From Raillietiella orientalis (taxonomy: Eukaryota): a stretch of 64,000 nt of DNA. The notes below the pieces were generated by a model. That model worked only from the letters and a program-made list of their open reading frames with translations. It searched no databases and was not told the DNA's origin. Shown in pieces: positions 1 through 64,000 of the stretch. Where the stretch lies: assembly GCA_036172245.1 (NCBI GenBank), contig JAYWIR010000004.1, positions 682,001 through 746,000 of the forward strand, written 5' to 3'. A program made the translations under genes and the position numbers. Numbering within the stretch: the stretch's first letter is position 1; every line of letters begins with the position of its first letter.

Positions 1-280
1 AAGCCGGTCGCCCGCCACGCTGGAAAGTTCCGGCGCGCCTTTCGGCGCAGCCCCTATCTGCCACCGTCGGCAATGCCGCCGTCTCGTTCCTGGCTCCTCG
101 TTACCAGAGGCGTCAGTGCAGCCGTCTGCTATGTGGTTAGCAGGGAGCGACGCGAAGGCAGGCAGGTGCTCTGACGACTCGGCTCTCTAAGGAACTCCTC
201 ACGGGACGTCGCCTGGTACGGGACGCGGACGTGGCTCCAGTTCGTGAGACCCGTCGCTAGAAGCAGGCTGAGCTCATTCA
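1..280 (+). mobile_element. Degenerate L1/Tx1-like LINE ORF2 fragment (post-RT region), cut by the window edge
   Basis: GC-rich. Frameshifted translation RLSKELL../..VAWYGTRTWLQFVRPV resembles KRLTKDLLRIAL..GTGRPRVRL..PCRDGGLGLL of the element at 13634-15310. Confidence 0.3.
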
Positions 281-2347
281 GTTTCCATACTTAATAGCAG
301 AATGGCACGGTATTCACCCCAAAGCAACCCGGGTGTCCAAGTGACGACCCAGCTGGGCCCAGAAAAGTGCCTGTGCAGCGGCCTTGAGCTCGCGTGGCTC
401 AGCGATTCGCGCAGAGCAGCTCCAGCCTCTGGTGGAGCCACATCCGCCTGAGGAACGCGCGTGGAGTGTCGAAGGAAGGGCGCGGAAGGCCACACAGGGT
501 ACGGGCCGAAGAAGAGATGATGGAGGAACGTTACTGGGGAACCGAGACGAAAAGTCCCCGGGACTCCGCGAAGAGGGGGCCCATCTCGCGCCGCACCAGG
601 CCACCGCTCCTGATGCCCTGCCGAACCAGTCGATAGAGCTGCCGGGGACCAACCGGCAGCAGTCATTCACGAAAGAGTGAGGCAAAGGTGAAGCTCCTTC
701 CTCTTCTGATAGCCCTTTGGTGCCCTTCCTCTTGTGGTGCCCTCGCCGCTGGTTACTCACTCAGACTGGCTCGTGCAACGCCGTTCTTTTTCGTTTGCTC
801 CAGTAATGGTGGTCTCTTGAAGTCGCAGGTCCTCCGCCGCTCATGCTGCGAGGCGCCGATCACTTCTGGCTTACGTTGCCCAGATGGGCTCCTGCATCCT
901 CCTCGTGGACTTCCGACATTTTCCTGGATGGTGTTTGCCATCTACCCTGAACAGAAGTTCTGGTTCAGCCTTCCTAACGTCTGAAGAAGTGCTAGCCTCA
1001 GCATCACTCACACTGTCTTCGTCGGTTGTCTCTGCATGCCACCTGACCTCTTCTAAAGGCTCTGAGAGCGTTTCTGCTTGGATGGCTTGGAGGAAAGGGG
1101 AAGAGATTTCGTTGCTTCTTGGAATTTAGTGTTAATCTGTTGATGTGCTTGTGCAAGACCGCCATCTTTAAATTCTCTTCTTCCTTTTTTTTTTTTTATC
1201 GTTGCCCTTTGACGCTTCCTTTCGTTCGTTCAAATGGGAATGAGTGCGCCGTTCCGTATTCCCTGCGCAGTCCACGCTCCATCGTGGACCATGGAATGAA
1301 ATGTGTGTGTTGCGCCATCGCGCGCTCATGATCCTCCTCCCTCAGCTCCACAGCCTGCTTCCTCAGCAGGTCATGTTTTGTCGTCCAGCCGCTGGTCATG
1401 CCACGGCGCCCTGTCCGTTTGGCTGCTGGGCCACGATGCGCGCGCAGTGGTTTGAGCCTACAACGTTCTTTTTCCTTTGACGTATTCGAGGCTCTGAGAT
1501 AGAGAGAGGCGCATGGCACTCAGGCTGCCAGCGAAACGATCTGAGTTTACCCGAGGCCTCCCAGGATCGGCGGGGAGGGCAACTTTGGTGTGGTAGCGTG
1601 CGAGCTGCGAGAACCCTGTGTTCCTCCATCGCCAAAAAAGCGGAAGTGCAAGTTAGGATCATAAGGGAATTCATTTTCTTAGCCGGTAGCTTTAGATTGC
1701 CTTCGTGGCTAAGTTTCGCGATGTATTCTGGAGTGGCTGGAGTACTGAGTGGAATGCGCGGCGTGACATACGAAATGGGATAGTTGCTGGGGTGCTCAGT
1801 ATGGCACTGAAATGAGGGCAACGTACATGACCTGGAGACGGAATCACAAATAGAGTGCTGAATGGAATGCGGGATCGAGTGTGGTGGGATGCGCGGTGCA
1901 GAATAGAGTAAGGGATAAGGTGTTGGATGGATCAAGAAAGTGGGGTGAGATCCTGGTCGTCCGGGGGGGAGGATGAAGAACGGGTCCTCATACGTGACTC
2001 TGACCGAGGTAGCTGCTTGTGGAAGAAGGACTGCGAACTTGAAGTGAGGGAAACGAGGTCATCTGAGGGATAGCAGAGGAACTTCCTCGGGGAAGTCTGC
2101 GATCTCGATGTCCGCAGTCTGAAGCCTCCCTCGCAGCTACGACTGAAAATCCTGCACGGAAACGAGAACAAGCTAGCGTTCCCAAGAGCTTCGTCGCTGC
2201 CAAATAGGGCCATCAAACCCAATTTACTTAAAGAACTTTGTGAAAAATCTCAGAGGACTGATGGGGAAAGAATGGGAGGCCGCTTTTGTTGCTAATCAGT
2301 TGCCATAAAACAAAGACTGAGTGGACCAGCGCAGAAATCCCACAAGA

Positions 2348-2386
2348 GGACTTTTCACTACCAGCCCTGCTGGTAGTGAAAAGTCC
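2348..2386. repeat. Perfect hairpin, 18-bp stem and 3-nt loop
   Basis: GGACTTTTCACTACCAGC-CCT-GCTGGTAGTGAAAAGTCC. Confidence 0.95.
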
Positions 2387-3444
2387 GCATCGGTCAGCAA
2401 AGTGAAAAAAGAAGCTGGATGGTAAAAGTGCAGATCAAGAAGTCAGTGATTAACTGCTGTTACTGGGAATAAGGGCAAGCAGTTCCAGCCTCCGACTCTG
2501 GCTAGCAGCTCAGCTTAACCCTGACGAGTTTCAAGGCAGAGAAGTAGTGTGAACGGGATAAATAACTTGATGCGGAAGAAACGAAGAGCCCCCCTCCAGA
2601 AGGAAAGCAGGAAAAGCATTTAAAAACACACACACAAAAAAAACGTGTTCATAGAATTAACGAAGACAATTCCTCGAAGGAAAAATCTCAGGGATGTTCC
2701 CTCTCTCTCAGAACACATTTCGGAAGGAATAATACGCCGGGGGGAGCGAAGGATAACGTCGACTTTCCGTGCTTGCCCGCGCTTTTGTTTGGGTGAGACA
2801 ACTTTAAGCGGCATCAATAAATTCGAACGTGATATTTTTATAGCGGCTTTATCCTGGAGGTTCAAAGGGTTCTTAAGTTACTCGCTGTTAATTACTATTT
2901 AATTGCGTCGTTAAACAATCCGATTGTTGCCAAACAGTGTAATTCCGTTTAGGCAGAGGTCATAAATAGTTTCCTCCATTACTGGCAAACTCCTTTTGGC
3001 ATAGCAAGGTTCCGAGGGAAGGCTGTCAGGGCAATGAAAACTTCTTTTGTGTTCTGCAAGAAACAGCTCTGATTGCTCAAACTGCTTCTGATGCTGGTGC
3101 CTGGAAATGCAAAGTACCATGCAGCGCGCGAAAGCCCAAGTTGCCTTGAAGGCTGTGCAGCAGAGGTAGAAGGCAAGCTCTCCAAGGTGGAAGTGGTCTC
3201 TGATGGAATCCTCTTTGAGTGAAGGAAGCGATAATTTTATTTGCCGATGCGGTAATTTTCGGCGAAATTTTTGGTTGCCTCGACTAGTGATGACAGGGAA
3301 GCGATTGTGGGTGAGTGTGGAGCTGATATTTCCGAGCTGTTATCCACTAGTTCACTGTTCAGCAGTGTGCGAGTCTACAGCAAAGGCCACCAAAAGTGCG
3401 AGTTTCAAGCAATATGGAATCGTCTAAGGCAGATGAAGTTGAAT

Positions 3445-3720
3445 TCAAGCAAGTTGCAGTGAGGACCACTTTTGAGCGACCGAGTCTATCCGACCCTTAT
3501 AAAACGTGCTACCATGGACCAGCTGGTGGAAGAGGTGAAGCTCTTTGTCTCTCATGAGCTGTATGTTGATTTCTATTGTAGTGGTTCCTAAGATGGTGAT
3601 CAGAGGAATTGGAGGTGGGTAGGTGGATCCACAGAGGAAGTCACACTGATGGAAAGGAAGCAATCAGCTCGTCATTTCTGCAGTGCTACCTGCTCGTCCT
3701 GTAAGTAAAAATGCATCTTC
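3445..3720 (-). mobile_element. Decayed LINE APE-endonuclease fragment (CR1/L2/Jockey-like)
   Basis: Minus-strand translation ..STYPPP..ITILG..FHQLVHGSTFYKGRIDSV matches the order of APE motifs (YRPP, ILGDFN, QLVxxPT...LDL). Confidence 0.4.
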
Positions 3721-4279
3721 TCGGGAGTCATGAGATCTTTTTTGCTGTTTGGTAGAAGCCAGATCAAAATCGTTCCCTCTCTTCAGTCTGCAGCTACTCA
3801 CAGAATCCTGACTGATATCCTTCCCTTTGGTCACACGCATTTCACTTCCCGAATCCGTTTTTTATTCTCGCGTAGCGGATAAATGCCAGCTTGTCTGTTT
3901 GGGCTTCCCCAGTTAGAGATGAGGATCAAAATGTACTGACTCTCCGCAACGTGCCTTAGCCTGCCACTTCCTGTATCTCCTTAATTCCTGAGCATCCAGC
4001 TAGTGGTCTTCATCTTCCATCTGCTCAACTACTTGTAGAACTTGAGCCATGCATTGTTTGAATTGAAGTCAGATGGAATTTATTTCATCACATCAATTTC
4101 ATCCGCTTGCCAAGCATCTACAAGCCTTTTGCTCAAGTGACCTTTTGTGTAAGCCTACGAATGTCATGAAAAGCATCTGTCTATCTTAGCCATAAAAATC
4201 AATTCTTAGAAGGTAGCATCTATGCAGGTATGAAAGTAGGATTAGTGGCTGTTCTTCTTGGGTTAACCGGCAACTGTTC

Positions 4280-5100
4280 GTGACCTCACTTCCAATCACA
4301 CAAGGAGAAAGCAGCTCATATCTCCGGTCCGAACCTCTCAGCTCAATGACACATGGCGTCCTCTTATTGAAAATCACCCGGATTCAGGGAAATACCAGAA
4401 GTACCACCTGTGTTGGACCACACGAAGCATACTGCTACTTCTCCCACTCTGGAGGGCGTCTGAAGTAGCGACCCCACGAGGAGATCGTTACTATTGACCT
4501 AGGAGGATGGACATCCTTGGGTCCTTTTTTCCTTCTGTATTCGCTGTTTTTTCCTTCCAGCTTTTTTTTTTTTTTTTCGGGTGCATTTGTGCGGCACGTT
4601 TTTCGATCTCCATTCTCTTTGTGGCGCAGCAAAAGGAAAACAAGAGGATAGCTCCCTCAAGCTGTGTCATCCGTAAGATGAGACCCTGCTGCTGATTTGA
4701 GACCACTGTTTGATCTGAAGTCTGGTCTCTTGGTGAATGGGGAGGGTGTGGAAGGTGACAGTCATGGTTGGGAAGTCTCAATCGAAAATCAGACAATCCT
4801 GGAATTGGATTTATCACTAAGACCGGACCTCGTGCTTAGGAAAGAAGATGGAATCACCATCCTGGATGCATGCTCTTCTGAAAACACGGAGGCTGTGCCT
4901 CACTGGTTACGTAGGGAGGAGGAAGGTGCCTGACAGAGTAAGATGCTTTCTTTTCTTACTCGGCTGGATTCAGGTCTCCTCAAAGGTCCTAGCTGTAGGG
5001 CTTTGGAACCGTGGGATCTCCACAAGGATGCAATAGAGGATCTAGGCATTCCTGATTTGCAATTGGTGACCTGCGCCACTATATATCAGAGATATTGGAT
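4280..5100 (+). mobile_element. Decayed 3' end of an RLE-clade (R2/NeSL/R4-like) non-LTR retrotransposon
   Basis: RPHEEIV (RHxxIV remnant), GWEVSIE...LRPDLVLRKEDGITILDA (PD..D restriction-like endonuclease core), then AVGLW..AIEDLGIP. Stops and frameshifts throughout. Confidence 0.55.
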
Positions 5101-6079
5101 GGATGCACCGATGTGGACATGACGAAATATCGGTACCACTCCTAAGGTTCTCCGAAGTCCAAGAAGATTCATGGCACGATCCCGATACGTACACGGACCA
5201 TGATTGGATCAAGATGAAATCATCAGATGTCGCGTTGAAGGGCTTGTGAAGATTGGTCGAGACAGTCAGTTACTCCTTCTTGAACATCTGAATACGTTCC
5301 ACAGCAGTGTGAGGTAGTCTTTGGAAGTAGTAGTGAAATTTCTGAGCATCTTTCAGGGATGAACGTAATTTACCATTGAAAATTGGCTTTCAAGTTTTAG
5401 CTCTTAGTTGATATGTAAAGTCAGTATAAAGATTCGGAGAATTATTGCAAATTGATACGCTTTTCTATATAGAAGCACCTGAAGAGCCTAAAAGGAGGTC
5501 AGAAATGGCCTGCCATCCTGCATATTGAGTGAATAGAGGAATTGCATTGAATGAAGAAGCCAAGGTTTTTACGATCTTCCCCATTTTCATGTCCTGTCCA
5601 TCTTCTTTTTCTGTACGTATGAAACTATGGGATCGTTTGCAAATATCCTACGTCTACTTCCGTATCAGTTCTTATCGGGCGTTTTCTTCTGGACAGTTTC
5701 CTCATTGGGAAGATGTTCCGATCTGTGGGTCGAATAGACATCGTGGCCGCATGGGATGCTAGAGGCAATATCTTGTTGCCTTATTTTGTGGAGGCATAGT
5801 CAGTGGAGTCTGCAGCTTTCACAGGATCTCCACGTTTTAACAATCCTAGAACCCTAGAGAGTCAACTGTTAGGTCTCAGGATCAGCTAAAGATCCATAGT
5901 GGACAGGAAGGCAGCAAGATCCTTGTAGCTGGTCTCCTTCCTTTTTCGAAAACTTTTGCACGCTCCAGGGGCGCTCTCGAAGGGGCAAGCAATTCACAAA
6001 GTTGTTCCCACCATTTGTCTGAGGTACACCGACAGTTGTTCCTGGTCAGTGACCCTGGGAAAAACCCCACGGTCACTGA

Positions 6080-6741
6080 CAAGCAGGGCGGGATGACTTT
6101 ACTGAATGTCCAGATCATGCTGGATATTAACTCATATCATTCTTTGCTCAGTGTTTTCTCCTGTGAGCGAGAGATCACGAGGTTCCTGAGCGCTTCGTCG
6201 CTCTTCGAGTACCAGGTTCTCGGCGTTCCAGCGAAAATGCTTCTAGTGATTCTCTTTTGTTCAGGGAATAGGAACAGTATGCTCCATTGAGTCTTTGAAG
6301 GAAGGGGTTGCAAATAAGCAGACGAAAGCGCACCTCTTGCAAAGGTAACGTGTTGTATGCCAAGTAACCATCCCAGTTAATCAATCCATCTTACACCAGC
6401 ATCCCTGGAATGAAGCGTGCACTCCAGCTCCTGGTCATGCAATTTTGGGCAACCCAAAATTCGAGCCACATGTGAAGTTCGCTGTGGCAAAGTTCGCGAC
6501 GGAGAAATCCTCAAGTCTACTGGAAAAAGGATGCGTTCTCCGGTGACGAGGTGACGTTTCGAGGCAATAACTGTGACCGCTGATTCGAAGACATCCGTCT
6601 TGCAAAAATGTTCTCCTCTTGCAGTTGATGCAGATGAGATGATGATGCGAAGGAGATCCATCGCAGAGACACGAAAAAAATACAAGAACAAATCACTGAA
6701 TTCGACTCATCGGCTCGAGGGTGCAAGCAGGGCGGGATGAC
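6080..6741. repeat. Exact 18-nt direct repeat CAAGCAGGGCGGGATGAC at 6080-6097 and 6724-6741
   Basis: Direct sequence identity. Confidence 0.85.
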
Positions 6742-8839
6742 CTCCACGATCGTAGTCCAGATTTGATTTACCGGAAGATTTTTTCCTCAGGAAATGCCAA
6801 ATGATTTCTGCGTGTATTTCCTGGGCTCCGACAAGTCATGCGGAAACTCTTTCGTGGTAGCAGGAGGCATGTTTCAACGGGGGAAGCAGTCGGAAGGGGA
6901 CTTCCGCTGGTTGGTCGCATGCGAAAGAGGAGTGCGCAGCGAGTTTGTAGGCTCAAAAGAAAGGGATGGATGGATGTAACAGTGTCGATGGGGATTCACT
7001 CGTTAAATGTGGTATCGGAGAAGATCATAGGGATGCTGTTTACAGGAATAAAGAAAGGCGGTGATTTGTCTTCTCCAATCAGGGTGGAAAATTTTCCAAG
7101 CTCGTGATGCAATAGCTGACACAGATCATAGAAAATACGTATGAAAATCGATATATAGTTCGTATGCTATTGGATATTCAGAGATACATGAGGAAAACGG
7201 AAAGAATGAACCATCATATACACGGTCTGAACTACTTGCCCAGTCCGGCAATCAGTGGCTTAATCTCCACCGAAGAGATAATGATTTCGAGGTTTGTGCT
7301 TCGCGCGCAAAACTCCTCCGAAAAGTCTGGACGACGAAGCCATGCTAGAATAAACACCGATGGCGATGGAGAGAAAGCCGTCAAAAGGGGAGCCGTTGGA
7401 AATTCTGCGGGAGTAGCCAAAGTCTCCTCCATCTCCCCTCCTCTCCCCCCCCAAAAAAAAAAAAAAAAATCGATTTCTTATGGACATACCAGCCGCTGTT
7501 TCTCTCAGAGGAGGATGCACAGCTTGGCGGTCCTGTATAAGACGGTGCGGTCGCGGAAAGAACTGATGCTGGCTGCTTCGGATGGATGTCAAATGCTTCA
7601 CTGATGCTGCAGATCAATTTTGGAAGGGGTGATTAGGATTTTGGAAGCAGATTAAGAGGGTGGGGTTTGGAATTACCAGAGCCCAATGGTTCACCAATGG
7701 AGAGGTTCCAGGTTTAATCGTCCATGGAATCGTCCTCATCTTAGCAGAAATGCGAGACAGATTCTTCATGGTACGAGATAGAGGGGAGACCCTCCATCGC
7801 GTACCGGCAACATGGACCTTAAACCACCCGAGGTATGGACGGCTCCGTTTGCACAACCGGAGGGGAACCCCGAAGGGCCTCTTGATTTTTGGAAAACCCC
7901 GGAAGGTCATCTTCCGATCCCGTCAACGGGGGATCCGGTTTTCGGATTCCACCGATGCCTATAGGTCAATTGCGTCATCCTGCGGGAAAGAACGCGAAAC
8001 ACATGACGCACCCATTTCTCGGCGTGGATCATCCACGTGGGGATTCGGAGCCGCAATGGTTGGTGCCACGCTCGAGGACCGTAGGCACACGTTTGCCAAC
8101 TCGGACCCTGCGGGCTCGCGAGTTTCCGAGAGGGAATGTTCCCTCAGCTGCCTAGATGCTATTCATCTTCACAGATATGCAGAAATTAGCAGTAATCAGA
8201 AAGGAAAACATATTCTTGGTAGTTCCATTTGTTCCAACGTTCTTTCTGTATTCCCAGTCAAACTCGGGAGAAACTGCAGATAATTTCGCTACAGCATCTT
8301 CCTCGGGTTTTTTGAAATCTTATTCTTGTTCATAGTCACACTTTTAGGACTGGAAGGAATTTCGAACAGCCTCATTATTTCTCTAATTGGCTTCTGGTTC
8401 ATCCTCTAGGGTACTCTTCCGCATTGAAACGGGTTCTTACTCATCTCTCTCTTCAGGATACATTGCGAAGAGTTCTGCCTGTGTCACGAGGCGTTCGCTT
8501 CGGTTCTGATGAATGCCGAAGGATCCCCATTCTTGTGAAAACGTGAACTGTCTTGAACTTCCCAAAGAACTGTGTTCTTCTTTCAAATTCTACTAAACAC
8601 TTCAAGGGTTTCCCCGATGACCATTTCTTCGAGGTCCGTCACCAAATATGGCCATTTCACTCTTCGGAGGAAATGACCATCTTACATGGAGCAATCCTGA
8701 ACTCTGGATGTCACAAGAGAGTTCTGGAACTCATCTATGATATACTTTTAAAATCAAATTCAGAATACATGCTGCTTTGTTGGACTGGAAGAAATGCTGC
8801 TCATGTGATCGGTTTGATCTGATGGATGCTTTCTTCCCT

Positions 8840-9830
8840 AAAAGGGTACAAAAAAGACTCCGCCCTTGACTGCTGTCGCGAGATTAAGCAAGCCATCACC
8901 CAGTACTTGGTCCAGTGATCATTCCTTCTTCAGTCGAGAACAGAAACTCGAAACTGTACGTTCGCTGTATCGGTGTTTTTTGTGTGTTTTTTGTTCGTTA
9001 TCAGAAACAGGGAACTGTGGGGGATTACTCTGCAGCTGAAAGTTTGGTTGCATCTTGCACGGAAGCCTCCTATAAATCCAAACATTCTTTCTTATGTGGT
9101 CACAGATGGGTTAGTTTCTTTGTCTTCCCAAAAGAAGAAATTGCATTGAGGTAGACAACCTTTCTATAGCAACGGGTCGCATTGCATTTGAGAGATGTGT
9201 GGGGTCTCTGGGGTCACAATTGTAGCAACAAACACCAATTTGATGAAGTTGAAATTTATATTGATCAGTTTTTTCTCTATTCTTTTATTTTCATTTTCTT
9301 AGCCCTCCAACCGGCCCATTGCTTACCTTTTCCCGGTTGTCTGCTAGCGTTAAACTGGGCGGATAAGATACAGGAAGAAATTTCTTCACGGAACACGAAA
9401 CAAAACTGTTACATAGGGGAAGGAAGGAGACCAAGACTCGAAAGAGAACAGTGAATCTTGTGATAAATTGCCTCTCCATGTTGAGCTTTCTCGCAGCCGC
9501 TGCAGCAGATTCTCACGGCAACCGAACGCCGAGCACTTTTCCCATCTGCCACCACTAAGAAGACTTTCTTGTAACGAAGCGGAATTCAACTTCCGGTGCT
9601 CGTCTTCCAGATGCCTTCCTGCTATTCGCCTCTGCTGTTTTTGGATTTGCATATATTTCCTATATTATCCAGATCGTACAGATTTCCAATATTCCAACAT
9701 CACGGATACCGGAAGGAAAAAATGCTCCCTAATCCACCACTCAGAGTGCACGAATTTCGGTGTACTTCTTGTACATGCCTTTCGACTTTTATATCTCTAA
9801 AAATCAGCAACTGCGCAGTGGCACAATTGT
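8840..9830 (-). mobile_element. Very decayed L1/Tx1-like ORF2 relic; boundaries uncertain
   Basis: Ordered remnants on the minus strand: AVADF* (GDFN-like), RKLNSASL (WKLNxSLL), KVVYLNAIF (KYLGI), RLKKE*..LGDGLLNL (GGLGLxNL). Confidence 0.3.
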
Positions 9831-12800
9831 TTGCTCGACAGTAAGTCACAACTGGAAGTTACTGACAGAGAATTTTCCTTGGTAACATTTACGTGCGAGG
9901 AGTACTGGATTTGCGGCAAGCAAGCCAATTCATGCCGATTTCCAAAATCATGCAGGTCACACGAGAATACTCCGTGGGTCATATGTGGCCCGTAGGTAGC
10001 AGGTTTCCTACCGCTGGTTTAGAACATTAAGTTTTACTCTACCACGGATGGAGTAAGTTTTCAACTGGGGGTCGATGAAACAGGTGCATGAACACCTGGA
10101 TGGGAAACACATGGATTCTCTGGACCTATTTCACATTCAGGGGTAGGCGTGGAGGGGAAATAGAAGGTAGTTGGGTGCACAGTACATTGTGTACAGCCTG
10201 TATACCGAGGATAGCAAGAAAATCCCTCTCATGTTGTCGAGACGGAATTTGAAAGCTCTTGAAGCTTTCCCTTTGCTTTCATCAGTGGGTTCGGCGGATT
10301 ACTGATCAGCACACAATCCGTACCTATTATAGGTGTCCATCGCTGGAGATAAAACTGAGATTCTTCAGATGAAAGCGCAGAGCAGCGGAGGACGACCACG
10401 CTGCAGACACTCAGAAATATCTGAACAAGACTCAGCAGTAACAATTTCTGAAATCTCTTGTGCCCAAGAAAAGTTCGGTTTTGTTCTATGCAGAGGTGAT
10501 TCAACTGCATAGAAGACTACTCTTATAATTTTACACATTTGAGCATGTGAATACGATGGGATGACGTCACAATGCTGTGAAGCATTATGAAAATACTTTG
10601 AGAGGACTGCGAACGCCTTATCGGAATATTATTTCCGATTGCCACATCATAAGACTACAATACTATTTTAGAACGCTATTCCAGAGTATCATAGGTCACT
10701 ATGGATACCTAAAATAATATTAGCATAAATCTTTAGAATGCTTTTGAATATTTAGAATCTAATAAGGCTCAGTCAGAAGACTCTTAGGATACTCTTTAGC
10801 CGACTATCTATGAAAATCGCTCCCTTCCTTTATAAGGGCGGGTGAGTTTCCCGTTTTTCCAATCGTCATTTCACATAGAAGACCATAGAACCATAGTAGA
10901 CCCAACCGAAGATCCTGAGATATTAAGATGCAGGGAATTTGGTTCTACAAAGTGCATGATGGTTTACAAAGTTTATTAATAGTTTGCTTTCCTAGCAATA
11001 TAAGTGCTGTTGATGATGATCGGTGAGTCATTGCAAATCATGAAACGGCCCAACAAACATGTCAGAAGCGACGGCTTATTGGAACCTAGGTCTCGGTCCT
11101 GGCGGTGCTCGTTGGTAGCGAGCACCGCCAGGGCTGCTGGCGAGTGGACCGGCCCACGTAGATAACAGCATCGTCCGAGATCCCCACTGAGAGACCAACA
11201 CGACCTACGTCGTTTTCCGTCTCCAAAGAAGGGGGGGGGGTCATCGATGCTCGACAGCTCTCGGCTTCCAGCACCGGGGCTCCAGTGACGGCAGCCAACT
11301 TGCCACGCTATACTAATGAGACATCCTCCAGTGCCTAGTCGAATAAATCGTTCGCCTCGCTTCGAGATGTCTGCTTCAGATAACTTGCATCCCCACGATT
11401 TTCCCAAGATTCCCTTCCGGCATGTTTATCCTCTGAGATGAATGCTAGGATAACCGAATGTTTTTCTCTGTATGGAATAAGACGGCATCTGTTGCAAACA
11501 CATACAGTGAATGATGTTTGCATGTTCGGTTTATGATTTGTTCTATCCTTGTGAGAGCAGAGTGGATGCAAAGGATCATCTGCATCCTCGAATCCATAGT
11601 CTCCATCATTCCTTTTGTGCTTACTACGGCAGAGAGTGCTATATTTCAACTTATATTTCACTCTGATGACTTTCCAGTATCAAGAGATGATGAAGCGAGA
11701 AGACAAGTGGCCGCAGCAAGGGTTGTTTTTTATGTAATGACAGGCTGTTGACAGGAAGGACCATTATGTGGCGGAAGAATGACTGGCGAATCGAACTATC
11801 AAGAATGAGAAGTCAAACATCTGAGGATTTAGAGGCAATACAACTCACTTTTACAGATACTGCATCTTAGTCCCGGATCCTTTGTTCATGCTAATGGTGA
11901 ACAGGCAGACAGTACCCGGAAAGCCCGGGAAGACAGTGCTACGGATAAGATAGGGGTATCGTAGGATTCGGAAAAGAGTTCGAAATCGAATCCAGTCATC
12001 TAAGGAATGATGAAGGGTAACAGGGAGCCCATCTCATTAGTAAAGTCTTCATAGTCAGCGATCCCATTTCACGGACATATCCGGTGCAGTTGTAGGAAGG
12101 AATGATGGAATAAGATAAAGCAAAGACATGGATAGTGGAAAGGCTAGGAAGCTTCTCTAACGAGAGGAAACTGAGCAGCCAGATGATGTATCCAGGAAGA
12201 TACCTCGTAATAGCTGAAGTAGTTAACGATCCGTTGAATGGAGTGCAAACTGTATCAACTACAGCACTATTCCTTGTGCTGCTGAGTAGATTCCACAGCA
12301 TTAGGTTATGCAGATTTTTAGGTAACTAGAAACGAACTGCATCAGCTACAGCACTCGTTAGAGAGTTGGGGCAAACAAATCCTCACCTAATCCTAATAAA
12401 CTAGAAAGACTGCCAACTCTCATCCATCGGAAACTGTAAGTTTTCTCCAGATAGCGAACAGGAACCACAGAAACAAGGGCCACACTAATCTCTGTATATC
12501 TCTGTTGCAGTGAAAGTGAAACATCAGGGAATGATCAAGAAGTGATTACCTGACTTCAAAGAAATTGAAGTGAGGAAGCGAAAAAATTGAGCAATCTCAA
12601 TAACAACCTCCTGTTCCAATGGATTGTTTTTATACTGAGCGCACGGCATGATCCTGAGGGTTCATTGCAATCCAACACTCAAAGAACAAGGGAAACATCC
12701 ATTTCTTGTCTTCTGTAATATCTTGTCACGCGGTATCCTCAACTGTCACGAAAACTTTTAGAGTGCACTCCAAGCTCTAGTTATGGAACCAGCGAAAATG

Positions 12801-13633
12801 AACGACTCTCTAGGAAATCCTCATTCAAATCTCCACGTAAACATTGAGGCTGTTAACTAATGCCATCTTCGCAAAGAATAACTGTTGAAAACTGTTGGTG
12901 ATTAATTTATCATATCGAATTCCTGGAGGCAAATTCGGGAAAGATGGCTGCGACCGCTGTAGGGTTCAGTGTCGATGAGCGTCATGAACAAGGAGCACTC
13001 TGACCTCACTTCGTCATATGATTTTAAATACGGAAATCATGGCATCCTGATAATCGGATTATATGAAATCTTAATACTGCGACTACGTATGCCACAGATA
13101 CACGAATCTTGATGTTGAATTGCTCTTTTCACAATATGATTATCACAACATCATGGTGCGTTTGTATAGAATATGAAAAAGAACGGTAGATATCAAAACA
13201 TATAGCAACGCAGTTTAAAATAGCTAGAGATTTTAGAACCTTTCTCAGACAAGCACTGAGTTTTGGATGAAGTTATTGAGAGTGCATCCTCTGTGTACAT
13301 TATTCATGTTTGCAGATGCAACATACGTTAGCATTACATCTCAGAGGATTTTCTTTGGTTCTGGTTTCCATTTCTGAACCAAAAGTAAGGAAAGAAGAAA
13401 GGCATCGTTCTGTACTGACAAAGATTTTCTGGAGAGAAGGCAGGAGCAGCGGGAAGATCTTCCCATGAAACTTGCTGGGTAAACTCTTCATTCTGTGCAA
13501 CTTATCAAACCAAAACTCCTCTCTATTCACCCTCGGAGATTTGGGAATGTGTTCCTTAGCCGAGTGAGGTGACAATGGCACAGCTGCGAAGAGCAGAAAT
13601 CCTCTGTGAAGATGCGAAGCTAATCATTCAAGG

Positions 13634-15310
13634 TTTTTCACCCGGTCATGTCGGGCGTTTATTATAAAAAATGATAAACATACATGTGTAGGGCCATCAG
13701 ACCGACACTGTCCGAAAATGCTCGGAATCTGCCGAGTAACCAGCACGCAGGCCGGCGAGGCTCGCTTCGGCAGCAGAGAAGGAGGGGGCAAACAAAAAGA
13801 AAAATAAACAAAGAAATATATACAAAAGATTGGGAGGGTTAGGGAAGGGATCACTGGGTGCTGGAGGGCGTCCTCTGCATCCTTTCCAGGATGCTGGTAA
13901 GTTCCTTCTGAGTATGTCCCAGGTGGGGTCATCTAGCTGCCATCCTCATGGAGCTCAAGACGAAGCAGATGGCGTCTTTATCGCGCCATCCTCCTCTCGC
14001 GTAGCTCCAGGCCTCCGCAATTCTGCGTAGGCAGCAAAGAGCTGCTGAGGGTGAGCCAGGCGAAAGGGCATCGCTCACGAAGGGGTGCTTCAACACATCC
14101 CTAGGATTGTCCTTGGATGCCCCAAGGACCATTGCTTAACGCAACCACAGGGGCCGGAGGGCAACACAGTCTACAAGCAGGTGCGGGAAGGATTCCCGTT
14201 CCCCACACCTGCAACGGTTGGGGTCCACAGCCCCCCGGGTCCAGTGAGCCTCGTGGATACGTTGCACGAGACCCCAATGCAACAGCAGAAGTGCTGGCTC
14301 CTGCCACTTCAGGGGGAGGGCCCGGTTGTTCTTTAGCACTGGGGACTACTCGAGGACATCCTGCAGGATTCTCAGCAGCTCACCCCAGAGCAATAGTCCT
14401 TCCGGCGGGGCAATTGAGTAAGCTGGCCCGTGGTCCAACCACCTAGCTCCTTAGTCCGAAGACCTAGTATACATTGGACCTCCCATTTGGCTGACTGGTT
14501 ACTGCCCAAGTGCTCCCTGAGGGAGGACAGTAACGCGGCTAGAAGGTTCTTTGCGCCTACGAACACGTGGTGGTGAGCTGCACGATGACGTCCTGCAGCT
14601 AGAGGCTGTTGTAGAAGGAGTGCAGCAGCCGCTGCCGCATCTCCGTGCTCGCCTCGTTGTTCTTGGTCCATGTGCAAACGGTTTCCTGCAACCAGGCACT
14701 ACCGCTCGCGGGCTGGCAGAAGATCCAGTTGTTGGTCCTGGTCAGTTTGGCCACTCTCCAGAGCTCCAGTCCGCAAATGGACACGTTGCGTCTGCGCCGC
14801 CGTGCCAGAGCGAAGACAGTCCCGCGTAGCCGGTGGCTCGCTTGAGCAGATATCGTGCAGGCTCGCACCAATTCGTGCTCCAAAACTCCGCCACTAGAGC
14901 AAGTGTCCACCGGATCCGCCGCTCCAGGCTCTCCAGCGTCAAGAGGCCGAGACCCCCGTCGCGACACGGAGCTCATCAGTCCTTCAGGCGGACTCGGGGC
15001 CTACCTGTGCCTCACAGGGCGATTCTCAGGAGGTCCTTCGTCAGCCTTTTAATGCTACTCTGTGGGGGACAAACAAAAAGCAGGGAGCGGGGGAGGTGTG
15101 CCACAAACGTGTTCCACACCGTAGCCAAGAGAAAGAGAAACTTGCCATCCTGGAACGGGCCGATCGCCGAGTCTGCCTTCTGGAGGGAGCTGGACCACGC
15201 CTCCTCCGGAGAATAGTCTCCCAAGTTGGTCATTGATGGAGTACACCATGTGGTGTACGCGGCCTGTTTTTACGGGGAACGACTCGTAGCTGCGGTGCTA
15301 ACTCAGAGCC
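13634..15310 (-). mobile_element. 5'-truncated, decayed L1/Tx1-like LINE (post-RT region, CCHC zf-RVT, 3' UTR)
   Basis: AWSSSLQKADSAIGPF..TVWNTFVA..LLFVCPPQSSIKRLTKDLL; PCRDGGLGLLTL; zinc knuckle CRCGERESFPHLLVDC..RPLW; pyrimidine-rich 3' UTR with AATAAA (13663-13658) and a short A-tail near 13634. Confidence 0.75.
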
Positions 15311-17819
15311 TAACTATTGAGCATCGGCCTTGCAGCATGCTCTGCTCAATACAGCAGGATTCCTACGGAAGTAAAATAGGAACATTTTCGTGTGTGAAAG
15401 AAGCCATATCAGAGATGACGAATTGAGCCACACGGGAGGAAGCACAAAAGAGGAAGCATAATCCCATGAAAGTTTGCGAGGAAACAAATAGAGTGATCAA
15501 CTGTTTGCTAGGTCGCAAGAGCCCGAGTCCCAGTAGTTCTTAAGCTGCTCAGCTGTCATACTGCTGCTGCGTCGGAATGCCTACACTAAATGAGCCTTAA
15601 TAGTGAGCGTCCGGGGAATCCAGTTTCATAGTTTTTAGAAAGCAGCCCTCTAATGAGACTGTAGTTTCATCTCTCAGCCGTAGCTGCCTTAAGTGCATTG
15701 AATGCGAGTACTGATGTCACCACCACACCAATTAAAAGAGCCACAACGATCACAACAACGCGTATCCCCTATCATGATGAACGGAAGCAACCTTGTTGCC
15801 GATCTGCGAAAATGCACTGCGGCACAAAGACACTAGACAATTATCATTTTGATTAATGTGTGCAACATTTTGCAGCCTGGATCGCTGCAGAACTGCTGAC
15901 TTAATGAAGCCACTCATAATCTACCTTCCTCACGTGACTTTGAATTTATTGCTCGTGTTTGCAAAAGATGACAGCAGGTTGTGCTGTGAGGACAGGAGAA
16001 AAGGTGCACGATACAATCCACATATAATACAGGGTTCTCCTGAGGAACTCAAAGAAGCTTGTGGTACGAATTAAACTGACTCACAGAACACCCTTATAAC
16101 CTCTCGCGGTGATGAATAAATGGAAGCAGCTCTCACGCCTTTTTGAGCTTGCAAAAAACCCTTAGTTTTTGGAATTCCGTTTTCCCTAGCTGAGCTGAGA
16201 AGGAACAAGAGGAGTCACGAAAGTTCCATAGAAAAATTACAGAGCGTGAGAATTGATCAAACGCTGCCCCGATTAGAGGAAGGCTCCTGACAGCTGGTAT
16301 CTTGATGAAAACACACGAACTGATGCCAATACACGGGAAATGCCTTTGTTTTCAGAATGTTCGTATTATTATGAACATAAGTATGTATTCGTATGCATGC
16401 AAGAGAATACACATATATAATAACTGTGTGTGTGCGCTCGTGTAATTACGCACGTATCTATATGAACGTAGCACACACACGCAGGCATATAAGCGCCTAC
16501 ACACACAAACACATACGTATATATATGCATTTACATCCGTAGAAGATCCGTATTATAGATCTAATAATTTTTCTTATTGATTGTGAGTCATATTACTCTG
16601 ACGATACGAACTGTTTTATGCACTGCAACTTGCTATGATTCCATCAACCTAGATACATACACTTAACAAATCATATTTCATTAATATTGATAAAATATAA
16701 AGCACATCTTGTGCTTTCTTTTCACTCTTAATAGCGGTATTTCAATTTTAGTTTTATCTATTTAAGAATAGCACTAAAAAACATCCAACGAATTAGCCCC
16801 TTTGTGTGCATTTTGGACAGCTGTCTGACAATTTTAGCGAATTTGGATGAAACATCCACTTCATGATGGGCAGCAGTGTCGTATTTATTAATATTGATGG
16901 AGAAGAATTTTCATATTCTTTTTAAGAAAATACGAATATTTTCTTCTTTTATCTAAGATCCACTTTGCTTCCAAGAATGCTGATCTTCATGGATTATTCA
17001 ACTTTCATTTCTTTGAGAGGCGGCGATAAACATCTAATGATAACATCTTCCTAAATGCGGCTGTCGTCATGATCATTATCACCCAAAACATTTCGATTAC
17101 CCAACAAAAAGCAAAAAAGCCACTATGAATACTACAAAAAAGAAAGAAAAAAAAAAGCAGCTCTGCTAGCTAATGGACTGAGTGAACTCTATTACGCCTA
17201 AAGAGTAATTACAAAATAATGAAAATGCTGAACCAAAAAAAGAAAGGAGCAAAGCTTACAAATGGATTAGATCTGAGTAAATTGAAAAGCACAGTGCTCA
17301 ACATACTAGTCATTTTGCTATTTACAATACTTGAAGATAAACAAGGAGAGCAGGAAAGGAAAGATTACGTTAAGAAGCAAAGCAAGCTTGATAAGGAAAA
17401 ATAATGACAAAATTATTGTTTCAACTGTTCTCAACTACAAATGTAAATACTGCAGGCATATGCCAGGTGATATCAGAGAAACAAAGAACAAATCAAAGGC
17501 TTGATAAAATTACATCTCATGAACGGATCTGGTGAAAAAGTGACTATTATTCGAGACTTTTCACAAGGATAAGTCGATCATCTTATACAATGTTGTAATT
17601 CTGGAACCTTCCTCCTACCCAGAAAAGAATGGGACCAAACACGTGGACTACTGTCCCAAGTCTGCTTGGTACACGAAGTTTTCAAATGTAGTACACGAAC
17701 AAAGTAGTCGTTGTGAGCAAAAGAATAACGAGTAATTTCCCATGGAAGAATGAAGCATCCTTTTTGTCACAGACACGAATAACTTATCGTAGAGGGAAAG
17801 CCAGGAGTCATCAGAAACC

Positions 17820-18110
17820 ATCTATCGATCGCTTATCGATTCATATGTGGTAACTCCAGCGTGCGGTATACAGCGCAAAATATTCGTGTAAGAAAAAAAA
17901 AGAAAAAAGGAAGTTTTGATAGCACACTTTCCCGCATCACACATTCGTTTTTCCTTCCTCGTTCTTTAAGTGCCTTCTGTGGCGCCTTTTTATGTGTATT
18001 CCCTGGAGAGATGAATATGTGTGCATAGATCGAATATTTTCATTTACGTACATTGGGATTGCATGCGCAGTAGCAAAATGTTGGAAAATCGATATTACAT
18101 AAAATGGCGA
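17820..18110 (+). promoter_or_regulatory. Probable core promoter region of the BTB gene
   Basis: Three near-DRE sites (TATCGATC about 17823, TATCGATT about 17834, AATCGATA about 18087) and a YY1/Pho-like AAAATGGCG (18101-18109), just upstream of the acceptor at 18373. CpG-containing, next to an AT-rich gene body. Confidence 0.4.
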
Positions 18111-18377
18111 GTGCGTTCCGAGCTGCTGGGTTGTCTATGCTGTGGTATCCTACATCGATTGTTTATATCATATAAGTGAAATAATTAATACAGGTTTATA
18201 TTTTGCTAAGAATTTTCGGATTTTTTCCATTACAATGAGTATAATAGTAAATTATTTTGGAAGTGTAATTATCTGCTTTTTATATTTTGTCTATTAAGTT
18301 ACACCCGAAAATAGGATTTCGTTTGTTTATGGTGATTAGTACACTTTTTTGTGCTTTCAAAAATACTCTTTAGACAA

Positions 18378-19025
18378 ATGGCGGAAAGTGATCAACAGTT
18401 CTGTCTGAAGTGGAACAATTATCATACAAATTTACAGACTGTGTTTTCCAAACTGTATACAAAGGAGGCTTTAGTGGATTGCACATTAGCCTGTGATGGA
18501 TATAAAATTAAATGCCATAGACTTGTGCTTTCAGCTTGCAGCTCCTATCTTGAAGATCTTTTATTGGATAATCCTTGCCCACATCCAATTATTGTCCTGA
18601 AGGATGTACAGTATTGGGAACTTGATGCAGTTGTAAAGTTCATGTATTATGGTGAAGTTAATGTTTCCCAAGACAAGTTAGGAAATTTACTCAATGTTGC
18701 AGAAGCCCTAAAAATTAAAGGGTTAGCAATCACCGATGATGATAAATGTCAAAATCCATTCGAAAACAGAAAATCATTATTGGGAACTAGAGCAGATGAT
18801 CTCAATTCAAGAAAAAGAGAAGATAATGGATATATAGGCTCACTCAAAAAAAAGCCTAGAATAAGTAACAGTAGTGAGAAAGCAAATAATCAGTGCGATC
18901 GATCATCCACAATTTTATCGAACTCTTTACAACTCTGTTTTGAAAGTAATCCCAACTCAGATAAAGATGATGAAAACACTGTGCTCGATAACAGAGATTT
19001 CTCCAAGCAAAGTAATAATACAGCG
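18378..19025 (+). CDS. BTB-HTH transcription factor, constant coding exon 1 (Tramtrack-type BTB/POZ domain, 216 aa)
   Basis: TTTAG|ACAAATG; MAESDQQFCLKWNNYHTNL..LVDCTLACDG..KCHRLVLSACSSY..HPIIVLKDV..FMYYGEVNVSQ..AEALKIKGL; basic NLS-like KKKPR; phase-0 donor GCG|GTAAGC. Confidence 0.97.
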
Positions 19026-22000
19026 GTAAGCATTCATATGTTAATTAACCTGTAATTGCACGCACAATTCATTTTGGAAATTGAAAGGAACAGTATTAAT
19101 ATGTTGGTTATATTTTTAGTTTAATGAATACTATGATATGGATTTTATAATATTTGTTATTAGTTCTTATCATTTTTCAGTTTTTATAAAATCAAAAGGA
19201 GCAAAAAACAAAAACATTCTCAAGACTGGCAAGTTTGGTTGATAGGCTTCATATCACTGTTTATTGTTTATGACTATTTGATGTACTCCAGAGTTGAGAA
19301 TGAATTCACAGTGAATACACGAAATCATAATTAACGTAAAGTACATCATATATTGGAAATGCAAATGAATTTTCATTGTGTTGGTAATAATTTGCTGATT
19401 ATAATCATGACTCTTGGAGAGAGAGAGAGAGAATCATTGCTTACACCTCAGAGTTAGCAAAAACACGTACAAAATTTTTTTTCATATAAGTTAATGTTTT
19501 CTCGTAGTTGAGCGTTTCTTGTTGAAAACGTTAAAACTTGCAATTTATGCCGAGTTCTTTTGGAATGTGTGCTTGCAAGTTCCTTTATTATAGAGTGAGC
19601 GAGCAGTGTTTGCTACAATGAGCAAGTATACTAATGTTTCTTATAGTGAGCTGCTATAGGAAACATCAGTTGACCTTTTTGCAAAAGCTGGAAACATTTC
19701 GTGCTTGACAAGTACCGAGAGTTTATTAAGTTTTTTTTTTACATCCTGTCTGTTGCACTTATGTTTACAGCCAAATTGTTCAACCATCTGTTTCGTATTT
19801 TTCATTTTACATTCCACTTTTGAGTCTTTTCAATTTCTGTGTTATTTTTGTTGTGGCCCAGAGAAAGGTAAAGTAGATGAATGTGTTGTTTAATTATGTG
19901 TTCTTCAAATCATTAAAAGAACGCTTTTAACCATTTCACAAAAACTAGTAGCAGATGCTATTGACTTTAGAAATATTCAGTGGCAAAATCAGTCTAGATT
20001 TGGGTCTCAAAATCAGATGTCGCGCATTAAAAAGGACACAATGTTTGATACAATGCTTGATTCTGTTTTTCTTCGTATTGTAGGGGAAAAAATTTTCAGA
20101 GACATCAAATGGCTAAAAATTTTCATTGCCAGAAATCACTGCTTTCGCAGCAGATGCATGTGCAACTGCTTGTTTATACATGGTTGATTGATACACCGAA
20201 TGCTCGTTACTTCAAAATCATAACGAATTTAATGTCATGTTTTCAAAGTGTACAAGTTTTCAGTAGTGAGACAGCACTTTTTCCAGAAGTTGGAAATCAG
20301 ATGTAGGAATTATTTATAATTTTTGCTTGCAAAGATATAGGAACAAACGGTAAACAGATGACCCATTATTGCTTTCCATGATTTTATTACCGAATTTCGA
20401 ATGTTTAAAAGAACTTATGTAAAAAGTATGTTGGATTGATGCTTACCGATAATTATATTTTTTCAGGTTCTTTTTTCTTCAAAATTGCATCATCATCATT
20501 AAAATCATATGTAAACTATTATTTTGGAATTCAACAAAATGGATTTAAATGAAAGTTGAATTTGAAGAATTTTATAAATCATGCATACATGTTGTGTAGT
20601 TGATCACTACATTAGGGAAAAGTTCTGGATATAAATTTGAGTAAATAACTCATTTGGAGGTTTTCTTAAATAATTTTATCATTCAAAATAAGGCAGTCAA
20701 TTCATAAATTATATGAATTTGTTATAAAACTGCAAATGGAGTATACTGTTTTTCACTGTGAAACAAATATATTTTACTTTTGCATGAACACTTTAAATGT
20801 TCACAAAGTTTCCCATTTAGTGTATTCAGCCATACAGAAATTGATACAATGGTTGTGCTTATAAAAGCTTAGCCATTTTTTTCAACTTGTCAACTTCATT
20901 TAGTGAACTGATCAAATTCTGACATGCAAATTCATGGTATCCCCTCAGATCTTGAGTGCTGTATGTATTATGGTGAAGATGTGCTGTGGTAATTGGTTTG
21001 TTTCGATGAAACTAGCTGTTTCAATAGATTTAAATATTTTTGTATCTGTGTGATAATTTCAGACTGATGCAAAATTGCTATTTCTCCGTTTTTCGTTTTT
21101 TTGATGCTACTCAAATTTTTTGACCTAGCATGAAAATGGTAGAATGTTTTGTTGATTATAATAACAAACACCATTCTGGAGTGATTTTCAAATTATGCTT
21201 AATGTGCCATTCCACCTAATTTTCTTAATTTATATGTTACTTTTATTATTCAAATTATAATATTACCGTTAGCATTATGAGTTTTGCGCTTGGTGAATTG
21301 GTTTGCTCATTTGAATAATTAAGCAAAGTAAAATCATCAGTGCTGCAATTGCATTGATAATTTTACAATTTCGAAGGGTCTTGACGGTGTTGAAATGGTG
21401 TCAGGCGGTTATTTTTGAATTATTTTTTAAAATATAAGTAAATAGTAAGTCGATAAAAATTAGGTAGTAAGTTGTTAAAAAGCGCGATCTTAAGTAAGCA
21501 GGATTTTACAATTTCATAAAATTAGCATGTAATTGTGTAAAGAGAGTTTTATTTCCCTCACAAGATCCCCATCAGATACTAACATGCATTCTCTCAAAAA
21601 ACTGATGATGGATTTGTAAAATTAAATTTCATAATTAAAAGAAAACAGAGTGAAAATGTGCTTGAACTTTATTACCAGTGCCAGAATTTGTATTCAGAAG
21701 TTCAAAATAGAATTTATAATGTATGACACTTCAAACCTCCACCTATTTGATTCTGTTCTTCCAAAACTTGTGCAAAAATACTTCATTAGCACTGTTGCAT
21801 TTATAGATTGATCTGTTGCCTGATTTTATTCATTTTTTTTTTTTTTTAATTTTTAACACTAGGTTTCCATTTTTGGTAGTTACAGAAATTAAAATCATAT
21901 GTAAACTGTTCTCTGGAAATGTTTTTCACTAAATGATGATTTTGTCAAATTAATAACTGCACAATTTATTGTATTCCACATACTTTTTGATAATAAGAGT

Positions 22001-22082
22001 GTGTGCCTTATGTAGGAAGAAATTAGGTTAGCTCATTTTCAAATATTCTCTGTACTGTATTATATGATGATATTATTTATAG

Positions 22083-22142
22083 ATTGTAAAATATGAGAAA
22101 GATGATGTGAAGGATGAAGACTTCCATACTGAATCTCTTTAT
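22083..22142 (+). CDS. BTB gene constant exon 2 (IVKYEKDDVKDEDFHTESLY)
   Basis: TTTATAG|ATT ... TAT|GTAAGT; 60 nt, phase 0/0; acidic linker with VKxE motifs typical of ttk-group linkers. Confidence 0.85.
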
Positions 22143-22187
22143 GTAAGTAATTATTTGCAAACAACAGTGTATGAATCAATTTTATAG

Positions 22188-22275
22188 CCTGACATTGAAA
22201 ATGATGCTTCTGATGAATTAGTATGTGAGCAACCTAGTACTTCAGGAGGAACATTAATAGCTAGTCAGCCTGCAG
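22188..22275 (+). CDS. BTB gene constant exon 3, the last common exon, with a phase-1 donor
   Basis: Follows a 45-nt intron; TTTTATAG|CCT; PDIENDASDELVCEQPSTSGGTLIASQPA+G; donor GCAG|GTAGGC. Confidence 0.85.
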
Positions 22276-23049
22276 GTAGGCACGTTGTTATTTTTTGGAT
22301 GTTTTAGTTTGTTTACAATAAATATTTTTATCATATTCTCAATGAGGTGAGTAAGTCCTTGATTTTGGAATGTTTACAAAGCACCTTGTTTTCAACACAC
22401 GGTTCTACACACACCAAGGATGGCAGCAGGAAATAGAGTGAGCTATCCGGGCAGCAAAAATAAATAACAGCAGAGTTTAAACTGCTCATGGTTTAATATG
22501 ATAGTAGCATGATGAAATGTTATCTTAAAAACATTAATTCCATAAATAAGTTCATACAGTCGAGAAACAGGATTCTCAGATAAGATTATGCATTTTGATC
22601 TCATGGCTTTTGGTGTCTACGTGCACAAATTATAATACAGTTGTTGTGTGAACATGTGGCACTTTGAGTGACCTGACCTTAATTCCATGGTTGTGCTTTG
22701 TTTTGATTAGTAAATTAAGTTAGAATTTGTAACAGAGCTTTTATTGTATGGCTGATTTTGATGCCATTTATTGTTTAATCATTTAGCCATTTTTTCTTGG
22801 AAGATTGTATATAATTTATTTCAGAAACGATTTTTTTATTTAGATTTATAGGAGCTTAGTGTTTAGATGACTGTATTTTTGTGAACATTATCACTGTTAT
22901 ATTTGCTGCTGTTCCTTGGTTGTTAAGTGCCGTAGTGAATAGCCAGGTATTGAGTTTCCTTTCTTCCTCATACCTTTAGCCTTTTTCCATGATTGTGTTT
23001 GGCATGCTTGAGGTGACTTCTGTTTCCTATAGTACGCTGCTATTAATAG

Positions 23050-23204
23050 GTTGGCGAAGAAGTTACACAAGAGACCAGTTTAAGGATGCTTTAGATGCAG
23101 TCATTGATGGTGGAATGCCAGTGCGACGTGCAGAAAGAATATATGGGGTTCCTGAAGCAACACTTCGCATGTGGAAGAAAAAAATAACACGAGGAATCAA
23201 ATGA
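23050..23204 (+). CDS. Alternative terminal exon V1: HTH_psq domain (isoform about 316 aa)
   Basis: Phase-1 acceptor TAATAG|GT; GWRRSYTRDQFKDALDAVIDGGMPVRRAERIYGVPEATLRMWKKKITRGIK*; AATAAA at 23845-23850, before the next intact acceptor. Confidence 0.9.
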
Positions 23205-23515
23205 TACCAAAGCGGGTGTGTTGGATTTTGTGTTTCTAATTTTTTCTATTAGTTATCTGTCTGTGGTGACAATTTTTCAGTCATTTTATGCTGCTTGTTT
23301 TTGTTTTTTATCTATTACTTGCATGCTGCATGGAATACACATTCTATCATGCTAATATATATTAGACAAGAGGTCGGGTCACAGTGTTCACATGTCTGCT
23401 CCACACTGTGTGTGCTGCCCGGAATGTTGCTTTACATTATCTATAAGCTCTCTTATGTTATGCTGCTCTGCTTGTGAGAACTATTTTTAAGGTGTAGCAT
23501 TGCTTTTCTTGACAG

Positions 23516-23626
23516 GTGGGCAAGACAGGCGCAACATCGACTAGCTCGTACATAAGCTGAGAGAACTTGCTGATAGCAGTTGCAACTATTTTGATTCTGG
23601 GCCTGTCTCAACATGGAGTTCCTTAA
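23516..23626 (+). pseudogene. Possible decayed Psq cassette (pseudo-exon)
   Basis: Acceptor TTTTCTTGACAG|GT; YIS*ENLLIAVATILILGLSQHGVP* resembles YSxENLxxAVxAIxxGLSx(RxAAxx)YGVP with a deletion, stops and a frameshift. Confidence 0.3.
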
Positions 23627-23693
23627 TGCTTTGGCCTGCTTCAGTCCACCCTCAAACTTGGGGTTTTTGTCTACGTCGACAAACAATATGCTG

Positions 23694-23726
<33 letters not shown>

Positions 23727-23928
23727 CAAATCTACTTTGCAGGATGGGATGGGTGGGAATGGGATTTATGTTAAATATTGCGGTTTTGGATGAGTATTCA
23801 TCTCTCGTCGAATTCTCACCTCTAGTCCATTGTTTATTGTTCAGAATAAAAGATATACGTTCTGTAATGTAGCTGTATGCTTGCTCGTTGTTTGGCACCC
23901 CATCATCTGATAGCTTTCCTTTCTACAG

Positions 23929-24290
23929 GAGAAGCACGCAGATCACGCAATGTGAGAAGGAACTATTCCGAAGCTACGTTAAGGCGCTGTCTGCAAGCGG
24001 TTCAGAATGGACTTCTTTCTCAGTTGAAAGCATCACAACTGTTTGGAGTGCCGCAACCAACTATCAGTGCCATATTGCGCCGCCAGAAAGTGTTGCTGCA
24101 GAAAAATAACTCAGAATTCAGCAGTAATGTAGAAATTAGCAGCTATTGTAGTTTATTATGTGTACCAGAAATGTCTGGATTTTTCTCGAAATCACAGAGT
24201 GATACTGCATCATTTCAAGATACCCAGTCGTCTGTTGTATGTGAACCAAGCTATTCCCAAGAAACACATACTGAAAGAAAGGAAACTTGA
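23929..24290 (+). CDS. Alternative terminal exon V2: HTH_psq domain plus Ser/Gln-rich tail (isoform about 385 aa)
   Basis: Strong phase-1 acceptor CTTTCCTTTCTACAG|GA; GEARRSRNVRRNYSEATLRRCLQAVQNGLLSQLKASQLFGVPQPTISAILRRQK..; AATAAA at 24308-24313. Confidence 0.9.
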
Positions 24291-27200
24291 GGACAGTGAA
24301 TTTATTGAATAAATTTTCCACATCATACAATACGTTCCATATGCATTTTTATACCTCATTACTGAATACTATGCAATTTTAATCACAACGTTCATTGTCG
24401 AGATTCGAGTCCGTCTTTGTGACCAATTAGCGAGTTTCTTTTATGTTACTCCAGAAAGTTAACCAGCTTACCATGCCCGTCATGTTCACAGTTTTTTTTT
24501 TTTTTTTTTAAAGTGTCTGCATGATATTCTCTGCTGCCTGTCCTTAGTCCACCGATTTATTTGAACAACATTTGCAAAAGAGTAGAAACGCATTGCGTGA
24601 AACACACAGTAAAACCATTTTTTTTTGCTGATGGTGCCAGGTTGCTTTAACATATCCTTGCATTACTCTGCCCATTTCCGAATGTAAAGTGCACTTTGGG
24701 ATGTATTCGTAGGAATGGCCCTGTATTTTTCCCGATGACCGAAAGTATGTTTTGCGCGTGCGAATGTGTTTTCCTCCGTGAGTAGCTCCGGCGAGATCGC
24801 TTTGGTGAGCGAAGGGAACGTCCAAAAGTTTGCATTTTCCTTTTGACTGCTGCTCTTCCGAGCAGGAATGACACTGCTCATTTCTCACACCGTTTCGCAT
24901 CGTTCGCAAAGCTACCGCCTCGTAGCCCCACGAGGGAGTACCTCAATCGCTTTCCATGATATCTCCTCATCTGAAGCCATTTTTGCATAGTCTGTGTACC
25001 TTAAGTGGTGAAGGTGTTTTCACTAATCACCAGCGTGGTTTCCTAAACAGGATGCAATGTATTCAGTTTTGTAGAATATGAAATAAATGTGCAGTATTGA
25101 TCATGATATCCATTCATTTACTGAAGATAGCGATGTATGTTGCTATCAGTACCACTGTATGAGTAGGGTGGAAAGTGGGTCTCAGCTAAAATCGCCCCCC
25201 TCCCCCACCTCCCTCCCGCAGATGCCACTAAAGTTTGTTTTCCTTCCAGATGTAGCGTTCGCCTTTTTTCCTGTTTTGCTGTCTGCCCTGTATTTCTCTT
25301 CCTGCATTCCTTTGATTGCACTACATGATTCTGCATTCACTTTGCTTTTTGTTGGTGCCCTCTTTCCCCCCTTCTCATGCATTTCAGTTTTAGATCTGCG
25401 ACGACAGCGTTTCTTGAGTGAGCAATAAACGCAGATAAAATCAGCAGCCCCCCACCCGAGACACCCACGGGTTAATGTATGCTCTTTCCACACGTCGTGG
25501 CCTTTCAAGGAATGTAATTTCCTGATTTCCTTCTTTCGCATGGCTTGTATTTTCGCGGACCGAAGCTTGCGATGTGGATGCACCGTGCTCGTGAAGTTCC
25601 GGGTCATGAAAGCAGAGTTTCAGTCCTCGTCCGGGGTTGCCCAGGCACCAACTGGACATGCGGCTGCATGGAAAGTGAGAAGCCGTGCATCGCAACAAGT
25701 GTTTGCTTACATTCACTACCGTGGGATTCTTGTGCTAACGTACAGGTGCAGAGGAGCACACATCCAAGCGGTCGCCGAAGCTTCGAATTGTATTTTACTT
25801 TGTGCATGCATGTACCAGAACATTTGGCTGCCGTAGAGATCGCTGGTGCATGCACTATTCCTGCCTTAGCATGGATCAGGGAATGCACTCGGGCAAGAGC
25901 ATCTGAAAGTCGGGTACAGGAGCAAGCACAGACTAATGGAATCGCGATTTCTTTGTCACAGATCCATCTCGACACAGAGATAGGAGAGCACACAATCCAG
26001 CAGTACGATTCGACTTGCCACCCTGACGCATGCTCCCCCTCCCCCATGTGTACACCGTGTTAGACACGATCCGCTTATATGCTGAATTCACTTGATGTGC
26101 GAGGTCTCAGCAACAAGAAAATTGCAATTCCTCGTGCTGCGAACAGCGTAGCCATAGTAACGGGAACCAGCGGGGCGTACTGTCGTTCTAAAAGATATGG
26201 AAGGATACGTGTAATTTTTTCCAAGAGGGAGCTCACTGTCCGCTTTTCTTGAGGGTTCCCAAATCCCTGCTGGGTAAAGCCTACCCCCAACCTAACAGTG
26301 ATGGCTAACCTTGGCTAAAAAAAAAAAGAGAGAATTAAAGCAGTGCACAAACTTGTTTTTTCCAGCTGCAAATCAAAGGCGCGCATTCCTCGTATTATTC
26401 CGAGTTAGATCCAGGACTCAAAGTTGTTTGTGTGGGGCAGCTGTGAACACGAAAAGTGAAAATGCGTTAGGTAGCATAACGGTTCTGGGAAATCAATCCA
26501 CGGCTCTGAGGGTAACTGACTCTGAGGTAAGGACTTCGCTCCCCTGTTACGAGGTTCGACATCGGCGTAAGAGCTGCTTTTCCCACTGGGCTACTCGATG
26601 TCATCATTCATTTATATACTTTTACTGATTCGTATATTTAAACATCATATACACTCTTAAAGTGTGCGCGAATTCCGCGTCTTCACGAAAATCCTGCAAA
26701 GGCAATCTTTTCTCAGTCACCGGTAAGCGCTCATAACATCTGTTGTTTTTTGGGCCACACAGACGCCAACACACATTGGTCCAAGGGCATTTTTGAAATC
26801 TGTATCAAGATCACACCTTTCACGTCATTCCAAGGAATGTCGATCGTCCGTTGCATATTGGCCTTTTTTTTTGCGTCTGTCGCTAACACACTTTTCCGTG
26901 TTCAGAACTAAGACGATAGAGTTTTGCGTCAATTTTGGGCTGCAAATACGATCGCGATAAAATTGCAGTGGATGTCCACGTGAAGAATCCGAAGAAATTC
27001 CCGAGTCACCGGAAGGCAATACCCAGGTCACCAACCGAAGACCAAACGCCCAAATGATCACAGCGGGCCCTACTCGCAGATAGACCTACGTATTTTCCTT
27101 GTGTATTTTCACTGCATCAGAAAATGAAAATTACATCGATTTTGTGCTGATGTGAAGGCGGCGGTTCACTTTTTATACGCGAAGAATGCCGAGGGTTCTC

Positions 27201-28199
27201 TGCATGTTCACGTGCAAGCCTGTATGTGCTTGGGGACTCCTCCTTTCGTTACCTAATGACTCCATGCTTGTAATTACGAAACATTTCAAAAGAACACACA
27301 TTCTGGTCTTATAATCATCAGCCAAAACACTAAAGGATTCCAGAAGGCAAGGAATAGTAGTGCGCAGACATCGCACAAAAAATCTATTAATTATGCAAAC
27401 AAAAGCTTTTTGGATAGGGCAAGTAGTAATGAAAGACACGTGAAACCTGAGACACCGAAATCGATGCTGAGGATGTGTGTGATCTGACGTGAACTGAAAA
27501 GCACTCAGCGTTTATTGTTTTTTATTTTTTTCAGAAGTAGGCGAGGGTCCATTCCGGACAAGATCCAGTAAAACAGGAGAAAGATTACAAGGCAACAAAC
27601 GCTGCACGTAGCACGCACGGTACCATCTTGCACAGACTTGGCTGCAAGTTGCGCTCTCTTTCAAGTATGTAACGCGCCTGAAAACGTGATGCACGACCAG
27701 AACACTAATGGGGCTGGCTTCAAAGAACCACACGAGTAAGAGATGCCTGTTTCCTTGCGGAAGCAGGCTGGATACCAATGAGAGAATTTCTAGTAAACTA
27801 AACTATTCCAAAAACCTGATCTGAAAGTGCTCCTTCGGAAGGGCGCAAAAAAATAAAATAAAATAAAACGACTTCTTTTTCTAAAGTGGTCCTTTTTTTG
27901 TCTATTTACCGGTCTTGAGAATACGAAACCGCGTGGCACATGCAGCAGTGTAATGAAAGAAACGTTACGAAGCAAAGAATGGAGCGAATTCCGAGATCTG
28001 CACCGGCACAAGTGGGGCCATTCCGACACTCCGTGCACAAACGCCAATCTGTAGTTAGAGTGAACGAACAAAAAAACCGCAGGCAACAGCTTCGGCATCA
28101 CAACGAACTCACAGTGCACAGCCTCAATTTTTATACTTTAGAAAGTCACCTGAGCACCAAAGATTAACGTACCTCTGTTTCAAATTTCCTTGAAGCTAC

Positions 28200-29250
28200 G
28201 TTAGACCGACCGGTCCCGGTGTCCCGCCGAACGAGCTCTTCGTCTCGGAGCAGGAAGGGGCGCCCCGAAGCCAATCCGCGGCATCTTCCGGGGAAAACCT
28301 GCGGCTCCTTCAGAAGGGCGCCGACTAGACCCAATGTGAAGCCAACAGCAGCACGTCAGGCGGCGGAAGACCTGACCGCGGATAGGGGGACATCCGAAGC
28401 CGAAAAGGAGCCGAAGAAGAAAACCAGCAAGCAAGTAAAGGAGTCGACGCAGGGAGACCACCGCCTGAGAGAAAGAGCACGGACTCTGAGAAAAGGCGCC
28501 GGATTCCTGGCCGATCGTGCGAACTGGTTGCCGAAATACGGAACAGGGTCGCCGAATGCTGCGCAGGCTGGGAGACGGCCATCAGCCCTGCGAGTACACG
28601 GTCAGTGGAGAGCAGCTGCCCGGGCAGTCGAGAAAGAGAGGGCATGCAGCTGGCGGCGGTACCGAGCCGCCGACCCTCCCACGATGAAACGGGAACCAAG
28701 CAAAGAATCAATCGCGCGCTTCGCGTCTCAGGATCTCTTCCCGATCTCCGCAAGCAGCTCTTTTGGCCTTTATCCGCGTCTTCCTGCATTCCTCAGGCTT
28801 GGGATCTCCCACTTGCCAGCTGCTGATGCTGCTGGGGACTCGGCCCTCTGCTCAAAGTCCCAGCCGGAATCCTCCCTGCTTTCTCCTGCGGCTTTCTGCT
28901 CGCTCGCCAGTCCCCACCCCACCCTTGCGCTTCCTTCCTTCGCCTGGCGCGTATCCCGAGGGCGCTTCGCACGTGTATCAGGTCGATACAGCCGCTTTCT
29001 CGACTGGCGACGGGCGTCCTCCTCGCTCGTCGCAGGCGCCACGGCGACGGTCACCTGATGATGGTTCGAACGCGCCGCAAAGACGGATTCCTCCTTGTGC
29101 CCTGCGAGAAGGTGGCACGCGGTCGAGCCTCGTTGGAAGCCGGCACCTCGGCAAAGCAAAGATAACTGCGGTCCTCCACAACGGCATTGTGGCCTTGCCA
29201 TCTTTTCGAAGCAAACAAATACACCAGGATCACTAGGATGCACCCATGAC
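28200..29250. other. GC-rich island, probably a decayed retroelement ORF1/gag-like segment (unclassified)
   Basis: Abrupt GC shift; minus-strand CFEK..QCRCGGPQ..C..CHLLAGH loosely resembles gag zinc knuckles. Confidence 0.2.
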
Positions 29251-30050
29251 TCGGTACTTTAGTGAGTTGGTTTCCAGTCTTTTAGCAAGCGCGTCCATCT
29301 CGTCGTTTTTGTCCAAGAGAAGGGGACTGAGAGTCTGCAGGAAATTTCGTTTCATCTCTGGTTCTGCCTTTTCCGCAATCTTTAACACACGTTCGAACCG
29401 CATTTAAGGAACTTCAAGTTTTCATGCTACCACGGTGGTGAGTCTTGCTGTCTATTATGCAATTTAGCTTTTTTTCCCCTTTCCTCAAAGGATTGTTTGC
29501 TTGGTGTCGTTAAAAATCACCAGTAGCATCGCCAGGCGGAAGCGACCACCGTGCTGGTCTGCAAGCGAGTCTTTCCATAATTTCCGGAACACGAAAGAAA
29601 GGATTTCTCACCTGGTACCAATAATATGAAGACTCACGCTGGATGCCCCAATGCTATTATAACTAATTCCATCGAGGCTTCGAAAAATAAGTAAAATCAA
29701 ATGCTCATTCGAATTCCTGCATACACTAATGAAAGCCCAAATCAAACATACGATGTTTTGTGAACATTGACACTATAGAGTCAAACGGAAGCTTTGCTTT
29801 CAAAAAGAACCAATGAAGAATGTAATACGAAGCTTTCTTCTGATGGTCTTCTCATCGCGTGTTCTGGATTCACATTTCCGTCATCTTTGATGCATTTGTT
29901 GCTCAATCAATCTTCCTCTTCCTCTTTTCTTTTCTCACACGCACATCACGAAACACGCAGTACTTTAAATGGATTCGCTGTTCATCCTACTAACACCTAT
30001 AACACAGGTGATTTTTTTTTAACGAAGGCACTGGTTCCAGATGACACATA

Positions 30051-30098
30051 ACGAGATGCCGTGTTTCAGGCTGGTAAGCATGAAACACGGCATCTCGT
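30051..30098. repeat. Perfect 18-bp hairpin with a 12-nt loop that can pair further
   Basis: ACGAGATGCCGTGTTTCA-GGCTGGTAAGCA-TGAAACACGGCATCTCGT. Confidence 0.95.
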
Positions 30099-30170
30099 GG
30101 TCGAGGTAGTCATCATAGAAGTCTGACAAAGGGAACTCGTTGCTAGCGTTGCAGTAGTTCGTATTTCCAG

Positions 30171-30362
30171 ACACCTGGAATGCTGTCAGTGTTCTGAATT
30201 ATTCCGAAAGATTACGACGCATGAATCACGCCATGAATCTTGGAAGATTCATCAGCAGCACGATTTCTTGACGTTAGTGCTCCCAAATTTTACACGTCTT
30301 CTACTCTAGGCACTTCACACCAGTGGTTATTGCCTATCTCCTTAAAGCCATTTGGAGGGTAG
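30171..30362 (+). pseudogene. Possible decayed Psq cassette resembling V2
   Basis: Phase-1 acceptor GTATTTCCAG|AC; NYSE-RLRRMNHAMNLG versus V2 NYSEATLRRCLQAVQNG (9 of 17 identical); then frameshifted SAARFLDVS..STL. Confidence 0.3.
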
Positions 30363-30452
30363 CCGGAGCTACCGCTGACCTCATGCGTCTCCTGGCTGGC
30401 ACGACTGCAAATAGGAAGAATTTTTTTCTTCTATTCATGGTTTCATGATACA

Positions 30453-31410
30453 GGCTAACGCTGGGCGATGTTCTCGGATGGAAGATCCGCGCGCGCAAGT
30501 AACGAAGATCAATGCGGTGCCGACTCGGTCCTGCGCTCGGCCGGAAGCAGCGAGTCGCAAAGTTTCGCGGAGCCAAGTCGACGGCGCGCGCACCAGGAAA
30601 GCTTTTCCGTCTGCAGGCGCCAACGGGCTGCGGTGCACCCGGAAGCTGCGGAGGCTCTGGACGCGGCTGGCGCGGTGGGTCTCTGCGTTGAACCGACTGG
30701 TTGCTGGTCCGGTTCCCCCAGCTGCTGGCTTCTCGGGACGACGTGGGCCCCTTGGTTTCGCCCATCGAGAGTAGGCTGGTGCAAGAAGGGCTCGTGCTGG
30801 GTTGTGGGTGGACGTGGACGCTAGGATGAAGCGACGGGATGCCTGCTCGCCGTACGTCCGGCGCCGCTGGGTGCAGCGTGGTCGAGGCGAAATCGCAGCG
30901 GGGCGGCGGCGTTTGTTCGGGATCGCCTACCCGGGAGTGGAGGCCTCCGTCGTGGTGGTGGCACCACGACAAACGACCAAGGGGTGTTCCTTAGTCGCTT
31001 CCTCGGGGGCGGCGAGGGGTTCGCGTCCTTTGCCGAATGGGAAGCGCTCAAACGCGGTGTCCGAGGCCTTCCTGAGAGCCAGTTCTTCATCTGCGGCGCC
31101 AGGCTCCCGTGCCTCTTTCGCGACACGCGGAACGACGTCCGTGCCACGTCCGGCACGTGGCACGGACGCGGGGACAAGTCCGCTCCTGGAGGTCCATCGG
31201 TGCGGAATCTCGTCGAGAGCGCCACGGGATCCGAAGCGTGGAGTCGCTTACAGGAAGCGACTCCAAGAGCATCAATAAAGCATGGGAACAGAACAGCCCC
31301 TGGCGTTTGATTGAATGATTTTTGCTGCTCTAATTGAGTGCAAGATGACAACGGTTAGGTTTCTGGAGTTCAGAGAACCGCATTGATACTGCATATCTTT
31401 TCCAAAATTT
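30453..31410 (+). mobile_element. Decayed L1/Tx1-like ORF2 5' part (APE endonuclease to start of RT); copy A of the duplicated segment (30453-31239)
   Basis: Across frameshifts: VTKINAV..R...VD..HQES (TxN..D..QE), VVGG/DVDA (GGDFN), TNDQGVFL (SDH), EWEALKRGVR, then GNRTAPGV (KAPGxDG) and QRTALILHIFSK. Confidence 0.6.
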
Positions 31411-32412
31411 TGTATCCAGTGAAAAAAGTACCACGAATCAATTCCAAATTTTTGAGATTTTTGAATATTTAAAACAAGAGAGATCATTTTTTCTTGAATA
31501 AAAAAAAGAAAGTTCACAAAGTTCACACTAAACGAGAATTTGTTATCAAGCCGTGTATATCGTATGTTGCAAAGCAGCAACCATAAAATTGATTTTTCGA
31601 GAAATAACGCAGAGATCGGATGAAACGAAGAGTTTCAGCATGGAGAAACCTTTGATGTCTTGACTGGTTGAAAGACAGTTCCCACTGCTCACCCGAAGGC
31701 TTTTCAGACTATGCCAAATCGGGATGGACGTTAACTACAACACTGCCTGCATGTTTAACATCAAGGGATCAGTCGACTTTAGATCCCAAGCAAATGCTTG
31801 CGTAGCCTTTTTCCTAACCGAGCGGCTCGAAGACGGTCCTTCCGAACAGATAGTCTGGGGGCTATGGTCAAGTATGAAACGCAAAGACGAGAGCAGATTT
31901 CGAGCGTTTAACTTCTGGATCAGGAAGATGTGTTCCATAGCTCCTATGAGTAGAAGGGATTTTTGCCTAGAGTTTTTCGCAATAACCCTCCAGTGTTTGA
32001 CTTCCAGAATGGTAAATAATCCGCTTAACGACTTTTCCCGAAAACGGAAACCATACTCCAAGATCACTTACAAAGTTCCTGTGCAATTGTTTCAGTTCAA
32101 CAACTGACTGTATTTTGCCACATACGCTTTCATGATGTAAACACAATCCCCCCCCCCCTCTTTTTTTTTTTTTTTGTATGTAAATTCGGATTTCTGGAAT
32201 TCGGCAATATCTTCTGTTTCGGACTTCGCGGCGGGGTGCTTTGCGACGATGCTGTGTGGCTCACCAACCACTATACCCTTAGAATAAAACTGCAACTTAC
32301 AGTCGAAATTCAACATCTATTCTCGAAATCCACGAAAAGCTTCATGTTTATGCACTTTTCCATTTTTTGAGTTCACAGAAATGTTTGATATAAAATGATG
32401 ATTCTCACGCAG

Positions 32413-32645
32413 GTGAACATCTCAAAGATGCGCTCGTTTTCAACTCGAAGAGACATTATTCCGCTGAAGATCGAATCCAAGTGATGAATTCGCTTCTTGG
32501 AGGAATGCGAGTGACTGCTGCAGCTAAAATGTACAACATCCCGAGATCAACAATCAAACACTGGAAAAATAATTATCACGTATTAAGCAGACGTGTAACA
32601 TCGATACACTGTGGCAACTTCAAAGACCTTGGTTTCCACGGTTGA
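32413..32645 (+). CDS. Alternative terminal exon V3: Psq/CENP-B-type HTH (isoform about 342 aa); absent from the supplied ORF track
   Basis: Phase-1 acceptor ATTCTCACGCAG|GT; GEHLKDALVFNSKRHYSAEDRIQVMNSLLGGMRVTAAAKMYNIPRSTIKHWKNNYHVLSRR..FHG*; AATAAA at 32773-32778. Confidence 0.8.
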
Positions 32646-35600
32646 AGAAACCGTGGATGGATTTCGATAAAGCGTCTTAGTGAGCCTCGTCGAACTTCGT
32701 TTTCGAAATGCATCGTTTCATAGTGACCTGCTTGGACAGTGAGTGCCTTTGCAGTCAAAAGTGCAATGAGCGAATAAAGCCTTGGGCACCCAAAGAAACG
32801 AATTGCCTCGCTGCAATGCGTATCGTGAGTCTGATGGAACAGGATCAACTGCTGGCACGGCTTGTTTAGGATGATTGAGGAATTCGTTCCTGTTTCTTTG
32901 CTGAGATGCAATCGCAAAACAAGGAATGCTAGGGTTACGCAGTGAAGGTACACATTCGAACGCATTCTCAGTCTGGCCTAAACAGGTCTGAACCAGAACA
33001 ATAGGTGGAAATGAAAACACTTTTTTTTTTTCATTTTTTGCCTCTCTTCCTAGAAAACACAAAGATCCAAACACATTTGTTCTCACCGAATTCTTGAAAG
33101 AAGCACACACGAGAGGGGAAAAACAAGTTTTCGAGGACCGCCGCAACACCTCTCCAGCATGGTCAGACATGGCAGCGGCAGAAACCTTTACGGTCTTTGT
33201 ATCCCCTTTCGTCTTCTTTTAGTCATCACGAAAATACGGTTTGTGGGCATCATACTTGAAATTCAATATTTTTCAAAGCCACATGGTTCTAACGTTTGCC
33301 AACAACCAGAGCCTTCTTGAGGCATGCTCAGTAAAATGGAACGGTTTCCAGTGTGCACATGAGTGCCCAAGGAACAAATTGTCTTAATAAGTGCCAACAC
33401 TAATGAAACTGCCACTCGAACGTCCCCGGGAGCTTCCGAGAGCGTCATAAACGACAGTATTTAAGAGGAAGCCATAAACGATGTCACCACAAATGAGTTA
33501 CTACTCGTGGAAAGTCCACACCAAGGGTGGAATTCTCGAAATGTGCGTTATGACAAAATGCGCCTCCTTACTTCACTTAGTAATCGTTACGCGCTGTCTT
33601 TCTCGACGGAACATAAAGTTTTCTTTTGCTTTCCATTTTTATCCTCAACAACCCTTACACACTCGTCACAAAGAATCCGTACTCTTGCCGCTGGTAATGC
33701 AGGGCTTCAATTAACAGCAGATCTTTACAAAGAATCTCGCGGCTTTCGCATCAAACGATCTGTATTTCATCGATAGATCAACGCTGCATCAAATCACAAT
33801 CATTTTGAAATGCAGTGCTCTGCTCCATAACCTTTCTTTCATCACAAGTGCTACCTCACCAGCGCGTCTCTTGATTAGTTCTAGGCAAGGAAAGAGAATC
33901 CTAGTGTGAAAAGTACGTGCAAAATTAAATTGTGAGAGCGATTTTACTCTCAAAAACCAATCTGATACTTTTCCAGAAACTTCCTAAAACAATTCACCAT
34001 CCTGAATTTTCTGTCGCCACCTGAAATGCCATAAAGTTCCCATGATAGCGACCACTTATCACTGCCATCCATAAAATTCCCCTGAAATCATCCTGGACTT
34101 ATCCATGCACATCCCAAAAGAATTCTAGAGGCTGCTAAGTTTCCTTTCTTGCTGGCCGATTCTTTTCAGCTATCTCTTTAGACAGCATCGTCGTAACTCA
34201 TCAACATTGCAACATTCCAACACCCATCAAGCCTGCAACCGATACACTCCCTCAGACGTGATGTGCCTATTGTGGGCTGAAGCATGACGACTGTTGAAAG
34301 CACTTCGTCCGAGCATCTGTGGATAGTTGCAAACTAACCAAGCATCAATGCCAAACCCGTTTAAGAGATATCCGCAATCGTCCCGAACAACTCCAGGAGA
34401 TTGCAACAGCGGCTCCGGAACGCTCGTAAACAAGTCAAACACATCACGGGGAGACGGGCTTCTCGACTTTCTGGATCCGACTTTTTCACTCGCGTCATCT
34501 GTCGTGTACTGGAAATTAACGTCCATGAACGCATTTGGATCGCATTTGACGGGTTGTTCCTCGGATCTCATTCGCACAAACACACTGTCGAAAAGCTCGT
34601 TTTGCATACACGTGCTGACCAAATATACACACAGGGTGGGTACTCGATGACAGCGTACGACGGACACCAGTGGAGAAGAGTTTCTAATAACTCACGCTTG
34701 CTTTTCTGTGACTGTGAATGGGAAAGCGTAGGAGGTGGCGGTTCAACATGGGAGTCCGACATTCACGGGATGGCACGACGATTCGGACGTGATCCCATCT
34801 GTCACCGTGAAGGAGTGGAAATTCCCGTCGTTACGCGTGATGCAAGGATGAAAGCAGCAGCAGCAAAAAGAACTAATTGTCTGAAGGAACTCGAAGTTTG
34901 AGGCTGCGTTTTTGACTTTTCGGATCAGTAAACAAACCCTGGCATTTTCCAAGAGCTCGTCACTTTCCGCCGCATCACACGGTGTGACATCCATTTAAAT
35001 ATACGGATCAAGTCCATTACCTATGTCAATAATATTCCAAAATTTATAGTCCAACTCGTTTATTTCTGAACAAAAATGGCTAGTGTTCAAACAGAACATC
35101 TGCTTGAATGGCCCTCTCGGTTTAGAACAATTTCCGATTTTTTCGCTCCTTCTGGATATGTTGACACGAACTTACGGTGAAACACATTATTCCTTATTCC
35201 GCGCATGTAGTTGTGAGTTTACGGCAGAAAAGAAAAAAAAAGACATGGCTCTTCGCTATAATTTACATCAACTGCATCGAAAGTCACTCGTACGTGTCCA
35301 TTCACTCATGTGAAGCAAATTTACGGTTCGACTTTTCCTGCGATACTACACCAATAATAGGAAATCGATCAAAAGTTGCTTTGGGTCCACGGGCATTTGT
35401 GCACAAATCCACCACATTTGTAAGGAAAAAAAGGGGGGGAAGGGGGGAGGGAGGAAGGAAACCACAAAGCAATGTAGCGGTACATTCCGAATCTGGTCAG
35501 TATTCATCAATAAATTCACAGACTTGTGCGAAAGCAAAATTCTTCCACAGATGAAATGGTCATTCAGGAACCTACTTAGCACCACGTTTCTGGCAATCAT

Positions 35601-38600
35601 TCTTCCCGGCCCCCATCATCCCCAGTTTGAACAAGTTCCATCTCTAACAAGATTTTTAAATCTGAAGAGCACTACCGATAAAAAAACAGCTCGGGGAACC
35701 ATCACTATGAATGAGTGTTGTTCCTAAGTGACCCCGGGATGCAGGAACATGAACAACTGACCTGCTGGCATTACTCACATTTTAGAGCGGTGCTCGCGAC
35801 CCATCCCTAGCTTCATAGCGGTTCCAGGTCATCCCCTGTGTTCCGTTCTGTGCGAAACAAACAGGGCAAAAATGCACTTCTGCTCCGCGCGGTGCTTGCG
35901 ACAAGGAAACAGGAAATTCCCAAACAGGAAATATGCTCATTTTTTCCACGTGCCATCATCAGAAACATGTAAACATACCGAGCACATGCACAAGACGCGA
36001 GTACCTGCAGCCATGTATGATATTTACTGTTGTGAAACTGTGTGTTGTGGAAATGTTCTTTACCGAACCCGTTTCCTGTGCCCAATGCAACGTGGGCCTG
36101 GGACGTGCTCTCGAAGCGATCGCGGTGCACTGCACGTGCACACCAACAACTCACACATTCACGCATTCATGCCAACTCTTCTAATGCCAGTTAACACGCT
36201 GGAAAACAGTGAACACGGTCGCTTCACATGGCTGGACTGATAGTCAACGCCAGACGTATTCAGCAATTACGTTTGCTCAAACGTTTCCATCTAAAGTAGG
36301 GAACCCCATGACCGTGAGGAATCACGAGTACTCTTTGAAGCCCTTTTCGATGATTCGATCCAACTGAATGCGGACACTGATTGCCAAGGTTTCAGGACTG
36401 AACTTTGCTGATTCCTTCCTTACCCTGGAATTCATCTCAACAGTGATGCAAATTTACTGGCCCTCCCTTTGTACCACTGGCCTCTACCTCTCTCCCCCAG
36501 AGTGAAACCGCGCAAGTATGCTTGCTTGCTTGTACCTGTCTTGGTGGGAAGTCCCCTTCATTCCCGATTGCATCTTTACTGTGCTTTCGATAAACGCCCG
36601 GACTGACCAAATCGGTTACATCCTTGGACATTTCGAAGATGCATGGAATGCGTCTTGACAGGACTGCGCGACTGGTTGGTTTCGTTTCATGCTTTGCGAA
36701 TGCGACCGTTGCTTAGCAAAAGAATCTCACTTTTCTATCGCTTCCATTCATCTTCCTTTGAACCCATCCCGAACACGGACAGCCCGAGAAACATGGCTCA
36801 CCTAGTAGATGGACCGGTGAAAGGATTAAGGGGCATTCGTGCAACGCAAAACATTAATGGACATGAAGAGACTGGTCACTGTGAATACTGAACTTAAGAA
36901 ATCGCCACACGTTGTGCAGCACCCGCAGCACAGTTCTGAAACGGACGTTCGTTGCGTCGCGACAAAAAGGCTCCCAACGAATGGTTTCGACTGTTAAGCC
37001 GAAATGTTGGAAAATGTTCGAAATCTCCAAAAAGACGGTTTCCGGCAGGACATTCTTCAATCTTTTTGCGTTCTCACGTTTGCTGGTCGAAATTCTCATA
37101 TTTAACTGCGCAAACAGAAAGTGGTGCTGCATGCATCTGCCCATCACATTCCAAGGAATTGAAAGGCCCTTTGCATTTTCCCTAATATCAACAGAGGAGC
37201 AATGGTACTTTTTACGCTCAGCCGTAATCAAACAGTTATCCAGTTATGAAGTTACAAAAGAGAAAAACTCTCACCACTTTCTTTATCGTGTAAAACCTAA
37301 AGGACTTCCCAACGGCAATACAAACTCTGACCAGTGTTAAAAAGGGGTACTTTAGGGGGGTCAAGTGCCTAATGTTTTATAATGAGCTTTATAACACATC
37401 ATTGACTTTCCTTGTATGTGAGGAAATCAAGCACTGTCTACTGTGCTTTAGTTAAGTTTTAGATGAAAACATTACCGCTAGGGTATTTCAGAATTTATGC
37501 AAGCTGCAACTGACACACAAATACCACGCAACTAAAGAAGGAATCACGTGAAAGCTTATAGCACTTTCTTCGAAAGTACTTAGCAAGATGTCAATCAGAA
37601 GCAGAAGATTATCAACATAGTCATGGTAGAGAATCAGCACCTTGAGGATTCAACCATACTTGCAGAATCAGTGTGCTTCCACAGAAATTTCAGTCTTTTG
37701 AACACGATATGCCATCTCCACATACATGATCCAATTTTCCTGTATACACCTTAAGCCCAAAACAAAGTTTTTAAGCCTCACGCATGTGTGCGTTACGCAT
37801 ATATATACACACAGGTACATACATAAACATAAGTTCTAAGCAGGCAATATGAAAATGAAAAATGGACAACGGTAAAGAAAGAGAACAGTTTCCGGAGAAC
37901 GCCATGCCACAGATGCAGTTCAGCAACCCGCTCGACTGGCAAGCGGATGAAACATTATTCGATGTTCATAAAACGAGGACTATTCGTATAAAACAAATTT
38001 GTGAGGATGTTTGGCTACAATCCGAAAGCAATCATGATTGAATGGAACGAAGCTATTAAGCTTACGGAGTTCCAAACAAGACTGCCGTGACTCATCTCGT
38101 AACTGATGAAGGTATTTTAGGAATTGTTAAAGAGAACAAAATTGCGACAGCATCAAAGATTCCCATCTTAAAAATTACGACTACTGAAGATACTGCACGA
38201 GATAAAGACTGTAGGTTGTCAGGTGAAACGGGAATCAAACGCTATAGGTAGCTTTCGGAAATGCCGAGACTATCCTTGGGAACTCATCACTTAAAAAAAC
38301 AAATCTGTGGAAAGAGGAGGATGAAGTGAAGAATCCTTTTTTTCCACAATTAGAATACATCTGTAAAGAAGCTTTCATTTTAACGCCATTTTATGGGACC
38401 CAATTAGGGCGTGTGTTAACAGAACGACAGCATATGATTCCAATGTACTGCTTATTTACAAAAAAAATTCAAGGCATGCTAATCACAAGTGCACAAGAGA
38501 CTATTGGAACGACTATTCCAAACATTGATCAACTCCAAACAGTTTCTTCGGAATTGTTTTCCCAGTTTCGATGAATTTTTCAGCCTATTTCTCTTCAGAG

Positions 38601-41600
38601 AAGTAATCGGTGGCTAAATAGAGGCGAGAACAAACAACACATGGGTAGTTCTCTCTTCAAAGTAATGAAATGACTTTTTGAACAAATGCAGTATACGACT
38701 ACATTATAAACTAATACGGCCATCATTATACCGAATAGTAAAGCTCAACTAAAGGTCATTTAGATCATAAAAAGTGTTCGCAGCAGGAGCGAACATACAT
38801 CGGAAAAAGTACTTTTTCCGCCTTCCATGTGATATAGGTATTTCAGGCAAGCATCTATTCAAGAGGAGGAAAAAACCTGTTTAACAAAAATCATGTCTTC
38901 GACGCTTTTTACCGAAGTAAGCCGTAACAAAGCAACTCATCCAAAATCCAGTGTGCTGAAACGTCTCCTGTCGGAGGACAAAAAATCTCACGACAGTAAC
39001 CAAGCTTCTTGTTGCAAGGCACTTTTGCAATAGATTTCATAATCTACTGTTGGCATGATAGCAGAAATGCTGAAAGCTGTTTCATTTTGTGTGCAAATGT
39101 TACAGAACACTCCTTCAAGGAACAGCTGTGTCCTCAGGGTAGTATAGGTTTCTACTTCAGTGCGTTCGTCAGCACATCAGTCAACAGACGATGACACGTC
39201 TTCTTGGATAAGCATCTACAAATGCTTCATCCTTATTGATCCGTGGGATAGTTTTTCAAAACAGAACACACACACAAAAAAAATTAACGACTTACTAGTT
39301 CTTGCAATCAATTCATGAATCACATAAGGTTTTCCAAAATACACCACAATTAATCACGTTTTCCATGATCTTGACGATGCTGTAATTACATTAGTAATAC
39401 GTTAAACAAGCATCCCAAATGGATGAATTTGATTCCATGAGTTCCATGAGTCGCTCGATCATGGAAAAGATATTCTGCTATTTAAATCATGGATTATTAC
39501 GTTTCATTAGAGATATGACAATATGTGACTAAAATTGGGGCCCCTGGTCACCCACAGTTCAGATCCAGAGCTCCAAAATACACAATTTTTACTTCCCAAC
39601 AGTTAGGGTAATGTCAACATCATCAAGCCAAGTTGTACATAAAACCACACAGTGGCTAGCCCAACGAGCGATATGAAATGTTTGTTTCATGGGAAATGAC
39701 TTCATTCTGCCAGAATCCACAAGGATACTTGGCTTCGGAGGAGGTCTAATGAAACTTTTACCCCTAACCAGAATATGAACAGGAAAACCGTACTAACCAA
39801 CTTTCGCTGTAAATCCGATTAAGTAGTCAGAGGACTCAGTATATGGGGATTAGTGACCCGTGAGAGAGTGATGATTACCAAAAGTGGACCGTTGTGGTAC
39901 GCATCGTAAGTGGCGAATGGAAAGTCTCACGTGAACCGTAGGGATAAGATACATCGAAATCCGCGGCATACTGATGCACTTTGAGAGTAGGATTCGGTAT
40001 ATTCAGAGAAATACGCATACGATTATGAAAAATTGACGAACGCTGCTTGCTTTTCAAAAAACGGATCCCAGCTCAGGAACCCACGGAAATCCTGAGGAAC
40101 CGAAACCAGCGAAGTGCTTAAAACGGCCTATCTGGGAAGCAGAGTGCGATTCTTGCGAAGTGTTGCTTTTCTGGTGGGAAAAGTTGAGCCAGATCATGTG
40201 CTCTGAAGGACAGGCTGATCGCGCTCAAACTGCCGAATCAGCCACATCTTTCGGTAGAGGAATCGCAGATTCAGGAAAGAAAGAAGAGCGGACTACGAAT
40301 TAAAATGCGAAGGGCTATAATAAATGGGATGATTTTGAAAGCTGATAAAATGCAACCTCTCATCAAGCTGACTACTGATGAAGTCTTCCACATTCAAAGG
40401 AGAATGTCGCGTTACACTTGTCCGTATCGACATGAGAACGAAAAGACATCGATAATGATCGGAAAATCAAAATGATGGCGTGACAGCGTACAAAAACCAT
40501 CAAAACTCTTTGCATGACGCTAAACGTATTCAAGATTAATCCTATACCACAGAACCCCTAAACGCAGTTCTGCACGCGGATTATTATCCAACATGTTTAA
40601 GAACTGAAGGAATGCAGAACAAAAAAATTGCGTTTCTCTCTGGAAACGATGCGAGAATATTGCAACCAACAAAGTACAGAGATCTCCAATATCAATTTAT
40701 GAGTGTCATTTCCAATTTAACAGCGTTGAGAATGACTGGGAACTTGGGAACAGGGAAGATCAGTCAGTTCGCGGAACCAAATGGTAAATGTTGACAGAAG
40801 TTGGAGAGGGAAAACAGTTCGGAACTCGTTTTATGTCAGCCGTGCTGGGTTTCAATCAGTGAAACTCCAAACGGCTAATCCCATCACTACTGATGATGAT
40901 GATGATGATAATCTCTTTGTTCGAAGGGATTAAGCGAGGAACGACGGCAATTTTACTGAGTACTATGTCTGCATTTTGTATTTATTACATACGATTTCCT
41001 CACCTTTAACGCTAGACACTTTGTTAAGTACACCTTTTCACTACTGAGCATTATAGCTTTTCTCAGCCTGTACAGAACTTCATCAGACTTCTAACTCGAA
41101 TTGCACGTTATTTGCATGCATGTGAATGTGAATGCATACGCATAAGCAAGTAACGCAAGAACTGTAAAAGTTATGCTGAGGCTCCAAAATGCAAGAACAG
41201 GACCATACTTGCAAATCCAGTAATAACAACAGTCCAGTAAATCCAGTAACTTCATCAACAAACAAACATCATAGTTACATGAAATTGTGCACTGGAATTT
41301 GCGCGAATGATCTGAAGAAACCTATTTACTACTTGGTTCTCATAATTGATCAACCCTGACATACCTTAAAAGCCACTTGACTGCAGGCAACACAATTCTA
41401 AAAAAAAAAAAACGATGCTAATTCCTGTTTTTTGAAAATTATTATTAGCAATCTCATAGAAAATTATGAAAACCATCAACGTTACTGTCTAATACTGTCA
41501 ACAAAAATTACAATCACAAATGTCACAAAATATGAATGTTTATTGAAAAATAAATATTTTTCTACATGGTATCTCTAGATGGTATGCTGCAAATGCAGTT

Positions 41601-42292
41601 GCATTTATTATGCCACAAATTTCGTATCCTAAAAACATCTACTTAGAAATTAGTGCACACATGCAGTCCATACTTCTCTCGTGTCTTGTAATAAAAAAAC
41701 ATATAGTTGCTACAGCCAAAACCTCCCAAACACAGAAATGCAAAGGCTACTCAAAAATTAGTCCACTTTTGGAGGACACTCGCATTCAGAAAGTCGTATT
41801 GCTACAAAATGTACAAAAGCACATTAGTAAATCCAGTGCACGTATATTAAATATAAGGACATCTTAAATAATATCACTTATAGCAACATGCTAATACCAC
41901 ACACAAAATCTGACTCGGCTTTTACAAATAAAATTCGCTATTTCCATGCATCCTAGTGGAATACGTTTTGGAACACTGCACTTCAGTGTAAATCAATAAT
42001 ACACTCAAAGTAGTGTAATGAAATTGCATATAATGCATTTATGTCCAGTACCATTATTAAAACTCCAAATATTGCACGCCTTAATAGTGCCAAACATGGG
42101 CTTGCCAATTCTATTACAATAAATAACTTGTACTGCATTTAAACGCTGCTATTAATTTAGTTGTATGCATAAATCTAAGATTCAATAACTCATGTACAAT
42201 AAGCAACAAATTTGATAATTATTACTGTTTCATAATGAAATTCATTCTTTTTGTTTATAAAAAAATGAAAAAATAGAAACAGAAATCCTTAC

Positions 42293-43149
42293 TTAATAGA
42301 GACTGGCCTTTTTCATTATTCTCAAGAAATCTTCCTGATTCACTTCTCCAAGACCTGTTCTATCAGCTTCACTAATCATTTCCTAAAAACAAATTACGTC
42401 AATTTCAATAGAAACTGTTTAAAGTTACTATTTACGGACCTATCCTTTACCATTAATGCAGGAAGACTTAGTAAAAATTTTGTGAAATGTAAAAAGTAAA
42501 CATGAAGCTATATATGCAGAAGAAAAAGTGAAAAAGACTTAAAACACATAAAGCCTAGGACATCAAAACAAATTTAAACCTAGCATACAGTAATGATGAA
42601 TTTCTTGTACATGCACCTCATGAAGAAGCAAGTTAGAAACAAACACATCAGTGACCTGCAATTCTTCATCAGTGATTTTTTCACCAAGCTCTTCTGCTAC
42701 ACGCTTTAAGTTTTGAAAAGAAATGGTGCCGGTGTTATCATCATCAAATAACTGAAAGGCTTTTAAAATCTCCTCTTTGCTGTCAACTTCTGCCAGCTTG
42801 CTTGATATTAACAAAAGGAAATCATCAAAAGTAATCTTATCTTAAAGAAGTAATGTTTACAAATCCAGTTACTTATATATCTTACTTTCTGATTCCTGAT
42901 TCACTTCCAAAATCATCTTTTTGATTTCTTCCTTTTTAGGTTCAAATCCAAGAGCTCTAAGAGCAACCTAAAGAACAACTTTAAAAAGAGATTACATTGA
43001 TTTCTTTTAACTTTTAAATCTTTAGCATCAATACTTCCAGTTCCTTCAACATCAAACAAATCAAAAGCTTCTTTTATGTCTTTTTTCTGTTCTTCGGTCA
43101 ATTCAAATTTCTGGGATTTTCGTTTGGTTGCAGCAATGTTTTTGTTCAT
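42293..43149 (-). CDS. CETN2: Centrin (centrin-1/2 type, 164 aa); exons 43149-43012, 42967-42886, 42840-42656, 42382-42293
   Basis: [112 protein letters not shown]; all introns GT-AG (44, 45, 273 nt) and phase-consistent. Confidence 0.95.
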
Positions 43150-46100
43150 TTTTAACACAAGATTACCTTCTAGAAAAATTAAGATTACTGTTGAGGCAGC
43201 TTAACAGAAGTGCATCACTTCTACAAGTGTAAAATTTATCCAGTGAAAACGTTATCGAGTATCTGGAAAAACATTTCTCTTGGTGCACAATCACATAGTT
43301 CATTGGAGCCATTAAAATAAAATTATATTGATAATGCAGTTTAAAACATAAATCTTGTTAAAATTTCGCTTTCAACTACTTTGTATCCAGAGTCTTGATG
43401 GAAATTACCATTAAGTACAATACCAACGCCATGAAAACCACCAGAAAAAGAATATAATTTGAATGGTATGCGATTAATTTTTATCCGTATAAGGAAAAAA
43501 AAAAAGGAAAACAAAAAACAAAGTTTGATGTAAATCTGAAGGAACTTGGGCCTTAACGTAACTTGCAACGTATTTCAACTAGCACTTATTTCCAGCATGT
43601 GCAAATTATCACAATAAATTCAAAATTCTCAACCATGCCAATCATCCATACACGTATCTCAACTGTTCCCACAAATATCAAGTGTATTTTACACTTTATT
43701 TTCATGAGCCTGGTGCGTATTTGCACAAACTTTTACTCAATCGTCCCACGAGCAGCCTCCAAAGAAAATGCTAAGGCTGCAGCCGAAAAGCGAATGTCTC
43801 TTAACAATGCCAGAAAATAATAATACATATGGAAAATTCAATACACTTAATGAATTGTCAGTGCAATTTCATGGGTCATTGATGCTTCACATCATTTAAC
43901 AAAATAGATGGGGTGGGTGGGGGGAGGGGGACAACGAATTGGAGAGAAACATGCATTTGTAACTCGTGCCCTGCATTGAAGGAAAAAATGGGAGCAGGTT
44001 GTCGGCAATTGCGTCGGTAATTTGGTTTGAGCCTGCAGCCTGAAGTCTTCGAATTTGAGCAATGGGAAAACTCTCGTCTTACACTTTTGAAAACACTAAA
44101 CGTAATGTGTTTGGCTCGTCGATAATCGTTTAAACAGATCCAGCATCAGTGGATCATTTACAGTTCCTCTAAGAGGAACGATTTAAAAGAACGATCTCAC
44201 CGGAGAGCATGGAGCAAGATCAAACCTTGTGATGCTGAAGCACCACAGTTGATAACTTGAGATGATCAAGCACATCTAGTTCGAATTAGAAATCCTACAG
44301 GATCTCATTTTAGTTCTGCTCCGGGAACCTCCAGCTTGGCAGCTTTGCTATCCAATTTGGCAAGCAACAAAGCCATACAACATGCAATGGAATGAGCAAT
44401 TGGATTCATACACAAAAAAAAGCCATCAAATCCATTTATCTCATTTGCAATGGATAGCAAAGCAATACAGTAGTTCTATTCTTTCATAGACATAAAAATG
44501 GCACATTAACACGCAGATGGTTAAATACAAGACTGGCTTACTACTGATTTTCCATGCAGATGTGAATTCAAATTCCATAATAATTGATAGCATAAATAGC
44601 TTCATTCAAAGTCAACTCTTGGAAACTACTGAATACTGAAACAGATCTTTGTTCTTGTGAACGTTCGATATTAGTTCTTTGTATTACCATTTTTATTTGT
44701 TTTTTGTTTGAACACTGTGAATGTAAAGCTATATTAAAAGGATACGAAGTACAAAATCCTGAACTATTTGATTGAATTTTTGATGAACTATAAAATAATA
44801 AACAAGACAGGTAGATCATGTACTAAGTTTTTGAATTTAGGAATTCTGCTTTTTGTGTGCTTGAATTTTAAAGACGATGAAACTGCTACGTGAATCCTTG
44901 TCTTCCTTAAGTTCCAATAAGTCCTGATAGTGTGTTTGAATTCTAAATTTCATTAGGAAACAAAAACACGTACCAAGCTTAAAGATGAGATCAAAAATGA
45001 ATTACAGTGATTGCGATAATTAGTCATAAAACTTGTTTCAAGCATAAAATCACAAAAGACGATAATGTGATTAAAGAGAAAAATACAAGTATATATGAAA
45101 TCTACCAAACTGTAGAGTGTAGTCGAAAGACCCGACTCCGATTTACATTCGAAAACTCGACAACCAAACTTAATCAAAAACGGCAATAAAACTATTTAAC
45201 GCCAACGCTTAAATGAAAGAATCCTCATCTAGTTTTGCTCTTGAGAAATATTTTTCATGTTTTCTGATGGTTTTTCTGTTCTTGCTTAAAACAGCAAGAT
45301 TCGTTGAGATCGCACATTACAACGATAAAGAAAGCTTCATTAATAAGTTCATTTGGAAAGACGTAAAAGAATACGTAACCATAAGACTTGAAACTTCTTT
45401 CATACATGAGAAAGATTGTCTATAGGTATGCATTATTATTTTTGTTGGAATGTATAAAGCTTTGGTGTCTAAAACTTTCGAAGCTTGCATTAAGTTCAAT
45501 ATAAGTATGGCAAGAGTGATGATTACTGTGCAATCACATGAATGCACACGAGTAGCTATTTGAACCTACATGAAATCTTCATGTTTTCATATATACAAAC
45601 TTGAGAGCCTTTACAACCGTGAAACTACTGCAAAATCAAAATTGTGAGGAAAATTCACACAGAAGTAGATGAAGCCATTCAAGCTTGGAATGAATCGTTC
45701 GGCTCCCCATCTTTTATTTGACTATCTCCATTAGGTTTTCCCTCAATCTTTTATTTACCAAACAAGCATCATTTGCTTGTTTTTCATAAAAGAAGCTTGT
45801 CATATTGTTATTATTATTATTATTTGCCTTAATCATGGCAGTCTGATCAGTGTGATGAATGTGTATCATATCTGTTGTTAAGAGTTGGAATTTTTAGATT
45901 CTGTTCAGAATTTCATCTTATTCCTGCCTTCCTTTGAACTCTGGGTTTAGACGATAGGTGACTCATGAAACTCGTCTTGCTCTCCCTATCATTAAGATGC
46001 GAGGAATTGGTTTTCCAAGGAAAAAAGGCATTTTTTTAAGCATTTAAAATACAAGAGGTGATTGGTTTTGTTTAAAGCAAAGGCATTTTCAACTTGGAAT

Positions 46101-48539
46101 TCCACTCACACTTTGAAGTGGTCAGGAAAATTACAATTTTTTTATATGTACATCAAAAATCGAAAGAAAGAAAAAAAAAAAACTGATTCAAAGTGAAAAA
46201 CACGTTTTGAAAATACAGTTTTCGATTGATTTACTTCGAATTATAGATCCATATTTCCATTTGGAGAATTTCAAATAAAACGATACACACTCATTTGCAA
46301 TTTATAAGTGGATAAAATAGGTACTGGATTGTAAGAATCCTATCAATTCGTGCATGTCTTTAAAATCTGCATGTCATAAACACAGAAGTGTGAGCCAGGA
46401 CAAGTTTTAACAGGTCTTAATAAATGCTGACCATGTCGATGTTTCGTTATTGGTAGTTTAATATTCTACTCAAAGCTATTTTTTTTTTTTTTCTGCATAT
46501 GTTTCAGAGAAGAAGAACCTAATAGAAGATTACAAAGAAATCTTGATTTTGACAAAATAAAAAAAAAAAAATTAACTGAAAATTAGGGCTGCTCATTTGA
46601 AAAATGAATGAATTTTTTTAAAGGTAATCATATAGTGAGATTTAAACTGACTCTTAATTAGTTTGCGCTGCTTGCAATTTCTAAGAATAATTCAACTGTA
46701 CAAGTTCGATGTATACTGTTAATTTCTTTACCACAAAATGTCTGCTTGCTTCGTATGCAGCGATACATGTTGCATGTTGTATCATAGCAACGAGTACCGT
46801 GTCAGGTAATGGCATAGCAATCAATATCTGAAATGAATCTTCAGTACATGCGGTGCACTGAAGTATCTTTTTGATGTTAATTAATTTCGTGCATCACTGA
46901 AACGAAAACTAAACATATTGCGAATTCAGTGAAATTATTAGCATAAGGTAAATTACTTGAAACGTGCGTATGCATTAGTGTTCATCTAGCAATCTGCTCA
47001 ACAGTGTGTTTCCATGGCAGAAATTTGGTCATACAAAGTCGAAAGGTAGATTCCATTGAAAATCTTACAAACTATTAGTAGATTTATCATTTCATACTTA
47101 ACTTTTAAATACGAATAATGTTGGTTTGCCAGAATCATCCATAAACAGGGTACTTTCTTGGTACTGAGAGACCAGACAGCTCCTTTTTCTTTTCTTTTCC
47201 TTTTTTTTTTTTTTTTTTTTTTTTTACGAGCTATTAAACATTTAATTGAAAATGGAAGCAATGGCTTAGATTTCGATTCCTATATCAGGTCCAAATAGTT
47301 AAGATGTCGCAGGGACTTTTTTAATGGCATTAAAAAAGGAAATCATAAGAATCAAGATTTTTATAAACGTCGACACGTTCGTTTCCGTTCACTGTAAATT
47401 GCAAGGATCGACATTGCGAGTAAATTCTGGAATGTGTCCGCTGAAGGCAGTCGGAAAGCCAGGGACCGGCATGCTCAGCTCAAAACTTGCACATTGGATC
47501 CAAGAAACTGACTTCACGACTCTTTGGCATTCACCCTGTAGCAAACGGGACAAACGGGAGAGAGTGTACGAAGATGAAATCCTCAAATTGAGTGAGCAAC
47601 GGCAACCATGGCAATGCAGTTGTTGGCGCGCGAAGGCAGCAATCAGCTCAAAAACAAACACGAAACAACCGACGTAGGTCCAAATCTGTAGGGTGTACCT
47701 CGTTCGAGCTGCAAGACCTCAGCAACAAAAACGTGTGTTCTTGCCATGCTAGAGTTTCTCGTGGAGCTGAGCAATGCAGCAAAAGTTTCAAATGTAAAGA
47801 ATTTGCAGCTTTTACGTATCCGTGGCCAGAAATCTCCATAGGAAGCACAAAGGGTTTCCCGGGAGCTGTCGCTTTTCCTTCTGGGTAAACCAACGACCAG
47901 AGTGGAGACGTCTGAATGAGGAATTTTTTTTTTGGAACAAGGTGTTTTGCAGAGGGATTCGGGATTCCAGAATATGCAGATATTCGTTTGCCTACCAAAG
48001 TTTTTTTTTTTTTTTTTTTTGCTGTTTAGCATGCACCTCAGTTATGGAAATTAGCGCGAGCTAGTTTTCAGCGTATAGATCCTGAGAGGGTCTCCAGGAA
48101 CGGTCAATGGAAAGACGGCTTCCTCTAGAATTTTTCAGGTGGAAGCACCATCATCTGAAACGCGCCGTTGAAAAAGGTCTTTACCGGAAAACTCACGTTT
48201 GAACGAGAACGCGAAGGGACGTCGTCATTCTACTTTTACTCCTTGAGAAATGTTAAAGTGATCCTTTCATTTCTTTCTTTTTTTGTGTTTACTCATGTGT
48301 TCGGGAATTTTCTTTTGCTATTTTTCCGCCTTGGTTGTACAAGAACGCATGTTGCAAGCAGAACAGCACACTCCTGAATCCCGCTGCAAGCAGCATGAAA
48401 TGGGTTGACCATCGTGGCTCGTTGACATTCCAACAAGCTGCACGGATCCGACGGCGACAGGCGAGCCCAGGTATTATTCCTGGGAAAGTGGCGCTGCGGC
48501 GTCCGCCACCTGTTGGGGCGGGACGCTAGGTGGAGGAGG

Positions 48540-48730
48540 GGGAAGTGCTTCGGGCACCTGGTTCCCCTCCTCCAAGGGTGTCGGCGCGTCGGGCGGGTCA
48601 CCCGCAGGTGGGGTCGCGCCTACCTGTTGGCCCTCCTCCATGAGGGCGGGCTGTTCAGGGTCGGCGACTGCAGGGAGGACTTCACCCCCCTGCTAACCCT
48701 CCTCCATGGGGGTGGCCTGCTCGACGACTT
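48540..48730 (-). repeat. Degenerate 66-bp tandem repeat (3 units) encoding a (M/L)EEG motif in a Pro/Glu-rich GC island
   Basis: CCCTCCTCCA at 48565, 48631 and 48697 (period 66). The minus frame reads TPMEEG*Q / ALMEEGQQ / TPLEEGNQ. Confidence 0.75.
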
Positions 48731-51700
48731 CCGAGCGTGGGAGTTCCCCCTCCGGGATTCCCACGCTGGTGACGGTTTCCGTCTTCTCCTCCTAGATGGT
48801 GGAGGGGAGGCGCCTCCTGGGTTTTTGGGACTTGCGTCCCGCTTTCCGGGGGGTGCCTCCGAGGAGGGGGATGTGCTTCCGGCCCCCAGGTCACAGATTG
48901 AAAATCAGCTGATGCCCCTAAGAGGTTGAAGTACGTTCAGTAACTGACCGGGAGTGAAACTCGTGGCGCCTTCGCTGACCTAACGCAAGTACTGACCATT
49001 AACCTCTTAGTCGATTCCATTCCAATCCATCGGTTTCAAATTTCTGGTCAGGCAATCGGATTCTCTTCGCAAAAACTGCAAAGCAGTAATGTTTTCGTGC
49101 TTACAAACCACCAAGACTGCGCCATCCAGGAAACAGAAGCAGTTCCCAGCACACAGTGAAAGAAGGACCGTCCTGATTTCTCAAGAGAGCGATCTGATAC
49201 TAACGTTAATTTCTTACGCAATGTATTCTCATCACTTATGAACAGTCGAATAATGATAAGATTTTCCCCACCAAGAATCAAAGAGTGCTTTTCTCGGGAG
49301 AGATTCAACTTTTTACATCATGGAACGCTAAGACTTTTAGAGATTGTTGTAGCTTGGGAAGCCATAATGTTGGGTACATTCGTACCATAGTGAATTTTCT
49401 CTTCAAGGACCAAGAAACGGCACTGCACCTCGAACTTAGCATTGGAGCCTTGATTATCAGTTGTCCTTTTTTATTCTTGGTTGCATGCAATTCGTTTCCT
49501 GCTTTCAATATCCATTAGTTTCCTAATAAACATATAAACACAAAAAACACAATCGTGCAGAGTGCTGCATACTTTTTTCATGGTTACTTGTGTTTGCACA
49601 CAGTTTACTAAGGCTCCAGCTTATTAAAATTAAAGTAAATTTGGAAAAATCAGCGGTTTGACTCTGGAACTCCAAAAAGAGCTCCAGCTTGCTAAAATGA
49701 AATTTCAAGTAAAGGATCCTTCCTTCTCTAGCTGCGCTCTTCGTTTTTTTATTTTTTTTTTTTTAAAAAAAATCTCAGCTGAGCTTTTTTTTTGTTTCTG
49801 ATTTAATAAAAAGACATCGGTTTCGTGTTTTTTTGTATCCATTTCAGAAACCAGATTTTGCTCAGAAACTGAATCCTCTATTCACATTTTCTTTGGATTC
49901 TTGTGGCAGCATTTTACATTAGTGTTTCAACGCATCCTTATCGGGGTCTATATATATATATTTTTTCCTTTCTCCCTACTGAAATTCTCAAAATTCGATA
50001 GTTTTCCTCTTTCTAAAAGACAACATCAAAAATGTGAAATTCATTATGCATGCCTTAGGAGCTTGCCATCAAATGACTGATGCTGCTTAGTCTCCCACAT
50101 TTAGGCGTTAAATCACTTCATGCATTGTAATTCACGAATTAAATTAGCAGCAAAGGTATCGTGAACTTGGAGATTTTAAGAATGCCAAGAATTCAGAACG
50201 TTTCATTTTATGGAAGAAACGAAAAGCAAAAGGTATTCCACTTCAACATCACCGGTGCTGGGCTAGAAATACCAATTCTATCAAAACAAGTAAATATCTG
50301 AGGAGAATCCCGAAACCAAATTAATGATTAACTATTGCGAAAAGTTGTAATGATACCTCACAGCAAAGACCAAATCGACTGTGGAAAACACCATTTATCA
50401 TATGAATAAATGGAGATAACCAATTTTTCGAGAAGGGCGTGAATTTGGGAACATGAAACTTCCGCAAATCTCAGCTTCTGTTTGCCAGGAGATTCGAAAG
50501 GAAAAAAAAATTGAAAAAAGACGATGTGATTTAATCAGTTCATCAGATTTCAAATCGTCGGAGCTTCGAAAATGATCATGGAACGAACAAATGAATACAT
50601 TTGTGATTATAGACCTCATTAGGCGCATCCACGCATGCCGTAAAGAAGAGATGCTGAAGGAAAGAACTCTGAAAATTTTTTCGAGAGTTAGAAAAACGAA
50701 GTGATGAGTTTAGTAGAAGGTGCGATTCGTGGATACAATGGAACGCAAAAGTTTTTCAAAACCCCGGGGTTTCATAATTCAGCATCCTCGTCAGTACACG
50801 GGGCACGGAGAAAGGAGAATTCAAAAACTGAAAAGAAACCCGCTTTAGGAGAAAAAAAAAAAAAAAAACTCCACCCAAAATCATTTGAAGAGGGAAATGC
50901 TGGTGGAAATCGGGAATGAAATCTGATCTTCAGGGGTAGCTGCACATGCTGAAACTGTGCAAGCACACATTTGTTCATGTCTGGATTCAGTCAATCACTG
51001 TTGATTGAAAACGTATAGTTCAGTGTATAAAAGGAGATGAAGAAACCTTTTCTGCAAAGCATTCATTACGAGCTTTAGTTTTCTGCGAAGCGAATTTCCA
51101 TATTTATTGCATCGCAGATTGATGATGGTAAGCTAAGCTTATCGTCCACAAGCAGGCCGAGCGCGATCAAATGTGTACACCGTGGTAATCTGCAGCGGTG
51201 GTCCAACAACATCCCGAGTTGGATATTGGAAACAGAGATGTGCTGACTGAACGAAGATATTTACATTAATCGCTTTGCACCTTTATATTCGGAACACGAA
51301 CATCGGCGGCCTTAGCAATCAGACAGTCAGAATGCTTGGTACTTTGATGACGTTGCTTCGAAAGAACTGACGTTTCTCTGATTCCACATGAAAACACTTT
51401 TCACGTCGATTGAGTTTTCCAGAAGGATTCCGCTTGCAACTTACGAGATCCCGTGGGAAGAGAATAGGGAGCAGAAAATTTGTAACCTTTGAATGCCTAA
51501 GAATCCGAAATCGTATAGTCTCTTAATGATAATAATATGCAAATTTTGCCGAATGAGTACATATTCTCATGCAGTAACATGCAAAAGTTAATCCAGATTT
51601 TTGGAACGTTTTCTTGGGTTTGGGCAACAGAGAAAAAACTTACAGGAAGCGTGGAATTCAGGCGACGAGGAAGCAAGCGTTGATTAAGACTTCCAATAAG

Positions 51701-53046
51701 CAAAAACAGGGTGAGTTTTTGTCGATCTGACGTCCCCCCCTCCAAAAAAGAAAAAAAAAAAGAGAAAAAAAAACATGCAATTTTCGTAAGTCAATGTTTG
51801 TTTAGCGACTCGGGACATGCGTTATTATGCGTGGAAGAGGACGCTAATTACTAAGGATCTCTCGAGTTATTTTCTCTTAACGATGTACATCCCCATCATC
51901 GTTAAAATTACGACTTCCATCATTGAGAGACTGTGCTTGCTGGTGAAGGTGCGCATCAGCTTGAAGATTTCAAAGCTTCTACGTATGGTGGGGAATCAAA
52001 AACGAGCACATGGCACACATGCGATGGCAATTATTGCTTACCGCTTGTTTGCTATGCCATCCTTGCTCATCTGTTTCGAATGCTAAATACGTTTCGACTG
52101 TTTTCGTATAAAATTTGTTTCAAGGAGAAAGCCATCAAATTAGAGAACGTGATGTAGTTTGCTGCCGTCTAGGCACGGTAGCAGTGTACCGAGTTTGGAA
52201 GCTTTCATGCTTTCTTTCAATGCTCCCCTTAATTTCATTCTTCGACCCATCATCCCAGCCTTTCCTTTAAGCCCAGATCTCTTCGATGGATGCCGGACAA
52301 TGTGCAAGTGAAGTATTTATCTAAATGCTGTTGTTAGTCTTAGGGAGCAACTCTGAAATGCACGCTTGCTGATTACAGTAATTTATGATCGTAAAGCCTA
52401 AAGTATTCTGTAGTCCCAAATGCACTTCGTGTAGCACCCTTGGAGATTTGAGAGCACTGCCTCCGAACACTATCCGTAAGCAAACTCTCAGCATCACGCC
52501 GAGTGCTGTAATCCGTGGATGAATGCGGACAACATGGGATCGCCCTCCCACACGAAGCCTCCAGAGATCACCGTGTCCACAGGGTTGCCACACGGAATCT
52601 TCTACCGGTGCTCTTCGGTGCCCAAATTCCAGCTAACCTGAGAAAATCCTTCGTGAATCGCTAAGCATAGGACGTTGCCTGAGTGCGAACGCTGCTTTTT
52701 CTAGGTGGAGAAACCGAGGAGTGTCTTCACACATTCCTTTCACACAAGTACATTTTTGCAGAAAGCATGCTGACACGAGTTTCGTTATCCAGACGTGAAT
52801 GATGAATGCCAGGGGTGAGGAGCGAATACCTCCCTCGGAACAGTGTAACAACTGCAGTAGCTGGTTATTGGGTTGAAGTCAATGTAATAATTAGTGTAAT
52901 GATACTCGATTTGGTGATCACTTTGCAGTCTCGGTGTTTCGGCGCTTGAAACTCCTTACTTGAGGTTTGTCTCGAGGAAACCTTCCCTCTACCCAGAAGA
53001 CAAAAAAAAAAATACCATTTCTTTTTCTGAAACGATTTTTTTAAAG

Positions 53047-54529
53047 CCACCACTTCAAACCTTCCGAAGTCGACCCCTTGTCCAAGTCGCCGTACCTGAT
53101 CTCTGCCGCCGCCGGGGATTCCAGGAGATACGCGCAGATAGAGCAGCAGGTAGAGAGATCCCATTCCGTGGAGTCCGGACTCCACCACGCCATGGGGGGA
53201 CGAGTGCCTCCGCTGTAGAAGCAGATCTGGATCCAGAGGCAGAAACTCAAGAGGCAGACGCCACTGCTCGTGCAGGCGTCCGACCGCCCTTTGTCTTCGT
53301 CGATGGGGTGTGTGCGGACGAAGTGGGTGAAGCCCGTTTCGGCAGAGCAGCGCTTCGAGAGGATGTCCGAAGCCGCCTCTGAAGGCGACCTGGCACGACA
53401 GAGCAGCACGGAGAGCGCCAGCAGCAGCAGGGACGAGACCGGGTCTGTAGAAACTCTGGTCCTTTCCGAACCCGAGGACGAGGACGCGGTCTTCGGCACC
53501 AAGAAGAGTTCTTATCCTACTGAGGAGGCAGGTTTCTTTCTATCCCATCCCCAGGAGCCGGAGTGGCCTCCATTCTCCCTCCTCCTCCGTGCGTCACCTT
53601 CCTTCATCCAGAACCAGGTGCTGGCTCCGGCGAGCTTTGAGATGCTGGGAAGCGTTCCGTACGTCGACTGTCTGTTCATGTACCCTCCCGCTGCGGGCAG
53701 CGAGATCCGTTGTCGCATCATCCGCGACAGAAAAGGGGTCGACCGAGGTCTGTACCCCACCTACTTCCTGCACATGGAGTCGAGCGATGGTCGTAAGGTA
53801 AACAAGAGAGAAATCCCATTCCTCCTTGTCGTCCATCTCTCTGAGGATCCGTTTCAACAACACCACCCCCGCAGGTTTTCCTCCTGGCCGGGAGAAAGAG
53901 GAAGCGCAGCCGCACGAGCAATTACCTACTGTCCGCGGATCCGACCGACCTCTCTCGTGATGGGGAGTCGTACGCCGGCAAGCTGCGCGCCAACATGCTG
54001 GGCACGCAGTTCACGCTGTTCGGGCGGCCATCGCCGTCGTCGCCGGGCGCCAGCGATGGCAGCGCGGGCAGCCCGGAGCTCGCCGTCATCTTATACGTGA
54101 GTGCACGGACGAGTGAAGCCGCGCCGCAAGAGTCGATTCGCGGTCCAGGAGACCAACATCCTAGGGTTCCGGGGTCCAAGGAAGATGACCGTCCTTTTGC
54201 CGGGAGCTGAGCCGTCCGTAGACGCCAGCGGCCTGGTGGCCCAGTGGCAGTCCGGAAGCCGCGCCGTGGTGGAGCTGCGCAACAAGACGCCGAGCTGGCA
54301 CGACGACACGCAGTCGTACGTTCTCAACTTCCGGGGCCGCGTCACGCAGGCATCCGTCAAGAACTTCCAACTTCTGCGGGTGAACGACACGGACAGCGAG
54401 GCCGTGCTGATGCAGTTCGGTCGCGTGGCGACCGATGCGTTCACCATGGACTTCCGGGCTCCTTTCAGCGCTCTCCAGGCTTTCGGGATAGCCCTGAGCA
54501 GCTTCGACGGCAAGCTGGCCTGCGAATGA
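53047..54529 (+). CDS. TUB: Tubby-family protein (king tubby/TUB/TULP-like); exons about 53047-53149, 53219-53797 (possible internal GC-AG intron), 53875-54096, 54149-54529; start codon not resolved
   Basis: N-terminal helix [26 protein letters not shown]. Tubby domain: [22 protein letters not shown]..|[111 protein letters not shown] at 54828-54833. Confidence 0.95.
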
Positions 54530-57500
54530 ACCGAAGAGGGAAGAAGGGAAGGGGGAAAGGAGGGCGTTGCTACCCTCCTCAGTTCCGACAGCCACTGTCA
54601 CGTGCGGGCCAGCTCGCACGTGCTCGAGGAGCAGGAAAAATGATCTCTCGCGCACAGCGCCGCGCGTTTCTCCCGGGACAAATCGAGAGCGGTGACGACT
54701 GCATTCCCTCCACGCTCCCACGATGAGACTTCGACACGATTGCGTGCATCTCAAGTCGGTGTCGCCGATTCCCCTCCTCTCCCATCTCACGCGACGGCAC
54801 ACCGTGCCGCAAGACGCTATGCAAGCGAATAAAAGGATGAGGTGTGAGGGGCGGGCAAGCAAAAGGGGAGATGGCATGAGGGACTTCCAGAGGTGCAGCT
54901 GAAGAGAGACGCTACTAGAGGGTAAGATGGATGGGCGAAGACGGATACCTTGGCGGAGGTCCAGATCGAGAAACTGTCCGCCACCTCTCCGACCTGCAGA
55001 CAAAGGCACACCTATGCAGCAGCACCTGTGAGGAAAAGAAAGGAAGACTGTATCGGGACTGAGTTTCCCTGAAGGCAAAGAAGCTGCCTGGAGGCACTTC
55101 GAAGAGGATGAGGCCACGCGAAGATGCCTAGCTTGCTCCTTCGCTCTTCGATTTCCTCCACCTCTGGGCTTGGAGAGTTTACAGAGGACATCTTCTCTTC
55201 CAAGGCATCTAATGGCTACCAAGTAAAGCGCTCTTCCAGCAAAGAGCAGAAACGATAGGAAGGGATTCCTGGGTTCCCTTCTCCTCGAGCCCTCCTGTCG
55301 CCGTGAGCGGAGCTTTCGGCCTTTGCACATTCCGCGAGACGGAACTCGTCACCAAGCAACGGAGAGGAAGATGCAAGGCGCAGGATGGTCCGGACGACTT
55401 CCTTCTCAGCATCCAGGAAAAAGGGTGGGTGGACAGAAGTGTCTTTGCGGGACTGTTCCGCAGCCTGGAGGCGTGCAGCTGATGGCGGTCGGCCCTGAGC
55501 GAGGGGAACGCCCCCGTGTGCTGACGAGGGTCCACAGCAAGAATCCGTCGAAATCTTCCTCCTAGGAAAGAACCGCTATTCAACGAAACGGGTCTGGTTG
55601 CCAGGCACATGTGCGAGCTATGCCGCCGCAAAAATGGGCTATGCCGGCGTTGGAGCGAAGCTGGTTGCACTTTTCACTCAGGAGGGCGCAGGTGCCTGTC
55701 CGATGATGCACGTCTCCTTTGCTCCTGGGGGTCGGCTTTCACTCCTTCTGAACGATGCTGACCTCATTCAGGCATGAACCTTGCCATGCGTACACAAGAG
55801 GTCCCAATCGCGCACTTCAGATCTCTGTTCTGAGATGTGGAGAAGTTTGACCTCGCGCGGTTGACATGTGACTTCAGATTTCGAATTTGCAGCGTACAGT
55901 TTCTCCAGAGATCGTGAAGACTCTCACTGACTCAGAGTTCAGGAATTCGCCTCGTGCTCGGCTCCATCGGGACCGTCCCAAACACGCTGTCGATCACGAA
56001 AGACGGCAGTTCCTAAATAAGAGGGCAATTCGCACAGGAGGGTGTGCCTTGCCTCCATATCAGCCAAGGACGTTCTCTTGATAAAGCCGGAGACGGTGTT
56101 CTTCCTCGAGCGATAGTCTGCCGTTCTCGAGCATCTCCTTCCCGGCGCCTCCCTGCCTTTCGCTCAATGCGGTCGTCTCGTGAGCCTCCGAGGTTCCATC
56201 CCGAGAGGTCGATTCATGCTGCTTCGGTTCTCGGACAGTCATCTGAGTTAGGTTCACTTTCGCTTCCTGATTCTCTGTGACACTTCGGGTTCCGCTCTTG
56301 CTTGGTCTTTGCTTTCCTGCCCTGCTAGGGGGCAGCCGAAACGAAGTCGCTGACGTGGAGATCCTGGCTGGTGCACAGGCGCGTACTACGCGTCCGATCC
56401 GCGAACGAGCAAAGACTACGACAATGGGCTCTTGTCAGGAATAATCCATGTCTAGTTACAACAGGTTTGCGGGACGAGAATAGGTTGCCGGGATATGACT
56501 GTAAGAATGCAGTAGCCCGCCCCTTCACGAGGAAAATTTGTCGCTTTTGCAAAGATGTTCGGGAAAGCTGGCAGTTCCGTCAGCATCTTTTGAGAACCAC
56601 CCAAAAAGCCCCTCCTGGTGTGCACAAGACCTTTTTAGTCTGCCTCTGACGATCTTCCTTTGTACTTATCCTGGTCTCTCCGAAGAGACGTTCTTCTTAG
56701 GACTTCTTTTGTTAAGGACTCGGACAGATGGTCGAGTGGACGTCTGCACAGAGTGTGTTCCACTGCTTTCTCGAACAGAGATTCGTTACGCATATTACTG
56801 CGGTTCGCACCCCATTCTCAAAGGCTTCCAGAATCTTCGTCAGCCTCTGCTTCGCCTTGAGCTCATGCGTCTGGATTGGTTTCTTATGGCAACCTCGGGG
56901 GGGCAATGTTTCTCTCCGCCTTTGTGCTGGTGTCTGGATTTTGCTCGTACCCCTAAACAGGTGTCTTGTCCTCTTCTTCTTCCTCTGTTCGTCCGTATCC
57001 AGATGACTGGAAGGACTGGTTTCCTCTCGGACCGTTCAGTGGAAATCGGCAGCAGATAAGATTACTTCCGGAATCTTTTATCTCGTAGGTACCGGCACTC
57101 ATGGAGATGCTTGTGAAGAGGGAGGCAACTCGGGTTCCGATGTGTTCTGCCTCTGGAGGCGGAATGAGAGTCGCTGACGTGGATGGGGCCAGTCTTCAAG
57201 CTTCCTCGTCTTTGCCTTCCCTGACAGGAGCGGCGCGTAGGTTTCCTGATGGCTAGGGAGTGATGTTCACCTTTGAAAACCACAGGAAGAACCGAATCGA
57301 GAAAGAACCAGCCGAGCTGTGGAACATCCTCAAAATAAAACAAGATGATTTTTTTTTTTTTTCTGGAGCAGCACCGCCGCAAAATTTATTAACCCTTTGG
57401 GTGCGGAACTCATCAGATTTAAACGTTCCGTGTTGATGGCACGCGAGTGGCAGTTGCGACCTCTGTGAACGGAACGCTTTTTCGAGTAACGCGTGCTCTA

Positions 57501-58919
57501 TCGAGGTACCGATCGACCACAAAAGTGTTGATTAAAGTTATCATTATACTCGTTCATTTGTTAATAATCTCTTTAAACTTATTCGACATTTTTAAGATAT
57601 CAGAAAGATAAAAAACAATATAAATTCTATACGACATCTAGAAAAACCGCGAATAGTTAGCCGATGTAAATAGAATTTTGTCTACTGTCGTTGCTAAGGT
57701 AATTATAATAACATAAATGGATGTGTCCATCTCAAACATTGATAGTGACAACTTATGTCGCATGTATAAGATGAAAACATTTTCCAAACGCATAGATGCG
57801 TCCATAACGCACGCTGATAGCTTCCGTCGCACTCATGTATGCGCCCACAGCACTCAAAGGGTTGATGGAGTACGAGGCGATTGCACTTCGGACTAATAAA
57901 ATCTCACAGATGGCCATTCTATCGGTGGCGCATGCATATTTCGTGGGGTACGATCTGCAGCAGTTGCATCTTCGCATTCGTGGAATCGCCGCAGTGATCC
58001 TGTTCTCATTGTGTCTCAAAAAGAAAAAGGAGCCGCAAGAAACCCTGCAAAGACTAGGTTGCAAAACAGATAGCAAGAGCTGCACATGGATGTGAATCCT
58101 CAAAGCTTAGTCATATGGAGAGATTTTCGAAATGAAAGCGAAGAGAGAGGTCCAGTTTCTGCCTCCTTCACAGTAGCTACGAGAGTTTCAAAGTCTCCTC
58201 TGGAGGCTACATCGAAAGTCATTTCAGCTTCTAGCATTCTCCTGTTTTCTGTTCCCCCGTGAATCCTCCTCTGTACACAGCCTCTGTTCGCATTGCGCAC
58301 ACGATGCTCGGTCCCGCTAGAGTGGCTTCTGTGCGCTACAGAGAATCGGACTGCAAAACGCCTGCAATGACCTGACATCTGCCAGTTTCCCATGCATCCA
58401 TCGAAGAAACATCACGATTCTTGTCCAAGAGCGTCGGCAGGCACACCAGCAGTAAAATACATCCAACAGGAAGATTTCGCGGTTCAACTTTGTTCTTTCC
58501 TGCAAAAAGTTCGAAACTTTCCAGGCTAAGTTCCGGTGTTTTCTTCGCAGCAGGAAGTTCCGCGCGCAAACCAAAGCATCTAGGATTCACGAAAGGCAGC
58601 ACGTTATTAGCCGTCAACAGTGAACCTTCTGACCAAGAAGGAAATGCTCTGCTACGTTCCGGTTCGTGCTTCGAGGGACACAAAAGAGAAGAGCAGCAAA
58701 GAGCACGCGTCACGGTTTTGCAATGGCGTCTTAAAGTTCCCTGCAATGGGCATCCCCCAAACGTGCTTCCATTTGCATCGACCTGCCAACGCTCCTGCAA
58801 TGAGGATTCTTTCATTTAGTGCATTGCATGTTCTCTGTTAGGAATGCTCTAAATCATCTTGACAACCAAAGTAAAAAAATAGGTTTTATGCAAGACCTGG
58901 GGAATCCGATTAATGAACG

Positions 58920-60598
58920 GGCTAACGCTGGGCGATGTTCGGATGGAAGATCCGCGCGCGCAAGTAACGAAGATCAATGCGGTGCCGACTCGGTCCTGCG
59001 CTCGGCCGGAAGCAGCGAGTCGCAAAGTTTCGCGGAGCCAAGTCGACGGCGCGCGCACCAGGAGAGCTTTTCCGTCTGCAGGCGCCAACGGGCTGCGGTG
59101 CACCCGGAAGCTGCGGAGGCTCTGGACGCGGCTGGCGCGGTGGGTCTCTGCGTTGAACCGACTGGTTGCTGGTCCGGTTCCCCCAGCTGCTGGCTTCTCG
59201 GGACGACGTGGGCCCCTTGGTTTCGCCCATCGAGAGTAGGCTGGTGCAAGAAGGGCTCGTGCTGGGTTGTGGGTGGACGTGGACGCTAGGATGAAGCGAC
59301 GGGATGCCTGCTCGCCGTACGTCCGGCGCCGCTGGGTGCAGCGTGGTCGAGGCGAAATCGCAGCGGGGCGGCGGCGTTTGTTCGGGATCGCCTACCCGGG
59401 AGTGGAGGCCTCCGTCGTGGTGGTGGCACCACGACAAACGACCAAGGGGTGTTCCTTAGTCGCTTCCTCGGGGGCGGCGAGGGGTTCGAGTCCTTTGCCG
59501 AATGGGAAGCGCTCAAACGCGGTGTCCGAGGCCTTCCTGAGAGCCAGTTCTTCATCTGCGGCGCCAGGCTCCCGTGCCTCTTTCGCGACACGCGGAACGA
59601 CGTCCGTGCCACGTCCGGCACGTGGCACGGACGCGGGGACAAGTCCGCTCCTGGAGGTCCATCGGTGCGGAATCTCGTCGAGAGCGCCACGGGATCCGAA
59701 GCGTCGCTTCTCTTCTCGAAGGGGAGTGGAACCGCTCTTTCTCCAATTGAAGACTTGCTGTGCTCTCCTTGAGAATTCGTGGCGGCAGGTTGTCCAGTTT
59801 CAGTTCGGGAATCCGACCGCTCGGGGCGAGCGCCAACATATGTCGAACGATTTCTTTTCCTGAGAAAAGGGCTGCTGTGCCAATGGCCCACCCAGATGAG
59901 CGACTGGGGGCGCACGCGCATATGGGAGGTTTCTCCTGGTGGGTCGCCAGTTTCCGGAGGCTGTGCCGAGCGCTCATCGCAGACTCATCTGGATCAGGGG
60001 ACAGCGCCAAGGATGCAGCTCCGTTTTCGTCTGGCAATGTCAGGTGCGCTCCCTTTTCGTCAGCATTGTCACTGCTGAACGGCGTGCTGCACACACCCAG
60101 CTGCAGCACGAACTCTGCTTGTTTTTTCCAAGGGTAGGTTGTCTTCTATACGTCGCACGTGATGGGCGCCACCCACAAGTCTTTGTGCGGAGTGCCTGCT
60201 CGCCAGCTGCCTCCGTGGCAGTGCTGTGCTGTCCACGCGGAGCCTGAGTCTCCAGGAATGAGATCTCCAAGAGTGGACGACCTGACAGGAGAGCGATTCC
60301 CTTCTCCATCCGGTTAATGCGGATGGCTGCGAGGTGCAACCTCTTGCGCAGGTACCAGCAGGTGCTCGCCGGCATCCAGCAAAGGATGCAGAGGACCACA
60401 TCGCGGGATGTAATCCCTTCCCTCTTCCCTGCAACTTATCCAGAATGCTTTTATTTTTTCTTTTTTCCTAATCCCTTAACCCCTCCGTGATGTTATGCGT
60501 GATGCTCCCCTCCAGATGGATTTTCGGACACGATGGATCCCCCCTATTTATGTATTTATTTTTTGTAAAAAATGAACGCTTTGACGCAGATGAGTGAA
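58920..60598 (+). mobile_element. Internally deleted L1/Tx1-like LINE: APE segment (copy B, 58920-59704) joined to an RT motif-4 remnant, C-terminus and 3' UTR
   Basis: Near-identical to 30453-31239; then RRGV/GTALSP/IEDLL (RGVRQGCPLSP remnant). The 3' end is homologous to the 13634 element (GCATCC..AAAGGATGCAGAGGAC, ATCCCTTCCCT, ATTTTCGGACA). Confidence 0.7.
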
Positions 60599-60636
60599 GG
60601 CTCACAAGAGACCGCTTGTACTTTCGCTTCACATAT

Positions 60637-62028
60637 GCATTTTGTATCTTTCACACATCATACGGTCCATGCATGAAACCCATAGGGGTCGTGCAACCCG
60701 GGTTCCTCAGCGCGGAACGCATCCCCGCGTAATACGGGGATCTCCTGCACTCTGCCCTCTGTCGGTTTCATCCTGAAGAGCAGTACATCTGTGCTCACCC
60801 AGGTGATTAAAAACGGCGTTCCTATCTCTCGAATTCTGATCGATAGTTCCGTCCTGTAGACACGAACCAGACGAATCCCTTGGAACACTTTCGTTTCGTG
60901 CATCCATTTTTAACAGCCGCAAAAATCACCACGACAGAACCGTATGCAACGAGATCTTCAACGCGTCATTTCGCGTACTGCACGATTCCATTGCGTGAAC
61001 TCAAATCACGTGATGAAATTACGCATGCAGGTTTGTGCGCTTTCGGAGCACACTTTCCCAGAGCAGAGGGAGCAGGGTGTGATTTGGAAGCTGAACCCTC
61101 GGCTTGTTTGGTGCCTTCCGAACGAGTTGCAGGCAGGTTTGATCTGTGCTCCATCGACGCTGTGGTCATCTGGTCCACAGATCTGAATACCGGTGCATTG
61201 TCTTGTCGGCGTCCGCGCGCGCAAGGACACGCCAAAGCACATCCATAAACAACAGCAGCACATTTCTGCTTATCTTAGTTTGCTTGCATTAAACGGATGA
61301 GTCTTTTGTCAACAGAGCATCAGAGACGGATGATAAGTTAGAGATGCATCCACATTAGGTCATCGACTGCTCACCGTTCGGTGCGAAAAAGGTCGTTTTT
61401 CTCCGCAGTTGATTCCACAAGCAGCAACAGCAACCAAAAGAAAAAAAAGAAAGAAAGAAGAGATTTATGCGTGCTTTCCACCTCCGTAAGTGATTTCATT
61501 GATTGATAGGGAATGCCGTGTCATCTTTATGCAACACATTGAACGCTGTACCCTAATTTCTGTTTTCTCACTGGGGAGGCGGGACGGGCTTCCTTCTGTT
61601 CAATCCCTGAAACGGCTCGTCAGTACCGGATCTGTTTTCTAACTGTTTGCTCGTCCTGGAGAAATCCCTGTCATGCCAACAGTGCTGCAAACTGCAGCAG
61701 CAGAGCAGGAGAGTTATCATCATAGTGAAGACATCAGTCTGCAGAAGGGAAACGAGCGTTGTTATTCCTTGAATTTTTCCCGCTGCTTCTCCTTGACGTG
61801 GGAGAGCGCTGTTCCTCGGGTTTTGCTTAAAATTCCTCAGTTGTTTTGCTCCATGTGAAAGCTCGGCAACTCAAGCGTCCAGGGATTTCTTTTAAACCAC
61901 TCGCTGCTATGGTGATGCACGTACAAAAAAGGTCCTCGTGTGAAGGGGGGATGTGTTCCGCGTTACACGACCCCTGTGGGTTTCATGCATGAACCATATG
62001 ATGTATATTCATAAAAGATACAAAATGC
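60637..62028. repeat. Pair of imperfect ~85-90-bp inverted repeats (60637-60726 and 61947-62028); possible old DNA transposon or MITE
   Basis: GCATTTTGTATCTTT..CATCATACGGTCCATGCATGAAACCCATAGGGGTCGTG..CGCGGAACGCATCCCC is mirrored by GGGGATGTGTTCCGCG..CACGACCCCTGTGGGTTTCATGCATGAACCATATGATG..AAAGATACAAAATGC. Confidence 0.7.
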
Positions 62029-62199
62029 GTCGTGAGCGCTGAAACAGTATTCTACTTTGAAGCACACGAAAAGAATTTCAAGCGTTTCCTTACTCAAGTA
62101 AAAAGTAAAAACTCCAAGTTTTTTTTTTCTGTTTCTAAAAAAAAAGACCTTTAGAATTTCGTTGATACTGAATTACTTGGAACAATTCTATTATTTCGA

Positions 62200-63620
62200 C
62201 TCTATCGTTCTCCGTCGGCGAAGAACGCATCTCCTCGCGTTGCTCCTTGTGTGCCAGTTCGAAAGAAGCGGCATCCAACCCACGTCGATCGCGTGTTCTT
62301 CGCGAAGACAACTGAGCTGACACCGCACCGCAGATTCGAAATTTCTCCCGCAGCGTTGTGCGAGGCTGATTTACCGCTCCATATGGGGAACGCCACCATT
62401 TTTATTCCTGCCGCGTCATGGGACACGTGTCCTGTCTCCACTCCAACTGTGCCTGTAAAACGAATGCCTACCTGACGACAATGTATCCTTTGCGCACTTC
62501 TGTCCCGGAGGAGCATTTGTGCCTTCTGGTTCGGGAAATCAGAGCTCATGCAGAAATGCTGCCTCAAGCACCACTGATCTTCACGGTACAGGCGATTTGA
62601 TGTGGCACGCTTATCGACAAAACAGCGGCAATAAGAGCACAAGATGCATTCTCGTTTTCGAAAATGAATTCTCGAGAGTGCTCAGATGCTGCCGGGCAAC
62701 ATTCGAATCCTTGGAACATTCGGAGAGGAGCCGATGTCCGAAACTTTTCCTTGGAACGCGTTGCAGTTGAGGATCGTGCATGCGTCATCGGGAAAACCAT
62801 GACAGACCAAAGATATGACGAAGAGGTGGCCTGAATCAGGGAAGCTGCCCTGGAACATCGGGACTTGGCAGCCTCCAACAAAGTAAGACCTCCAGGGCGA
62901 AGGGAGAGCAGTCGTTTTGAATGTCTTTAGCCCTTAAGAGCCCTCACCAACAGCCCTAGAAGAGTCAGGACAGAAGCAAGGAGAGTGTCGAGGACAGGTG
63001 CCCCTTCCCCCACTTGGCCTCCGAAGGAAGCGCCCTTAGGATCAAGAACATACATGGCACGGTCCCTGAGAGCGGCGGAGAGGCATTGAGGGATTGATCT
63101 CTGCGAAGACTCAGGCGGAGCATACCTCAGAGATGCTGCAGTTCGCGAGCATTATTGGGACATGCATCGGAAGCCTCAAATGTGTCTTCGTCTGTGATGA
63201 CGGTCGCACGGTATCAACCTCGTCGTCGGGACGAGCCAAAGAGAACAGATGAGAGAAGACGCCACTGGCATCGGTCTGTTCGGATCCCCTTCCTTGGCTG
63301 CCATCAACAAAATTTGAACGAATGGTGCAGGGAGGGTGCAAACTCGAACAAAGGTCAAGTGTTCCTGAGGGTGTCGGATCTCCCCGCGAAGCAGCCATCT
63401 TTTGCCTTTCCCCTGTACGAGGATGCAGTCAGGCAAATGGGTCAGGCAGCCCTACGAGACATTTTCTCGGGGTCATGGCGCACGTTGCGTTCCGATCTCC
63501 GAATCGCTTTCTTCGCCAATCGGCTCACCCAAAGGACCAGAGGGGATTCCGAAACTTCCCAAACAGGGCTGTCCGTTGTCATGCCGGGGGAGTCGAAGAT
63601 CAATGGGTGAGGTTTAGGGA
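62200..63620 (-). mobile_element. Decayed CRE-like (RLE-clade) non-LTR retrotransposon: RT and C-terminal region
   Basis: Ordered remnants: GKFR..SRLAKK (RPIAVGE..RRL), RGDP....LHP...FVDG (QGDPL..YLDD), PCMFLILRALP, LDTLL..LLG, LSLRPGGLTL....AAS (LPxRxGGLG..AS), SGA* (SGAWL), HKCSSG. Confidence 0.5.
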
Positions 63621-64000
63621 AGAGACTGAAATTAAAATCCTGCTAAATAATGCAGCAGCCCTCTTCCACGAACTTTCGCTTCCGGGACCCATCGCACTGA
63701 TCTTTCGCAGGGACGACGATAAATCATTCATGGACCTGGAAAAATTTACTCTTTATTTGCAGCTCAGTATCCGCGTTTTGCTGCCGTTCCTGACTTCATT
63801 TTTTCCCGTCCGCTTCCGATTGCACTTTGCATGCCCACTCGTCAGTGTTCCCACAGCTTGAAACCCAGGGATCCTGGAAGCTGCTCCAGATTCCCATCTT
63901 GAATTTTACGTGCCTGCAGCACTCGAGTTCCAAGGGAAAGAGCAGTTTCCGTAATGCTGGAAGGGGGACTTGCAGGCAGACCATGGCGACTCCTGCGCCC

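Follow-up and report, generated by a model that had tools for sequence, protein, structure and literature searches.

A probable alternative-last-exon BTB gene with Psq-like helix-turn-helix ends in Raillietiella orientalis

The locus and its constant 5' part

The locus described here lies within a 64-kb stretch of Raillietiella orientalis DNA (64,000 nucleotides, hereafter the window). It consists of an exon encoding a BTB domain, two small putative exons and three separate downstream open frames, called V1, V2 and V3, each of which encodes a small helix-turn-helix (HTH) domain (Table 1).

Table 1. Features of the BTB–HTH locus (positions in the window)
Feature	Position	Strand	Evidence or remark
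Exon 1 (start codon, TTK-type BTB, linker)	18378-19025	+	Pfam BTB 6.4e-22; sequence read
Putative exon 2	22083-22142	+	Open frame, splice motifs; without homology support
Putative exon 3	22188-22275	+	Open frame, splice motifs; without homology support
V1, candidate terminal exon, single Psq HTH	23050-23204	+	HTH_psq 2e-10, 40.6 bits; TGA stop at 23202-23204
AATAAA for V1	23845-23850	+	The interval from V1 to V2 has no other canonical poly(A) signal
V2, candidate terminal exon, Psq HTH and tail	23929-24290	+	HTH_psq 7.3e-8, 32.5 bits; stop at 24288-24290
AATAAA for V2	24308-24313	+	18 nt past the V2 stop
V3, possible further terminal exon with a generic HTH of three helices	32413-32645	+	HTH_28 8.6e-7, HTH_23 2.1e-6; stop at 32643-32645
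AATAAA for V3	32773-32778	+	128 nt past the V3 stop

Exon 1 comprises 648 nt, or 216 codons, from the ATG at 18378 to a phase-0 donor (GCG/GTAAGC). Its BTB domain matches Pfam PF00651 (78.2 bits; cut-off, 20.5) and is 42–63% identical to arthropod bric-a-brac-like BTB proteins in the protein collections. The names of the database matches are mostly automatic (“bric-a-brac-like”), with a uniform 55–63% identity. The linker of exon 1 bears a basic patch, KKKPR. An FxLRWN motif in the N-terminal extension is the mark of the Tramtrack group of BTB domains (TTK-type; excerpt of PMC11426971). Exon 1 has this motif as FCLKWN, with K replacing R; the pattern F[CS]L[RK]WN is present in 239 of 240 BTB matches, and the K form also occurs in the spider records P0069 and P0076. 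Judging from its family membership, the encoded BTB domain may form multimers (hexamers). When the window was searched with the BTB itself, no second BTB exon was found.

Putative exon 2 (60 nt, acceptor TTATAG, donor TAT/GTAAGT) would add 20 acidic residues in phase 0 to 0, and putative exon 3 (88 nt, acceptor TTTATAG, donor CAG/GTAGGC) another 29 residues and 1 nt, leaving phase 1. Both exons are predicted from their splice motifs. Summed, exons 1–3 give a stop-free frame of 265 codons plus 1 nt, and coordinates and translation thus bear out the preliminary description, which had claimed three constant exons of 265 amino acids that end in a phase-1 donor at 22275 without a stop codon. The intron before putative exon 3 is short, at 45 nt; a Tub gene elsewhere in the window has a 52-nt intron. 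(The Tub exon is itself only 46–66% identical to any animal record.) Other in-frame joins could also be made, as exon 1 itself contains two phase-1 donors (18946 and 19012) and a pyrimidine-rich phase-0 acceptor lies at 22980.

Three candidate terminal exons

All three V exons are on the plus strand, no more than 10.4 kb downstream of the 22275 donor, so trans-splicing need not be invoked. As had been proposed for 23050, 23929 and 32413, each has a phase-1 acceptor at that position, its own stop codon and a downstream AATAAA, and the opening two bases of each exon complete a GGN codon. Chance alone would almost always place a phase-1 AG ahead of an HTH in such frames; the three contain 6, 8 and 4 AGs (V1, V2 and V3, respectively).

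V1 is only 51 codons long and, like V2, exceeds the Pfam gathering cut-off for HTH_psq (PF05225, 20.4 bits). It also matches the HTH of LCoR in the PDB (1.8e-4). Its GC content at third codon positions (GC3) is 0.275, resembling that of the constant exons. Purines interrupt the weak V1 acceptor, and 640 nt separate the V1 stop codon from its AATAAA, which lies about 80 nt ahead of the V2 acceptor. V2 has a strong acceptor, by far the best of the three (CTTTCCTTTCTACAG), and its HTH is followed by a Ser/Thr-rich tail of 75 residues. The AT-rich body of the gene ends directly after V2, at the poly(A) signal. A trivial 19-nt pair within the V2 tail is the one tandem repeat. In both V1 and V2 the HTH is preceded by an in-frame ATG, which makes stand-alone expression conceivable. 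The V3 open frame has no Met upstream of its HTH and would therefore require an upstream exon.

V3 differs from the other two in several respects. It passes the Pfam cut-offs for HTH_28 (29.4 vs. 25 bits) and HTH_23 (27.8 vs. 24.6), but misses those for HTH_psq (16.1 vs. 20.4) and CENP-B_N (20.6 vs. 21.2). The earlier view that the downstream exons encode intact but different HTHs of Psq/CENP-B type thus holds for V1 and V2 by the HTH_psq model, while V3 falls below both cut-offs. An AlphaFold model of V3 is a three-helix bundle (helices 17–28, 33–40 and 44–65) with a block-mean pLDDT of 92–94 over residues 21–50. A Foldseek search with this model yielded generic HTH and homeodomain folds, none of which reached E ≤ 0.001, and a sequence comparison with solved structures gave no matches at E ≤ 1. 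The V3 acceptor is weak, with a poor pyrimidine tract (TTCTCACGCAG), and its third codon positions lack AT bias (GC3 0.416). V3 lies 8 kb beyond V2, past a GC-richer stretch that holds a duplicated 798-bp element, 99.1% identical, 1.2 kb upstream of V3.

Kinship and use of the HTH exons

The three HTHs are weakly related, with mutual identities of 28–32%. In a self-search of the window, V1 matched V2 at 5e-5 and V3 at 2.6e-5 to 1.6e-4, and V1 was the best match of V3 anywhere in the window (2.6e-5); the V exons matched only one another, with all remaining matches at E ≥ 0.57, and no additional copy of V3 was found. A loose motif had 12 matches among the 1708 open frames of at least 25 aa in the window, whereas its narrower form, [YF][GN][VI]P..T[LI], was confined to the V1, V2 and V3 frames, which are the only HTH-like ones in the window. 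Searches for other DNA-binding exons with C2H2 and FLYWCH patterns returned only five strings, all of which resemble chance matches and lie outside any domain context, and Rfam gave no matches. That exons only 28–32% identical should all be intact argues for long maintenance.

The contrast in splice sites could mean that a single HTH end-exon works, most likely V2, while the other HTH frames are duplicates that go unused but are still free of decay. The superior acceptor of V2, the closeness of its poly(A) signal to the stop and the end of the AT-rich body right past it all fit such a gene, as do the interrupted acceptor and distant AATAAA of V1. However, the duplications are old, and yet three frames and their HTH cores are intact; V1 is still as AT-rich at third codon positions as the constant exons are; and insect relatives have two alternative Psq ends in their protein records (see below). 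A single working end-exon is accordingly considered unlikely.

A stronger case can be made that V3, alone or together with V2, lies outside the BTB gene, either as a relic of the N-terminal HTH of a mobile element or as the last exon of an unrecognised unit that starts in the GC-rich 24.5–32.4 kb. This is a serious possibility, falling just short of an even chance, and it can hold together with alternative use of V1 and V2. The HTH superfamily fold of the V exons is common to the N-terminal HTH of transposases of the pogo/Tigger/CENP-B type, and the Psq family is said to include transposase members (Siegmund and Lehmann, in 2002, reportedly; a work cited in PMC11426971). The best Pfam models for V3 are generic or transposase-associated (HTH_28, HTH_23 and HTH_Tnp_IS630), and among its best 40 library matches, DDE_1 or Tc5 domains were present in three and a BTB in one. 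Its distance from V2, its different base composition and the nearby 798-bp repeat point in the same direction.

Nevertheless, Pfam found no DDE or Tc5 domain in 150 of the 160 open frames of at least 55 aa that lie between 24.3 and 46 kb, the 150 reaching to 44.1 kb, and no HTH_Tnp_Tc5 or DDE_1 remnant in 150 of 178 frames of at least 75 aa elsewhere in the window. In a tblastn search with 92 proteins, three of them with transposase domains, all 111 matches fell on V1, V2, V3 or the BTB exon. The flanks of V3 contain only weak inverted pairs (76–88% over 16–29 nt), which are not convincing as terminal inverted repeats. In these features, and in having no extra copies within the window, the locus would differ from pogo/Tigger transposons. 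V3 is also on the same strand as the BTB gene, has no start codon before its HTH and has V1 as its closest relative in the window. The preliminary description had considered that V2 and V3 might prove to be pogo/Tigger relics, and neither Pfam, in the frames scanned, nor tblastn turned up transposase remnants next to any of the three V exons.

Splicing of the V exons in series, giving one multi-HTH protein as in Pipsqueak, is highly improbable. Library matches to V3 are dominated by multi-HTH proteins, with 4–10 matched stretches each, and a Trichogramma protein (P0362) combines a BTB with five tandem HTHs. However, each V frame runs into a stop 8 to 75 residues past its HTH, and the donors that follow any HTH in a phase suitable for chaining score at most 5 of 9, compared to 6–7 for the three constant donors.

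Shared BTB exons that end in an open donor are followed here by at least two exons that each combine a DNA-binding domain with a stop and a poly(A) signal, which is the arrangement of an alternative-last-exon BTB locus. The locus is thus a probable alternative-last-exon BTB–HTH gene, in which V1 and V2 are likely and V3 uncertain. More specifically, it would probably be a bric-a-brac-like transcription-factor gene of the TTK group in a divergent arthropod, with V1, V2 and maybe V3 as alternative last exons, each with a Psq-like HTH. Predicted junctions from the 22275 donor would join the BTB-bearing 5' part either to V1 or to V2, the minimum set of two last exons, or perhaps to V3 as a third, by alternative splicing coupled with alternative polyadenylation, so that each last exon supplies one small Psq-like HTH. 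The choice may be regulated, with a weak proximal acceptor at V1 set against a strong distal one at V2. BTB multimerisation could lend avidity to single low-affinity HTHs, and through it the isoforms could mix specificities. The idea of a cassette system of swappable HTHs therefore survives in part: the layout, the two HTH_psq ends and the missing transposase remnants favour it, while V3 is much weaker than had been supposed and the accompanying premise, that the Psq module of BTB-Psq genes is fixed, is contradicted by the insect records described next.

Related designs in arthropod BTB genes

In Drosophila, lola, mod(mdg4), fruitless, broad and tramtrack join common 5' exons encoding a TTK-type BTB to alternative 3' exons, each of which encodes a DNA-binding module and has its own stop and poly(A) signal. 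The modules of these loci are C2H2 fingers or FLYWCH domains, whereas those of the present locus would be single Psq-like HTHs on only two or three candidate variable exons.

Closer parallels are found among the 240 BTB matches, where six pairs of public protein records, all database models or assembled contigs, have an identical N-terminus followed by two different HTH_psq ends. The common part is 203 to 320 residues long, counted from the FCLRWN motif. The named sources are a wasp (Leptopilina heterotoma, P0133/P0137), a leafhopper (Macrosteles quadrilineatus, P0150/P0168) and beetles (Tribolium castaneum, P0213/P0217/P0218, and Tenebrio, P0222 with P0206); an unnamed pair comes from Logan (P0207/P0226). 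These insect “bric-a-brac 1-like” genes thus appear to follow one BTB N-terminus with either of two HTH_psq C-termini, as proposed here. Their C-termini are much longer, and the present locus may have a third exon. The likeness is one of architecture, and any orthology is tentative, as the BTB is only 42–63% identical to those of the insect bab-like genes and of all other matches. V1 is nearer to the insect “type A” HTH (“YGIPKGTL”), with a median of 20.0 bits vs. 11.5 for type B. V2 has no preference (6.5 bits for A, 6.7 for B), and V3 slightly prefers type B (11.1 vs. 7.2 bits for type A).

Two further proteins are relevant. In a single record from Strigamia maritima (T1JFA7, P0201), which is not known to have alternative ends, a BTB and linker are followed by one Psq HTH that ends nine residues ahead of the stop, the same architecture as the constant exons joined to V1. 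Trichogramma LOC106657569 (P0362/P0427/P0428) links a BTB to HTHs of the same subtype as V1–V3 (RRSYS...GMS...IP.ST..W), but differs in having five tandem HTHs in one polypeptide and two BTB matches rather than alternative ends. No ortholog of the locus was found in the protein collections, in which identity reaches at most 63% for the BTB and, per domain, 48% for V3.

If the predicted junctions are real, one multimerising BTB scaffold would carry two or three single-HTH reading heads, a small and tractable case of how DNA recognition diversifies in TTK-type BTB factors, and the swapping of DNA-binding ends would extend to Psq domains outside insects. Use of all three exons is rather doubtful; it would turn the locus into a compact equivalent of lola that swaps HTHs, in an arthropod of deep divergence, and V1 would correspond to the type A end of insects. 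The alternation of Psq modules on one bab-like BTB would then be a design of ancient origin in arthropods, older than the insect cassette loci with zinc fingers or FLYWCH domains. The gain is incremental, since the design can already be recognised in gene models of insects and agrees with the published generalisation that isoforms of TTK-type BTB factors vary in the domain with which they bind DNA (excerpt of PMC11426971). A literature search found no paper on alternative Psq end-exons or on insect bab-like genes that alternate between two Psq ends. This alternation, which is seen across three insect orders, may merit attention in its own right.

The BTB gene and its candidate terminal exons

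At this locus, a single 5′ part that carries the BTB precedes two or three HTH exons, which lie apart from one another and have individual stops and poly(A) signals. The constant 5′ part begins with exon 1, which encodes a BTB domain (Pfam, 6.4e-22) and continues into putative exons 2 and 3, both of which are open, have TTATAG-type acceptors and end in donors that match the consensus at 7/9 positions. The N-terminus of the exon 1 product reads FCLKWN, which has K in place of the R of FxLRWN, a motif described as a hallmark of Tramtrack-group BTB domains (PMC11426971), and F[CS]L[RK]WN is present in 239 of 240 related BTB proteins. A KKKPR patch read from the exon 1 sequence may direct nuclear import. 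A self-search with the BTB found no second BTB exon within the window.

Exons 2 and 3 are separated by an intron of just 45 nt. In the Tub gene, also within the window, an intron of 52 nt lies across a conserved ELAVILY/ETNILGF junction (read by eye), which indicates that very short introns occur in this genome. Exon 1 contains two alternative phase-1 donors (18946 and 19012). A phase-0 acceptor rich in pyrimidines lies at 22980, 70 nt ahead of the acceptor proposed for V1, and is compatible with the donor of exon 1 or exon 2. Since further in-frame joins are thus available, the exact junctions of the proposed model are candidates.

Features of the BTB locus and the rest of the window
Feature	Position	Strand	Properties
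Exon 1	ATG 18378, end 19025/19026	+	216 codons, donor GCG/GTAAGC
Putative exon 2	22083-22142	+	60 nt
Putative exon 3	22188-22275	+	88 nt
V1	23050-23204	+	HTH_psq 40.6 bits (Pfam cut-off 20.4)
V2	23929-24290	+	HTH_psq 32.5 bits (Pfam cut-off 20.4)
V3	32413-32645	+	Above Pfam cut-off for HTH_28 and HTH_23
AATAAA signals	23845, 24308, 32773	+	Motif positions
798-bp GC-rich repeat	30442-31239 and 58910-59704		Direct orientation, 99.1% identity
Tubby-family gene	53845-54526	+	Two exons, Pfam Tub 6.8e-16 and 1.7e-46, GC-rich coding sequence
Two EF-hand ORFs	42566-43200	-	Pfam

The preliminary description had proposed a three-exon constant part without a stop, amounting to 265 codons plus one base, followed by three separate HTH exons with a phase-1 acceptor, their own stop and a downstream AATAAA, and all of these elements are present. 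V1, V2 and V3 each follow an AG, and their first two bases complete a GGN codon; the frame then stays open to the exon's own stop. Of the Psq/CENP-B-type HTHs described for them, those of V1 and V2 score above the HTH_psq cut-off; that of V3 lies narrowly below the Pfam cut-off for CENP-B_N (20.6 vs 21.2) and clearly below that for HTH_psq (16.1). Among PDB sequences, V1 matched the LCoR HTH at 1.8e-4 and V3 matched none. An AlphaFold model of V3 from a 9-row alignment has helices at residues 17-28, 33-40 and 44-65, with pLDDT block means of 92-94 over residues 21-50 and an overall mean of 71; Foldseek returned no known structure at E ≤ 0.001, only generic HTH/homeodomain folds. The AATAAA at 23845 follows the V1 stop by 640 nt and precedes the V2 acceptor by about 80 nt. 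At 23695-23727, within the putative V1 3′ UTR, a stretch of about 20 T precedes one of about 17 A.

Terminal exons, relics or separate genes

Three related HTH ORFs on the same strand, no more than 10.4 kb past an open BTB donor, are not a chance arrangement. A loose regular expression for the turn motif matched 12 of the 1708 ORFs of at least 25 aa in the window, and the narrower form [YF][GN][VI]P..T[LI] was confined to the three V ORFs. In tblastn and phmmer searches against the window, V1 matched V2 (5e-5, 32% identity over 37 residues) and V3 (1.6e-4 and 2.6e-5, 28-29% identity); similarity between V2 and V3 was not significant, and every further match had E ≥ 0.57. Each V ORF has 4 to 8 AGs ahead of the HTH, so that a phase-1 AG is expected anyway and the shared phase adds little weight. 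The informative criterion is acceptor quality rather than phase: V2 has a strong acceptor (CTTTCCTTTCTACAG, up to the junction), V1 a moderate one and V3 a weak one.

The V exons might instead be the relic of a transposon, as the preliminary description had considered for V2 and V3, and three of the best 40 V3 matches do carry DDE_1 or Tc5 domains. However, Pfam found neither domain in 150 of the 160 ORFs of at least 55 aa at 24.3-46 kb (the other ten are V3 and nine at 44.3-45.9 kb, three of which were covered in the second scan), nor in 150 of the 178 ORFs of at least 75 aa outside 18.3-44.1 kb (the other 28 are all at 59.3-63.9 kb). The 111 tblastn matches in the window to 92 V3-related proteins, three with transposase domains, were limited to V3 (53), V1 (39), V2 (12), the BTB exon (6) and one that starts just upstream of V3. 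Inverted pairs flanking V3 are weak only. Joining of the V exons in series into a multi-HTH protein would need donors of the required phase 3′ of each HTH, and none scores above 5/9. V1 and V2 have an in-frame ATG 5′ of the HTH, as stand-alone genes would, but V3 has none.

Judged from the sequence, V1 and V2 are plausible candidates for alternative last exons of the BTB gene. The preliminary reading of alternative HTH cassettes is partly supported, and V3 is uncertain as a third such exon in view of its weak acceptor, its GC3 and its HTH_psq score. The GC3 of V3 is 0.416, compared with 0.10-0.30 in the constant exons and V1, and V3 is set apart by 8 kb of DNA with a GC of 0.46-0.49 that contains the 798-bp repeated element. 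When 1.84 billion representatives were searched with HMMER, V3 had 66 matches at E ≤ 1e-3, none of which reached E ≤ 1e-30. The best-scoring matches are proteins with 4-10 HTH repeats, e.g., from starfish, Selaginella and Trichogramma, at a per-domain identity of 23-48%, and V3 is therefore without a close relative. A BTB domain is found in one of the best 40 matches, the Trichogramma record P0362 with five RRSYS-type HTHs. We lean slightly against use of V3 by the BTB gene. The Trichogramma records P0362, P0427 and P0428 combine two BTB matches with five tandem HTH repeats of the RRSYS...IP.ST..W subtype also present in V1-V3.

Which last exon is chosen would depend on competition. Splicing to V1, whose proximal acceptor is weak, would go with cleavage near 23865 and would compete with read-through that reaches the strong acceptor of V2 or, less often, V3. 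Multimerisation of the BTB has been shown for the family (PMC11426971), and by analogy the BTB of this gene may multimerise as well. This could lend avidity to single HTHs with short sites, and mixed multimers might combine specificities.

Relatives and precedent

No ortholog of exon 1 was found in a collection of 5.8 billion proteins. The best identities, 42-63%, are even across insects, spiders, mites, a sea spider and a centipede, and most of these relatives bear automatic "bric-a-brac-like" names. The Tub exons reach only 46-66% identity to any animal record, and the low BTB and Tub values together point to a divergent arthropod. According to PMC11426971, the HTH domain outside Arachnida occurs only with TTK-type BTBs, and PMC5026256 describes Bab as the oldest member, found in all four arthropod subphyla.

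Among 240 BTB matches, 11 carry an HTH of the YGIPKGTL type (type A) and 46 one of the YDIPYPTF type (type B). Six pairs of records share 203-320 identical residues from the FCLRWN motif and then have a type A end in one partner and a type B end in the other: P0133/P0137 from Leptopilina (332 identical residues from the start), P0150/P0168 from Macrosteles, P0213 with either P0217 or P0218 from Tribolium, P0206 with the Tenebrio record P0222, and P0207/P0226 from Logan contigs. Pfam scans of two of the pairs confirmed a different HTH_psq in each partner. The Logan contigs encode complete proteins of 425 and 638 residues within 1.8-2.8 kb, sizes that suggest derivation from transcripts. Such alternating Psq ends occur in insect "bric-a-brac 1-like" records of Hymenoptera, Hemiptera and Coleoptera; no published description of the alternation was found in the literature searched. 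Strigamia P0201, known from one record, joins a BTB to a single C-terminal Psq.

V1 scores a median of 20.0 bits against type A and 11.5 against type B, while V2 has no preference and V3 leans slightly to type B. The locus is not a new kind of system: it is probably a further, possibly three-way, example among the TTK-type BTB genes already known to have alternative end-exons for DNA binding, and insect records already show alternation of Psq ends.

The rest of the window

The BTB gene lies in a compositional island with an AT-rich body at 16-24.4 kb (GC 0.29-0.37, vs 0.44-0.59 in the surrounding stretches). The edges of this island are sharp, and the flanking stretches reach a GC of 0.52-0.59. 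The GC-rich regions at 28-31 kb and 53-60 kb contain long ORFs in several frames, on which Pfam found no domains. The 798-bp pair, in which no protein domain was detected, is the sole long repeat of the window. The two EF-hand ORFs probably belong, as exons, to a gene for a calcium-binding protein.
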